Assembly (NCBI GenBank): GCA_046351395.1
Contig: JAXLYP010000017.1
Coordinates: forward strand, 193,508-246,456
Length of the DNA stretch: 52,949 nt
Direction: 5' to 3'
Source of the DNA: Polyangiaceae bacterium
GTDB taxonomy: Bacteria; Myxococcota_A; Polyangia; Polyangiales; Polyangiaceae
In this document: one piece after another, positions 1-52,949 of the stretch
Layout of the letters: each line of letters opens with the position of its first letter
How positions within the stretch are numbered: the stretch's first letter is position 1
Translations under genes and position numbers: made by a program
The notes under the pieces: model-generated
Told to the model about the DNA's origin: nothing
Seen by the model: the letters and a program-made list of their open reading frames with translations, nothing else
Databases searched by the model: none

Positions 1-242
1 TGCGTGCGGTCCGCTCGGCGCTCGAGGAGCTCACCGATCGCGAGCAGGACATCCTCCGGGTGACGGCGCTCTACCAGCGCCACGGCGAGAAGCACCAACG
101 TTTGCCGAACGACGTCTCGAGCGATCTCGCGACGCGTTGGGGCACGAACAACGAGAACATCCGCGCGATCCGCAGCCGCGCGATGAAGAAGCTCGAGGCT
201 CGCCTCCGAGAGGTGCTGCACGACGACGGGGGGGCGCGGTGA
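1..242 (+). CDS. RNA polymerase sigma factor, C-terminal region 4 (5'-partial)
   Basis: In-frame translation from pos 3: RAVRSALEELTDREQDILRV...NIRAIRSRAMKKLEARLREV matches sigma-70 region 4 helix-turn-helix; stop TGA at 240-242 overlaps a GTG at 239 (GTGA coupling). Confidence 0.6.
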   Translation, partial: RAVRSALEELTDREQDILRVTALYQRHGEKHQRLPNDVSSDLATRWGTNNENIRAIRSRAMKKLEARLREVLHDDGGAR

Positions 243-344
243 CCGTGGAACGAAAGGACGACGAGGTGGAGGCGATCGTGAGGCGCGCCGTCGGCGGGCT
301 CCTGCCGACGACGGAGGACGAGGTCCGGCGCGCGGAAGAAGAAG

Positions 345-1415
345 GTGTCGAGTTCGATGGAGAGCTGCCCGCAGGGCTCGCGTCCTTTCGACCGCGCGCC
401 GACGCCCAGCCGGCTCGAGGAGGCGCGTCGGCGGAACCATCGAGGAGCGCCGCGCCCGCCCGCGCACCGCGGTCACGACGGCGGGCAGGGTCGCGGACGT
501 CGTCTCGCTCGAGGATCGGCGCGCCCGGCGTCCGTCGGCGGTCCTCACGCACGCGGCGTTCGGCGCGCTCTGCGGGCGGCCGCCGCCGCGGCCGTCGTGC
601 TCTTCGTCCAGCGTCCTTCCAAGGAGATCGCGGGCGCGGGCCGCGCGGACGATCGCTCCCCGGGAGCGAGCGCGCAGACACACGCCACGCCAGCGCCGAG
701 CGCCGATCCCCCTCGGATCCAGGTCCCGGCGGGGCCCGCGTGCGCATCGAGCCCGACCGAGTGCCCCTCGGGCCGGGCGTGCGTTCCGACCTCGATGGAC
801 GAGATCAGCGCGAGCCGCTATCGCCTGAGGGTCGGTGATTTCGCGCCGACCGAGATCGGGAAGGAGGCGCTCTCGCGGGGACCCATCGACGTCTGCGCGC
901 GCGTGGGCGCCTCGGAGATCGCGTGCCGCCCGGCGCGCATCGGAGAGACGAGCAGCATGGTCGTGCTGCCGATCACGTTCAGCGGCAGCGAGGGCCTCTC
1001 CGGTGTCACGATCGACGTGCGCTTCCGCGGCGCGCAGGTGCCCATCGGACAATGGTCCGGACCGCTCGGCCTGTCCGCGAAGGGCCTCTGCAACGGTCAG
1101 CTCGTCGAGCCGACGCAGCCCGGGGGAGACAAACTCGGGACCATCTCACTCTTCGCCGACGACGCGACGTACGTCGAGGTCGGTCGCGCCGCGACGAGCA
1201 CGGACGCGGAGGCCATCGGCGCCGCGTTCGACACGCCGCTGCCCCTCCGCCTGTTCGAATCGAGCCGCCTTGGACCGGAGAAGTTCGTGGTCGCGTTCGG
1301 GCCCGTCACCGTCGTGGAGGCCGAGCGGATTCGGTGGGCGGTGAACGACGGGGGCGGGCACGCGACCGTGTCGCTCGGAGCAGACTTCCTTGGGGCTCCT
1401 CGCGCGCTTCGCTGA
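345..1415 (+). CDS. membrane-anchored protein, putative anti-sigma factor (start uncertain)
   Basis: Arg-rich cytoplasmic N-terminus, one TM helix (AAAAAAVVLFV), then a plausible extracytoplasmic domain with high GC3. An alternative start is GTG at 239 in frame 2, whose product carries an FDGEL motif. A frame switch (about 360-560) would be needed to join the two. Confidence 0.45.
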   Translation: MSSSMESCPQGSRPFDRAPTPSRLEEARRRNHRGAPRPPAHRGHDGGQGRGRRLARGSARPASVGGPHARGVRRALRAAAAAAVVLFVQRPSKEIAGAGRADDRSPGASAQTHATPAPSADPPRIQVPAGPACASSPTECPSGRACVPTSMDEISASRYRLRVGDFAPTEIGKEALSRGPIDVCARVGASEIACRPARIGETSSMVVLPITFSGSEGLSGVTIDVRFRGAQVPIGQWSGPLGLSAKGLCNGQLVEPTQPGGDKLGTISLFADDATYVEVGRAATSTDAEAIGAAFDTPLPLRLFESSRLGPEKFVVAFGPVTVVEAERIRWAVNDGGGHATVSLGADFLGAPRALR

Positions 1416-1500
1416 GCTGCTTCTCAGGCCGGTTTGGGGTGGCCCGTGAGGTGTCCCATCCCGCCTTCTCGGACGCCCACGCATGGCGCTTGGCGCCGGC
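1388..1500. repeat. about 115-bp repeat, copy 1 (paired with 4207..4322, same orientation, about 85% identity)
   Basis: Direct alignment: ...gggctcctcgcgcgcttcg..gagct.ct.c.cagg....ttggggtggcccgtgaggt...cccatcccgcc.ttctcggacgcccacgcatggcgct.gg.gccgg. Confidence 0.7.
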
Positions 1501-1698
1501 CTTGCCGTTCCAAGTGAAGCGGACCTCGATGAGCCTCTCTGGCTCGCCGTGGACCACCGGATAGTAGTCGTGGAACTGGATGTCGAACACGGTGGAGACC
1601 GGCTCGGACGGTTCGTCGATCACCGTCGCATCTTCGAAGTCGGGGCGAGGGAACTCCGCGCGGTGGACGTTCGCTTCTCCAGGCGTTGCCCATCGGAC
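1424..1698 (-). pseudogene. gene remnant with frameshifted C-terminal tail homologous to the tail of the 4242..5039 methyltransferase
   Basis: High-GC3 frame encodes ...FDIQFHDYYPVVHGEPERLIEVRFTWNGKAGAKRHAWASEKAGW with no start codon upstream. A 1-nt shorter G-run than copy 2 shifts the tail (GGMGHLTGHPKPA*) into another frame. Confidence 0.35.
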
Positions 1699-1780
1699 GA
1701 GGCGCGCCCCTCCGACGTCGGCAGGTCCGCCGAGGCGTGTCGGCGCTCGGGGCCGTCCTCGCGCCCGAGGTGAGGCGAGC

Positions 1781-3994
1781 TCACAGTCGCAAGATCGAGA
1801 GGAGGTTCGCGTAGTCGTCGGTGAAGGGGCGCGCGCCGGTCGGCGCGGCCGACCAGCCGAGCGCCTCGAGCGCGGCGCGCCTTTTGGGGGCTCGCGTCGC
1901 CGCGATCCAGCGGCTCGGGAGCGCGAGATCCTCGTCCGCTGCGGACCTCGCGCAGAGGAGGGGCGGCGCGCCCAGCGCGTCCAGCGCGGCGGCGAGCGGC
2001 CCCGCGAGATCGTAGAACCGGTTCGAGATCTGCACGGCCAGCACGCCATCGGGGGCGAGGACGCGCAGCGTGTCGGTGAGCGCCTCCATCGTGAGGAGGT
2101 GCACTGGGAGCGAGTCGCTCGAGAAGGCGTCGACGACGACCAGCGCGTACCTCTCGTCCGGCTCTGCGCGGAGCGAGAGGCGCGCGTCCCCCAGGACGAT
2201 CCGCGGGCGCTCCGGCGCGTCCGACACGTACGTGAAGAGGGTCGGGTTCGTCGCGATCGTGACGACGACCGGATCGATCTCGAAGAACGTCATCCTCACG
2301 CCGGGCTGGTCGTACGCGGCGAGCGTGCCCGCGCCGAGCCCGACCACCGCGACGTCGCCGCGCGCCTCCGCGTCGAGCGCGACGCCGAACACGTCCGCGA
2401 TCGGGCTACCTGGAGCGAAGTACGCCGTCGGCCGACGGCGCTTCTCCTGGGCCGTCCACTGCGATCCGTGCACCGTCGTCCCGCTGTAGAGGGTCGCGAC
2501 CTCGCCGCCCCGGGTCCGTCGGACCTCGCTCACGCCGAAGAAGCTCCGCCCGCGGTACGCCACCCCGGTGCGCAGCCCGAACGCGCCGATGACGAGCGCC
2601 GTGGCGGTCGTCGCGACGAGGATCCACGGTCGCGTGCCGAGCAGGAGCAGCAGCCCGCCGACCACGAGCGACAACAAACCGATCTGGCGATCCCTCCCGC
2701 CGTCCCGGACGAGGATCACGGCGAGCACGCCCGCGCCGAAGACGTAGGGACCCAGGCGCCCGGCGAACTCTCCGAGGATGGATCGGAGGTCCTGCCCGCG
2801 CGCGCCCCAGGCGTCTCGGTGGAGCGCGACCGCGACGAGCGCGCCGAGGAGAAGGATGGGGTACTCCCAGATGTCGGGGAACGCGCGCGGCGCCACGAGC
2901 GCGACGAACATCGAGCCCAGCGCGCCCCCGACGGACACGACGACGTAGAACTCGGTCGCTCGCGCGGGATCGGGGCGATCCCGCGCGAGGAGCCCGTGGA
3001 GCGCCACCACGACGACGCCGAACGCGACGAGCATGATCGGCAAGAGCGCGAGTACGGGCCCGGTCGACGCGCCGTAGAGGACCCAGAGCAACGTGATCAT
3101 CGCGGGCGCCGCGACGATCGCCCAGCGGACGACGCGTCGGGTCGAGAACGCGACGATGAAGGAGCCGATGTAGAGCGCGAGCGGCACGACCCAGACGAGC
3201 GGCGCCGCCACGAGATCCGTCGACAGGAACGTGGTCACCGCGGAGAGCAATCCCGAAGGGACCGCGGAGAGGAGCAACCAGCGCGCGCGCCGTCGATGCG
3301 TGATGCGGGGGGGCTCGGCCCGGGCCTCGTCCAGTGTGGCGCGGGACCCGGTCGGCGAGAGAGCGCGCCCCCTCCACCTGGTGACCGCCGCGAGCGCGAG
3401 CGCCAAGACGAGCGCGGCGTACGCCGCGAACCACGCGTGGCGCTGCGCGCGGAGCCCGAGGCGGGGCTCGACGAGGAGAGGGTAGGCGAACAGCGCGAGC
3501 ATCGAGCCCGCGTTGCTGATCGCGTAGAGCCAATAGGGATCGCGCTCGCCCTGCGGTCCGAGCGAAGACCGATACCAAGCCGAGAGCAGCGGGGTGGTCG
3601 CGGTGAGGACGAACAACGGCAGCCCGATGACGACGACGAGCAGCCGGAGCAGCTCCAGCGCGGCGGGGAGCGACCCGATGCCGAGATCGGAGAGGCGATC
3701 CGGGACGAGGAGCGACAGCGCGAGCCCGAGCGACGCGAGCCCCATGTGCACGATCGGCCCCCAACGACCGAGCCGCGTGATCGAGAGGTGCGCGTAGACG
3801 TAGCCCGCGACGAGGCAAATCTGGAAGAAGCAGAGCGCGGTAGCCCAGACCATCGGCGCGCCGCCGAAGACCGGCAGGAGGAGCTTTCCAACGAGCGGCT
3901 CCACGCTGAACAGCAAGAACGCGGAGAGCCCGATCGACACGGCGAAGGGCGCGGTCGTGCCGAGCGTCGTGGAGCGGGGGGGCGGAAGCGGCAC
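1781..3994 (-). CDS. fused polytopic membrane domain + spermidine/spermine synthase-like (aminopropyltransferase-fold) protein
   Basis: N-terminal multi-TM region (SIGLSAFLLFSVEPLVGKLLLPVFGGAP...) followed by a spermidine-synthase-like C-terminal domain (GDVAVVGLGAGTLA...LVVVDAFSSDSLPVHLLT). GTG start at 3994 chosen just upstream of the first TM; start is uncertain. Confidence 0.65.
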   Translation of the reverse strand: MPLPPPRSTTLGTTAPFAVSIGLSAFLLFSVEPLVGKLLLPVFGGAPMVWATALCFFQICLVAGYVYAHLSITRLGRWGPIVHMGLASLGLALSLLVPDRLSDLGIGSLPAALELLRLLVVVIGLPLFVLTATTPLLSAWYRSSLGPQGERDPYWLYAISNAGSMLALFAYPLLVEPRLGLRAQRHAWFAAYAALVLALALAAVTRWRGRALSPTGSRATLDEARAEPPRITHRRRARWLLLSAVPSGLLSAVTTFLSTDLVAAPLVWVVPLALYIGSFIVAFSTRRVVRWAIVAAPAMITLLWVLYGASTGPVLALLPIMLVAFGVVVVALHGLLARDRPDPARATEFYVVVSVGGALGSMFVALVAPRAFPDIWEYPILLLGALVAVALHRDAWGARGQDLRSILGEFAGRLGPYVFGAGVLAVILVRDGGRDRQIGLLSLVVGGLLLLLGTRPWILVATTATALVIGAFGLRTGVAYRGRSFFGVSEVRRTRGGEVATLYSGTTVHGSQWTAQEKRRRPTAYFAPGSPIADVFGVALDAEARGDVAVVGLGAGTLAAYDQPGVRMTFFEIDPVVVTIATNPTLFTYVSDAPERPRIVLGDARLSLRAEPDERYALVVVDAFSSDSLPVHLLTMEALTDTLRVLAPDGVLAVQISNRFYDLAGPLAAALDALGAPPLLCARSAADEDLALPSRWIAATRAPKRRAALEALGWSAAPTGARPFTDDYANLLSILRL

Positions 3995-4206
3995 CAGGCG
4001 CCGCCATGCTATCGGGTCTCGGGGACCGGGGGCTCCTCCGCACGCTGGTACGAACGTACCTGAGCGGATCGCCGCCGCACCTGGTGGCGAATCCCGCGCT
4101 GGACCGGACCTTTTTGGACCCCGCGCGATGCGCAAGCCAATGACCGCGCAAGGATGGTTCGAATGTCCAATGAGTCCACCGAGGGGCGTGCCGCCCGGAG
4201 CGTTCT

Positions 4207-4322
4207 TGTGGGCTCCTCGCGCGCTTCGACGAGCTCCTCCCTCAGGAGGCCTTGGGGCGGCCCGTGAGGTAGAGGCCCATCCCGCCCTTCTCGGACGCCC
4301 ACGCATAGCGCTCGGTGCCGGG
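4207..4322. repeat. about 115-bp repeat, copy 2
   Basis: See copy 1. It overlaps the last ~25 codons and 3' flank of the methyltransferase gene. Confidence 0.7.
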
Positions 4323-5039
4323 GACCCCGCGCGCGATGTCCAGGAGCTCCTCGGGCGCGTACGCGCGGAGCGCGGACACCGTCCCGTCCCACGCGAAGAG
4401 GAACGGGATGAGCGGCACCAAATAGGTGAGGAGCCAGCGCGACGCGCGCACCGGACGCACGAGCGGGACGAGCGCAAACGGCAGCGTGAAGAGCACGAGC
4501 GCGTTCGGCAAGAGCGCAAACGGCGACAGCGGCGCGGGCATCTTGCGCATCATCGGGTTCGCGGCGACGTCGAAGAACGCGACGTGCGCGCCGCTCGCGA
4601 CCGCATCCGCGAGGAGCGAATGGATCGCCTCGGGCGGGAAGTGGTGGAGCGCCCCGAACATGGTCCGCAAACCTCGGAGATCGGAGGGGACGTGCATCGC
4701 GTCGACCGGCTCGCCGTGCACCGCCACGTTCGCGAGTCCCCGCGTCCGCCCGATGGTCGCCTCATTGGGGTGCCGATCGGTCAGCAGGAACCGCACGTCC
4801 GTCCGCCCTCGCGCCGCGAGCGCCCTCGCCATGAAGAGCGCCCCTCCGCCGCCGCCGGAGCAGAGGTCGACGACCTGCTGCCCGCCGCTCGCGTCGATCG
4901 CGCGCTCGAGGACGTCGACGAGCGGCTGGTAGAACTTCACCAGCCCGAAGAAGGTATCCAAGAGGTCCGTCCCGCCGTCTCGAATCGCGCCCGGCATCCA
5001 GTCGAGATCCTCGAGCTCCACGAAGTGCACGCGTCTCAT
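4242..5039 (-). CDS. class I SAM-dependent methyltransferase with C-terminal hydrophobic segment
   Basis: Rossmann motif VVDLCSGGGGGALFMARAL; ATG at 5039 (MRRVHFVELEDLDW); ends ...ERYAWASEKGGMGLYLTGRPKAS*. Confidence 0.65.
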   Translation of the reverse strand: MRRVHFVELEDLDWMPGAIRDGGTDLLDTFFGLVKFYQPLVDVLERAIDASGGQQVVDLCSGGGGGALFMARALAARGRTDVRFLLTDRHPNEATIGRTRGLANVAVHGEPVDAMHVPSDLRGLRTMFGALHHFPPEAIHSLLADAVASGAHVAFFDVAANPMMRKMPAPLSPFALLPNALVLFTLPFALVPLVRPVRASRWLLTYLVPLIPFLFAWDGTVSALRAYAPEELLDIARGVPGTERYAWASEKGGMGLYLTGRPKAS

Positions 5040-5154
5040 GGCCCGGGAGGATAGGGTCGTTCCTGCGCCGGAGAAGCGCGGCAGATCGCCGCGCCGGTGC
5101 GCTCTTGTCAGCCTCGGCCGCCCCGGCCGTCGTCTCCCCGCGAGGAGGTCAGCC

Positions 5155-5511
5155 ATGTCGGCTGCACGAAGGAGCTCGCTCGCTGCGGCGCTCACGCTCG
5201 CCGTGGTCCACGCGAACGAGGCGAACGCCGAGGAGCCGTTCCCGATCATTTCGCTCCGCGACGCGACGGTCGGCGTCGGTTCGACGGGAGCGCCCGCAGG
5301 GTGGATCGCGCTGCCGACGCTCGCGCTCTCGCCCTCGGGCGGGTCGAGCCTGCGCCCCGTTCTCGAGATCGACGCGATCGACGTCCAGCGCGGCGCCGTG
5401 GTCCCGATCCTTCGCCTCGAGCTGAAGCTCCCCGTCGCGGACTTCGTGCTCGACTGGAGCCCCGACCCCGCCCTCGGGACTCACGCCCGCCTCCGCGTGT
5501 CCCTGAATTGA
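5155..5511 (+). CDS. small secreted hypothetical protein
   Basis: GAGGAGG 5 nt upstream of ATG; signal peptide MSAARRSSLAAALTLAVVHANEANA. Confidence 0.5.
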   Translation: MSAARRSSLAAALTLAVVHANEANAEEPFPIISLRDATVGVGSTGAPAGWIALPTLALSPSGGSSLRPVLEIDAIDVQRGAVVPILRLELKLPVADFVLDWSPDPALGTHARLRVSLN

Positions 5512-5647
5512 CCGCTCGCCGCTCCGCCGCGCTGAATTTCGCGCCCGCCCCTCGGAGCGTCGTTCGCAAACCTCGGAATTTCGACCTCCCGACCAGCACG
5601 AAAGCCGCGAGAGGGATTTCATTCCGAGCTCGTCACAACGCGCACCG

Positions 5648-6859
5648 ATGCGACTCCGAAGCGCGCTCCTCCCCGCCTTGGGTGTATTGTCTGTCGCGTG
5701 TGGGGGCGGCGCCTCACCTCGTGTGCAGGAGCCGAAGCCGACTGGGCAGTGGCGGGGATCATCGACTGGGCAGTGGACGGGATCCCCGACCGGTGTGCCG
5801 TGGGGTGGCTCCATCGTCGCGGGCGGCCTTGCGATCCTGCGGAGCGGCGCGTGTCCGCTCACGGAGATCGCGCCGGGGCAGTGGGCCCAAGCGGCGTGCG
5901 CGCCCATCGTCCAGTTCAAGAACGCGCTGCCCTATCGGGCGCCACCTTTCGTGGCGAGCGCGCTCCCCGCCTATGTAGACCACCGCGCCTCGGGGCTCGA
6001 GGGCCCCGTGAAGAACCAACAGAACGTGGGCGCGTGCGGCGCCTTCTCCGTCACGACCGCGATGGAGAACGCGCTCCGCAAGCAAGGCCGGCAGGACGTC
6101 CTCTCGGCGCTCCATTACTACGTGAAGTACGGCACGGTCGCCGGCACCGGCGAGAACGGCGACGCGATCACCACGGACGCCGTCTGGCCGTACGACCCCG
6201 TGAAGGCATGCCTCTTGTCGCCCGACGAGGGCGGGGACACGTGCGATCAGGACTTCGGCGTCGTGCGGGGCGGCGGTCGCGGCGATCCGCGGTTGCGCGC
6301 CGAGCAGGCGAACGCAGACAGTCGCGGGCTCGTGCGGCTCGACCGCGCGTGGAGCATCGATCCCCGGGACGTAGACGCCATCGCGGCGATCCTCGCCGCC
6401 GGCGACGACGTCGACGCGACCTTCGCGTTCGATCGGGATGCGTGGAGCTACCGGGGGATCCAGAGCGGCGTCTTCAGCCACTACCAGGGCCCCAAGGACT
6501 ATGGTCATGGCGTCGTCCTCGCGGGGTATCGCTGGGTGAACGGAGAGCGCCAGTTCCTCATCCACAACAGCTGGGGCGCCGACTGGGCGGAGAGCGGCTA
6601 TGCGTGGATGGCGGAGAGCGACGTCCGCGCGAACCTTTGCTCGGCCTACAAGATCGATCTCGCCGAAGCGGGGACGCCGCGCCGGCCCGAGGAGACGGCG
6701 CACTATTGTCCGGGCGGGCTCCCTCCCATCGGCAACCAATGTATCCCCCTCCCGCAAGCCTCGACCGCGTGTCCGCCGGGCACGATCGGCCTTCCGGGTC
6801 TTTGTCTGCCCACCGGGGGCATCAATCCCCTCGGAGACCTCGCGCCAGGTGCGCCGTGA
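5648..6859 (+). CDS. papain-family (C1) cysteine peptidase lipoprotein
   Basis: Lipobox LSVAC; QNVGACGAFS (papain Q...C motif), YGHGVVLAGY and HNSWGADWAESGYAWM (His/Asn block). Confidence 0.75.
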   Translation: MRLRSALLPALGVLSVACGGGASPRVQEPKPTGQWRGSSTGQWTGSPTGVPWGGSIVAGGLAILRSGACPLTEIAPGQWAQAACAPIVQFKNALPYRAPPFVASALPAYVDHRASGLEGPVKNQQNVGACGAFSVTTAMENALRKQGRQDVLSALHYYVKYGTVAGTGENGDAITTDAVWPYDPVKACLLSPDEGGDTCDQDFGVVRGGGRGDPRLRAEQANADSRGLVRLDRAWSIDPRDVDAIAAILAAGDDVDATFAFDRDAWSYRGIQSGVFSHYQGPKDYGHGVVLAGYRWVNGERQFLIHNSWGADWAESGYAWMAESDVRANLCSAYKIDLAEAGTPRRPEETAHYCPGGLPPIGNQCIPLPQASTACPPGTIGLPGLCLPTGGINPLGDLAPGAP

Positions 6860-7703
6860 GCTCGGTCGCGACGCGCGTGTGGAGCTCGAGCACGGTGAAC
6901 CAATCGATGAGCTCGATGCGGAGCGCGCTCACGGCCGACGCGGCCCGCGCCGTGTGCGCGCGGGGGACCTCCGCGAGCGCATCGAGGAACCCCATGTCCG
7001 TCCCCGCTCCGACGGTCGCGCGCTCGCCGCGCGCGGTCTCGCACTCGACGAGCCCCGCGGTGACGCGGATCCAGTGGTTCGCGACATCTCCCGCGCTCCA
7101 GAGGACGTCGCCTCGCTGAAACCGCACGTCCGTGGACGCGCTCGCGATCTCCGCGAGGCCCTCCACGTTCGCGCGCGCGATGGGCGATCTCCGGAGCTGG
7201 ATGACCCGCTCCACGACCGTCAGCTCCTCGTCCCGAAACGTGCCGTGCTCCGGCGGATCGGAGCGATTGGGCAATGGCCCGCGCTCCGCGAGGAGGTCCC
7301 GCGCGAGGCCCCGCAGCACGAAGCGCTGGAGCGCGAAATCCCGTTGGAGCGCGATCCGGACCGCGTCTCCGGGGATCTCGAGCGCGAGCGTCCGTGCCTC
7401 CGTCGTCGCGCTCAGGTGATCGCGCTCCGTGAGGAGCGCGGTGAACCCGAGCGCGCGCTGGCTCTCCACGCGGCCGACCAGGGTGCCTTCGTGCTCCACG
7501 CGCACGCTCCCCTCGAGCACGTAGAGCACGGACGTGATCGGATCGGTCGCGCGCCAGATCACCGCGCGCGGCCGAAACCGCCGGTAGCGGGAGCGCTCCG
7601 CCATGAGCAGGAGAGTGTCCACGCTGACCGATCGAAGATCGGGCATCGAGCCGAGGAGGCGGGCGCGCGCCTCGACGCTCGCGAGCTCGGGCTCAGCTTG
7701 CAT
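6822..7703 (-). CDS. tandem cyclic-nucleotide-binding (CAP effector) domain protein
   Basis: Two cNMP-binding-like domains (RYRRFRPRAVIWRATDPITSVLYVLEGSVRVE...). Start overlaps the stop of the upstream TLC gene by 11 nt. Confidence 0.65.
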   Translation of the reverse strand: MQAEPELASVEARARLLGSMPDLRSVSVDTLLLMAERSRYRRFRPRAVIWRATDPITSVLYVLEGSVRVEHEGTLVGRVESQRALGFTALLTERDHLSATTEARTLALEIPGDAVRIALQRDFALQRFVLRGLARDLLAERGPLPNRSDPPEHGTFRDEELTVVERVIQLRRSPIARANVEGLAEIASASTDVRFQRGDVLWSAGDVANHWIRVTAGLVECETARGERATVGAGTDMGFLDALAEVPRAHTARAASAVSALRIELIDWFTVLELHTRVATELTAHLARGLRGD

Positions 7704-10515
7704 GCGGAGTGTCTCGTGGTGCAGAAGGGAACAGCGACGTCGAGGACGGAATCGAGGCTCGGCGCGTCACCTCCGGCGCCTCGGGTTCGGCCGCGCGATC
7801 GGGAGCTCCAGCGAGGAGGGCGCGGGCGCGCGAGAAGTCGGTCACGTCCGGCTCCTCCCTACAGAGCTCCTCGATCCGCGGGAGCTGACTCGTCATCCCG
7901 AGCTCCGCCGCGTGATAGGCAGCGAACTTGCGGAGGATCGCGCTCGAGCTCCCCAGCATCTGCGCGATCGCCGTCTCGTAGTCGAGATCCACGGATGCAT
8001 GGAACTCCTTCCCGCGCGTGCGTCGCTCGACGTCGTCGACGTCATCGACGAGCCCGATGACGGCGTCGCGCAGCGGATTCTTGAGGACGATGTGGATGAG
8101 CTCGACGGCGGTCGCGCGGTGCTCCTTCCCGCCCCGCTCGATGCTCGTGAAGATCGCGTCGATCTCCTCGTTCGGGTTGAGCAGCGCCAGCAGCCGGAAC
8201 ACGCGACCCACCATGTGTCGCTGCTTGTCTCGCAGCAAATCCACGAGCAGGCCGTGCCCGACCGTCGCTCGGCGTGGGTCCTCCTCCCGCCCGCGCCGGA
8301 GCGCGACGAACCGATCGAAGGACCGGTAGGCGCGGGCGACCGTGCGCTGGATCTCCTCCCCGAGGAGGCGCTCGTCGAGGCGCGTCTCGGGCCGCGCGAC
8401 GACGATCTGTCCGAGCGCGAGGATCGAGCGATACCGCACCATCCCATCGGGCTCCTGTCCGAGGTTCGCGAGCAGGATCTCGGGCGCCTCGGGCGAGTCG
8501 ATGTCCGCGAAGAGGCTCGGCACGAGCCTCCGCACCGCCCGCGGGCGATCCCGATCGCGGAGCGCGCGGACGATCGCGCCCGCGCCCGCGGGGCCCGCGG
8601 CGCTCAGCGCGAGGCGGACGTCCGCGCCCACCTGACTGTCTGCGAGCAGGTCGACCAGGGTGTTCGCGGACGTCTCGGTCGCGAGCCCGCCGAGCGCCGC
8701 GATCGCCGCGCGGCGGACGTCGAGCTCGCGCGCGCGCGTGAGCTCGACGATCTCGGGCTCGAAGCGGGTCGCCTTGCGCCAGCCGACGACCTCGGCCAGG
8801 AGGCGCCGGCTCTCCACGCTGCCCTCCGAGACGATCCGCCCGAGCTCGTGGTGAGCCTCTTCCGCCTCCATCATGGAGAACGCAGCCATCGTCGTGAGGA
8901 TCGCCGCGCGGATGTCCGGCGAGGTCTCCCGCGCGAGCTGCTCTCTCCACCGCGTCGCGTCCGGCGCGAGCACCGCGCGAGCGGCCATCGCCTCGGCGCG
9001 GACGCGGATGGAGGGGTGGCGATCCAAGTGGGTGAGCGCGTGGAGCGCGACCTTCCGACCGCGCACGCCGAAGATCCGGAGCGCGGTCACGACGACGGTC
9101 TCCGACGGGTGATACAGGATGAGCCCCGGGATGACGTGGGCCTTCCCCTCCCGATCCAAGATCCGTAGCGAAGACACGACCGTGCTCTCCGCTTCGCTCT
9201 CGAGCGACTCGAGGAGCGACTCGAGGGAGGCCATGTCGAGCCGCATGAGCGCGCCCGCGAGCCGCCTCCGACCGGACGCGAGGGCGTCCTTGAAGAGCTG
9301 CGCGTAGTCGCCTCGGAGCCATGTCGCGAGGACGACCGCGCCCGCGGCCGTGACGACGAGGAGGACGGCGAGCCATCGCGGTGGCAGCTCGGTCGCCACC
9401 CCGACGAGGATGACGACCGAGCCCACCATCTGGGCGCCCCGTTGACCGAGCGCGTCCATGAAGCTCTTGGCGACCGTCCGCGGACCGTCCTCGAGGGGCA
9501 CGAGCAGGAGCTCCGCGGCCGTGCGGTGCACGCTGAAGCGCATGCTGCCGTCCACGGCCTTCGTGATCACGGCGGGCGCGAGCGTGCCCGTGATCGCGAC
9601 GCCGAGGCCCCCGGCGACGAGCCCGAACGGCAGCACCGCGAACACCAACGGGAGAGGCAAGCGCGCGACGAGCGATCGGACCGCGAACACCTGAACGCAG
9701 ACCGAGATCACGTTCAGGACCACGTTCACGCGGCCGAACACGCGCGCGAGCTGGTCGTGCGCGAAGTGGGCGGTGATCTGCGACTTGAAGATGAAGTCCG
9801 AGATCGTGACGGCGATCGTGATGAGGCCGCAGACCGCGACCACCCGTCGGATGTAGGGGTGGCGAAGGGCCGTGCCGAGGCGCTCGCCGAGCGTCCCGTC
9901 GCGCCCGTCGTGCTCGCCGTCGCGCGCGCGTTCGTCGAGGCCGCCGCTCGAGAACAGCATCGGCATCCAGGCGGCGCCGAAGAACAGCACGCCCGCGAAG
10001 AGGGAGAGGTTCGCCGGCGCGACCCACGTGACGAGCCCGACCGCGCCGCTGCCGAGGATCGCGCCGAGCCCGGCTCCGAGCCCGATCATCCCGTAGAGCC
10101 GTTTGGCCTGGCGAATCGAGAAGAGCCCTCCAACGAGGGACCAGAAATGGATGAGGACAATCGTCGAGAGGACGCCCGACCAGATGTAGAAGACATAGAG
10201 CCCGACCTCACCCAGGCTCGGCAGCGCACGGGAGAGCGCGATCGTCCCGAGCGACGAGGCGACCGTCCAGCCGATCAGCACGCGCCGCGGCGTCGTGCGC
10301 CGGAACACGGCTTGGGCGCGCGTCGCGACGAGCGTCGCGGCGGCGAGCGCGACGTACACCCAAGGGAGTCGGCTCGTCGGGATGTGGGCGAGGAACATCG
10401 CGTCGCGCGTCGCCTCGAGGATGCTGTGGCCGGCCACGAAGACGAACAGGAAGACAAAGGCGGTGATCGCATCCCGCCGCTCCGATCGCCGCACCGGGAA
10501 GAGCCGCCGCAGCAC
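7693..10515 (-). CDS. TLC/Npt-family nucleotide transporter (ATP/ADP-translocase family) fused to C-terminal HEAT/PBS-lyase-like repeats
   Basis: N-terminal ~430 aa polytopic with TLC-like start (FLFVFVAGHSILEATRDAMF...); C-terminal ~500 aa alpha-helical repeats. GTG start 1 nt after the upstream gene's stop. Confidence 0.75.
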   Translation of the reverse strand: MLRRLFPVRRSERRDAITAFVFLFVFVAGHSILEATRDAMFLAHIPTSRLPWVYVALAAATLVATRAQAVFRRTTPRRVLIGWTVASSLGTIALSRALPSLGEVGLYVFYIWSGVLSTIVLIHFWSLVGGLFSIRQAKRLYGMIGLGAGLGAILGSGAVGLVTWVAPANLSLFAGVLFFGAAWMPMLFSSGGLDERARDGEHDGRDGTLGERLGTALRHPYIRRVVAVCGLITIAVTISDFIFKSQITAHFAHDQLARVFGRVNVVLNVISVCVQVFAVRSLVARLPLPLVFAVLPFGLVAGGLGVAITGTLAPAVITKAVDGSMRFSVHRTAAELLLVPLEDGPRTVAKSFMDALGQRGAQMVGSVVILVGVATELPPRWLAVLLVVTAAGAVVLATWLRGDYAQLFKDALASGRRRLAGALMRLDMASLESLLESLESEAESTVVSSLRILDREGKAHVIPGLILYHPSETVVVTALRIFGVRGRKVALHALTHLDRHPSIRVRAEAMAARAVLAPDATRWREQLARETSPDIRAAILTTMAAFSMMEAEEAHHELGRIVSEGSVESRRLLAEVVGWRKATRFEPEIVELTRARELDVRRAAIAALGGLATETSANTLVDLLADSQVGADVRLALSAAGPAGAGAIVRALRDRDRPRAVRRLVPSLFADIDSPEAPEILLANLGQEPDGMVRYRSILALGQIVVARPETRLDERLLGEEIQRTVARAYRSFDRFVALRRGREEDPRRATVGHGLLVDLLRDKQRHMVGRVFRLLALLNPNEEIDAIFTSIERGGKEHRATAVELIHIVLKNPLRDAVIGLVDDVDDVERRTRGKEFHASVDLDYETAIAQMLGSSSAILRKFAAYHAAELGMTSQLPRIEELCREEPDVTDFSRARALLAGAPDRAAEPEAPEVTRRASIPSSTSLFPSAPRDTPHAS

Positions 10516-10516
10516 G

Positions 10517-11965
10517 TCAGAACCCCGTCGTCCCGCCGACGAGGAACCGGACGCTCTCGGGCTCGCCGCCCTCCGCGAACGGCTTCGTCCCGAAGCCCAA
10601 GAGGAGGTTCAACGCGTGGTCACGGTGATTCGGCGATTGGAACCCCCCGACGAACGAGAACCGGAGTCGCTCGAGTTCGAAGTCCTCGAAGTCGCGCCCG
10701 AACACGTTCCCCACCTGCGCGCGGAGCGTGGCGTCGACGAACGACCAGATGGGCCAGGTGTACGTGACGCTCGCCGCGGCGGACGTCTCGCCGAGGAGGC
10801 GCCCGGGGGTGAAGCCGAGGAGGGGCTCGTCGTCGGGCACGCGATCGGTCCGACCGCTCCCGATGAGCTCCGTGAACGGCACGCGCGCCGTGCTCGAGAA
10901 GGGCTCGATCGCGCGGACGTCCACGAGGAGCCCGAGCACGCGCCGCGTCCCCGTGACGTCGATGAACCCGCCCACGGACCCGCCCACCTGCGCCCACTCG
11001 ACGTGCGACCCGACGTCGCTCCCGAGCTCGGCGTGCGCGTCGAGCCCGACCCCGGAGCCCGGCCCTGGGCGCGGCTGTCGCGAGTCGAGCACGACGCGCC
11101 CACCGACCTTCACCGCGGTGTATCCGGCGAACCCGTCGGGGAGGGGATAGAGCCCTCGAGCGACCGCGCGGGAGATGGGCAGCGTAGGACACTCGTGTGG
11201 CCATACCGGGCAGCTCTCGTCGGAGAACGAGTGGTGCCGGACGACGGCCCAAGCCTCCACGAAATTGGCCTTTCGCGGCTCCACGTGGGTCCGAATGCCG
11301 CCTCCGACCGAGCGCTGCTCGAACCTCGACTCGTCCGCGTAGCGAGACCGGTACCCCACACCGTAGAACAGGTAGTCGGCGCGGACGACCCCGTCCGCCT
11401 CGAGCTGCAGGTTGGAGCGCACGCGGTGAGAGCCGTCGGGTTCGACCTCGACGTCGAGCGGGACGCGGTCGACCACGCGAGCTGCGAAGTACCTCTCGCC
11501 CCCCGTCGCGACCGACGCGCGGAGTTGATTGTCTGTCACGAGGAAGTCGTCGTAGAAGTGGTAGAGGCCGACGCTCGGACGAAAACCGAACTCGTAGAAC
11601 GCCGTCGGGATGAGGCCCACGTTGTGGTGAGGGCCGAACGTGAAGAAGTCGGTCACCTTCGCCACGATGCCCTCGCGGTCGATCACCGTGGTGATCGCGC
11701 CGAGGGGGCGCCGGATGACGTAGTCCGAGACCACGTAGAGCGGCGCGAAGAGGACGCGGGGGATCCAGAGCGCGCCCTCCGCCGCGGTCGTCTCGCGCGG
11801 TCTGCCCTCGTAGTCCTGCGGTGGGCGCTTCTCTCCGGGCGGCCGGGATGGATCCTCGGGGAGCACGGCGGGGTGCTCGGGGACGTCCCCCCGCGCCGGG
11901 GGCGCCGCCGCGAGGGCAGCGCCGAACGCGAAGACCATGGCACCGAGCGCCTTGGGCGAGTTCAT
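10517..11965 (-). CDS. secreted beta-barrel-like protein with C-terminal Phe (paralog of 23156..24616)
   Basis: Signal peptide MNSPKALGAMVFAFGAALAAAPPARG. Ends ...LRFSFVGGFQSPNHRDHALNLLLGFGTKPFAEGGEPESVRFLVGGTTGF*, nearly identical to the paralog's C-terminus. ATGA overlap with the upstream lipoprotein gene. Confidence 0.7.
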   Translation of the reverse strand: MNSPKALGAMVFAFGAALAAAPPARGDVPEHPAVLPEDPSRPPGEKRPPQDYEGRPRETTAAEGALWIPRVLFAPLYVVSDYVIRRPLGAITTVIDREGIVAKVTDFFTFGPHHNVGLIPTAFYEFGFRPSVGLYHFYDDFLVTDNQLRASVATGGERYFAARVVDRVPLDVEVEPDGSHRVRSNLQLEADGVVRADYLFYGVGYRSRYADESRFEQRSVGGGIRTHVEPRKANFVEAWAVVRHHSFSDESCPVWPHECPTLPISRAVARGLYPLPDGFAGYTAVKVGGRVVLDSRQPRPGPGSGVGLDAHAELGSDVGSHVEWAQVGGSVGGFIDVTGTRRVLGLLVDVRAIEPFSSTARVPFTELIGSGRTDRVPDDEPLLGFTPGRLLGETSAAASVTYTWPIWSFVDATLRAQVGNVFGRDFEDFELERLRFSFVGGFQSPNHRDHALNLLLGFGTKPFAEGGEPESVRFLVGGTTGF

Positions 11966-13779
11966 TGGAGGGCCGCGCCCGGCTCGTCGGGCCTCTGGAT
12001 GGCGACCATCTTGAAGTGGGAGGACGCCCCGAGATCGTACAAATGAACGCGCAGCGGACCCCGCGCCGCGCCGTTCGAGACGTCGAGCACCGCGTATCGA
12101 AGGGGGTGATCGTCGGGCAGCGAGCGGTCGTCCACGACGCGCGGTAGATCCACGCAGACCGTCGCATCGTCGCCGAGGCTGACGGGGAGGGCCTTTCGCT
12201 GGTCGAGGTCGAGCCCCGTCCGGAGCTCGGCGGCGTACGTGAACCGCGTCCTCGGCCAGGTGGTCGTCTTGTGCGCGAGATCGGTCGCGCAGACGCGGTC
12301 GCCCTCGACGGTCACGTCCGCCAGCGGGGATACGACGCTGAAATACCGCGTGAGGATCTCGTCCCTTCGTTGGATGAGTGTCCGCGTGAGGAACTCCGTC
12401 GCGCGAGGGTCCGTGTAGTCGCCGACCCGCACCGCGGCCGCGATGTTCGCGTCGGTGAAGCGCGACAGGATGCGCGCCGCCCACGCGCCGTCCTCCTCCG
12501 TCATGCGAGCGAACGCGGGGTTCGGGTAGCCGCCCTTCCAGTCCTCGGGCACGAAGTCCGGCCTGAAATAGTCGAACATCGGGAGCTCGGTGTTCGCGAC
12601 GGGCCGGTCCCATGGGCGCTCGAACGAGCCGAGCGTCAGGAGGTCGATCGCCACGTCCTCCGGATCGAAGTAGTAGCTGTGGTTGATCCTCCGGTTCCAG
12701 CTCTCCCATTGCCAATGGCTGCCAAAGCAGTCCCCGAGGTCGATGTACCAATGTGTCGTCCGCCCCGGAGAGGAGTCCTTCGACTCGGGGTCCACGGCGT
12801 CCCAGGTGGTCATCGTGTTTTGCTCGCGCGAATCGAAGTGCCCGAGCCACGCGGCCATGAGCCGCGCTCCGCGGAGATCCCTTCGGTCCTCGTGAGGGAT
12901 GATGTCGTTGGGATCGTCTTCTCGCGTCTCCTCGTACCGGAAGGGGCCGATCGCGCGTCCTGGGAGCCACCGCGACGCCACCATTCGTACGAGCCCACCT
13001 CGCTTCTGTGCGCTGTCGAGGATCGCCTGGAGCTTCCCGTCGTCGAACGGCATTTTGGTGCCCGTATTGTCTGCGTAATCGAGCCCGGGCTCGAGCCTGA
13101 GCCAGGACTTGTCGACGTAGACAATCGTGTCGCACGCGGTCCACCAGCCCGCGGCGTGGTAGAGCCTGGACGCGATGGATGTCGCCCCGGTCGCCTTCTC
13201 GCCTTCGCCCTCGGCGTCTGCCTTCAGCATGAACTTGCCGACGCCCTCGATCTCGACCCGAAAGCCCGGGTTCGCGCCGTTCGCCTTGCCCATGTCGACG
13301 CGCCAGGCGCCCGGTTCGTGCGGGGCCGTGGCGATCGTCTTGTGGCCGCAGCTCCCGCGCGTGATCTCCTCGTCGGTCATCGGCCTCACGCCGATGCGGT
13401 TCGTGAACCAGCTCGAGTCGGGCACCTCGTCGACCGCGTTCACGTTCCGCGCAGCGAAGCCGACGTCCGCGGCGAAGAACTTCACGATGGGCCGGAAGAT
13501 GGTCTTGTCGGCGACGTCCCATAGGAACGGGGACTCGTACTCTTCGGGCCGACAGAGTTGCTTCTTCGCGTCCTTCGGATCGGGGCGACACGGCACTCGG
13601 ACCGCCCGCAGATCCTCGTCGATCCAGACCGGGTCGCGGAGCGGGAACCGCCGGATGCCACCGCACCCCGCGACCGAGGTCGCCGCGCCGCTCGCCAGCG
13701 CCGCGCCGATCACGACTCGGCATGCGGCTCGCAGAATCTTTACGGCCCCCGCCTCGCGATGAGCCCACCGAATCGCCAT
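11962..13779 (-). CDS. secreted lipoprotein with atypical kinase-like motifs (paralog of the split 18997/21043 gene)
   Basis: Signal and lipobox (...ALASGAATSVAGCGG). Motifs LMAAWLGHFDSREQNTM (HxDxxxxN-like) and WYIDLGDCFGS (DxG) align with VLTALIGHQDDIGVNFY and LLSVDNGLAFG of the paralog. ATG at 13779 overlaps the divergent PAP2 start. Confidence 0.6.
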   Translation of the reverse strand: MAIRWAHREAGAVKILRAACRVVIGAALASGAATSVAGCGGIRRFPLRDPVWIDEDLRAVRVPCRPDPKDAKKQLCRPEEYESPFLWDVADKTIFRPIVKFFAADVGFAARNVNAVDEVPDSSWFTNRIGVRPMTDEEITRGSCGHKTIATAPHEPGAWRVDMGKANGANPGFRVEIEGVGKFMLKADAEGEGEKATGATSIASRLYHAAGWWTACDTIVYVDKSWLRLEPGLDYADNTGTKMPFDDGKLQAILDSAQKRGGLVRMVASRWLPGRAIGPFRYEETREDDPNDIIPHEDRRDLRGARLMAAWLGHFDSREQNTMTTWDAVDPESKDSSPGRTTHWYIDLGDCFGSHWQWESWNRRINHSYYFDPEDVAIDLLTLGSFERPWDRPVANTELPMFDYFRPDFVPEDWKGGYPNPAFARMTEEDGAWAARILSRFTDANIAAAVRVGDYTDPRATEFLTRTLIQRRDEILTRYFSVVSPLADVTVEGDRVCATDLAHKTTTWPRTRFTYAAELRTGLDLDQRKALPVSLGDDATVCVDLPRVVDDRSLPDDHPLRYAVLDVSNGAARGPLRVHLYDLGASSHFKMVAIQRPDEPGAALQ

Positions 13780-14649
13780 CCGATCGCCGTGCGCGCGGCC
13801 GAGCTCCTCGGCTCGAGTCCGCTGCTCGTGCTCGCGGGCGTGGGCGTGTTCTCGATCGGGCTCGTCCTCGTTCTCGTCGTCCTCGCGAGGTGGATGAGCG
13901 CGCGGGGCCTCGGCTGGCGGAAGGCCCTCTTTCGACGCGCCGCGCGCGCTGTCGGCGCCGCCCCGAGCGCGCGCGCGAGGCTCTCGCGGCTCGTCCGGCT
14001 CGAGTACGAGCTCGTCCACCTGGGACTTGGGCTCGCGCTCCTCGCCGGGCTGGTCGTGTTCGTGGCGCTCGCGGTCTCCGTCGTCGACGACGGCGCAGTC
14101 GCGGCGTTCGACGAGTCGCTCGCGCGTGCGGTCCACCGATCGACGCCGCCCGAGCTCGTGCGCGTCATGCTCGTCGCGACCTCGCTCGGCGGCGGTGAGG
14201 CCGTCCTCGTCGTCGCGGTGGTCGTCGCGGTGGGGCTCCTGGTGCGGCGGCGATGGCACCTCGCCATCGGCTGGATCACGGCGGAGGCGGGCGCGGGCCT
14301 CTTCAACGCGCTCCTCAAGTCGCTCTATCGGCGCGCGCGTCCCACGCTCGACGATCCGTTCACGAGCGCATCCGGGTGGAGCTTCCCGAGCGGACACTCC
14401 ATGGGGACGATCGTCACCGCTGGGATGCTCGCTTATGTGTTCTCCCGGTTCTACCCGCCGGGGTGGCCGCGCTTCGTGGCCGTCTTCCTCGCGACGCTGT
14501 GGACGCTCGTCATTGGGTTCAGCCGCGTGTGCCTCGGCGTCCACTACGCGAGCGACGTGCTCGGAGGGTTCGCCGCGGGCGCGGTGTGGCTCGTCGTTTG
14601 CGTTTCGGGCCTCGAGGTGGCGTTGCGCCCCAATCGCTCGGCCGTTTAG
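13759..14649 (+). CDS. PAP2-family integral membrane phosphatase
   Basis: KSLYRRARPTLDD ... SFPSGHSMG ... SRVCLGVHYASDVLGG (PAP2 KxxxxxxRP / PSGH / SRxxxxxHxxxD motifs); several TM helices. Confidence 0.65.
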   Translation: MSPPNRHPIAVRAAELLGSSPLLVLAGVGVFSIGLVLVLVVLARWMSARGLGWRKALFRRAARAVGAAPSARARLSRLVRLEYELVHLGLGLALLAGLVVFVALAVSVVDDGAVAAFDESLARAVHRSTPPELVRVMLVATSLGGGEAVLVVAVVVAVGLLVRRRWHLAIGWITAEAGAGLFNALLKSLYRRARPTLDDPFTSASGWSFPSGHSMGTIVTAGMLAYVFSRFYPPGWPRFVAVFLATLWTLVIGFSRVCLGVHYASDVLGGFAAGAVWLVVCVSGLEVALRPNRSAV

Positions 14650-14773
14650 TCCGTCCCAGTCGTGACGTTTTGCCCCGATTCGTGGCGTTGGTGCGCGCCA
14701 GTCTGCCCTCGAGACGGGTGCCGCGCAGTCGCCAAGTCCGTCGTCCCCCATCGAAGAGAACCGAGGCCACGAC

Positions 14774-15790
14774 ATGCCAACCGTCCTGTCGCAACCGCGT
14801 CGTACCGCGCCCGCATTCGCAGCACGTTCGATGTTCTTCGGTGTCTTGATCAATGGGATCGTCCCTTCGTCCGCGCTCGCAGATCCGCAAGTGGACACAG
14901 CGCCGAGCGCTCCGACGGAGAAGGCAACCGCCGCGCCCACGCCGCTCGCCACGAAGAGCGCCGCGGAGAAGAAGCCGGACTCGCTGGATTGGGATCCGCG
15001 TTGGCCGGAGGTGAAACCCTACGAGTACATCCTCACCGGTGTGTTCGCGCTCGCAGCGATCGGTGGACAGGCGATCCCCGGCGGCCCGAGGTGGACGGGG
15101 CACAACGCGTTCGACGACGCGGGCCGCGAGGCGTTGCTCTTGCCGGACTTCGAGGATCAGGAGCGCGCGAAGGACTTCAGCGACGTGGGCCTCGTGATCC
15201 TCGTGAACCAAGCGCTGATCGACAATCTCTTCGTCACGTGGTGGGCGCGTGATCACCCGAAGACCGCATGGCAGCTGTCCGTGATCGACACCGAGACGCT
15301 GGCGTTCAGTATCGGCGTGGACGCGCTCGTCGCCGGCGCGACGGGCCGCGAGCGCCCGTACGTCGAAGCGCTGTGCGATCAGGAGGACCACAAGAATCGC
15401 GGCTACTGCGACGGGAGCAACCGCTACCGAAGCTTCTTCAGCGGACACTCCACGGCCGCGTTCACCCTGGCGGGGCTCACGTGCATCCATCACGCGGAGC
15501 TCGGTATTTACGGCCACCCCGTCGCTGACGCGTTCGCGTGCGGCGGCGCGATGGCGACGGCGACGGGCGTCGCGCTCCTCCGTGTCGCCTCTGATCAGCA
15601 CGATCTCTCGGACGTGCTCGTCGGGGCAGTGTGGGGCACCGCGACCGGGGTCACGCTGCCGTGGCTCCTCCACTACCGGGGCGGGGCGAAGGTCGAAGAG
15701 AAGAAGCCGGACCCGCATGCCGCCGTCGAGGCCCCGCCGCCGGGCGTGGTCGTCACGCCGAGCGGCGCGTACGTCATGGGAGCGTTCTGA
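14774..15790 (+). CDS. PAP2-family membrane phosphatase (secreted N-terminus); alternative start 14831
   Basis: SFFSGHSTAAF and RVASDQHDLSDVLVGAVWG motifs; several hydrophobic helices. Confidence 0.6.
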   Translation: MPTVLSQPRRTAPAFAARSMFFGVLINGIVPSSALADPQVDTAPSAPTEKATAAPTPLATKSAAEKKPDSLDWDPRWPEVKPYEYILTGVFALAAIGGQAIPGGPRWTGHNAFDDAGREALLLPDFEDQERAKDFSDVGLVILVNQALIDNLFVTWWARDHPKTAWQLSVIDTETLAFSIGVDALVAGATGRERPYVEALCDQEDHKNRGYCDGSNRYRSFFSGHSTAAFTLAGLTCIHHAELGIYGHPVADAFACGGAMATATGVALLRVASDQHDLSDVLVGAVWGTATGVTLPWLLHYRGGAKVEEKKPDPHAAVEAPPPGVVVTPSGAYVMGAF

Positions 15791-15793
15791 GCG

Positions 15794-16690
15794 ATGGGGT
15801 CCTCGAGAGAACGCCGATGGAGCGTCGCCGCGCGATCGATCTTCGTGGTCGTGATCGCCGTTCTCACCCGAGAGGCGCGCGGTCAAGTGCTCGACCTCCC
15901 GGACGCGACGACGAACCCGACCGCGCCACCGCGGGACGTGGATCAGAAGCTCCCCTATTGGGAGAGAGGAGAGATCCGGCCATTCACGTCGGCGGTGTTC
16001 GACGTCGGCGGGTTCTTCGTGCGCCCCGAGTTGAACGTCGGCTACGGGCAGCCGCACTTCAACTGGATCGGCGCGGAGATCTTCAGCAAGCTCACGCTCG
16101 GCGGCGTGACGCTCGGAGCGGGCGTCCACGGTCAGATCCCGAACGTCGACGCGCGCCTCGGCGTGCGGTCGTTCCGGTCGGCGGATCAACGCCTGCTCCA
16201 GCGCAAGAACGTGTATCGGGAGTCGGACCCGACGATCCTCGATCAGCCCGCCTCGGCCTACGACAGCGTCGACGCGGATCTCGCGGTGAACGTCCGCGCG
16301 CTCGGAGGATCCGTCAGCTTGGAGACGCGCGCGCTCGCGCTCTTCCAGGTCCCCGACGGATATGACGTCTTCGAGGACGTGTTCCGCGTCGTGGTCCGAC
16401 CGCCGCTCGTCTGGCAGGCGAAATTGACGTATGTCGTCTTCGCGGGCTGGGACGATCGCCTCGCGCTCGGGTTCACGACGGAGCTCCTCGGCGCTCCAGC
16501 GAGAGACAACCTCGTCTTCCGCGTCGGCCCGGTGCTCACCGTCGCGTTGACGGAGCACCTCCAGGCGATCGGCGGCGGCGCCTTCGCGATCCTGTACCAC
16601 GACGATCTCGGCCTCAGCGGGTCGGATCTCGGGCAGATCGGTCTGCGCTACCGTTGGGCGTCGGGAGAGCCTTACCCCGACTTCCCGTGA
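15794..16690 (+). CDS. secreted hypothetical protein (beta-rich)
   Basis: Signal peptide (RWSVAARSIFVVVIAVLTREARGQ); high GC3; no recognisable domain. Confidence 0.5.
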   Translation: MGSSRERRWSVAARSIFVVVIAVLTREARGQVLDLPDATTNPTAPPRDVDQKLPYWERGEIRPFTSAVFDVGGFFVRPELNVGYGQPHFNWIGAEIFSKLTLGGVTLGAGVHGQIPNVDARLGVRSFRSADQRLLQRKNVYRESDPTILDQPASAYDSVDADLAVNVRALGGSVSLETRALALFQVPDGYDVFEDVFRVVVRPPLVWQAKLTYVVFAGWDDRLALGFTTELLGAPARDNLVFRVGPVLTVALTEHLQAIGGGAFAILYHDDLGLSGSDLGQIGLRYRWASGEPYPDFP

Positions 16691-16721
16691 CGGGCGGCCC
16701 TCGCCGAGGGCCGCCCGTGCT

Positions 16722-17639
16722 TCAGAACTGCCCGCCCCAGGAGAGCTGCACGGGCGGCCGCGCGGTGACGAGCGGCGCGGACGCCGCCGCGCTCGTGTTC
16801 GGGCCGTCGACGGTCTGCGTGTAGTGCAGGGCGAGGGGGACCGCGAGGCCTACCCCGTACCCGAAGAGGAAGCCGCTGATCGCGTCGCTCATCCAGTGCC
16901 GATCGGAGATGACGCGCATCCCGGCGATGGTGACGGCGAGGGCCGTCGAGCCGACGCACGCGACGACGTCGGGCGCGCCGCCCCCGTAGAGCGGGACATA
17001 GGCGTGGTGGGCGCACGTCAGCCCCGCGCCGACCGCGCTCATCGTCGCGTGACCGCTGAACCAGCTCGCGTTGACGCCGAAGGAGCCACAGTCGTACGCC
17101 CAGCCTTTGTCTGTTTGGCATCCGATCCCGGCTGGGCGCTCCCGCGCGGCGAGCCGGTGGTTCACGCGCATGACGAGATACGCGATCCCGTAGGCCTCGA
17201 GGTTCATCGCCGTCAGCTGCTGGAGCATATCGAGGTTCTCGTCGATCGCCGGGACGAGGACTCCATCGATGAGGACGGGGTAGGCGGCGCTCACGGCGAG
17301 CAAGACGTCGCTCGCGATCTGAATGCCGCGTCGATCCTTAAGCCGCGGCATCGCGACGGCGTCGCGGGCGATCTCGTCGAACAGGATGGGCCCGATCCAC
17401 CGGGGCTCGATGGGCTGTTCGGTCCCGAACTCGATGATGCCCGCGCCGGTGATCGACAGGGCGGTGAGCGTGTACTCGCCCCACACGACGCGCGGGTGGG
17501 ACTCGTCCCAGTGCAGGCGGTGCTCGTCCTTGGCCTGCGCCGCTGCGCGCTCGCATGGCGCGAAAGCTGCGAGCGCCGCGCCCAGAAGGATCGCGTGTTG
17601 GTGTCTGTGCAGCGAGGAGTTCACCAGGGGATCCGTCAC
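16722..17639 (-). CDS. PAP2-family membrane phosphatase (paralog of 14774..15790)
   Basis: SWFSGHATMSAVGAGLTCAHHAY and RVISDRHWMSDAISGFLFGYG; signal peptide; ends in Phe. Confidence 0.65.
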   Translation of the reverse strand: MTDPLVNSSLHRHQHAILLGAALAAFAPCERAAAQAKDEHRLHWDESHPRVVWGEYTLTALSITGAGIIEFGTEQPIEPRWIGPILFDEIARDAVAMPRLKDRRGIQIASDVLLAVSAAYPVLIDGVLVPAIDENLDMLQQLTAMNLEAYGIAYLVMRVNHRLAARERPAGIGCQTDKGWAYDCGSFGVNASWFSGHATMSAVGAGLTCAHHAYVPLYGGGAPDVVACVGSTALAVTIAGMRVISDRHWMSDAISGFLFGYGVGLAVPLALHYTQTVDGPNTSAAASAPLVTARPPVQLSWGGQF

Positions 17640-18190
17640 TCGGGTGAGGGGGTCGACGTCGAGGGCTTGGGCGGTTCGGGCGGGGGCGGCGGTGTGGGCT
17701 CTCGCAGCGAGGGCACCGCGGACGCGCTCGATCCTGGCGTGGGCTGCTCCTTCGTCCCCCCCTTGTCGATCGGCGGGCCCTTCTCCGTCCCGTTCGGATC
17801 CTGTTCGGAGGGCTCGAGGTGCTCCTTCGCGTCACGGACAAAGCCGCTCGTGGGGACGTATTTGTAGGTCGCCTTTTGTCCACAGCCGCTGACGCCGAAC
17901 GTCGTCGCGTCGAGCTCGGTGACGTCGAGCGCCGTGTTGCCGCAGGTGAGGTCGAACGCCGCGCGCTCGCGCAGCGAGACCCAGTCGTCCTTCACGGGGT
18001 CGTGGATGATGACGTCCTTCTTCCCGCAGCCCGTGACGATCCGGATCGGGCCGGCGTGGTTCGTCTCGATGTCGTCCTCCTCGCACTCGAGCGTGTGCCG
18101 AGCCTTCGGCATGATCGATGGCCAGAAGCACGCCCCGATCAGCGTCCCCGAGACCACGGAGAGTGTGACGGCAAGCCTCGATGCGCTCAT
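17636..18190 (-). CDS. hypothetical lipoprotein with duplicated Cys-containing module and Pro-rich tail
   Basis: MSASRLAVTLSVVSGTLIGAC lipobox; internal repeat (LECEEDD...TGCGKKD / DLTCGNT...SGCGQKA). Stop overlaps the PAP2 start (ATGA). Confidence 0.5.
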   Translation of the reverse strand: MSASRLAVTLSVVSGTLIGACFWPSIMPKARHTLECEEDDIETNHAGPIRIVTGCGKKDVIIHDPVKDDWVSLRERAAFDLTCGNTALDVTELDATTFGVSGCGQKATYKYVPTSGFVRDAKEHLEPSEQDPNGTEKGPPIDKGGTKEQPTPGSSASAVPSLREPTPPPPPEPPKPSTSTPSPE

Positions 18191-18280
18191 GAGCTCCGGC
18201 CTCGTCCGAGGGACGTGAAGGTGCGCGGAGGGACCGCGCCGTGAACGAGCGCCCGTGGGGCGTTCATCTCGAAGAGCCAC

Positions 18281-18956
18281 TCACGAGCGCGATCCAAGGA
18301 CCGGACCATCGCCGAGGTCGTCCAAGTGGGAGGTGTCGGCGAGGCGCGTGGGGGTCCAGGCGAGCCCCGCGCTGTCGAGCCGGAATAGACTGGCCACGGG
18401 GCATGGAATGTCCTCCTCCGTGCCCGTGAGACCCTTCACGATCCCGAGGATGGCGACCGCGTGCGTCACGAGAAGGAGTGATCCGTCGTAGGTCGCGGCG
18501 AGGGCACGAGCGGTGAGGGCCGAGCGCGCGAACGCCTCCTCGATCGTCTCGAGCGATGGGGGCACCGAGCGGCGTGTGGCTCCGGTCCACCTCGACCCGC
18601 TCGAGGCGCGCTCGGAGCTCGTCCGCGGACAGCATGTCTCCTAGCCCCGGCCCCCAGTCGGGCCGCTGGAGCTCCGCGAGCCCCGGCTCGAGCGCCACGC
18701 CGCCTCCGATCACGCGCGCGACCTCGGCGGCGGTCTGGACGCAGCGGAGATAGGGGGACGACACGATCCGCGTGATGCCCGACGTCCCGAGGCGTGTCGC
18801 CACGGCTCGGGCCTCCTCGAGGCCGCGCGCGGACAATCCGGGATCGTGGGGCCGCGGGGCGGTGCGCCCCCACTCGAGGTCACTGAAATCGGCGCGGTCA
18901 CCGTGCCGAACCAGCCAAAGCGTTCGGGCGCGGACGGGCTCTGTGGCTGAGGTCAT
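18281..18956 (-). CDS. histidine phosphatase (phosphoglycerate-mutase) family protein with an apparent +1 frameshift in a C5 run near 18561-18565
   Basis: N-terminal frame: TLWLVRHGDRADF (RHG motif) ... HTPLGAP. C-terminal frame: SLETIEEAFARSALTARALAATYDGSLLLVTHAVAILGIV. Removing one C from gcccccatcg gives a continuous HTPLGAPSLETIEE. Confidence 0.6.
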
Positions 18957-18996
18957 CGACGCTCCACGGGCACACAGCGTGCTTGGTTGGTATTCG

Positions 18997-19599
18997 ATGC
19001 ACGTCCTCCGCCATGCGGTGATGGGTGCGAGCATGGCGCTCGCCGGCTGCGCCTCGTCGCCCATGCCCGCGTGGCCCGTGTCGACCCCTGCGGAGCTCTG
19101 TCAGGACCCGACCCTCGGCCCCTCCGACTTCTGCATGCCCGCCGCGCGCATCGAGGTGTGGCTCCGCGAGGGCGACTTTCGGATCACGAACGTGGCGTTC
19201 TCGAGCTCGGGCGTGACGCGCCCCTACAAACTCAGGCTCGAGCTCGCGTCGGGGCTGACCATCAACGCGAAGTTCAAGCGCGCGCCGGACGATCTCGAGG
19301 CGTTCAACAACAGCCCGCGGCGCGAGCTCGCCGCCTATGAGATCCAGAAGCTGTTCTTGGACCCGGACGACTACGTCGTCCCTCCGACGGTGCTCGCCTG
19401 CATCCCGGCGCGCACCGAGCTGATGCCGGAGCTCGAGCCGCACCCGAGGGCGACGTGCGCGATCGGCGTACTCGCGTATTGGGTGGAGGGCCTCACGGAC
19501 CAGGGGGTCGTCGACCCCGCGCGGTGGGCGGCGGACGCGGGGTACCGCGACGTACCCGTTCACCCGTCGGACGGGATCAGCGTGGGGACTTCCAGTTGA
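18997..19599 (+). CDS. lipoprotein, N-terminal portion of a kinase-like protein interrupted by an IS66 remnant
   Basis: Lipobox MGASMALAGC; ...YKLRLELASGLTINAKFKRAPDD...ELAAYEIQKLF... resembles an N-lobe. Same reading frame as 21043..21549. Confidence 0.5.
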   Translation: MHVLRHAVMGASMALAGCASSPMPAWPVSTPAELCQDPTLGPSDFCMPAARIEVWLREGDFRITNVAFSSSGVTRPYKLRLELASGLTINAKFKRAPDDLEAFNNSPRRELAAYEIQKLFLDPDDYVVPPTVLACIPARTELMPELEPHPRATCAIGVLAYWVEGLTDQGVVDPARWAADAGYRDVPVHPSDGISVGTSS

Positions 19600-19669
19600 G
19601 CTGGGTCGCAAGCTGCAAGGAGGAAGCCGAGGATCGACCTTCGCTGGAGGCGAAGCGAATGGATCACGG

Positions 19670-20990
19670 TCATGACTCGCTGGGCGAACAGGCATCCTCG
19701 CTCGCTCTGGGAGCCGTAAGAGACCTTGCGCCAAAGCACGAACGGCGCAGCGCGCGCTCGGCATGATTATCAGGGATCCACTTCAGGCTCGAAGGCGAAC
19801 GTGAGGAGGGCGGCCTTGTGTTCGAGTATGTCGAGGCAGGAGCCGGAGACGCCGCGCAGGCGCAGCCCCGCGCCGCGTTCGAGGAGTCCCTCGAACGCCA
19901 TCTGCGCTGGTCGCCATCCTCTGGTACTTGGCGCGTGAGGGTGCCGTCCCGCACCTTGTGCCAGGCGGCAGCACAAGGTGAGAGAGCAGAGAAGGTCCTC
20001 CCCGAGTTGGCGTCCCGCGTCCTTGCGTTCGGAGAAGGCGACGAACTTCCTGATGAGGTGCGCCCAGCAGATCTGCCGCCGCCCTGATGGCCCAGAAGCC
20101 GAACTGCGAGCCTCGGTCCGTCACCAAGGATCCCGGAGAGGGCCCATGAGCGCGGCGATTGTCCGCGACAAGCATCGGCGGTGACGAAGAACACAGCGAC
20201 GGACCGCGTTGCGATCGTCCAGAGCGCGGCATACAGGCCGGCGACTCGCCAGGTGCTTCCGTCCACGTGCTTCACGGGGTGCGCGCGGACGTAGCAGGCC
20301 GCGGCATCCACCGGGGCAGCGATAGCGTCGTTGATCCGCTCCTCGGCCTCGCTGAGGGCGCCGAGCGAGACTGGGATGCCGAAGATCTCGGAGAGGTACT
20401 CCCGGCAACTGTCGCGCCACTGTCCGCGCGCCGAGGAACAGCCGATGAACGCGAGCAGCCGGGGACCGAACATGTGGCTCGGGACGCTGCCGGCAGACTC
20501 GCCCACGTCGTCTTCCCGCAGTCCTTGCAACAGGCCCCGCCCATGACGATCTCGTGAACGTCCGGCTTGATCCTTCGGGGATGTCGACGACCTGATGCAG
20601 GCGCGGGTCGATCCCCTCCGCCGCGAGATTCCGTCCGCCGCATCCTCGACATCTCTTCGGCGCCAGCTTCGTCCGACGGGTCACCTTCTCGGGCGGGAAC
20701 AGCACGCGGGTGTTCGGCTTGTGTCCGGGCTGGCCGCCGCGACTTCGACCGGTCGGCTTCTTCTCGGGTCGAGTCCCAGGTAGATCGGTCGACGGAGGCT
20801 TGCCCGACTCCTCGAGTTCTGCCCCAGCTGCTGCTCGAGGTCGGCGACTCGCACCTTGAGCTGCGCGATCTCCGCGTCCTGCCCGCGATGATCGGTGTCG
20901 CGCTCCGCGACCATGGCAAGCAGCGCCGCGACCTGGGCTTCCAACTTCGCCAGACGCTTGCCGACCGAGGTCACCGACCCACTCGATCAT
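19670..20990 (-). mobile_element. IS66-family transposase (TnpC-like) remnant, frameshifted and truncated
   Basis: Three frames carry successive TnpC segments: leucine zipper (LAKLEAQVAALLAMVAE), GGQPGHKPNTR...CRGCGG...RLHQVVDIPE, and ...YVRAHPVKHVDGSTWRV. No tnpA/tnpB and no intact IRs. Flanked at 21021-21046 by an AT-rich repeat gtatgatcacatatgatcatgtatgg. Confidence 0.6.
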
Positions 20991-21042
20991 GCGGCGATCC
21001 TCGTGTCGATCCCCGATCGCGTATGATCACATATGATCATGT

Positions 21043-21549
21043 ATGGCTGCTCGACCCGGTGAACGGGTACACCGCGACAACCTCGGGAACTTGAACGTGC
21101 TGACGGCGCTCATCGGTCACCAAGACGACATTGGAGTGAACTTCTACCGGTCGAAGGACGCGGCGCGCCCGCGGCTATTGTCTGTCGACAATGGGCTCGC
21201 GTTCGGCGCGATGGGAGACAATCCCATTCGGTTCTTCAGCAGCGCATGGAGCGACGTGCGAGTCCCGCTCCTGCCTTCGAAGACGGTGGACAGGCTCGGC
21301 TCGGTCGACCGGGCGCGCCTCGAGCCCCTCGGCGTGGTCGCGCAGATGCGCCTCGAGGGCGGCGCGTTCCATCCCATCCCACGGACGCCGACGCTCGATC
21401 CGAACCAGGCCGTGCGCTGGAACGGGGACGACGTCCAGCTCGGGCTCACCGCCGAGGAGATCACGGACGTCGATGTCCGGCTGGCACGGCTCCTCGGCGC
21501 GATCGACTCCGAGGAGGTCCAGCGCGGTCGTCCCCGCGAATCGAAGTGA
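21043..21549 (+). CDS. C-terminal kinase-like fragment (continuation of 18997..19599)
   Basis: NVLTALIGHQDDIGVNFYRS (HxDxxxxN) and LLSVDNGLAFG (DxG), homologous to the same motifs in 11962..13779. High GC3. Confidence 0.5.
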   Translation: MAARPGERVHRDNLGNLNVLTALIGHQDDIGVNFYRSKDAARPRLLSVDNGLAFGAMGDNPIRFFSSAWSDVRVPLLPSKTVDRLGSVDRARLEPLGVVAQMRLEGGAFHPIPRTPTLDPNQAVRWNGDDVQLGLTAEEITDVDVRLARLLGAIDSEEVQRGRPRESK

Positions 21550-21719
21550 TCGCTCGCTTCGAGGGGAGATCGCTGCCGACGATCGACGTCGCCGAGGAGG
21601 GCGGTGCGCTCGCCACCTCGGCGTGGGTCGAAAGTGCCTCGACTTGGCACCCAAATGCCACATCGAGCCGCCCTGCGAGCCCTCCTCGGGCTGGTGCGCG
21701 AATCGCATGAGCACCAAGG

Positions 21720-23159
21720 ATGAGCAACGCGCCGCGACGATCGTCGAGTCCACCCGATCCCAAAGAGGTCGCCCGGCGCTCCCTCGTCGAACGAGCGCTC
21801 GGGGTGATCACCGAGGTGAGGGCAGGCGAGGGGGGGACCGCACTCCTCATGACGCTCAATGTCTTTCTGCTGCTCACCGCATACTATCTCATCAAGCCGG
21901 TCCGTGAGGGCCTCATCGGGAGCGTGAAGCACGGCCCCGAGTACAAGAGCTACATGGGGGGCGCGGTCGCGCTCGCGCTCTTCGCCATCGTCCCGCTCTA
22001 CGGGATGCTCGCCGCGAGGCTGAAGCGGAACGTGCTCATCTCGAGCGTCTCGCTCTTCTTCGTCGCGAACCTCGTCGGCTTCTGGATGCTCGGCCGCCTC
22101 CCCTGGGTCGCGACCGAGACGGGGGCGACGGTCTATGCGCTCGCGTTCCTCCTCTGGGTGGGCGTGTTCAACCTCATGATCGTCGCGCAGTTCTGGGCGT
22201 TCGCCGCCGACGTGTACACCGACGAGCAGGGGAAGCGGTTGTTCGCGCTCATCGGTCTGGGCGCGTCCGTCGGCGCGGTGATGGGGAGCCTGGTCATGAA
22301 CCGCGTCGTGACCGAGCTCGGCACGGAGCACATGATGCTCGTCGCCGCCGTGACGCTCGCGCTCGCGACGGCGGTGACGCTGCTCATCCATCGGCGCGAG
22401 TCCCGGCGGCCGCGGGCGCCGGACCCGGAGAAGGAGCGGAAACAGCGCGAGGAGAAGGAGGCGAAGCAGAGCAGTCAGGGCGCGTTCTCGCTCGTGCTCC
22501 ACGACCGGTATTTGCTGCTCATCGCGGCGTTCACCGTGCTCTTCCAGATCGTGAACACCAATGGCGAGTTCATCCTCTCGAGCCTCGTGGCGGACGCGTC
22601 GCGCGCCGTGACCGAGACGCGAGAGGAGCAGAAGGCGTGGATCGCCTCGTACTACGGGAGCTTCTTTCTCTGGGTGAACATCGCGGGCGTGGCGATCCAG
22701 ACGTTCCTCGTCTCGCGGATCGTGAAGTGGGGCGGGCTCAAGGTCGGCCTCCTCATCTTCCCCGTCGTCGCGCTCATCAGCGAGGCGGCCATCGCGGTCG
22801 TCCCGGTGCTCCTCCTCGTTCGGATCGGCAAGACGGCGGAGAACTCGCTCGACTATTCGCTCAACAACACGCTCCGCAACGCCCTCTGGCTCCCCACGAC
22901 GACGCGCGCGAAGTACGTCGCGAAGCAGGCGATCGACAGCTTCGTGTCGCGCGTGGGCGACATGGGGTCGGCGCTCGCGATCTTCATCCTCATCGACGCG
23001 CTCCACTTGACCGTGCGAGCGGTCGCGACGCTCAACGCGTGCCTCGTCCTCGCTTGGATCTACGTGTCGATCGAGATCGTCCGCGAGAACGGCAAGCTCA
23101 CCGAGGACGCGAAGGGCAAAGCGCTTTCACGGCTGGAGGCGGCGGGGGCGAGCGCGTGA
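21720..23159 (+). CDS. TLC/Npt-family nucleotide transporter (ATP/ADP-translocase family)
   Basis: ALLMTLNVFLLLTAYYLIKPVREGLIG... 12-TM-type profile; paralog of the N-terminal domain of 7693..10515. Confidence 0.75.
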   Translation: MSNAPRRSSSPPDPKEVARRSLVERALGVITEVRAGEGGTALLMTLNVFLLLTAYYLIKPVREGLIGSVKHGPEYKSYMGGAVALALFAIVPLYGMLAARLKRNVLISSVSLFFVANLVGFWMLGRLPWVATETGATVYALAFLLWVGVFNLMIVAQFWAFAADVYTDEQGKRLFALIGLGASVGAVMGSLVMNRVVTELGTEHMMLVAAVTLALATAVTLLIHRRESRRPRAPDPEKERKQREEKEAKQSSQGAFSLVLHDRYLLLIAAFTVLFQIVNTNGEFILSSLVADASRAVTETREEQKAWIASYYGSFFLWVNIAGVAIQTFLVSRIVKWGGLKVGLLIFPVVALISEAAIAVVPVLLLVRIGKTAENSLDYSLNNTLRNALWLPTTTRAKYVAKQAIDSFVSRVGDMGSALAIFILIDALHLTVRAVATLNACLVLAWIYVSIEIVRENGKLTEDAKGKALSRLEAAGASA

Positions 23160-24616
23160 GGACACCGGGGGCGAGCCTCACCCTCGTCCTCGTGTGCGCG
23201 CTCGCGGGCAGGTCCGCGACGGCGCGCGCGGACGGCGCGAGCCCCCCCGCGCCGCCGCCGCACCCGTCGACGCTCCCAGAGGACGCGCGCCGCGCCCCGG
23301 GGGAGAAGCGCCCGCTGCAAGAGTACGAGGGGCGCCCGCGCGAGACCACGACCGCGGAGGACGCCCTCTGGGTCCCACGCGTCCTCCTGTTCCCCGCGTA
23401 CCTCGTCTCGGAGTTCGTGGTTCGGAGGCCGCTCGGCGCGATCGACACCGCGCTCGAGACGGGCTCGACGGGCGGCCGGCTCATCGACGTGTTCACGTTC
23501 GGACCGCGCCACAACGCCGGTTTGGTCCCGACCGCGTTCTACGACTTCGGGTTCCGTCCGAGCGCGGGGCTCTACCTCTTCTACGACGACTTCCTCGCGA
23601 CAGACAATCAGCTCCGCGCGGCGTTCGCGACCGGCGGAGAGCGGTATTTCAGGGCGCGGGTGGTGGACCGAATCCCCCTTCACGTCGTCCGGGGCGAGGA
23701 CGGCGAGCACGAGGTCAGGGCGAACCTCCAGCTCGAGCTCGCTGGGCTCGCGCGGCCCGACCATCGGTTCTACGGCCTCGGCTTCGGATCGAAGAGCGCG
23801 CACGGATCGGAGTTCGAACAGAGATCGGTCGGGGGAGGAGTCCGCTTCCGCGCGGAGCCCTGGAGGTGGTCCTTCCTCGAGTCTTGGGTGCTCTATCGGC
23901 ACCACGACTTCTCGGATGGGGGGTGCGACGCACGCCCGTCGGACTGTGATCACCCGCCGATCTCATGGGCCATCGAGAGGGGCTGGTACGCGGCGCCAGT
24001 GGGCTTCGACGGATACCAGACAATCAAAGTCGGCGCGCGAGCGGTGGTGGACACGCGCCCGGATCGACCCGCGCCGGGATCGGGCGCGGGCTCGGAGATC
24101 CGCTTGGAGCTGACGAACGACACGCGCGGCGGGGAGTGGGCGGAGGGGGGCGCCACCGTGGGCGGCTTCCTCGATCTCACCGGGACGCGGAGGGTCCTCG
24201 AGCTGACGCTCGACGTGCGCGCCCTCGAGCCGCTCTCGTCGGGAACGGCGATCCCGTTCACCGAGCTCGTCGGCGCGGCCCGCATGGATGGAATCCTCGA
24301 GGACGGCGTGCTGCGCGGGTTCATCGCGGGTCGCCTGCTCGGAGAGAGCTCCGTGGTGGCCTCGCTCGGGTATTCGTGGCCCATCTGGGCCTGGGTCGAC
24401 GCCACTCTGCAAGCCCAAGTCGGCAACGTGTTCGCGCACCGGCTCGCCGATTTCGCGCCGGAGCGGCTGCGGTTCTCGTTCGTCGGCGGCTTTCGATCAC
24501 CGAATCACCGGGACCACGCGCTCAACGTGCTGCTGGGGTTCGGGACCGAGCCGTTCGCCGACGGCGGCTCGCCGGAGAGCCTGCGGTTCCTCATCGGGGG
24601 CACGACCGGGTTCTAA
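23156..24616 (+). CDS. secreted beta-barrel-like protein with C-terminal Phe (paralog of 10517..11965)
   Basis: GTG start overlapping the transporter stop (GTGA); signal peptide; C-terminus ...LRFSFVGGFRSPNHRDHALNVLLGFGTEPFADGGSPESLRFLIGGTTGF*. Confidence 0.7.
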   Translation: MRTPGASLTLVLVCALAGRSATARADGASPPAPPPHPSTLPEDARRAPGEKRPLQEYEGRPRETTTAEDALWVPRVLLFPAYLVSEFVVRRPLGAIDTALETGSTGGRLIDVFTFGPRHNAGLVPTAFYDFGFRPSAGLYLFYDDFLATDNQLRAAFATGGERYFRARVVDRIPLHVVRGEDGEHEVRANLQLELAGLARPDHRFYGLGFGSKSAHGSEFEQRSVGGGVRFRAEPWRWSFLESWVLYRHHDFSDGGCDARPSDCDHPPISWAIERGWYAAPVGFDGYQTIKVGARAVVDTRPDRPAPGSGAGSEIRLELTNDTRGGEWAEGGATVGGFLDLTGTRRVLELTLDVRALEPLSSGTAIPFTELVGAARMDGILEDGVLRGFIAGRLLGESSVVASLGYSWPIWAWVDATLQAQVGNVFAHRLADFAPERLRFSFVGGFRSPNHRDHALNVLLGFGTEPFADGGSPESLRFLIGGTTGF

Positions 24617-24650
24617 CGACGAGGGCGCCGGGGTACTCTCCGCGGTCACG

Positions 24651-26060
24651 CCGATGACCGAAGCGCTACCCGACGACGCCGAGATCTTGGGAACGCTCGA
24701 TGAACTCATCGAGCGCCTTTCGAAGAGCAAGCGCGGCGCTGATCTCCGGAACGCGCTGCACGACGCGAAGCGCTTGAGGAGCGCGACGCTCAAGTGGGGC
24801 ATCATCCCGCCTCCGCCCGATGCGCGGCGCGAGCTGCTCGACCGCGTCGCGCAGCTCCTCGCGCTCGCGGCGGGTGCCCAGGCGGACGGGGACGACGGTG
24901 AGCGTCCGCCGGAGTCGGCGCGGTCGCGGTCTTCGAGGAAGGCGCGCGGCGCGGCCCTCGAGGAGAAGCCCGCGCGTGGCGCAGCGTCGCTCGGTTCGCG
25001 CATCCACGACGAGGCGACGAAGCCCGAGGGGCGGTTTCCGAGCATCCACGACGAGGAGACCGCGCCCCTCCCGAGCAGGCCGCCCACCGCGGCGGAGCGC
25101 CGACGAGGCAAGGCGCGCGCGGAGGGCGCGTATGCGAAGTCGGTGCACGACGAGGACACCGCGCCCGGGCCCGAGGTTCGTGCGGCGCAAGCGGTGGAGG
25201 CGCGCGTGATTCGCCGGCCCGAGATCGCCGACGAGGAGACGGTCCGCGAGGGCTATCGCAAGGCCGCTCCACCGAAGTCGTCTCCCACACCGGTGGCCGC
25301 GCCGCCGTCGAAGGCGCCGTCCGCGCCTCCGCCGAAGGCGCCCTCCCCGACGCCACCGAAGGTGCCGTCTGCGCCTCCGCCGAAGGCGCCCTCCGCACCG
25401 CCGCCGAAGTCGCCGTCCGCGCCCCCTGCACCGCACCCCAAGCTCCAGCGGACGCAGAGCGGCGCGGTCGCGCTCGCGCCGCTCCAGGACCTCGACCTCA
25501 GCGACCTCGAGCTCTTCGCGGCGCCGCCGAGCAAGAGCTCGCTCTCGGCGAGCCCGCAGCTACCGCCGATCGTCATGCCCGCATTGTCCGACGGGGGCGC
25601 CGCGCCCAAGTCGAAGATCGAGGGGTTCAGCACGTCGGTCTCCACGCCCAAGATGGCCGCGGTGCGGCCGCCCCCGTCCAAGCCGACCGAGCCGCTGCCC
25701 GCCGTGAAGGAGGCTTCGGGCGTCACCATCGTGCGCGGGAATGCGTCGGCGTGGCGGCCGCTCCCCGCCGCTCCCGCGGTGCTCGTGCGCACCGTCCAGT
25801 CGACGGCGACGGGCGTGATCGCGCTCGTCAAGCTGCCCGTCTCGGCGCGTGTCCCCTCGAAGCGAGTGGACGGCGAGGTGCAGCTCTTCGTGTTGATTGG
25901 AGGCATCACGCTCGGTCCGCACGAGCTCGCCGCGGGCGACGCGTGTCGCCTCGAGAAGGGCTCGACGCGACAAGCGATCACGACGACGGGCCCCGCGACG
26001 ATCCTCTACGTGGGCCCGAGCCTCGGCGGCGACACGACCGATCCACAGGCCGACGTCTGA
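24651..26060 (+). CDS. hypothetical protein with three IHDE-type repeats, a (PPKAPSA)n linker and a beta-rich C-terminal domain
   Basis: RIHDEATKPEG / SIHDEETAPLP / SVHDEDTAPGP; PPSKAPSAPPPKAPSPTPPKVPSAPPPKAPSAPPPKSPSAPP. Confidence 0.5.
   Translation, partial: PMTEALPDDAEILGTLDELIERLSKSKRGADLRNALHDAKRLRSATLKWGIIPPPPDARRELLDRVAQLLALAAGAQADGDDGERPPESARSRSSRKARGAALEEKPARGAASLGSRIHDEATKPEGRFPSIHDEETAPLPSRPPTAAERRRGKARAEGAYAKSVHDEDTAPGPEVRAAQAVEARVIRRPEIADEETVREGYRKAAPPKSSPTPVAAPPSKAPSAPPPKAPSPTPPKVPSAPPPKAPSAPPPKSPSAPPAPHPKLQRTQSGAVALAPLQDLDLSDLELFAAPPSKSSLSASPQLPPIVMPALSDGGAAPKSKIEGFSTSVSTPKMAAVRPPPSKPTEPLPAVKEASGVTIVRGNASAWRPLPAAPAVLVRTVQSTATGVIALVKLPVSARVPSKRVDGEVQLFVLIGGITLGPHELAAGDACRLEKGSTRQAITTTGPATILYVGPSLGGDTTDPQADV
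25299..25426 (+). repeat. imperfect 24-bp tandem repeat (about 5 copies) encoding PPKAPSAP
   Basis: ccgccgaaggcgcc(g/c)tccgc(g/a)cc(t/g) units visible directly. Confidence 0.6.
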
Positions 26061-26075
26061 GCGCGGAGGGAACGG

Positions 26076-27797
26076 GTGGCCGACGCGCAGACCGAACGCT
26101 GCGAGGGATGTGGCGCCGAGCTGACCGCGGGCGCCCGCTTCTGCGCGACGTGTGGGCGCCCGGTCGCCGCGCTCGCTCCAACCGAGCTGCACGCCCCGAG
26201 GTTCGACGCGACCCCCGCGATGCGCCTCGCGCCGGGGACGATGCTGGGGAGTTACCGGATCGAGGCGCTCCTCGGCGAAGGCGGGATGGGCGTCGTCTAC
26301 CGCGCGCGCGACGAGGTCATGCACCGCACGGTCGCGCTCAAATGTCTGCACACGAACCTCGCGGGGGACGCGGGGATCCGCCGGCGCTTCGGGCGAGAGG
26401 CGCGCGCGCTCGCGACGGTCGTGCACCCGAACGTCGTGCGCGTGTACGACTTCGTCGATCACGAGCACGTCCCCGCGATCGTCATGGAGCTCGTCGACGG
26501 ACCGAGCCTGTCCGCGCACGTCGCGGCGTGGCGTGAGTCCGTCCCGTTCGAGGAGATCCGCGGCCTCTTCGGGCAGATCCTCGCCGCCGTCGGCCACGGG
26601 CACGACAACGGCATCATCCACCGCGATCTCAAGCCAGACAATGTGCTGCTCGCGCGGGAGGCGCGCGGGCTCCGCCCGAAGGTCGTGGATTTCGGGCTCG
26701 CGAAGATCCTCGAGGGGACGACGTACACCGTCACGGGCGCCCTCCTCGGGACGTGCCGGTACATGGCGCCCGAGCAGGTGCAGGACCCGGAGCGCGCGGA
26801 TCTGCGCGCCGACATCTATTCGCTGGGCGTCACCCTCTATCAGCTCGTGACGGGGAGCGTGCCCTTCGATCGGGCGACCCACTTCGCGGTCATGATGGCG
26901 CACGTCAACGAAGCACCGCGCCCGCCATCCTCGATCCGCGCGGACGTCCCTGCGCTCCTCGAGCGCCTCGTCCTCGACGCGCTCGCGAAGGATCCGAGCG
27001 CGCGCCCTCCCTCGTGCGCCGTGTTCCGCGAGCGGCTCGACGAGGCGCTCGCGGCGTACGAGCCGGAGGACGCACCGCCGGGCTCGCTCCCGCGCGTCGT
27101 GCGAGGGGCGGAGACGGCAGATCTCGTGCTCGTGCCCGAGGGTCCGTTTCTCTTTGGCCCGCACCGGCGCCGCGTCGATTTGGACGCGTTCTACATCGAT
27201 CGGACGCCGGTCACGAACGGCGAGTTCGCCGCGTTCGTGAGGGCCACGCGATATGCGCCGTCGGACGAGGGGAGCGGACGGTTCCTGCATCACTTCCGGG
27301 GTGGGAAGGCGCCCGTCGGCGCGGAGCATCACCCGGTGACGCACGTCTCGTGGACCGACGCGCGGGCGTACGCGACGTGGGCGGGCAAGCGACTCCCGAC
27401 GGAGGCGGAGTGGGAGAAGGCCGCGCGAGGGACGGACGGACGGAGGTACCCATGGGGCCGCGCGGAGCCCACCGCGGATCGCGCGAACTACGGGAAGCTG
27501 AACGGTGGAACGACGCCCGTCACCGCGCACGCCGCGGGAGCGTCACCGTACGGTGTGTTGGATCTTGCGGGCAATGTCTGGGAGTGGTGCGAGGACGTCG
27601 ACGATCCCGCGTTTTACCTCGACGGTCCTACGCGGAACCCGAAGAACGCGCCGCGCGCGGGCGAGCGCGCGCGGCACGTGGTGCGCGGCGGCTCCTGGCT
27701 CTACGGCCCGCGCGCCCTGCGCACGGTGTACCGCGCGAGCTTCGAAGCGCACTATCGCGTCGCGAGCGGCGGATTCCGCTGCGCGCGCTCCGCCTGA
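26076..27797 (+). CDS. Ser/Thr protein kinase with N-terminal zinc ribbon and C-terminal FGE-sulfatase (SUMF1-like) domain
   Basis: CEGCGAEL...CATCG; kinase motifs GEGGMGVVYRA, VALK, HRDLKPDNVLL, DFGLAK, APE. FGE domain: HPVTHVSWTDARAYATWAGKRLPTEAEWEKAARG, YPWG, GNVWEWCED, RVVRGGSW. GTG start with GGAGGG upstream. Confidence 0.8.
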   Translation: MADAQTERCEGCGAELTAGARFCATCGRPVAALAPTELHAPRFDATPAMRLAPGTMLGSYRIEALLGEGGMGVVYRARDEVMHRTVALKCLHTNLAGDAGIRRRFGREARALATVVHPNVVRVYDFVDHEHVPAIVMELVDGPSLSAHVAAWRESVPFEEIRGLFGQILAAVGHGHDNGIIHRDLKPDNVLLAREARGLRPKVVDFGLAKILEGTTYTVTGALLGTCRYMAPEQVQDPERADLRADIYSLGVTLYQLVTGSVPFDRATHFAVMMAHVNEAPRPPSSIRADVPALLERLVLDALAKDPSARPPSCAVFRERLDEALAAYEPEDAPPGSLPRVVRGAETADLVLVPEGPFLFGPHRRRVDLDAFYIDRTPVTNGEFAAFVRATRYAPSDEGSGRFLHHFRGGKAPVGAEHHPVTHVSWTDARAYATWAGKRLPTEAEWEKAARGTDGRRYPWGRAEPTADRANYGKLNGGTTPVTAHAAGASPYGVLDLAGNVWEWCEDVDDPAFYLDGPTRNPKNAPRAGERARHVVRGGSWLYGPRALRTVYRASFEAHYRVASGGFRCARSA

Positions 27798-27863
27798 GGC
27801 CGGGGCGCCGAGCGCGCTTTTTCAGAGGCTCACCGCCCGCGGGGACCGTACACTCGGCCTCGC

Positions 27864-28361
27864 ATGCTCGATCGACCCCAGATCCTCGCCGAGCTCGCGC
27901 GCACCCGGACCCAACCGGTGGACGTGGAGGAGCTCCGCTCGCTCGGGTTTCCTCCGCACTATCTCGCGCTCGTCGCGGAGGTCGGGGTGCAGGAGATCGC
28001 GCCCGACTTCCTGATGCCGACGTCGATGCACGTCGCCGTCGAGAACCTCCGGAACGCGAAGCGACTCGGCTCGTACCTCGTCTTCGGGGTCTCCGCGTCG
28101 GGGGACATGTGGCTGCTCGACAAAGATCCGTCGAGGGATCGCGTCGCGTTCCTCCCGCAAGAAGAGGAGAGCGGGCCGCGGGTCGAGCTCGGCATCGGCC
28201 TCGACCAGTGGTTCGAGCTCGCGCTGTTCATGCGCACGCACGAGGCCGCGAAGGCGCGCGCGAAGAGCGAGAGCGAGAAGCGCGCGCTGAAGGCGCGCGC
28301 CAAGAAGTTCATCGAGACGATGTCGCGGACGCTCGCGGAGGCGTACCCGTACCTCCTCTGA
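27864..28361 (+). CDS. SUKH/SMI1-KNR4-like small protein
   Basis: LRSLGFPPHYLALVAEVG ... SGDMWLLDKDPSRDRVAFLPQEE resembles SMI1/KNR4 (SUKH) immunity-type fold; family assignment is tentative. Confidence 0.45.
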   Translation: MLDRPQILAELARTRTQPVDVEELRSLGFPPHYLALVAEVGVQEIAPDFLMPTSMHVAVENLRNAKRLGSYLVFGVSASGDMWLLDKDPSRDRVAFLPQEEESGPRVELGIGLDQWFELALFMRTHEAAKARAKSESEKRALKARAKKFIETMSRTLAEAYPYLL

Positions 28362-28363
28362 AC

Positions 28364-29629
28364 GTGGGCAACGGAACTTCGATCCCCGCTCACGCGGAGC
28401 TCGGCGACTCGCACAACTTCGGGCGCCGCGTCTCGATCTCGGGCGATCGGGTGCGGAAGCCCCGCACGCTGTTCTGGGAGTGGCTGGTCCTCGCGGCAGA
28501 CAGTCCGCTGCGCCTCGCGCTCGATCGCATGGCGCGCGAGGCGCCGGCGTCGTCCGGCCTCGACGCGAACGCGTTCTCGTTCTTGCCTTCGCTGGCGTTC
28601 TCGGGGCACGAGTCGCGCGAGGGAGGCGAGGTCGAGCGCGTCGACCTGGATCCGCTGCCCGCGCTCTCGGACGGCGAGAGGACCCGATTTGCGAGGCTCG
28701 TGGGCCGCTCGATCGCCCTCTTCGCGTGGCTCGGGGTGTCCGACCTGCACTGGGAGAACCTCGTGCTCGGCGTCCGGAGGGACGGTGGAGTGGTGTTCGG
28801 CCCGCTGGACGTCGAGATCATCCTGAGCGACCTCTCGCTCCCGACGGAGACGAAGCTGCTCCCGGACGCGGATCCGGAGTACGCGGCGCTCTGTCGGCAC
28901 GCGTGCGGTGTGCGCCGGGCCCTGCCGTGGCTCGGCAAGCCGATCCGCGCGGGGGATCTCGTCGCGATGGCCTCGGACTATCGCGCCACGCTCGCGCTCC
29001 TCGACCGACAGTCCAACGCGGTCGCGGAGGCGCTCGCGGGCCTACCGGGGCTCGCGGACGCGCCGATCCGCGTTTGTCTGCGCAGCACGGGCGACTACGT
29101 CGAGGCGCGACGCGCCGTGCGCCGAAGCGCGCTCTGGCCTCCCTTGCTGGACGCCGAAGCGGAGCAGCTCGCGCGCGGAGACATTCCCTATTTCTTCCGT
29201 CTGTACGGGCGCCCCGGGATTCACTGGTTCCCCGAGCCGGAGTTGAAAGAGCTCGGGACGCTGCCTTCGAAGGGGGACGTCCCCAAGCTCGATAGGCTGC
29301 TCTCCGTGGCCAAAGGCCTCCGCTCGAGCTCGCGAAAGAGCCTCCGCGAAGAGGGCCTGTTCGCGCTGCTGGGCGCGTTCGATCATCCGTCGATGGGAGG
29401 AAAGTACGAAGATCGCGGCCTCGAGGTCGCGTTCCAGCGGCGCTCCATCGTGCTGACGCTGAAAGGGGGAGAGGAGCTGCGTGCGCACCGCGATTTGGGG
29501 GCGTACGTCGGGAGCGTCTATTTGCCGTGCACCTGCGGGGAGGTCCGCACGGTGTTCGTCCCTCCCGTGACCACCTGCGAAGGCGGGACCGCGGCTCCGC
29601 CACCTGCGAAGGTCAAACCGGGTCGGTGA
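28364..29629 (+). CDS. standalone LanM-N-terminal-like (DUF4135, kinase-fold) protein
   Basis: GDSHNFGRRVSISGDRVRKPRTLFWEW and FARLVGRSIALFAWLGVSDLHWENLVLGVRRDGGVVFGPLDVEIIL match the DUF4135 core (GDSHNxGR..., DLHxENL). GTG start 2 nt after the SUKH stop. Confidence 0.55.
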   Translation: MGNGTSIPAHAELGDSHNFGRRVSISGDRVRKPRTLFWEWLVLAADSPLRLALDRMAREAPASSGLDANAFSFLPSLAFSGHESREGGEVERVDLDPLPALSDGERTRFARLVGRSIALFAWLGVSDLHWENLVLGVRRDGGVVFGPLDVEIILSDLSLPTETKLLPDADPEYAALCRHACGVRRALPWLGKPIRAGDLVAMASDYRATLALLDRQSNAVAEALAGLPGLADAPIRVCLRSTGDYVEARRAVRRSALWPPLLDAEAEQLARGDIPYFFRLYGRPGIHWFPEPELKELGTLPSKGDVPKLDRLLSVAKGLRSSSRKSLREEGLFALLGAFDHPSMGGKYEDRGLEVAFQRRSIVLTLKGGEELRAHRDLGAYVGSVYLPCTCGEVRTVFVPPVTTCEGGTAAPPPAKVKPGR

Positions 29630-29636
29630 TCGCGGA

Positions 29637-30266
29637 TCAAGGGCAGCCCCCATCGATCACGAGTCCAGTCCGGCCGAGCGGCTCGGCGTCGGGCGTCCAG
29701 TCGAGCCCGTCCGCGAACGACATCACGCCCTCCACGTCCACCGCGCAGGGGGGAGCTGAAATCGCGAGCTTCCCACCGAGCGAGGTCGCGTTCGCGATCT
29801 CGCCGATGGGTGTAGGCGGACCGATCCCGGTCCACGGCGCGCAGTCGTCCGCGTCGTGGGTGACGCGCGCGAACTTGATGAGATCGAGCGGGTATTGCCC
29901 GAGATCGACGACCTCCATCGAGAGCGCGTCGAGCCCGAGCTGGAAGCAGAGATCCCGCGCGTCGTCGCGCTTGAGGATCGCGACGGCCCCGGCGTTCGTG
30001 AAGAGGTTGATGGCGCTGTAGGCGTCGCAGGGACCCGCGCACGATCCACTCCCCGTGCTGCTCGACGCGCTCGCGCTCCCGGCTCCACTTCCGGTCGCGC
30101 TCGAGCCGACGGTCGTTCCGCCCCCATCATCCTCGAGCGTGGCGACGTCGCGACACGCGCCGAGGAGCACAATCGCGATCACGAGGGTCGCCCGCGGCGC
30201 CGTGCGCTCGCGAAGGAGTGCTCCGAGGGAGGTCCCTTGGGGTGCGGTTTCGCCGCGCGCCCTCAT
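29637..30266 (-). CDS. Cys-rich small lipoprotein
   Basis: LLGAC lipobox; ATGA overlap with the upstream tssC-like gene. Confidence 0.55.
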   Translation of the reverse strand: MRARGETAPQGTSLGALLRERTAPRATLVIAIVLLGACRDVATLEDDGGGTTVGSSATGSGAGSASASSSTGSGSCAGPCDAYSAINLFTNAGAVAILKRDDARDLCFQLGLDALSMEVVDLGQYPLDLIKFARVTHDADDCAPWTGIGPPTPIGEIANATSLGGKLAISAPPCAVDVEGVMSFADGLDWTPDAEPLGRTGLVIDGGCP

Positions 30267-31615
30267 GGATCGAGCGTCCCTTTCAAGCTGAGCGTGAAGA
30301 ACGCGCCCATGTGCTTGAAGTGCGGGCGCAGCCTCAGATCGAAGGAGCGCCACGCCTCGCCGTCGGTCGAGTCGCGCACGATCACCTGCACCTTCCGCAG
30401 CGGCCTTCGCCCCCGGAGCGCGGGGGGCACGACCTCCCGATCGGCGACGTATTGGCCCGCCCAGTCGTTGAGCTCGCGTTCGTCGTCCACTGCCGTCGTC
30501 GCCCATGATGGCTTTTCGACACGCCGAGGGGGCGCGCCCGGGACGAGCGCCTCTGGGTCGTTGATTTGGAAGGAGCGGTGCACCACCTTCAGGTACTGAC
30601 CAATCCTCGTGGAGATGAACACGTAGGGGAGCTCGGTGCCGAGCCGGTGGTTGAACTCGGCGGCGCGCGCCTCCTCCGAGTTGCCGAAGCGCTTGGGCTT
30701 CATGAGCGACCGCGCCGAGAAGAAGCCCGCGGACGTCGCGTCGACGAAGGAGAGGGGAATGAACCCCTCCTCCGACAGATCGTACTCGGTCCGCTCGCCG
30801 AGGTTCGCGTCGAGCGGCGAGATCGCGCCCTCGGGCGCGCGCGGCAGGTCCTCGATCAGGCCGTCCGCGCGCCCGACGATGTTCGGACACCAGCGGTACT
30901 TCGCGAACGACGACGTGAGGCGCGTCGCGAACGCAACGACCGCGAGCCCCCAAGCGAGATCTTCGGCGCGAGCGGTCTCGTCGTACGTGAAGCCCCCGAG
31001 CGTCTCGGTCGCCTCACGGGCAACGGCGAAGGGAGCGCGGAGGAGGAATCGGCCCACGGTGAGCCCCAGGAGGGATGCGCTCGCCTGGTCTCGCAGTGCA
31101 GCGAACGCGCGGTGATGCGCGGCGAAGTGCGCAAGAAGATCGACCGTGCCGATCGCGCGGCGGTCCTCGATCCCGAAGAAGCCTGGTGAGGCGGCCGCGA
31201 TGAAGGGGGCGAGGGAGCACGTCCCGACCTCCGCGATGCGCTCGAGGAGCGTGATGTCCTCCGGCGTGGGGTCGAACTCGAAGTCGGCGAGGATCGCCCC
31301 GTACGGTCGGTCGGTCGCGCCTCGGGCCGTCACCGCAAAGAACGCGCTCTCGCGCGCGGGCGCGCCGGAGCGCACGAGGTCGACGCGGAGCTCGTCGAGC
31401 GTACACGGGTAGAACGCGATCTCGATGTTCTCGCGGAAGTTCGTCCGCTCGACCAGGAACGCGAGGCTCCGCCACGCCCGCTCGAGGCGCTGGAACTTCG
31501 GGTGATGGAGGATCGCGTCGAGCTGCGCGGCGATCCGACGGTCCAGCGAGTCGATGATCGCGTCCGCGCGCGTGGCGGCGAGATCGACGAGGAGCGCATC
31601 ATCGTGCCGTACCAT
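30263..31615 (-). CDS. tssC: type VI secretion sheath large subunit TssC-like protein (N-terminally short, orphan)
   Basis: IAAQLDAILHHPKFQRLERAWRSLAFLVERTNFREN, FAKYRWCPNIVG, LGTELPYVFI and RPHFKHMGAFFTLSLKGTLD match conserved TssC/VipB blocks. Only about 20 aa precede the ILHHP block; the divergent DTW gene starts about 60 bp upstream. Confidence 0.8.
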   Translation of the reverse strand: MVRHDDALLVDLAATRADAIIDSLDRRIAAQLDAILHHPKFQRLERAWRSLAFLVERTNFRENIEIAFYPCTLDELRVDLVRSGAPARESAFFAVTARGATDRPYGAILADFEFDPTPEDITLLERIAEVGTCSLAPFIAAASPGFFGIEDRRAIGTVDLLAHFAAHHRAFAALRDQASASLLGLTVGRFLLRAPFAVAREATETLGGFTYDETARAEDLAWGLAVVAFATRLTSSFAKYRWCPNIVGRADGLIEDLPRAPEGAISPLDANLGERTEYDLSEEGFIPLSFVDATSAGFFSARSLMKPKRFGNSEEARAAEFNHRLGTELPYVFISTRIGQYLKVVHRSFQINDPEALVPGAPPRRVEKPSWATTAVDDERELNDWAGQYVADREVVPPALRGRRPLRKVQVIVRDSTDGEAWRSFDLRLRPHFKHMGAFFTLSLKGTLDP

Positions 31616-31675
31616 CCTGGCATTCGGACCTGCGCGACCTCGCTTGTCAAGGCACGGTGCGCCGATGAAGGCGCC

Positions 31676-32371
31676 GTGATAACGAGCGTCGTGGACGCGA
31701 CCCCGCCCGCCCCGAAACCCGACTCGACGCCTTGCGAGGTGTGCCGGCGTCCTCGCTTCGCGTGCGTGTGCGACCGCGTCGTCGCTTACCCCACCGAGCG
31801 GCGCGTGTTGATCCTGCAGCATCCGCAGGAGCAGGACGCGCTCCTCGGCACCGCGCAGCTCCTCGCGGCGAGCTTGCCGGCGGCGCGCATCGTCATCGGG
31901 TTGAGCTGGCCGAACCTCGGCGCGGCGCTCGGCGAGCCCGAGGTGGACGTGAAGAAGTGGGCGGTGTTGTTCCCCGATCGCGAAGCGGAAGGCGAGGGCG
32001 TCGCCACGCGCCGCGGAGCTCCGGTGGATCCGCGCGCGCTCTCGGGGATCGTCGTGCTCGATGGCACGTGGTCGAAGGCGAAGGCGCTCTGGTGGCGGAA
32101 CCCGTGGCTCACGAAGCTGCACCGCATGACGCTGAAGCCGAAGCAGCCCTCGATCTACGGCAGGCTGCGAGCGGAGCCGAAGCGCGAATACGTCTCCACG
32201 CTCGAGTCCGTGGGCGCCGCGCTCACGCTCTCGGGCGAACCCCCGGAGATCGAAGCGGGCCTCTCGCGCGTCTTTCGGACGCTCGTGCAGCGTGTCCGAG
32301 ACGCGGACGTCGCCCCCGAGGAGCGCAGGCTTTCGAAGAGCACGCGGCCCCCGCGACGACGGCCGGGCTGA
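31676..32371 (+). CDS. DTW-domain protein (tRNA acp3U-transferase-like)
   Basis: CEVCRRPRFACVCDRV and VVLDGTWSKAKALWW (DTW motif). GTG start at 31676 or 31691. Confidence 0.65.
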   Translation: MITSVVDATPPAPKPDSTPCEVCRRPRFACVCDRVVAYPTERRVLILQHPQEQDALLGTAQLLAASLPAARIVIGLSWPNLGAALGEPEVDVKKWAVLFPDREAEGEGVATRRGAPVDPRALSGIVVLDGTWSKAKALWWRNPWLTKLHRMTLKPKQPSIYGRLRAEPKREYVSTLESVGAALTLSGEPPEIEAGLSRVFRTLVQRVRDADVAPEERRLSKSTRPPRRRPG

Positions 32372-32622
32372 CTGGACGACCCGGCGTCTGCCCGTGGATA
32401 CGTGCGACGACCACCGAGCGCACGCAATTCCGCGGAGGACCGCGGCTGAATGGCTCCGTTCTGCGGCGGGTCCTCCACCGCATTCCACGACCGCCCTCCT
32501 GGGCGAAGTGGACAAAAGGCTCCGAATGTCCTCCTCGCGTTGGCGCGCGACGAGGAACTCCGCACGTCGCGGGTGCTCCGCGCGCCGCTCCCCGGGCCAA
32601 CGCGCTGATAGCGTCTCCATCG

Positions 32623-34107
32623 ATGGACGCAGAACCGGAGTCCGACGCTCGCGCGCCGTCGTCGGCGCCGACCTCCGCACCCCTGTCGGACGCGGAGCCC
32701 GCGGTGTCCACGCCAATGTCTGTCGCCGATCCGCCGCGACCCGAGCCCGCGCGACCGACGAGGCCCAGCCGAGATCGACGCGTCGTCGCGGGGATCGTGG
32801 CCGCGCTCGTGGCGGTCGCGGTCGCCGCGTGGGTGATCGTTCGCGCGCTCGCGGGAGCGCCGCGCGTCGCGTTCGGTGTGGCCGCGCTGTCGTCCGACGA
32901 GGCGATCCTCTTCACGCGCCGCGGGGACGGCGCGGCGGCGCGCGTGAACGCCGTCGAGCTCGTCCGCGCGACTGGAGGCCTCCGGTGGACTCATGACGTG
33001 AGCCCACTCGAACCGTTCGAGGTGTCCGGGTACTCCGCAGTCGCCGCGAGTGACGATCGCGTCGTCCTCTCCGGCGCCCGCGACGGGGGGACGGTCGTCG
33101 AAGCGCTCGTTCGGACGTCGGGCGACTTCGCGTGGGCGACCGTCGTCGCGCGGGACGCGTCCACGCCGCGCGCGGGGCCGATGCTGCTCGTGGACGCGCC
33201 TCGCGTGTACGCGATCCACGCGAAGGCGGGTGGGGGAGCGGCGATCACCGCGCTCGAGCTGGACGCGGGCCACGCGCTCTGGACGCTCGACCTCGCCTCG
33301 CCGGACGCGCCGGTCGTGCTGCTCGCGGCGGAGCGTCTCCTCGTCGGGGGGAGCGACGGCGTCGCGCTCGTCGACGGCGTCACCGGTGGAGTGAAGCGCG
33401 CGGTCCCGATGAGACAGATCGCGTGCGAGACGCCGCTCGGGGTCGTCGGGTTCGACGGGGCTCATCACGTGACCCTGTTCGCCCCGCCCGGGCCGACCGG
33501 TGAATCGGGGGCGTCGGTGACCGAGCTCGATCGAAATGCGTCGCGTGGCCCGTGCGGCGTGCGCGGCGAGGATGTGGTGTTCAGCGTCGTCCGGGACGGC
33601 AGGCGCGGCCTCATGCGACTCGAGCCGACGACGGGGAGGCAGCGGTGGATCGTGGATCTCGGCTCGGTCGAGCTCGGCGCATTCGAGACGGTCGACGGGC
33701 GGCTGCCCCGCTTCCTCCCCGTCGCGCTGACGCGTCGAGCGGACGACGCGACCCACGTGGCGGTCGTCGACGTGGACGAGGGCGTCGTCGTCAGAGACCC
33801 ACCCATCGACGCGCGCGCGAGCGCGTTCGTGAGCGCTGAGCGCGCGTGGATTCGCGCCGGTTCGGTGATCGTCGCCCTCGACCCTGCGACGGGGAACATC
33901 GAGCGCGCAACCTCCTATCCCTCGCTCTTTCGGGAGGGCGTCGTCCGTCGCGACGACGCGCGGTTCGGTGTCCTCTTCGCCGTCGGGGACGACAGTCGCC
34001 GTCCCCCCGACCTACCGTGGATCGCGATCGATCTCGCGACCGCGCTCACGCGCCGCACGAACGGTGGGGTCGCGTCGACCGACGTGACGGCTCGCGGCTG
34101 GCCCTGA
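32623..34107 (+). CDS. membrane-anchored PQQ-like beta-propeller repeat protein
   Basis: Acidic N-terminus, TM (VVAGIVAALVAVAVAAWVIV), and repeated ...GHALWTLDL / ALDPATGNI propeller blades. Confidence 0.6.
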   Translation: MDAEPESDARAPSSAPTSAPLSDAEPAVSTPMSVADPPRPEPARPTRPSRDRRVVAGIVAALVAVAVAAWVIVRALAGAPRVAFGVAALSSDEAILFTRRGDGAAARVNAVELVRATGGLRWTHDVSPLEPFEVSGYSAVAASDDRVVLSGARDGGTVVEALVRTSGDFAWATVVARDASTPRAGPMLLVDAPRVYAIHAKAGGGAAITALELDAGHALWTLDLASPDAPVVLLAAERLLVGGSDGVALVDGVTGGVKRAVPMRQIACETPLGVVGFDGAHHVTLFAPPGPTGESGASVTELDRNASRGPCGVRGEDVVFSVVRDGRRGLMRLEPTTGRQRWIVDLGSVELGAFETVDGRLPRFLPVALTRRADDATHVAVVDVDEGVVVRDPPIDARASAFVSAERAWIRAGSVIVALDPATGNIERATSYPSLFREGVVRRDDARFGVLFAVGDDSRRPPDLPWIAIDLATALTRRTNGGVASTDVTARGWP

Positions 34108-34276
34108 GGGGCCATCTGGACTTCGAGCGCGCGCGGAGTCCGCTGACGGGCGCTCGATCGTCGTCGATGGATCGGCTGGGACGCCGCCTCGGTCGTCCTC
34201 CGCGCGCACGGATCCGCTGGCATCTCGTCCGCTCATCGACTGGCGGAGACACGCGTGCGGGCGTAAAAGCAGCGCC

Positions 34277-35062
34277 GTGCCCACGAGACGCGTTGCCCTG
34301 TGGTGTTCGGTTGCGTGCATGTTCGTCGCGGGTTGCGCGAGCTCGAAAGGGGTCGAGCGCGAATCCGCCGGCGACCGCTCCCCCGCGACGAGCCCTGCAC
34401 CGCGGATCTCGCGCGGGCCGATCGTCGTCAACGGCTACCCCACGAATGTCGGAAGTGGGTTCGCCGCCGTCGCGACGTACGCGGGATTCACCCGCGACGG
34501 GCGGGAGCTCGGCCTCTGCTGGAGTGACGGCGCCTCCGACGAGATGCATTGTCGCTTCGAGGACCGCGCGGGGGGCGCACGCGGGTTCGACGCGCCCTTG
34601 GCGACGCAGTTCACAATCGCGAGCGGCGAGGTCGCGACCTGGCTCGCGGCGCAGGGCATCCGGCCGTTCGAGCGAATGAAGGGACCGGACGCCGCCGCGT
34701 GGGACTCGCTGCCGCCGCCGCTCGTCGGAGAGTGGAAGCACCCCGAGATCACCCTCGAAGTGCGGGAAACTCCGCCCGTCGTCGCGCCCGGGGGTGTCGC
34801 CACGACGCCGCCTCGCCTCGAGCTCGGTGGCAGCATGCCTGGCCGCGCGCCCTTCTTTCCCTACGTGTTCGAGCCCGCGGACGATCCGCTCGACGCGCAC
34901 TACATGCAGGCGGTCTTGCTCGCGCTCTCCCCCGATGGGACCGAGCTCGGCCTCATCACACAATCCCCTCGGGGGGAGTACGACACGAGCTTCGTCATCC
35001 GCCGGATCCCACTCGACGACCTCGGGGCTCGCATCAAATTCCGCCGGCCGTGCTGCCGCTGA
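34277..35062 (+). CDS. hypothetical lipoprotein
   Basis: GTG start; lipobox MFVAGC; high GC3. Confidence 0.5.
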   Translation: MPTRRVALWCSVACMFVAGCASSKGVERESAGDRSPATSPAPRISRGPIVVNGYPTNVGSGFAAVATYAGFTRDGRELGLCWSDGASDEMHCRFEDRAGGARGFDAPLATQFTIASGEVATWLAAQGIRPFERMKGPDAAAWDSLPPPLVGEWKHPEITLEVRETPPVVAPGGVATTPPRLELGGSMPGRAPFFPYVFEPADDPLDAHYMQAVLLALSPDGTELGLITQSPRGEYDTSFVIRRIPLDDLGARIKFRRPCCR

Positions 35063-35103
35063 CACGGGGGCGTCCGATGGACGTTCCCTTCACGCCAAGC
35101 CCA

Positions 35104-35850
35104 TCAGAACGAGCCGTGCACGAGGATCCCGGTCGGACCCACCGACACTTCCGCGGTGACACCCGACGTCGCGGCGCGCGCGCCGCGCGTCTCGTCGGGG
35201 ACCTGCTTCGCCCCCACGGCGAGGAGGGGAATGCCGACACCGATCATGGCGATGCCACCGATGAGGAAGCCCGTCGCCACCCCCGATTGCACCTCTGCGT
35301 CCGCGTACCGGGCGTTGCACGCCGCGTCGACAGGGTCGATGCTGCAGGAGTTGGCGAGGGTGTCGTTGGCGAGCGAGAGTCCGATCGCGCTGGCGGTGAG
35401 GGTGACCGCGCCCGTGCCCAAGAGGACGCCGCCCGCGATCATCATCTCGGGGCTGTTCGTTCGCGTAGGACCGACGTATTTCGGAACAGGCGGTCCAACG
35501 GGGACCTGCACCGCTCCCGCGATGGTGAGCGGCAGCCCGACGAGGACGAGCGGACCACCGACGATGGTGCCGAGTGAACCCCAGAGGATGCCGCCCCAAC
35601 CGCCCTCGGCGAACGACACGCCGGCCGTGACGATCCCGACGGTGCCGAGCCCGAGCAGCACGCTGCCGCTGACCACCATCCCGGGGCTGTTCATCCGCGT
35701 CTCCGACTGCGGCGCGGGCGCGGGCGTGCCGGCGGGGGGAAGCGAGGTGATCGTCTCCTCCGCGCGCGTCGTGGACGGGATGGCGAGCGCGAGCGACGTT
35801 GCACAAGCAGCTGCCGCGAGAGGTCCGATGCCGGGCCCTGGTCTCTTCAT
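35104..35850 (-). CDS. secreted hypothetical protein with internal duplication, C-terminal Phe
   Basis: Signal peptide; duplicated MNSPGMVVSGSVLLGLG.../TNSPEMMIAGGVLLGTG... units. Confidence 0.5.
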   Translation of the reverse strand: MKRPGPGIGPLAAAACATSLALAIPSTTRAEETITSLPPAGTPAPAPQSETRMNSPGMVVSGSVLLGLGTVGIVTAGVSFAEGGWGGILWGSLGTIVGGPLVLVGLPLTIAGAVQVPVGPPVPKYVGPTRTNSPEMMIAGGVLLGTGAVTLTASAIGLSLANDTLANSCSIDPVDAACNARYADAEVQSGVATGFLIGGIAMIGVGIPLLAVGAKQVPDETRGARAATSGVTAEVSVGPTGILVHGSF

Positions 35851-36203
35851 GCGGCGAATCAGAACAGGAGCGGCGCCAACGCGAAAGGTGAATGGCGGCG
35901 GGAGCCCGTGGGAGCGAGCTGCCGCCCGAGATCGTTCAGGAAACCGCGCGTCGGTTCAGGGCGGCCGCGCCCAGCGCGATCCTTCAGGGCGTAGCTCGTC
36001 CGCCGCGAAGGTCTCCACAGGGTCGTCGCTCGAGGGCGTCACTCCACGGAGCAGACTCAGGCCACCGGTGTAGTCCAAGGACCACGCGCGCCATTGTCTG
36101 CATACCCAGTGTCGATCGCGTCATCACGCCCGGGTGTCCGCGCGGGACTCGCGGTGGCGAGCGCGTCGTCCGACTGGAGTATCACCGAGCGGGCCGGCTC
36201 TCT

Positions 36204-36223
36204 GACAGTATGGAAATCCATGG
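36204..36223. promoter_or_regulatory. AT-rich 20-bp motif copy 1 (GACAGTATGGAAATCCATGG)
   Basis: One of three near-identical copies in the 830-bp intergenic region upstream of the HK operon. Contains the inverted half-sites ATGGA-N2-TCCAT and CCATGG. Confidence 0.5.
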
Positions 36224-36333
36224 TAGTGCGTGGTGACGGCAGCGCGCTTCGAGCGCAGTCGGCGTGATAGGGAGAACCCTTGGTTCGGTGCGCGTGAAAC
36301 GAACCCGCGCCGATCGGGCGCGCTGGTCGCCGA

Positions 36334-36353
36334 GACAATATGGAAATCCATGG
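36334..36353. promoter_or_regulatory. AT-rich 20-bp motif copy 2 (GACAATATGGAAATCCATGG)
   Basis: 130 bp after copy 1. Confidence 0.5.
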
Positions 36354-36403
36354 GTTTGGTGAGCCGGATAGGCGGTTCTCGGGACGCGCTGGTTCTTTCC
36401 TCA

Positions 36404-36423
36404 GACAATATGGAAATCCCTGG
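36404..36423. promoter_or_regulatory. AT-rich 20-bp motif copy 3 (GACAATATGGAAATCCCTGG)
   Basis: 70 bp after copy 2. A partial fourth copy (GGAATCCCTCCATGG) lies at 36464-36477, after an A8 run at 36449-36456. Confidence 0.5.
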
Positions 36424-36679
36424 GCGGCGCGCACGAACGTGGCCGCCGAAAAAAAAGGCGCAGGAATCCCTCCATGGCGGGGACGAGGAATATCTCTCTC
36501 GCTCCACGACGGTCGCGCGCATTTCAGGTGTGTTGGTTTGATGGGTTGCAATGGACGCAATCGCTGCGGACGAATGCAGGTCTTGCGCGTCTCGCGTCTG
36601 CCGTGAAGTACCCCCCTTGGGATGGAGTCTAGCGCAGGAGGCCGTCGTCGTGGTGTGAAAGCTGCAGCCGCTGAGGGGC

Positions 36680-37753
36680 GTGACGACCTCCATTCCGCCA
36701 GCGTTCGACGAGGCGCTCGACCCTGCTCCGAGATGTGAGGACGCCGTCGCCATCCTGGACGCGCTCAGCGCTGCGGTGCTCGCGGCGCGCTCCGACGGCG
36801 TCATCACGTGGGCGAACCCATGGGCTGCGCGCGTCCTCCGGCGCTCACGGGCCTCGATCATCGGGCGAAACCTCGCGGATGTGCTGCCTCTCTCGTTCGC
36901 GGTCGGGGAGGACACGCCCTCGGAGCACCGCCGCGGTGAGCTCACTTATCAAGCGGACGACGGCTCCCGTTGTCAGCTCGGATTTTCGCTCGCTCGGCGG
37001 GCCGTCACGGCGCCGGACGAGGTCGCCATCATCGCGCTGTTCCAAGAGATCTCGAGCCTCATCGAGCTGCGACGCCAGCGCGATCGACTCCTCCAGATGG
37101 CGGCGCTCGGGGACGCCCTCCCAGCGGTGCTCCACGAGGTCCGCAACCCGCTCGCGGCGATCACCACGGCGCTGGAGGTTTTGACCGAAGACGAGGGGCC
37201 GCTGCAAGCGGATCTCCACGCGGTTCTGAACGAGGCGCGCCGCGCCACCCTGACGCTCGACGGGCTCGGGGGCCTCGCGCGCGAAACCCACAGTCGGAAG
37301 TGGGAAGCCATCGATCACGCGGTCGCGGAGGCCACCCGAGTGCTCGAACCCACCGCCGCGAGGCGGGGTATTTCCCTTCGAACGACGGGGCCGGCGCTCC
37401 CGCTCCTGCCGCTCGATCGCGCGGCGATCAGCGGCGTGGTGTTCAATCTCGTGCGCAATGCCATCGACGCGTGCGGCGAGGGTGATGTGGTCGCCGTCGA
37501 GGCCCGTTTGCCGTCGCCGAACGAGTTCCTGCTCGAGGTTCGCGACACGGGCCATGGCATGTCCGTTCCCATCGTGAAGCGCTGCACGGAGCTCTTCTTC
37601 ACGACGAAGGATACCGGGTCTGGGATTGGGCTCGCATTGTGCAAGCGGTTCGCGGAGTCGTCGGGAGGATCGCTGGAAGTGGAGAGCGAACTCGGGCGGG
37701 GGACGACGGTATCGGTTCGCGTCGCTCTCCGCACCGACGCACGAGGAGGGTGA
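36680..37753 (+). CDS. PAS-domain sensor histidine kinase
   Basis: HisKA H-box LHEVRNPLAAI; HATPase N/G boxes (NLVRNAIDA, DTGHGM, GSGIGLAL). Confidence 0.75.
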   Translation: MTTSIPPAFDEALDPAPRCEDAVAILDALSAAVLAARSDGVITWANPWAARVLRRSRASIIGRNLADVLPLSFAVGEDTPSEHRRGELTYQADDGSRCQLGFSLARRAVTAPDEVAIIALFQEISSLIELRRQRDRLLQMAALGDALPAVLHEVRNPLAAITTALEVLTEDEGPLQADLHAVLNEARRATLTLDGLGGLARETHSRKWEAIDHAVAEATRVLEPTAARRGISLRTTGPALPLLPLDRAAISGVVFNLVRNAIDACGEGDVVAVEARLPSPNEFLLEVRDTGHGMSVPIVKRCTELFFTTKDTGSGIGLALCKRFAESSGGSLEVESELGRGTTVSVRVALRTDARGG

Positions 37754-37754
37754 C

Positions 37755-38120
37755 ATGTCACGTGTCGACAACCTGAACAAGATTCTACGTGGGCTGCAGA
37801 GCGCTTCGCCGGACGTCGAGGCGAGCGCGCTCATCTCGGACGATGGGCTCATGATCGCGAGCGCCCTGCCACAGCACATCGACGAGACGCGCGTCGCCGG
37901 GATGAGCGCCACGCTCTCGAGCCTGGGTACGCGCGCGGCGGCCGAGCTCGAGCGCGGCAACGTCGAGGAGGTCCTCGTGCGGGGCTCGAACGGCTATGCC
38001 GTCATGCTCGCCGCGGGGTCCGGGACGCTCCTCTTGGTCCTTGCGAGCAAGCAGGCGAAGCTCGGCCTCATCTTCCTCGACATGCGTCGGGCGGTCGACG
38101 ACATCCGTCGCGTCCTCTAG
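37755..38120 (+). CDS. Roadblock/LC7 (MglB-like) domain protein
   Basis: GAGGAGGG immediately upstream of ATG; ...ASALISDDGLMIASALP...GYAVMLAAGSGTLLLVLAS... typical Roadblock fold. Confidence 0.7.
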   Translation: MSRVDNLNKILRGLQSASPDVEASALISDDGLMIASALPQHIDETRVAGMSATLSSLGTRAAAELERGNVEEVLVRGSNGYAVMLAAGSGTLLLVLASKQAKLGLIFLDMRRAVDDIRRVL

Positions 38121-38294
38121 ACCCGTTCGAGAAGCGAGCAGATCCCCGGGCCCGGGCGCGACAAAGCGTCATCGGGGTGACGCCCGAGCGTCATCGTTTT
38201 GACAGTCTTCGCGCGATCCACGCGTTAGAACGTACCCAACAGCCGATCGATAGGAGGGGGTCTTCGATGCCCAATACGATTTTGTTCGATCAAG

Positions 38295-39026
38295 GTGCCC
38301 ACAAGAACGTCCTGCTCGAGGACGTGTCCGCGGGCAGCCACGCCCGTACAAGCCAATCAGCACGTCATCGTCGACCACGCGTCGGGCATGATCCTCGACC
38401 CGGGCGGACACAAGGTCTACTCGAAGGTCCTCTCCGGCACGCTCGCCACCCTCGGCAAGGCGAAGCTCGAGATCCTGTTCCTGTCGCACCAAGATCCGGA
38501 CATCGTCGCCGCGACGAATGGCTGGCTGATGACCACGGACGCCGTGGGCTACGTCTCCGCGCTGTGGACTCGGTTCGTCCCGCATTTCGGGCTCGATCAC
38601 CTCGTCCAGTCCCGCCTCCTGCCGATCCCGGACGAGGGCATGCGGATGAAGCTGGGCCAGAGCGAGCTGCTCATCCTCCCCGCGCACTTCCTCCACTCGC
38701 CGGGAAACTTCCACGTCTACGACCCCGTCTCGAAGATCCTCTACAGCGGCGATCTCGGGGCATCCATTGGTGGGGATTACGTCGAGGTGACCGACTTCGA
38801 CGCGCACCTCCCACTCATGGCGGGGTTTCACCGGCGCTACATGGCTGGGGGGGCCGCGATGCGCGGCTGGGCGAAGATGGTCCGCCAGTTGCCGATCGAG
38901 ATCATCGCGCCGCAGCACGGGGCGCTGTTTCGCGGGAAGGAGATGGTCGATCGGTTCATTGGATGGTGCGAGGGCATGCAGTGCGGACTGGATGTGATGG
39001 GCGATGGTTACCGCATCCCCGCTTGA
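38295..39026 (+). CDS. MBL-like (FprA/ODP-type) metallo-hydrolase-fold protein; probable true start ATG 38267 with a +1 frameshift near 38335-38345
   Basis: ILFLSHQDPDIVAATNGWL and PQHGALF blocks. AGGAGGGGG plus ATG at 38267 encodes MPNTILFDQGAHKNVLLEDVSAGSHA in a neighbouring frame; dropping one C in gcccgta would join it to VQANQHVIVDHASGMILDPGG. Confidence 0.55.
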   Translation: MPTRTSCSRTCPRAATPVQANQHVIVDHASGMILDPGGHKVYSKVLSGTLATLGKAKLEILFLSHQDPDIVAATNGWLMTTDAVGYVSALWTRFVPHFGLDHLVQSRLLPIPDEGMRMKLGQSELLILPAHFLHSPGNFHVYDPVSKILYSGDLGASIGGDYVEVTDFDAHLPLMAGFHRRYMAGGAAMRGWAKMVRQLPIEIIAPQHGALFRGKEMVDRFIGWCEGMQCGLDVMGDGYRIPA

Positions 39027-40158
39027 GTCCCCGCGCCGCACCGTGCTCGTCGTGGAGGACGAGCCGATGCTGCGCGCCTCGATGGTCAAGGGGCTCGCGA
39101 AGCTCTCGTCGGTCGCGCTCGTCGACGCCGGCTCGCTGCGAGAGGCGCGGCGACTCGCCGAGCTGCACCGCCCCGTGCTGGTCGTGAGCGATCTCGACCT
39201 GCCCGACGGCTCGGGGATCGAAATGGCGTCGACGCTCGACGAGCTCGGTCTTCGCGTCCCGATCCTGTTCGTGTCGGCCTACGTGCGGGAGTACCAGGGG
39301 CGATTGCCGAAGCGGCCGGGGATCGAGGTCTACGAGAAGCCGCTGCCCCTCGAGCGCCTTCGGAGCGCGGTGGAGGCGCACCTCGGGATCGAAGCCGAGG
39401 CTTCGCCGTTCGGTGTGATCGACTTCGTCCAGCTCGCCGGCATGGGGCGGCGCTCGGTCGTCATCGAGGTGCGAGGCCGGATCGCGGGGAGCGGGCGAAT
39501 CGTCATCCGCGCGGGCGAGGTGTGGTCGGCGCGCGACGAGCGGGGCGAAGGAATGGAAGCGTTCAAGCGCCTCGCGTTCCTTCGGGACGCGGTCGTCACG
39601 TGCCGCTCGTTCGATCGTCGCGACTCGTCTCCTCGCATCATCCAAGGGGGCTGCGAGAGTGTCCTGCTCGAGGCGGCGCGCCAGTACGACGAAGCGGGCG
39701 GGGCGCCGCCGGAGCGCGACGAGCTCGGCGACCTCGACGAGGGCTGGGACTCCCGAGACGCGGGCCGCGGTGACAGCTGGGAAGGCTCCGCGCGGTCGCA
39801 CGACCCCGTCGTCTCGTCCACGCCGGTGCCGCCCGGCCGGCATCGGTCCGAGGTTCGCCCGGTCGTGCCGGAGCCCCGAGGGGAATGGCGCTCCGCGACC
39901 CTGACGCCCGCGGTCGACGAGCCGCCGCCGACTCAGCCCTCGACGCGACTTCGTGACGTCGATCCGCGCGAGCTCGCGACGGTCGCACGGCTCGCGGCGG
40001 GGTTCTCCGACGTGTACGAGCGGGGCGTCGACGCGCTGCTCGCGAAGGACTATCGCAAAGCGTACGCGGCGTTCCTCGAAGCGCGAGAGCTCTCGCCGGA
40101 GGACCGGCGGGTCGAAGCGAACCTCGTCCGCCTCCGAGAGATGGGGTTCGGAACGTGA
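39004..40158 (+). CDS. response regulator (receiver) with DUF4388 domain and Pro/Arg-rich C-terminal region
   Basis: RTVLVVEDEPMLR...LVVSDLDLPDGSG; DUF4388-like GVIDFVQLAGMGRRSVVIEVRG...GEGMEAFKRLAFL. Confidence 0.7.
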   Translation: MVTASPLESPRRTVLVVEDEPMLRASMVKGLAKLSSVALVDAGSLREARRLAELHRPVLVVSDLDLPDGSGIEMASTLDELGLRVPILFVSAYVREYQGRLPKRPGIEVYEKPLPLERLRSAVEAHLGIEAEASPFGVIDFVQLAGMGRRSVVIEVRGRIAGSGRIVIRAGEVWSARDERGEGMEAFKRLAFLRDAVVTCRSFDRRDSSPRIIQGGCESVLLEAARQYDEAGGAPPERDELGDLDEGWDSRDAGRGDSWEGSARSHDPVVSSTPVPPGRHRSEVRPVVPEPRGEWRSATLTPAVDEPPPTQPSTRLRDVDPRELATVARLAAGFSDVYERGVDALLAKDYRKAYAAFLEARELSPEDRRVEANLVRLREMGFGT

Positions 40159-40817
40159 GGCGCGCCGCGTTCGCCGTTCCCGGAGAGGAACTCGGAGTAT
40201 GGGCGCCCGCCACGCTCCTGTCGTGCGGCGCCCTGGGCGCGGTCGTCGTCGCGGTCCTCCTCGGATCCCCCGCCGTCCCCGCGGAGGCGAGCTCGATGTC
40301 GCGCGCGACGCCGGGCGCGGAGGGCGCCGCAGCGACGGTGTCCACGGACGCGATCCGCCCGCCGACCGCGCCGTCGATCGCGCCGCCGCCGCCTGCACCG
40401 AGCGCGATCGCTGCACCCCCGGGCCCCTCGGGGTCGGGCGGGGCGATCCCTCAATGTCCACCCGTGCGGGTGGGCTTCCAATCGAACGCGTTCGGCCCGA
40501 GCCCCGCGGCGATCACCGAGCTCGACCGGCTCGCGGCGTGGCTGCGCGAACATTCGGACACGACGCTCGTCGTGAGCGGGCACGCCGACGCGGTGGGCAC
40601 GGAGGACGGCAATTTGCGCCTCAGTCACATCCGCGCGGAGTCGATCGCGCGAGAGCTCTCGGCGCGAGGGGTGGCTCGGAGCCGCATGACGGTGCGGGGG
40701 TATGGAGCCTATCAGCCCCTCGAGGGCGTGCTCGAGGACGCCGCAGACAATCGAAGGGTCGTCATCTATGTCCGCGGGGATTGTCTCCGCGGCTTCGAGG
40801 AGGTCATAGGACCATGA
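40155..40817 (+). CDS. OmpA/MotB-like peptidoglycan-binding domain protein with Pro-rich linker
   Basis: GTGA overlap with the RR stop; TM/signal; OmpA-like block LVVSGHADAVGTEDGNLRLSHIRAESIARELSARGV...RGYGAYQP. Confidence 0.65.
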   Translation: MRRAAFAVPGEELGVWAPATLLSCGALGAVVVAVLLGSPAVPAEASSMSRATPGAEGAAATVSTDAIRPPTAPSIAPPPPAPSAIAAPPGPSGSGGAIPQCPPVRVGFQSNAFGPSPAAITELDRLAAWLREHSDTTLVVSGHADAVGTEDGNLRLSHIRAESIARELSARGVARSRMTVRGYGAYQPLEGVLEDAADNRRVVIYVRGDCLRGFEEVIGP

Positions 40818-41746
40818 TCGTGACACTCACCTTGGTCACCGTGGGCGCGGCGTCCGCGTTGCTGGGCTCGGGATACCTCTTCGGTGCGCGGCGGGGGCGA
40901 ACGGCGCGCGCTGCGCTCGCGGCGCACGCGGAGTCGCGCGAGGTCGCGCTGCGCGAGGCGGAGTCGAGGCTGTCGCTCGAGCGGCGGACGGCGGAGAGCG
41001 ACGCGGCGCGAAGACGGGAGCTCGAGTCGATCCTCGTCCCGCTCACGCGTCAAACCCAGACCTCGAACGAGGAGCTCGAGAAGGTGGAGGAGCTCAAGCG
41101 AGAGGTGCGGGCGATCGCCCGGTCCCTCGCGGAGCGCGACAGCCATCAAGACGAGCTCCGACGCGAAGTCCGGGGCGCGCTCGCGTCGTTCGCGAAGCAG
41201 CCCGGGGACGAGGCGAAGCTCGAGGGCCACGTGCGACGGCTCGTCGCGCCGCTCCTCCAGCGCGAGGAGCAGTCGGAGAAGCTGCGCGACGCGCTGCAGG
41301 AGGTGCTCCGACCCATGATCGAGCGGGAGCGCATGGGACGCGATCTCGCGCGCCTCCCGCCGTCCACGAGCGGGCTCGGCGGGCTCCCCAAGCTGCTCGA
41401 CGCGATCGCCGAGCGGGGCGGGTTCACCGCGGTGGTGCTGAGCGACGACGTGGGGCTCCCGCTCGCGGCGAGCGCGGGCGCCCTGGACGTCGAGACGCTG
41501 GCGGGCTCCTCGTCGCTGCTCCTCACGCTCGCGGACCGCGCCGCGCGCGATGGCGCACCCCCGCCCCAGGCGGTCGTCGTTCGCGACGCGTCGAACCAGA
41601 CACTCCTTCACCGCATCTTCCGCGTCGGGGACGAACGCTTCATGCTGACGGCGGTCGCCCGCGGCGTCGAGATCGCGACGGGCGCGCTGGATCCGGCGCT
41701 TGGAACGCTGGAGCGCGCGCTCGCGCGCAACAACATCGCGGCGTGA
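40814..41746 (+). CDS. membrane-anchored coiled-coil protein with C-terminal Roadblock/LC7-like domain
   Basis: ATGA overlap; N-terminal TM; long coiled coil; C-terminus GGFTAVVLSDDVGLPLAASAGALD...ERFMLTAVARG. Confidence 0.5.
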   Translation: MIVTLTLVTVGAASALLGSGYLFGARRGRTARAALAAHAESREVALREAESRLSLERRTAESDAARRRELESILVPLTRQTQTSNEELEKVEELKREVRAIARSLAERDSHQDELRREVRGALASFAKQPGDEAKLEGHVRRLVAPLLQREEQSEKLRDALQEVLRPMIERERMGRDLARLPPSTSGLGGLPKLLDAIAERGGFTAVVLSDDVGLPLAASAGALDVETLAGSSSLLLTLADRAARDGAPPPQAVVVRDASNQTLLHRIFRVGDERFMLTAVARGVEIATGALDPALGTLERALARNNIAA

Positions 41747-41797
41747 TCCGCGGAGGGGCGCGGGCCGGCCCCTTGGACGCGGGGCAAACACACCCCG

Positions 41798-42376
41798 CTA
41801 TTGGAACCGGAGCTCGCGGACGAACGCGTAGGTCTTGGGCGCGAGCCGCAGCTGAAAGCTCTGTCCGCCCTCGTTCGCGCGCGACTCGAGGTCTTTTTTG
41901 TAGCGCACGGTGACGACCACGTTCCCCTCGGCGTCGGTTCCTTCGATCGTGTGCGTCCAGGCGTCGGCGGGCCACGCTCGCTTGTCGGAGACGTACGCTT
42001 CGACGGCGATCGCGACGCGCGCGTCGTCGATGTCGTCGGGCCACGGCATGACGAGTTTGCTCTCGCCGGGCGCGATGGGGCCGACGTGATCGAGGACGGA
42101 TGCGTACTTGGGATCGCCCGGCGCGTACTTCCTTTGCGCGGGCGCGGGCCGGAAGAGATCGAGGACGATCGTCCCGTCCGGGAGCATCCTCGCTTGACCA
42201 ATCGCTTCCATGGGACCTCCGCTCGACGCTGGGGCCGATGGTAGCCGCCCTTCCGCGCTTGGCGCGACGGACGCACCCGCGGGCGCCGACGGGGATCCCG
42301 TGGGTGTCCGAGGATCGGCGGAGGAGCAGGCGAAGAACGTGAGGGCGAGGGCGAGGGCCGAACCCGGGAAACGCAT
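41798..42376 (-). CDS. small hypothetical lipoprotein
   Basis: MRFPGSALALALTFFAC lipobox; high GC3. Confidence 0.5.
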   Translation of the reverse strand: MRFPGSALALALTFFACSSADPRTPTGSPSAPAGASVAPSAEGRLPSAPASSGGPMEAIGQARMLPDGTIVLDLFRPAPAQRKYAPGDPKYASVLDHVGPIAPGESKLVMPWPDDIDDARVAIAVEAYVSDKRAWPADAWTHTIEGTDAEGNVVVTVRYKKDLESRANEGGQSFQLRLAPKTYAFVRELRFQ

Positions 42377-42384
42377 GCGCGGTT

Positions 42385-43050
42385 CTACGGGCTCGCGGCC
42401 GCCGCGGTCTGCCCGGCTCCGTCGTTTCCTGTGGGCTCGACGACCGGGCTCGCCCCGGTGTCGCGGGCGCGACCCACGAGCTCGTAGTCGTGCTCGAATT
42501 CGGCGCGGACGGCGCCGCGCTCGTCGACCAACCAGGTCGGGGCGACGTGGCGGGGCACTTTGATGCGCTCGGACGGCACGTGACTCCGGAACGCGACGTC
42601 CCAGAGCGGGCTCGTCACACCGTGGTTGAGGCGGGGCGTCTTGTGGTGGTGCAAGAGGTGATGCCGGCGCGCCCAACGCCCGTACGCCGTGGTCGGGGGC
42701 CGCGTGTGGATCCAGCGGTGGAGGACCTCGTACCCGCCATAGACGAGGGAGAAGCCGGCGGCGAACGAGAGGGCGCGACGCGGTCCCACGAGGGGCGTGA
42801 GGGCGCCGCCGAGGAGAGGGATAGCGACCGCGGCGGCGCGCACTTTGCGCGCGGTGGGCGCGAAATAGGTCGGGGTCGCGTGGTGGGCGAGGTGCTCGGC
42901 GTTGAACTCCGCCGCGAGCCCCGAGGGCGTGAGCTTCTCGAGGAGGTTCGGCTTGAGCGCGCGCTTCGGTCCGTGACCGACGAACCGATGAATCGCGTAT
43001 TCGCTCGCCGACCAGCCGAGCCCGCCGAGCGCCATCCAGAGTATCGACAT
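42385..43050 (-). CDS. fatty-acid-hydroxylase superfamily membrane protein, CrtZ (beta-carotene hydroxylase)-like His-box arrangement
   Basis: HRFVGH ... EHLAHH ... LHRWIH ... HHLLHHH. Confidence 0.55.
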   Translation of the reverse strand: MSILWMALGGLGWSASEYAIHRFVGHGPKRALKPNLLEKLTPSGLAAEFNAEHLAHHATPTYFAPTARKVRAAAVAIPLLGGALTPLVGPRRALSFAAGFSLVYGGYEVLHRWIHTRPPTTAYGRWARRHHLLHHHKTPRLNHGVTSPLWDVAFRSHVPSERIKVPRHVAPTWLVDERGAVRAEFEHDYELVGRARDTGASPVVEPTGNDGAGQTAAAASP

Positions 43051-43826
43051 CACACACGTCCCTTCTTCTTCTTGATCCCAGGCTTCGATGCGGCGGGCTC
43101 GGTCTCTCCGGGCCGCGCGGTGCGAGTCAGTTGGTGCGCGGCGGAGAGCCGCGCGGGGGTCGCCCCCCAGCTCGTGAGCAGCGCGCCGGACGCGAAGCGA
43201 CCAATGTCTGCGACGCTCGGCGCGCGGCGCGCGACGCGACGCGCTTTGTCCATGCAGTGAGCCCCGTGGAGCGCGGACCAGAACGCGTAGACGCGCGCGT
43301 TCGCGTCCCCGGGGGAGAGCGCCTCGGTCTCTTGAGCGAGCGCGAAGACGGACTCCATGCGCTCGAGGAAGGCCCCGAGGAGCGGAGCGGTCTTCGTCGC
43401 CTCTTCGTCGGAGAGGAGTTGTCGGGGGTCCCCGAGGAGGCGCGCGACGAGGCGCCACTCGTGCGGGTGCGTATCGGGGAGAGAGAGGTAGAGGTCGGCG
43501 AGCGTGAGGAGCGTCGCGAGGCTCGCCGTAGCGGGTGCGACCTTGCCGAGCGTCGCGGTGAGGGTCTCGAGCTCGGATTCGAAGTGCGCGCTGATCTCGC
43601 GCACGGCGCGCCGCTGCAGGGCGGCGATGAGCGCGTCCTTGGAAGGGAAGTAGCGGTAGATGGCCGTCGTCACGAGCCCGAGGGTCTGCGCCACGCGCTG
43701 GAGGGTCAGCCCGTCGAGATCGTCGGACTCGAGGATCTCCATCGCGCGGTCCAGGATCGCCTCCGTGCGGAGCTCCCGCCGGTCGCTCGCCCGCGTCGTG
43801 GCGTCGCCGTTGTGAATCATGTTCAC
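43050..43826 (-). CDS. TetR-family transcriptional regulator
   Basis: LTLQRVAQTLGLVTTAIYRYFPSKDALIAAL helix-turn-helix. Stop shares one nt with the start of the hydroxylase gene. Confidence 0.75.
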   Translation of the reverse strand: MNMIHNGDATTRASDRRELRTEAILDRAMEILESDDLDGLTLQRVAQTLGLVTTAIYRYFPSKDALIAALQRRAVREISAHFESELETLTATLGKVAPATASLATLLTLADLYLSLPDTHPHEWRLVARLLGDPRQLLSDEEATKTAPLLGAFLERMESVFALAQETEALSPGDANARVYAFWSALHGAHCMDKARRVARRAPSVADIGRFASGALLTSWGATPARLSAAHQLTRTARPGETEPAASKPGIKKKKGRV

Positions 43827-43845
43827 AATAGTGAACCACGTTCAC
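43813..43845. promoter_or_regulatory. two operator-like palindromes (GTGAATCATGTTCAC and GTGAACCACGTTCAC) at the TetR start / divergent promoter
   Basis: Inverted-repeat arms GTGAAC/GTTCAC seen directly; the first palindrome overlaps the TetR start codon. Confidence 0.5.
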
Positions 43846-43972
43846 GTTGGTGTCAAGCGGGGAGGGATGAAAGGGTTGGGGAGGGATGAACGAGTTGGGG
43901 CGTACGCTCGTCAGACGCCATGCGAACGTTCCCCGCGTCGCGGGATTCCTCCCAGCACTCGAACGACCCCGG

Positions 43973-44728
43973 ATGACGCGCTTCTCTCGAACTTCAACGT
44001 GGGCGATGTGCGCGCTGATCCTCGCGGGGTGCGGCGGCAGTCCCGCGCGTGTCGCGGGGGACCGCGGTCCGAGCGCGTCGGCGAGCGTGGCGGCGAATCC
44101 ACCCGGGGCCACGAGCGCGCCCGAGCCGGTGGGAGGGGACGGCGAGCGGGTCGTGGCGGGCGAGTCGCCCGGGACTCCCGTGATCGCGCCGCCGCCCCCG
44201 GAGGAGCCGCGCCCCGCGCTGCTCTCGACGTGTGAGGAGCGCCGGAGCATCGTGATCCACAAGGCGGAGCGGACGTTGGAGCTTCGATGCGGGGACGCGC
44301 TCGCGGCGCGGTTCGCGGCGTCGCTCGGGAATGCGCCGGAGGGCGCGAAGCAGCACGAGGGGGACGGGCGAACGCCGGAGGGGGACTACTTCATCAGCAT
44401 GAAGTACCCGAGCCAGTACCATCGGTCGCTCCAGCTCGCGTATCCGAACGTCGCGGACGCGGACGCGGGGCTCGCGAAGGGGACGATCAAAGCGACGGAG
44501 CACGCGAAGATCGTGCAGGCGTACGCCACGTGTCGCGAGCCACCCCAGACGACGGCGCTCGGGAGCTTGATCCAGATCCACGGCGGCGGCGGCGGTCCGG
44601 ACGTGGGCGATTGGACGCTCGGTTGCGTCGCCGTGGACAACGACGAGATCGAGGTGGTGTTCGCGTTTCAAAAGCCGGGGTGCGACGCGCAGAATCGCCC
44701 GAACACGCTCGTCCGAATCCTTCCTTGA
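43973..44728 (+). CDS. L,D-transpeptidase (YkuD-fold) lipoprotein
   Basis: Lipobox LAGC; catalytic block LIQIHGGGGGPDVGDWTLGCVAV. Confidence 0.7.
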   Translation: MTRFSRTSTWAMCALILAGCGGSPARVAGDRGPSASASVAANPPGATSAPEPVGGDGERVVAGESPGTPVIAPPPPEEPRPALLSTCEERRSIVIHKAERTLELRCGDALAARFAASLGNAPEGAKQHEGDGRTPEGDYFISMKYPSQYHRSLQLAYPNVADADAGLAKGTIKATEHAKIVQAYATCREPPQTTALGSLIQIHGGGGGPDVGDWTLGCVAVDNDEIEVVFAFQKPGCDAQNRPNTLVRILP

Positions 44729-44918
44729 GGGGCCGACCGCTCCCACGGGCATCGCGGATTGTCTGTCACGCCGCGGGCGCGCGCTCGCTCGGCGGTCGAC
44801 GCGGCGGTGGGACGCGCGCACGCGGGGTCGTTCTCGAGGTGGGGCGGGCGCCTGACGGGAGGCTCGGGAGGCGGTCGACGCGTGCAGCGGGCTGCGCGGA
44901 ACGCGCTATCGTCGACGT

Positions 44919-46043
44919 GTGAGCTCCTACCGAGACGAGCGCGAGGCGCTCCGAGCGCGCGTCGACTCCCTCCAGACGGACGTCGATGGGAAGCAGCGCG
45001 AGCTCGACGCGCTGCGCGCCGCGGGGCCTCCGGCCGAGCGCCTCGACGAGATGGAGCGGCAGGTCGCGGAGGCGCAGCGCGAGATCAAGCGCATGCGCGC
45101 GGCGTATGGGCCGCCGCGATCCCGGTGGCGCGGTGTGGTCGCGGGGGTCGTCGTCGGCGCCGGGGTCGCGACGGGCGTGATGCTCCTCGTGAGAACGAGC
45201 TCCGATCCCGCGCCCGTTTCGGTGGCGTCAGGGAGCGCTCGCCGTGTGAGCCTCGGGTCGTCCGCCGCGGCGGACGTGCGACCGCCACCACTACCTCTGC
45301 CTCCGACTCCGGCGCCGTCCGCGTCGGCGCGACCGTCGCGCACGATGCAGACGGCGTGGAACGCGAAGGTGAAGCGCGCGAAGGGAGCGCCCGTCGCGCT
45401 GGGGGCGCCGTGCGTCGTGAGCGCGACGCTCGTCGAGGACGGGGCGGTCCACGCGTGGGGCGTCTCGGTGAAGTGCGGGGAGGTCTCGCTCTACTCGGCG
45501 AAGGACACGTTCAACGGGACGTCGTCGATCGTGTCCTCGGTGGAGGAGGAGAAAGGGCCCAAGGGGTTCGCTCGCGCGCTCGCGTACGAGGACAAGGGCG
45601 ATCGATCGGGGCGGAGCCAAATCTCGATCGCGACGTGGGACCACGCCGCTCGCGTTTGGGACGAGGGCGTGCGCGCGATGGAGGTGGAGCTCGACGTCGA
45701 CGCGTTCGACGCGCCCACGGAGGAGCACTTCGATCCGAGGACGGGGACGCGGTGCGCGCGCACGAGCGGAGGCGCGCGCGTGAAGAGCGTCGAGGGTATG
45801 CCGGGCGTGCTCGTGGGCGCGCGGTGCACGGTCGCGACGGAGCCCGCGGACGCGGAGTGCAGGGTGACGGTGAAGTGCGGCACGACGCTGCTCTACGATC
45901 GCGGCTTCGCGCCGGTCATCGACGGGGTCATCATGGACGACGCGCCGACCTCGAGCGGGGGCGACCCGCGCCTGCGAATCGAGGGTCGGTCGGTGCTCGT
46001 GTCGGACGAGGGGTGGTCGGTGGGAATCGAGCGCGACAAGTAG
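44919..46043 (+). CDS. hypothetical membrane protein (coiled coil, TM, duplicated Cys-containing ectodomain)
   Basis: GTG start; high GC3; repeat SVKCGEVSLYS / TVKCGTTLLYD; TAG stop followed directly by the next ATG. Confidence 0.5.
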   Translation: MSSYRDEREALRARVDSLQTDVDGKQRELDALRAAGPPAERLDEMERQVAEAQREIKRMRAAYGPPRSRWRGVVAGVVVGAGVATGVMLLVRTSSDPAPVSVASGSARRVSLGSSAAADVRPPPLPLPPTPAPSASARPSRTMQTAWNAKVKRAKGAPVALGAPCVVSATLVEDGAVHAWGVSVKCGEVSLYSAKDTFNGTSSIVSSVEEEKGPKGFARALAYEDKGDRSGRSQISIATWDHAARVWDEGVRAMEVELDVDAFDAPTEEHFDPRTGTRCARTSGGARVKSVEGMPGVLVGARCTVATEPADAECRVTVKCGTTLLYDRGFAPVIDGVIMDDAPTSSGGDPRLRIEGRSVLVSDEGWSVGIERDK

Positions 46044-47180
46044 ATGAACGCACCGCTCTCATGGCCGGTGACGGTGTTCTTCGTCCTCGTGTTCGGGGTG
46101 CTTCTCCCGCTCGGGGTCGCGGTCATCGCCGCGATCCGCGTGAGAGGGTACCTCGCGCGAGCGAGGCATTTTCGGGACGCGGCGAGCGCGCCGTTCACCG
46201 GTCGCCCGGGGCCCGCCGTGCTGAGCGGGCGGACGCGATGGATCGAGCCCGCGGAGTGCCCGGTCCACGTGACGATCACGCAGGCGGGATCGGAGCGGAC
46301 CGCGAAGGGCAACCCGTACGTCGCGTGGACGGAGCAGGGCCGGCGCGCGCACTTCGCGCCGTTCGAAGTGGAGACGGGGAAGACCCCGATCCGCGTCGAG
46401 CCGGACGACGAGACGCTGTACGCGGACGCGCTGGACGAATCGGAGATTGTCGGTCCGGGTGTCCGTGAGAAGCGAGCGCGCCTGAGTCAGGGCGAGCCGG
46501 TGTGGATCGAGGGAGCGCTACGGCCGACGCGCAACCGGACGGGGGCGGCGACGGCGTATCGGGGCGCGGTGGCGACGGATCCGGAGTCCGTCACGCGCCC
46601 GCTCGTGTTCATGCGCAAGCCGTTCGAGCCGCTGGTGATCCACACGTCGCCTCCTGGGCAGGAGCAGCGATCGCGCATTTTGTTCAACGTCGCGGCGATC
46701 GCGGGCGCGATCGCGGTGTTCCTCGCGATGAACCTCGTGGTGAACCGGGACTTCGTCGACTCGCTGCTCCACGGCCGGGTCGCGCTCGGGGTGGCGACGG
46801 GGCGGCGGACGGAGATCGGCGCCCGGAGCAAGACGGGGGCGGTGATTCGGCTCGTGCACTTCGTGACGTTCGAGCTTCCGCCGAGCGAGCTCGAGCGGAC
46901 GGTCGAAGCGCGCACGGATCCGGAGACGTACGCCGAGGTCGAGCAAGACGAGCACACGCGCAAGACGTGTAGCCGGCTGGTCCGGTACACGCCGGGGGAT
47001 CCGTGGAATGCGGTGCTCGGAGAGCGCCCCCTCGCGCGGTGGTGGGTGGTGGTGGTGTCGCCGATCGTGATGATCCTCGCGGCCGCCTACTTCCTTCAAG
47101 AGCGGAACCTCAGGCCCTGGTACGAGGGGAGGAAGCTGAACGAGACGGAGCCCGGGCGGCTGCCGTGGAGCCCGCGCTGA
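46044..47180 (+). CDS. hypothetical polytopic membrane protein
   Basis: Translationally coupled to the upstream gene; about 4 TM helices. Confidence 0.5.
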   Translation: MNAPLSWPVTVFFVLVFGVLLPLGVAVIAAIRVRGYLARARHFRDAASAPFTGRPGPAVLSGRTRWIEPAECPVHVTITQAGSERTAKGNPYVAWTEQGRRAHFAPFEVETGKTPIRVEPDDETLYADALDESEIVGPGVREKRARLSQGEPVWIEGALRPTRNRTGAATAYRGAVATDPESVTRPLVFMRKPFEPLVIHTSPPGQEQRSRILFNVAAIAGAIAVFLAMNLVVNRDFVDSLLHGRVALGVATGRRTEIGARSKTGAVIRLVHFVTFELPPSELERTVEARTDPETYAEVEQDEHTRKTCSRLVRYTPGDPWNAVLGERPLARWWVVVVSPIVMILAAAYFLQERNLRPWYEGRKLNETEPGRLPWSPR

Positions 47181-48072
47181 CGGGCGCCGCGTGGACGGAT
47201 TGGATGTACGCGCTCGGTGATGCGCCGACGACGCGCTTGAAGTCGCGCGCGAAGTGGGCCTGATCGGAGTAGCCGAGGGCGAGCGCGAGATCGGCGAGGG
47301 ATGGGGGCGAGGGGGCCTTGAGGCGCTCCGCGGCTTCATGGAGTCGATAGCGAGCGAGCACCCACTTCGGGGTGACGCCGACGAAGCGCTGGAACTGGCG
47401 CTGGAGGGTGCGGACGTCGACGCGCGCGATCCGCGCGACGTCCTCGACGCGCACGAGGGTTCGATCCTCGGAGATCCGCTCCACGAGGTCGCGGACGCGC
47501 GCGATCTCGACGGGGGGGCGCTCGAGGCGGGGGCGGAGGAAGGCTTCGGACGCGTCGATCCGCGCCGCGGTGTCCGGGAGGGATGCGATGAGGCGCCCGA
47601 GCTCGATTCCAGGGGCGCCGAACAGGTCCTCGATGGGGACGACCTTCCCCGTGAGGGTGTGGAGCGAGCGCCCGAGGACGGGGTGGAAGCAGGCGGGTCG
47701 GAATTTGATGCCGAACACCCAGCCATCCCCGTGGAGCGTGCGCTCGAAGCGCGCGCGGGGCACGCCGCTCACCTCGGCGGTCGGGGCGCGTCTGGATTGC
47801 TGGCTCTCGAAGAGGATGTGGACCGTGGGGTGCGGGAGCGTCGCGGCGGTGAAGGGGGCACGAAGGGCCCATTGGACGCTCCAGAAGTGGGCGATGCTGT
47901 GCGCGAGCGCGGCGGAAGGCGCGACGCGATCGTGATGTGTGGTGCCGTTCGGTGCGGGCGGATGGGCGTGAAGGACGCCTCTCGGCGGACCGAGTCGGGG
48001 GCTCTGCGAGCTGAACCGGTCGTGGGCCGACGAACTGAGTGCACGTGCGGGCCGAGGCGTCAGACCCGTCAT
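47110..48072 (-). CDS. AraC-family transcriptional regulator (start uncertain)
   Basis: LADLALALGYSDQAHFARDFKRVVGASPSAY helix-turn-helix near the C-terminus. Confidence 0.55.
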   Translation of the reverse strand: MTGLTPRPARALSSSAHDRFSSQSPRLGPPRGVLHAHPPAPNGTTHHDRVAPSAALAHSIAHFWSVQWALRAPFTAATLPHPTVHILFESQQSRRAPTAEVSGVPRARFERTLHGDGWVFGIKFRPACFHPVLGRSLHTLTGKVVPIEDLFGAPGIELGRLIASLPDTAARIDASEAFLRPRLERPPVEIARVRDLVERISEDRTLVRVEDVARIARVDVRTLQRQFQRFVGVTPKWVLARYRLHEAAERLKAPSPPSLADLALALGYSDQAHFARDFKRVVGASPSAYIQSVHAAPVSAGSTAAARAPSRSASSPRTRA

Positions 48073-48426
48073 CGTAGGTGAAGGAGCGCGACTCGGGGGG
48101 GTTGGGTGGGCCCCCACTCGCGCGCTGGCGCGCGCGGTCTCCCCCTTGTCCGTGCTCGGGCGCGCCCGCGGCGGTGACTTTTTCGTGCGGGGCGCTCGTG
48201 CGGCGCGCCCTGCGCGCGGACGGGGGAGACAGGTCCGACTCACCCCACCCGCTGGATCGTGTGGCGACGATCGACAAGACCCGGTCGCGGCTCCGAGGGT
48301 GCCTCCATGTCGCGAGCCCGGGCTTCAATGCGGGGTATCGGGGGACCGCTCTCCTCGCATCTTGGAGGCGGTAGCCGCCCCCTCGCGCCTATCGCGCGCG
48401 GCGACTCACGTCGCGCGGGGTGCGGT

Positions 48427-48478
48427 GAAGACTCATGCCCCCAAGTTCCCACGTGCGCGAGATGGACACTACTGCGCG
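48427..48478. repeat. about 50-bp repeat, copy 1 (pairs with 50163..50216)
   Basis: gaagactcatgcccccaagt.c..acgtgcgcgagatggac.cta.tgcgc shared directly. Confidence 0.6.
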
Positions 48479-50106
48479 GGAAGCTTCAGCGTCTCCGCGC
48501 CGGATCCGTCGTCGCCCTTGCCGCCGGCATCCGATGCACCACCCAGCCCGCCGCCCGCTCGCGTGGACGTGAAGCCAGCGGCCGGTGCCGAGGTCACGTA
48601 GGCGATTGCCAACGAGTGTCCGCCGTGGCCGCCGCCACCCGCGCCGCCATTGCTGCCCTGGCCTCCCTTGCCTCCATCGCAGGCCGTCGGGGTGCCGGCG
48701 CCAGAGCCGGCATTGCCGCCCTTTCCGCCGACCGCACCAAACTGTCCAGCTGCGCCGCTTCCGCCGGCGCCACCCTTGCCGACGGTGAAGCTCACGCCCG
48801 AGAGAGTTGGGGCCGCGCCCAGGACGATCATCCCGATGCTCGCGCCCCCAGCGCCGCCTCCGGGGGCTCCGTGGCCCCCGCAACCGCCCGCGCCGCCGCC
48901 GCCCCTGCTCGCGCCGCGAATGTCTGCGAGAGGCGGCGTCACGTCCTTGAGTCCCTTCGCGCCGCCGCCTCCGCCTCCGAGGCCGGGACGCCCGTCCTCG
49001 CCGACTCCGCCGGAAGCTCCTGCGTAGCCCATCGAGGAGATTGTCCCCGGCAGGGTCGCGTTCGGGCCCGGCATGACGGAGGCGCCGTTGGAGCCCTGAT
49101 GTCCGGGCGCGCAGCCACCCCCCATGTCACCAGGTCCTCCCACGCCATCATTCCCCGCCACAATCGGGGGCGTTGGCGTCGCAGTCCCATCATCACCCTT
49201 TATGCCGTCGCTTGCGACCGCAACGACCTTTCCACCCTCTCCTCCAGCCCCGCCAGTGGTCGTGCAAAACGGGTTCGTCCCCGGGAGTCCACCTGGATTG
49301 GTCATGGTCGGCGTGGTCGTGTTGGCGTCGGCCCCGACGCCGCCCGCGATGGGGGCGGCCATCGAGTTTGTCGGACCGATGTTGTCCGTCGGCGTGGTGC
49401 TGTCCTGTCCCGCGGCAGCGTCGCCCGTCTCCACGTCCACGTCCGCAAACACGGACGGGACCTCGCCCACGATCACTCCAATCGCGCTCGAGCCCGGCGC
49501 CGCGCCCGCAGTCGCAAGGACCTTCAGGCGGTCGACCTCCGTCGTCCCCTGACCATCCGCCAGCCTCAGGCCGATCTCGCCCGCATCCGGCTCGAGCGTG
49601 GTGCGCGCGTCCGCCGCCTTGATCTTGTACCCCGCCGAACAATCCAGGCCGCCATACACGACCACCCCCGCCGGAAGCACGATGCCGCTCGTGTCCGTCA
49701 GCGCGCCCTCACAGACATAGATCGTCTTGCCCGCCGTCCACGCGATGACCGCGGCGCTCAACGTCTTGAGGGGCGCCGCCATCGTCCCCGCCTGCATGTT
49801 GTCGCCCCCCACCGGGTCGACGAACACCCCGCACGAGTCCCCCTTCGTCGGACCGCTCGTCAGAGACACGGCGCAGTCCATCGACACCCCCGTGCTGCTC
49901 GACGTCATCGTCGCGGATGACGAATTCGTCATGCTCGCCGCCGTCGTACTCGAGGTCGCGCCTCCTGCGCCCCCGGAGCAAGGAGCCGAGTGATCCGCGC
50001 AGGAGTCCGTGGACTCCGAGGGGCACCCGGCCATGAGGCTCGCGAGCGCGAGCGACGCCACGAGCGCGCAGGCGCTGGTCTTGATGTGCGAACGAGGAAG
50101 CGTCAT
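48469..50106 (-). CDS. DUF1565-like (parallel beta-helix) lipoprotein with Gly-rich C-terminal region, paralog A
   Basis: Lipobox LMAGC; ...PLKTLSAAVIAWTAGKTIYVCEGALTD...; long (GGx)n region. Confidence 0.6.
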   Translation of the reverse strand: MTLPRSHIKTSACALVASLALASLMAGCPSESTDSCADHSAPCSGGAGGATSSTTAASMTNSSSATMTSSSTGVSMDCAVSLTSGPTKGDSCGVFVDPVGGDNMQAGTMAAPLKTLSAAVIAWTAGKTIYVCEGALTDTSGIVLPAGVVVYGGLDCSAGYKIKAADARTTLEPDAGEIGLRLADGQGTTEVDRLKVLATAGAAPGSSAIGVIVGEVPSVFADVDVETGDAAAGQDSTTPTDNIGPTNSMAAPIAGGVGADANTTTPTMTNPGGLPGTNPFCTTTGGAGGEGGKVVAVASDGIKGDDGTATPTPPIVAGNDGVGGPGDMGGGCAPGHQGSNGASVMPGPNATLPGTISSMGYAGASGGVGEDGRPGLGGGGGGAKGLKDVTPPLADIRGASRGGGGAGGCGGHGAPGGGAGGASIGMIVLGAAPTLSGVSFTVGKGGAGGSGAAGQFGAVGGKGGNAGSGAGTPTACDGGKGGQGSNGGAGGGGHGGHSLAIAYVTSAPAAGFTSTRAGGGLGGASDAGGKGDDGSGAETLKLPAQ

Positions 50107-50162
50107 GGGTGTTCTCCGAACGGAGCGGCAGTTGGAGGGCGGAGGAGTGTGCGTGCGCGGAC

Positions 50163-50216
50163 GAAGACTCATGCCCCCAAGTCTTCTTACGTGCGCGAGA
50201 TGGACGCTATTGCGCC
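50163..50216. repeat. about 50-bp repeat, copy 2, with perfect hairpin GAAGACT-N10-AGTCTTC
   Basis: See copy 1. Lies 57 nt upstream of paralog A's start. Confidence 0.6.
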
Positions 50217-50298
50217 GAAAGTTAAAATTCTCGTGCCGCGGCCTCCTACGCTCGAGTCCAACCCCAACGAATCCCATGGTCGAGACTGCCGAAGCCAT

Positions 50299-51897
50299 TC
50301 ATTCGGGCAACTCCATGGACGCCGCGACGCTGCCGTCTGCGCCACTCGTCGCCTGATCAATACCGTTCGAGCCACCGCTGCCGCCCATGCCGGCGGTTCC
50401 GGGAGACGCGACTGTGGGCATCTCCGTCGGTGGCGATCCCGCATAGGCCACCGCGATAGCGTGCCCGCCACGACCGCCGCCCCCAGACCCGCCGTTCCCG
50501 CCGGAACCTCCAGTGCCACCACCACACGCGGGTTTGACGCCCCCGCCGCCCATACCCCCGCCCATGCCTGTGCCCCCCAGCTGACCAAGCTGCCCGTTCC
50601 CGCCTCTACCGCCGACGCCACCCGACCCGAGCGAGATGGAGACATTGCTGAATGAGATCGTCGAGTGGAACGACAGAACGCCGATGCTCGAGCCACCGCC
50701 GCCGCCACCGGTTCCCTTGGTACCCCCACAGCCCCCCGCACCGCCACTCCCGCCGCCAGCCCCGTGCACTGTGGCCGTGGCCTTCGATCCCCCGCCGCCT
50801 CCCGCGCCTTGGCCCCTCTTTCCAGATCCGCCGTCGCCACCCGACGCGTTTGCATAGGCGCCCGCCGTCAGCTGTCCGAAGGTACTCATCGATGCCCCTT
50901 GCCCGGTTGAGCCATCCATTCCGCCCGCGCCGAACCCTCCACCACCAACTCCGGTCGCGCAACTCCACATCACGCCGCCGTTGTCGCCGATTCCGCCCAG
51001 CGTGGGACCCAGGTTGTCGTCTCCATTGTCTCCGGCGGCTCCGTTTCCGTTCATGATGGTGCCTCCGTCACCGCCCTTGCCACCATTGCTTACACCGTCC
51101 GGGCACGTGTTGTTGGCCGATTTTGCGCCACCCGCAAGCATCACGTCTGCTGCATTCTTGCCAGGGTTGCCGCCTGGCGCCTGATTGGCCTGCGGCCCAC
51201 CGTCGACGCCGGCAGACCCGGGGGCGCCATCTCCGCCCACGAGTACCGCGTTGTTGATGTCCAGGGTGGCATTCGCAGCATGAACTACTACGCTCGAGGC
51301 TCCCATCGTGGTCGCCTTGGGTGAGGTCAGGTCGATTGAATCGACCACCGAGCCCCCTGAACCAGTGATAGAGAGTGCCGGCTGGTTGACGGATCCCATC
51401 ACCTGGGGGTGAGGGTTGGAGTGCGAAAACGTCCAGTCGGTGCATGACAGCCCGCCGAGCAGGGAAATGCCGCCTGGCAGTGTGATGGAACCGTCGAAGG
51501 ATCCGCTGCCGCAGACATATACGCGTGGCTTCTCACTCGTCGTTGCAGCAACGGCCTCAGCGATACTCCCCAGAGGATCCATCTGAGTTCCGCCTCCCGA
51601 CGCCCCCTGCTTTACGAACACGCCACACTCGGCACCGACCGGCTTCCCCTCGACGAGCGCACATTGCTCAGGGGTTCCGGTCGAGGAAGACACTGTTGAC
51701 GTACTCGTCATGCTCGCCGCCGTCGTGCTGGACGACCCCGAGCCACCACCCGTTCCCGACGGGCAGCCCGCGTCGTACAGTTCGGGGTGTGTGTTGCAGG
51801 TGTTCTCTTGGTCGAAGAACACGCATGAGCCCGTCAAGCAGGCGGCGACCAGCGAAAGTGCGATGGAACCTCGGGTCAACTGTCGCTGGCTTCTCAT
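50299..51897 (-). CDS. DUF1565-like lipoprotein with Gly-rich C-terminal region, paralog B
   Basis: Lipobox LTGSC; ...PLGSIAEAVAATTSEKPRVYVCGSGSFDGSI...; Gly-rich tail. Confidence 0.6.
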   Translation of the reverse strand: MRSQRQLTRGSIALSLVAACLTGSCVFFDQENTCNTHPELYDAGCPSGTGGGSGSSSTTAASMTSTSTVSSSTGTPEQCALVEGKPVGAECGVFVKQGASGGGTQMDPLGSIAEAVAATTSEKPRVYVCGSGSFDGSITLPGGISLLGGLSCTDWTFSHSNPHPQVMGSVNQPALSITGSGGSVVDSIDLTSPKATTMGASSVVVHAANATLDINNAVLVGGDGAPGSAGVDGGPQANQAPGGNPGKNAADVMLAGGAKSANNTCPDGVSNGGKGGDGGTIMNGNGAAGDNGDDNLGPTLGGIGDNGGVMWSCATGVGGGGFGAGGMDGSTGQGASMSTFGQLTAGAYANASGGDGGSGKRGQGAGGGGGSKATATVHGAGGGSGGAGGCGGTKGTGGGGGGSSIGVLSFHSTISFSNVSISLGSGGVGGRGGNGQLGQLGGTGMGGGMGGGGVKPACGGGTGGSGGNGGSGGGGRGGHAIAVAYAGSPPTEMPTVASPGTAGMGGSGGSNGIDQATSGADGSVAASMELPE

Positions 51898-51921
51898 GTT
51901 TCAAATCTCCAAGCTTCGGAA

Positions 51922-52800
51922 TCAGAAGTGCGTCGAGAGCTCGACGCCGAACGCATCTGTGCTGACGATGGGGACGACGGCCACGGGCGCGGGCTCGGAC
52001 TGTGGCTTTCCCAGCGCCCATATCAAGAGGACTGTGGAGGGGATGGCCACTACGCCCGCGCTGATGAACAACCACGGAGACGCGTTGCTCAACGTTCGCT
52101 TGTTCGTTTCGAAGTCCGTCCCCGCCTCGCACGGGTAGGAAGGGCAGTGAAAGTCCGGGTCGGCATTGGCCGCGACAGCGGTTCCAATGCCCGCACCGAG
52201 GAGTCCCGCGGTCACGCTCAGGCCCAAGATGGCCGGCCAAATCGGTCTGTGCTGCCCGGGCGGAGGCGTCGTCGGAAAAGGGATGACCACGGGCTCTGGT
52301 GGCTTCGTGCCCGCCACCGCATCGAAGTCCACCGCACCCTTCTTGGCGCCCGAGGTCGCTTCGAAGTGGTGCTTGCCCGGGTCCAAGAACAGCGTGATGG
52401 GGCCGCGTCCCATAGGCTGTGAATCGATGGTGATATCCGCCGAGGTCTCGGCACCCTGCACCGTCAGCTCGGCCACGTGCTCCTTCGCCTTCTTCAGGGC
52501 GTCCAGAAAGTCCTGCTCGACTCCCGACGTCGAATTCTTCGCGTAGAACGCGATGTGCGTCGCCCCCTCGCGGTACTTTCCGAGCTCGACCTCACACTTC
52601 CCCTGAAGTCCGCGGATCTGGCCGTGCTGGAAAATGGCCCACGCTGCTTCGGCTTTTGCGACGCACTCGCTCCAATCCTTTCGCCCCGCGGCGATTCCGG
52701 CCTGTTCGAACACCTTGGCGGCATCGTCCGCCGGGTCTGCGCTCGCCACCCCCGCCACGCTCATGGCGGCGAGTGAGGCGATCATCCATGACGCTTTCAC
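51922..52800 (-). CDS. secreted hypothetical protein with C-terminal TM segments; lower GC than its neighbours
   Basis: GGAGGGAG upstream of a GTG start that overlaps the upstream stop (GTGA); signal peptide MKASWMIASLAAMSVAGVASA; ends in Phe. Confidence 0.5.
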   Translation of the reverse strand: MKASWMIASLAAMSVAGVASADPADDAAKVFEQAGIAAGRKDWSECVAKAEAAWAIFQHGQIRGLQGKCEVELGKYREGATHIAFYAKNSTSGVEQDFLDALKKAKEHVAELTVQGAETSADITIDSQPMGRGPITLFLDPGKHHFEATSGAKKGAVDFDAVAGTKPPEPVVIPFPTTPPPGQHRPIWPAILGLSVTAGLLGAGIGTAVAANADPDFHCPSYPCEAGTDFETNKRTLSNASPWLFISAGVVAIPSTVLLIWALGKPQSEPAPVAVVPIVSTDAFGVELSTHF

Positions 52801-52949
52801 GGTTTGCTCCCTCCGAACTTCGTCGAATAGGGACTGCTTGCTGTCGGTGCTGCGCTCGGCGTGACCTGGGGTGTCGTGGGGGTCGTGCCGACGCTCGGGC
52901 TCGTGCTCTTCACCGTCGGCGCGATCGGTGCCCCCGTCGTCACCGCCGG
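52797..52949 (-). CDS. 3' end of an upstream gene (Pro/Thr-rich tail), 5'-partial
   Basis: High-GC3 frame ...TGAPIAPTVKSTSPSVGTTPTTPQVTPSAAPTASSPYSTKFGGSKP* running off the window end. Confidence 0.35.
   Translation of the reverse strand, partial: PAVTTGAPIAPTVKSTSPSVGTTPTTPQVTPSAAPTASSPYSTKFGGSKP

Follow-up and report, generated by a model that had tools for sequence, protein, structure and literature searches.

A conserved six-gene operon of uncultured myxobacteria combines a two-component system and a predicted gas sensor with two Roadblock proteins in the absence of a linked small GTPase

The locus described here raises the question of what two Roadblock proteins could be doing in an operon that encodes no small GTPase. 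For nearly half of bacterial MglB-family Roadblocks, no GTPase is encoded next door, and little is understood of what they do; the present operon represents a well-defined and strongly conserved case. In the window (the whole 52,949-nucleotide stretch of DNA that was analysed), six genes on the forward (+) strand fill exactly positions 36680–41746 and encode, in order, a PAS-HisKA-HATPase kinase (G1), a Roadblock protein (G2), an oxygen-binding di-iron protein (ODP; G3), a REC-PATAN regulator (G4), an OmpA-domain protein (G5) and a TM/coiled-coil protein (G6). An earlier note, made from the sequence alone, had described the same six genes, and all of its domain assignments were borne out, by Pfam or, for G6, by structure prediction combined with Foldseek searches. 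Of its overall interpretation, the operon, the lack of a linked GTPase and the inferred gas sensing are also supported, whereas the MotB-like and FprA labels, the envelope-spanning architecture and the view of the missing GTPase as an anomaly required revision, as detailed below.

As read from the sequence, the six genes behave as a single operon, being both co-oriented and translationally coupled. The stop codon of G1 is separated from the ATG of G2 by a 1-nt spacer, and a ribosome binding site, AGGAGG (37743–37748), lies 6 nt 5' of this ATG; G3 and G4 overlap by 23 nt in the window, and the G4/G5 and G5/G6 junctions are GTGA and ATGA overlaps, respectively. Across loci, the median overlap is 4 nt at each of the latter three junctions (21–23 junctions measured for each). 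Moreover, neither an internal terminator above shuffled expectation nor an Rfam element was found in the operon. The gene order is conserved in ~28 independent loci (those singled out below carry L numbers), the flanking genes of which are unrelated from one locus to the next, and the whole unit is tandemly duplicated in L009. It could be argued that the genes are adjacent by chance, or are not co-transcribed, given that the 146-nt gap between G2 and G3 contains a weak hairpin with T residues on its 3' side. However, the folding z-score of this hairpin is −0.64 and it is not conserved in L001; because of the comparative data, namely the order kept despite differing flanks, the duplication and the conserved start/stop overlaps, this explanation is effectively refuted and we give it next to no credence. 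The single transcription unit on which the earlier note had made its reading depend is thus supported by the conserved order, the overlaps and the lack of an internal terminator.

Nearly all of the ~28 loci are labelled Polyangia or other Myxococcota; all derive from metagenome-assembled genomes, not every start codon and reading frame is certain, and a single short contig carries the label Chromatiaceae. The host organisms are uncultured Polyangia of activated sludge, soil and groundwater, habitats in which oxygen gradients matter. Every complete locus keeps the Roadblock gene, a gas sensor gene and the membrane Roadblock gene G6, whereas the kinase, regulator and OmpA genes are swapped or lost in some. 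Thus, L019 retains the Roadblock, gas sensor, G6 and OmpA genes, but has a different two-component system (a REC-GerE regulator and an HD-GYP/PAS kinase), the adjacent histidine kinase is missing from L029, and the OmpA gene is missing from L021, L022 and L030. Nevertheless, both positions could be assessed in 25 loci, and 22 of these have kinase as well as regulator. We conclude that the operon is a real, conserved and so far unstudied signalling unit of uncultured soil and sludge myxobacteria.

The motifs of G1 and G4 are those of a classical two-component pair, with the kinase boxes of the HisKA type on one side and the acidic pocket, Asp, Ser/Thr and Lys of a receiver on the other. G1 (36680–37753, + strand; 357 aa) is a soluble sensor histidine kinase in which Pfam recognizes PAS (residues ~22–104), HisKA (144–190, with the H-box LHEVRNPLAA) and HATPase_c (247–350; 75.5 bits) domains; no TM segment is visible in its sequence. 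The H, N, G1, F and G2 boxes are conserved among 23 orthologs (LHE[VL]RNPLAA, NLV[RK]NA, D.G.GM, LF[FY]T.K and GSGIGL, respectively), and, judged by these motifs, the protein is a catalytically complete HisKA kinase. G4 (39004–40158, + strand; 384 aa) was delineated using Pfam (Response_reg and DUF4388) and ortholog alignments, and comprises a REC domain (14–123), a PATAN/DUF4388 domain (136–231), a Pro-rich acidic linker and a conserved, TPR-like C-terminal helical hairpin (~321–384). The receiver presents E18/D19, the phospho-acceptor D63 (within DLDLPDGSG), S91 (FVSA) and K112 (EKP); D19, D63, E111, K112 and P113 do not vary among 22 sequences, and the motifs thus mark G4 as a phosphorylatable REC-PATAN regulator. 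Its predicted structure has a pLDDT of 48 and is unusable, and therefore the PATAN fold rests on near-threshold Pfam scores (26.5 bits for G4 itself, against a cutoff of 25); DUF4388 is matched by 22 of 22 orthologs (best E-value 2.9e-8) and TPR by three of the 22. Mean identity among orthologs is ~51% for each of G1 and G4.

The input to this pair is suggested by G3 (38267–39026, + strand), an MBL-fold protein that matches the Pfam family ODP (PF19583) with 226.5 bits and an E-value of 3.5e-67 over profile positions 1–194. Its closest structural relatives are the ODPs 6QRQ/6QWO (3e-69) and 6QNM/6R9N (8e-63), and the di-iron ligand motifs HQDPD, HFLHS, SGD and PQHG are invariant in 25 orthologs and identical in 6QRQ and 6QNM. 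G3 is a single domain without a flavodoxin domain, and, because of this, the FprA label attached to it previously is wrong in the enzymatic sense. In most loci, the gas-sensor slot is occupied by ODP alone; protoglobin accompanies it in L003, L005, L008 and L038, and is present without ODP in L006, such that di-iron and haem sensors share one slot, although no protoglobin is encoded in the operon of this window. Both families bind O2, and the operon input, on the basis of the sequences, is therefore probably O2 or a related diatomic gas or redox signal. The O2/NO sensing that the earlier note had proposed for G3 is strengthened by the kinship to ODP structures, the invariant ligands and the joining or replacement of ODP by protoglobin.

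The reading frame of G3 is not intact in this window: blastn of L002 against it located one extra C at 38343–38345 (CCC versus CC in L002), a frameshift that divides the gene over two frames and that had gone unmentioned in the earlier note; without it, the product would have 252 aa. The L002 contig is 99.85% identical to the window and also shows a G-to-A difference at 38336; in both L001 and L002, the ODP is intact, with 252 aa. The 1-nt insertion is probably a sequencing or assembly error rather than real; were it real, this copy of the operon would have no intact sensor.

The stand-alone Roadblock/LC7 protein, G2 (37755–38120, + strand; 121 aa), is recognized by Pfam as Robl_LC7 (56.7 bits, cutoff 23; E-value 2.1e-15). 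Against the PDB, it matches the Thorarchaeota Roadblock 7F8M (2e-31), CvnB5 (3LEQ; 5e-11) and MglB (8e-4), whereas MglC (7CT3/7CY1) gives no match even at E ≤ 1; the Roadblock assignment of G2 is confirmed, and the protein is nearer to Asgard Thor-RB and actinobacterial CvnB than to MglB. In Zixibacteria, a relative of G2 is encoded two genes away from a histidine kinase. The mean pairwise identity of G2 over 24 orthologs is 86%, the highest in the operon, and the comparison with the ~51% of kinase and regulator suggests that G2 is the hub of the module.

The second Roadblock protein, G6 (40814–41746, + strand; 310 aa; AlphaFold2 pLDDT 84), has no Pfam match at E ≤ 0.01, its Roadblock C-terminus included. 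It consists of an N-terminal TM helix (2–24) followed by RRGR, a cytoplasmic coiled coil and a C-terminal domain (residues 186–310; 41369–41743, + strand), which was assigned through AlphaFold2 and a Foldseek search of the PDB. The model of this domain has a pLDDT of at least 93 over residues 188–309 and the topology α-β-β-α-β-β-β-α; it matches MglB (6HJM; E-value 1.6e-6), Ragulator (LAMTOR) and Rag C-terminal domains with a probability of 1.00 and target-normalized TM-scores of 0.65–0.70, further matches being Asgard Roadblock3 (likewise at a probability of 1.00) and the CvnB-like 3KYE. Moreover, hhalign aligns the domain in register with G2 (E = 0.0068), and it is the best-conserved part of G6 (57%, versus 33% for the coiled coil). 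On these models, the C-terminus of G6 is a Roadblock fold; the resemblance suspected in the earlier note thereby passed the structural comparison that would have refuted it in case of failure. G6 defines a Roadblock-fold family that Pfam misses, with 294 representatives among 1.84e9 proteins.

G5 (40155–40817, + strand; 220 aa; Pfam OmpA 54.7 bits, 1.4e-14) has a cytoplasmic VPGE(D/E)L motif, a TM helix (~17–38), a Pro/Ala linker and an OmpA domain (110–190) flanked by two invariant Cys residues. Conservation of GHAD..G and NRRV, which supply the Asp and Arg of the peptidoglycan-binding site, predicts that it is an inner-membrane-anchored peptidoglycan binder of the OmpA_C type. It is MotB-like in topology alone (an N-terminal TM helix followed by OmpA_C), as acidic residues are lacking from its TM helix in the ortholog alignment, and neither genes for MotA, ExbB or TolQ nor MotA_ExbB matches occur inside the operon in any locus. 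The operon likewise lacks an outer-membrane component, and the former description of the module as envelope-spanning is not supported.

The absence of a GTPase from the cluster proved to extend well beyond it. No Ras, Arf or MglA-type Pfam match was obtained among the ORFs scanned across the 53-kb window, where tblastn with MglA and H-Ras gave nothing better than E = 0.075; no MglA match (tblastn, E ≤ 1e-5) was found in loci L001–L029, and no small GTPase in the flanks (up to 10 kb on each side) of the ~28 loci. G2 and G6 thus lack the MglA-family GTPase that, for MglB-type proteins, would be expected within a few genes. This is less anomalous than had been implied, as the MglB family, with 749 proteins counted, includes 328 ‘orphans’ (PMC4316618), and the Roadblock MglC acts as an adaptor (PMC12719032).

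On balance, we lean towards a pathway in which a two-component system responsive to O2 (or a related diatomic gas or redox signal) is assembled on a Roadblock scaffold; all of the protein contacts that follow are proposed from synteny and analogy. The stand-alone ODP, joined or replaced in relatives by protoglobin, would bind O2 and thereupon contact the soluble PAS kinase differently, either directly or via the very highly conserved G2; a precedent for such an accessory sensor comes from actinobacterial conservons, where the kinase CvnA8 is driven by CvnF8 (PMC13343842). G2 would pair, Roadblock to Roadblock, with the cytoplasmic domain of G6, a protein that would be anchored in the inner membrane and linked to peptidoglycan by G5, and the sensing complex would therefore sit at a fixed envelope site, much as do Ragulator, with its membrane-anchored Roadblock dimers, or the assembly of MglB, MglC and RomR. 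G1 would phosphorylate Asp63 of G4, whose PATAN domain and C-terminal hairpin would act not on DNA but by contacting other proteins; as an output domain, PATAN binds proteins, PilB1 and PilC among them (bioRxiv 10.1101/2021.06.11.447907). A motility or secretion ATPase would be a likely target, as would the c-di-GMP enzymes repeatedly encoded beside the operon, although genes for the latter adjoin it in only about five of the 28 loci (L005, L012, L019, L033 and L038); output is probably through both PATAN-mediated contacts and these enzymes. The module would need no internal G protein, and an unlinked MglA-family GTPase could be a downstream client.

We put forward more tentatively, as a possibility still short of probable, that G2 and the new membrane Roadblock family form a Ragulator-like platform without a G protein, the clients of which are interchangeable O2 sensors (di-iron ODP and haem protoglobin) and a histidine kinase. 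If so, the ancient fold of GTPase platforms would serve in bacteria as a wall-fixed adaptor between sensor and kinase. Synteny names the partners, namely kinase, regulator, membrane tether and O2 sensors of two kinds, and makes the function of an orphan Roadblock testable with a few recombinant proteins.

The scaffold reading overlaps with, and is not excluded by, another, whereby G2 and/or G6 are GAP/GEF-type regulators of an unlinked MglA/SofG-like GTPase, the nucleotide state of which the operon would set, resulting in O2-dependent polarity or motility. GTPases of the MglA family are generally present in Myxococcota, the Roadblock fold of G6 resembles MglB most closely, and archaeal relatives of G2 close a same-strand gene run that is opened by a Ras-like GTPase. 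PATAN genes, moreover, are often close to mglA/mglB (Makarova 2006, as cited in PMC4316618), and the CvnB/MfpD-type Roadblocks that G2 resembles are GAPs (PMC13343842). Nevertheless, coevolving MglA and MglB are normally encoded adjacently (390 of 449 MglA are coupled; PMC4316618), which contrasts with the GTPase-free window and flanks; the similarity of G2 to MglB is weak, and a complete path from histidine kinase to response regulator is already present in the operon. We regard this reading as rather unlikely, but worth keeping in mind.

There is much less to recommend the idea that ODP and protoglobin protect against, or detoxify, O2, NO or ROS, the operon being a stress unit whose kinase relies on its own PAS domain for sensing. 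That domain could indeed bind a cofactor, and ODP, a member of the MBL/flavodiiron lineage, weakly matches flavorubredoxin and A-type flavoprotein; however, a flavodoxin or rubredoxin electron-transfer domain is missing, the closely related ODPs are described, in the summary of Muok 2019 given in PMC7319448, as O2/Fe(II) sensors recruited to signalling, and the alternation of two unrelated O2-binding folds in one slot beside signalling genes fits sensors better than enzymes. Detoxification is, consequently, improbable. Even further from our expectations is a MotB/stator-like or Tol/Exb-like energized envelope machine formed by G5 and G6, with the soluble proteins merely its regulators. Besides the topology of G5, its OmpA_C domain gives weak matches to models of MotB, MotD and ZorB, but within NCBIfam the protein comes closest to peptidoglycan anchors of the Pal/YiaD/YfiB type (all below cutoff), its TM helix has no conserved acidic residue and three loci dispense with it; because the channel-forming partner is absent from the operon in every locus, this explanation is largely refuted.

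A Roadblock-scaffolded two-component pathway, as we favour, would by analogy resemble a conservon minus its G protein. The conservon core consists of cvnA (a TM-HAMP kinase with an LPxR tail), cvnB, cvnC (DUF742) and cvnD (a GTPase), to which an accessory CvnF may be added. Here too, a kinase gene directly precedes a small Roadblock gene, the product of which matches CvnB5, and a soluble accessory sensor would act on the kinase, as does CvnF8 (PMC13343842). However, DUF742 and GTPase matches are lacking among the scanned ORFs of the window, leaving the four-gene set incomplete; G1 is a soluble PAS-HisKA protein without HAMP, TM or LPxR (it ends ...RTDARGG), a canonical response regulator is present, which conservons do not have, and the hosts are Myxococcota rather than Actinomycetota. 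Such a system could be useful for isolating the role of the kinase–Roadblock pair itself.

The polarity module of Myxococcus xanthus (MglA/MglB/MglC/RomR/RomX) likewise combines, in a myxobacterial host, two Roadblocks with a REC protein featuring a Pro-rich linker and, at its C-terminus, a conserved helical region; in RomR, the C-terminal helix binds MglC with nanomolar affinity (PMC12719032). It differs in that no MglA is linked here, G6 is membrane-anchored, the PATAN domain of G4 is missing from RomR and G2 matches MglB poorly and MglC not at all; moreover, in M. xanthus, no single operon unites the genes of the module with a kinase and gas sensors. The ODPs of Treponema denticola and Thermotoga maritima (6R9N/6QNM and 6QRQ/6QWO) are, like G3, single-domain MBL-fold di-iron proteins of equal length with identical metal-ligand motifs, and, as summarized from Muok 2019 in PMC7319448, the characterized ODP is encoded in a signalling operon. 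That protein signals to a chemoreceptor/CheA array, whereas a PAS-HisKA kinase and Roadblocks are found here, and protoglobin may accompany or replace the sensor; the use of ODP as a sensor would thus extend from chemoreceptor arrays to two-component kinases. REC and PATAN/DUF4388 are also united in the cyanobacterial PatA-type proteins PixE, PixG, LsiR and PatA, although G4 reverses their PATAN-REC order and has an additional linker and TPR-like hairpin, its kinase is not of the CheA type and the operon has no pilus gene. The neighbourhoods of Group 1 Rup GTPases bring together genes for a kinase or c-di-GMP enzyme, for a coiled-coil protein and for a TM protein whose C-terminal domain is OmpA (Wuichet and Sogaard-Andersen 2014; PMC4316618), a combination that recurs here in the absence of the defining Rup GTPase; no Roadblock, ODP or PATAN is described for them (PMC4316618). 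Finally, Ragulator (LAMTOR) and Asgard Roadblocks offer an analogy of architecture alone, in that membrane-tethered Roadblock dimers serve as a signalling platform and the G6 domain matches LAMTOR; the clients of Ragulator are Rag GTPases, and the tether here is a TM helix with a coiled coil instead of lipidation. The closest solved relative of G2, 7F8M, is probably the Thor-RB of PMC10933270, where it is described as a likely protein–protein scaffold.

Six co-oriented genes fill positions 36680-41746 of the window exactly: a PAS-HisKA histidine kinase (HK; 36680-37753, +; Pfam PAS, HisKA and HATPase_c), a stand-alone Roadblock protein (G2; 37755-38120, +; Robl_LC7, 56.7 bits), an MBL-fold di-iron protein of the metallo-beta-lactamase superfamily (G3; 38267-39026, +; ODP PF19583, 226.5 bits), a response regulator (RR or G4; 39004-40158, +; Response_reg and DUF4388/PATAN), an OmpA protein (G5; 40155-40817, +; OmpA) and a membrane-anchored protein with no Pfam match (G6; 40814-41746, +). 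The G+C content of the window is ~70% and raw ORF lists are consequently dominated by shadow frames; gene calls were made from codon-position G+C together with reading of the sequence. The Pfam search confirmed five of the six domain assignments proposed in the earlier note, and the predicted junctions were also seen: RR and OmpA overlap at GTGA, OmpA and G6 overlap at ATGA, and AGGAGG precedes the Roadblock ATG, in keeping with the strong ribosome-binding site claimed there. A single nucleotide lies between the HK stop and this ATG, the ODP and RR genes overlap by 23 nt, and a gap of 146 nt separates the Roadblock and ODP genes. An attenuator/riboswitch search of this gap gave folding no better than shuffles and no Rfam match, and its hairpin is not kept in L001, a related metagenomic contig. 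Within the window, no terminator signal exceeded the shuffled expectation and no Rfam element was found; a promoter scan, uninformative at 70% GC, found nothing. An exact-protein look-up matched G2 and found no match for G4 or G6.

Roughly 28 independent loci, collected from the neighbourhoods of G6 and G2 homologs, a scan of GTDB species representatives and tblastn mapping, carry the operon or variants of it. The source organisms are all uncultured, and almost every locus carries the label Polyangiaceae, Labilithrix, Kofleriaceae, 'Myxococcales' or 'Deltaproteobacteria'; a short contig of 4 kb is labelled Chromatiaceae and, given its 67% G+C, may be mis-binned. The order HK-Robl-ODP-RR-OmpA-G6 recurs amid unrelated flanking genes, and a median overlap of 4 nt was measured at each of the ODP-RR, RR-OmpA and OmpA-G6 junctions. 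These features, together with the lack of a terminator signal above the shuffled expectation, indicate that the genes form an operon under selection and are not neighbours by chance. In one Polyangiaceae MAG (L009), the six-gene unit is present twice, complete and in tandem (5966-10840 and 11099-15901), and thus the operon duplicates as a block. Mean pairwise identity across loci is highest for the Roadblock protein (86%) and the ODP (70%), followed by RR (52%), HK (51%), G6 (46% overall; 57% in its Roadblock domain and 33% in its coiled coil) and the OmpA protein (38%).

The homologs of G6 fall into 55 clusters, of which all the named ones are Myxococcota-type and none has a Pfam domain; one, annotated in a Polyangiaceae MAG (U0414_27470), is 100% identical. 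An alignment of 30 members shows a conserved N-terminal transmembrane helix with SGYLFGARRG at its end, a coiled coil of low conservation and a strongly conserved C-terminal region of ~125 residues. A profile search of PDB sequences returned only coiled-coil noise, and a comparison of folds was therefore needed. The AlphaFold2 model built from the same alignment has a mean pLDDT of 84, rising to at least 93 over residues 188-309, for which an alpha-beta-beta-alpha-beta-beta-beta-alpha topology is predicted. Structural comparison, named in the earlier note as the test that could overturn a Roadblock-like C-terminus, upheld it: Foldseek matched the PDB entries of MglB (from M. xanthus and T. thermophilus), Ragulator LAMTOR subunits and Rag/Gtr C-terminal domains, as well as one Asgard and one Streptomyces Roadblock, with a probability of 1.00, a best E of 1.6e-6 and a target-normalised TM of at most 0.70. 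A profile-to-sequence comparison of G6 with G2 is in register, albeit weak (E 0.0068). An exhaustive profile search of 1.84 billion proteins recovered just 294 representatives at E ≤ 1e-3; G6 thus defines a small, distinct family of membrane-anchored Roadblock proteins, which is outside Pfam coverage and is missed by PF03259.

The closest PDB relative of G2 is 7F8M (2e-31), ahead of an Asgard MK-D1 Roadblock (2e-13), CvnB5 (5e-11) and MglB (8e-4). MglC is absent from these PDB matches; we considered whether 7F8M might itself be MglC and rejected this, as MglC corresponds to 7CT3/7CY1 and 7F8M belongs to a Thorarchaeota (Asgard) family. G2 is 47% identical to one member of that family and is far nearer to it than to myxobacterial MglB. 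We infer that 7F8M is probably the 'Thor-RB' of Tran et al., which does not have the basic patch of MglB and is likely to be a protein-protein scaffold (PMC10933270). A Thorarchaeota homolog of G2 (L035, 8001-8363) is the last gene in a same-strand run with a Ras-like GTPase, a TPR protein and a 1287-aa protein, and a Zixibacteria relative is encoded two genes away from a GAF-HisKA kinase and a sigma-54 regulator. The cross-domain similarity between G2 and its Asgard relatives could reflect either transfer or extreme constraint.

In the window, the N-terminus of G3, MPNTILFDQGAHKNVLLEDVSAG, and the remainder of the protein are encoded in different frames. Two metagenomic contigs, L002 (99.85% identical) and L001 (85% identical), encode an intact ODP of 252 aa; relative to L002, the run at 38343-38345 is longer by one C in the window (CCC versus CC), and a G-to-A difference lies seven bases upstream (38336). 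Apparent frame breaks are also present in other MAG loci (in the ODP of L008 and L025, and in the RR of L015), and hence a consensus or assembly error is the likeliest source of the extra C. By sequence comparison, the repaired ODP is a close relative of solved oxygen-binding di-iron proteins (6QRQ/6QWO, 3e-69; 6QNM/6R9N, 8e-63), and its HQDPD, HFLHS, SGD and PQHG motifs match the solved structures exactly and are invariant in 25 orthologs. The FprA/ODP-type designation originally proposed for G3 can be narrowed: with no flavodoxin domain, the protein is ODP-type and not an FprA enzyme.

Variation among the loci is informative as to the input. A 180-aa protoglobin (mean pairwise identity 65%) adjoins the ODP in L003/L013 (L003, 7177-7719), L005 (6976-7518) and L008 (7232-7771), and occupies another position in L038/L039; in L006 (7830-8366) it is present and the ODP is absent. 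Tblastn found no protoglobin remnant in the window. Of the available evidence, the strongest for O2 or a related diatomic gas as the input is that one slot of a signalling operon is shared by two unrelated O2-binding folds. A strongly conserved C-terminal tail, FTGMKRxLIENIIR[IL]PKK, is common to the operon protoglobins and may be a docking peptide. Elsewhere, L019 keeps Robl-ODP-OmpA-G6 and is missing the usual HK and REC-PATAN genes, with a REC-GerE regulator and an HD-GYP/HDOD/PAS/HisKA kinase (11746-15027) downstream of the G6 set; L029 has an MFS transporter in the HK position; and OmpA is missing in L021, L022 and L030. In L030, a 381-aa two-TM homolog of G6 precedes a predicted lipoprotein of 820 aa (13325-15787) that is Cys-rich, has no Pfam match and may be an alternative periplasmic partner. 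Wherever these positions could be assessed, the locus retains a Roadblock protein, a gas sensor and G6. In ~5 of the 28 loci, c-di-GMP enzymes adjoin the operon, pointing to a second-messenger branch: besides the HD-GYP kinase of L019, there is a REC-EAL gene starting at the G6 stop in L005 (10909-12213), another in L012 (3979-5109), a PAS-GGDEF-EAL gene 10 nt upstream of HK in L038 (5286-7220) and also in L039, and, a few kb upstream in L033, a REC-GGDEF gene (3845-5446) together with a hemerythrin, another O2-binding protein.

The H, N, G1, F and G2 boxes of the kinase are conserved; RR has an invariant DLDLPDGSG motif, which contains D63, and an EKP motif with K112. DUF4388 was matched in all 22 RR orthologs; the PATAN domain is followed by a Pro-rich linker that is variable and bears an acidic DDGW motif, and then by a conserved C-terminal helical hairpin of ~55 residues, which scores as TPR in some orthologs. 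A single-sequence structure model of RR was too poor to use (pLDDT 48). The transmembrane helix of G5 is preceded by a conserved cytoplasmic VPGE(D/E)L motif, which argues that the N-terminus is kept as an anchor and not cleaved as a signal peptide. There are two invariant Cys residues, and the peptidoglycan-binding motifs are intact. The protein has neither an acidic TM residue nor a MotA-like partner, and therefore the earlier description of it as MotB-like holds for topology only. The Cys of 'LLSC' is not conserved in orthologs, and a lipoprotein assignment was rejected on these grounds. A role of the operon in anti-phage defence was also rejected: PADLOC gave only generic MotB/OmpA matches.

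With moderate confidence, we read the operon as an O2-responsive two-component pathway built on a Roadblock scaffold. The ODP and/or protoglobin would report O2 to the soluble PAS kinase, directly or via G2; G2 would pair with the Roadblock domain of G6, which would be held in the inner membrane and linked to peptidoglycan by G5; and the kinase would phosphorylate G4, whose PATAN domain and C-terminal hairpin would signal through protein contacts. These steps are drawn from three analogies: CvnF8 stimulates CvnA8, with CvnB a proposed link to downstream components (PMC13343842); the Roadblock protein MglC is bound by the C-terminal helix of RomR (PMC12719032); and PATAN binds PilB1 and PilC (bioRxiv 10.1101/2021.06.11.447907).

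The main rival, that the Roadblock proteins regulate an unlinked MglA-type GTPase, is partly compatible with this pathway, and we consider it rather unlikely, although just 53 kb of the genome is visible. The cluster does lack a GTPase, as the earlier note had claimed: no Pfam match to a small GTPase (Ras, Arf, MglA or other) was found on the ORFs scanned across the 53-kb window, tblastn of MglA and H-Ras against it gave a best E of 0.075, tblastn of MglA at 1e-5 found none in loci L001-L029, and precomputed Pfam tables list none in the bacterial neighbourhoods examined. Such an absence is less surprising given that 328 of 749 MglB-family proteins are orphans (PMC4316618) and that MglC is an adaptor Roadblock linking RomR and MglB (PMC7949163, PMC12719032).

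Each part of the operon is a member of a known family, and earlier literature covers ODPs encoded in signalling operons, PATAN genes found near mglB, and orphan MglBs. No description of the operon came up when its components were combined in full-text searches. It resembles a conservon minus the G protein and plus a response regulator, and would represent a two-component system in which the gas sensors stand alone and the Roadblock proteins form a soluble/membrane pair.

Several other features of these loci merit mention. Near 48 kb, the GC skew changes sign (+0.17 to -0.11) and G+C falls to 0.655 within ~48000-52000, coinciding with a switch to two long reverse-strand ORFs without a Pfam match (48469-50298 and 50299-51897). 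In three loci, genes for type VI secretion are found no more than 10 kb from the operon, which may be coincidence. The window has a TssC/VipB-like sheath gene (30263-32716, -), the long ORF of which overlaps an opposite-strand DTW-domain gene, so that its true start is probably ~31560; L006 has VgrG and PAAR (14851-20046), and L030 has VgrG (18427-19881). Two genes match the TLC ATP/ADP-transporter family (7693-10515, -, and 21720-23159, +), best known from obligate intracellular bacteria and plastids, and one of them is fused to HEAT repeats. Three PAP2-superfamily phosphatase paralogs are clustered at 13558-14649 (+), 14774-15790 (+) and 16722-17639 (-). Finally, a Ser/Thr protein kinase fused to an FGE-sulfatase (sulfatase-modifying-factor-like) domain is encoded at 26076-27797 (+), and the same fusion is found at the edge of L039.
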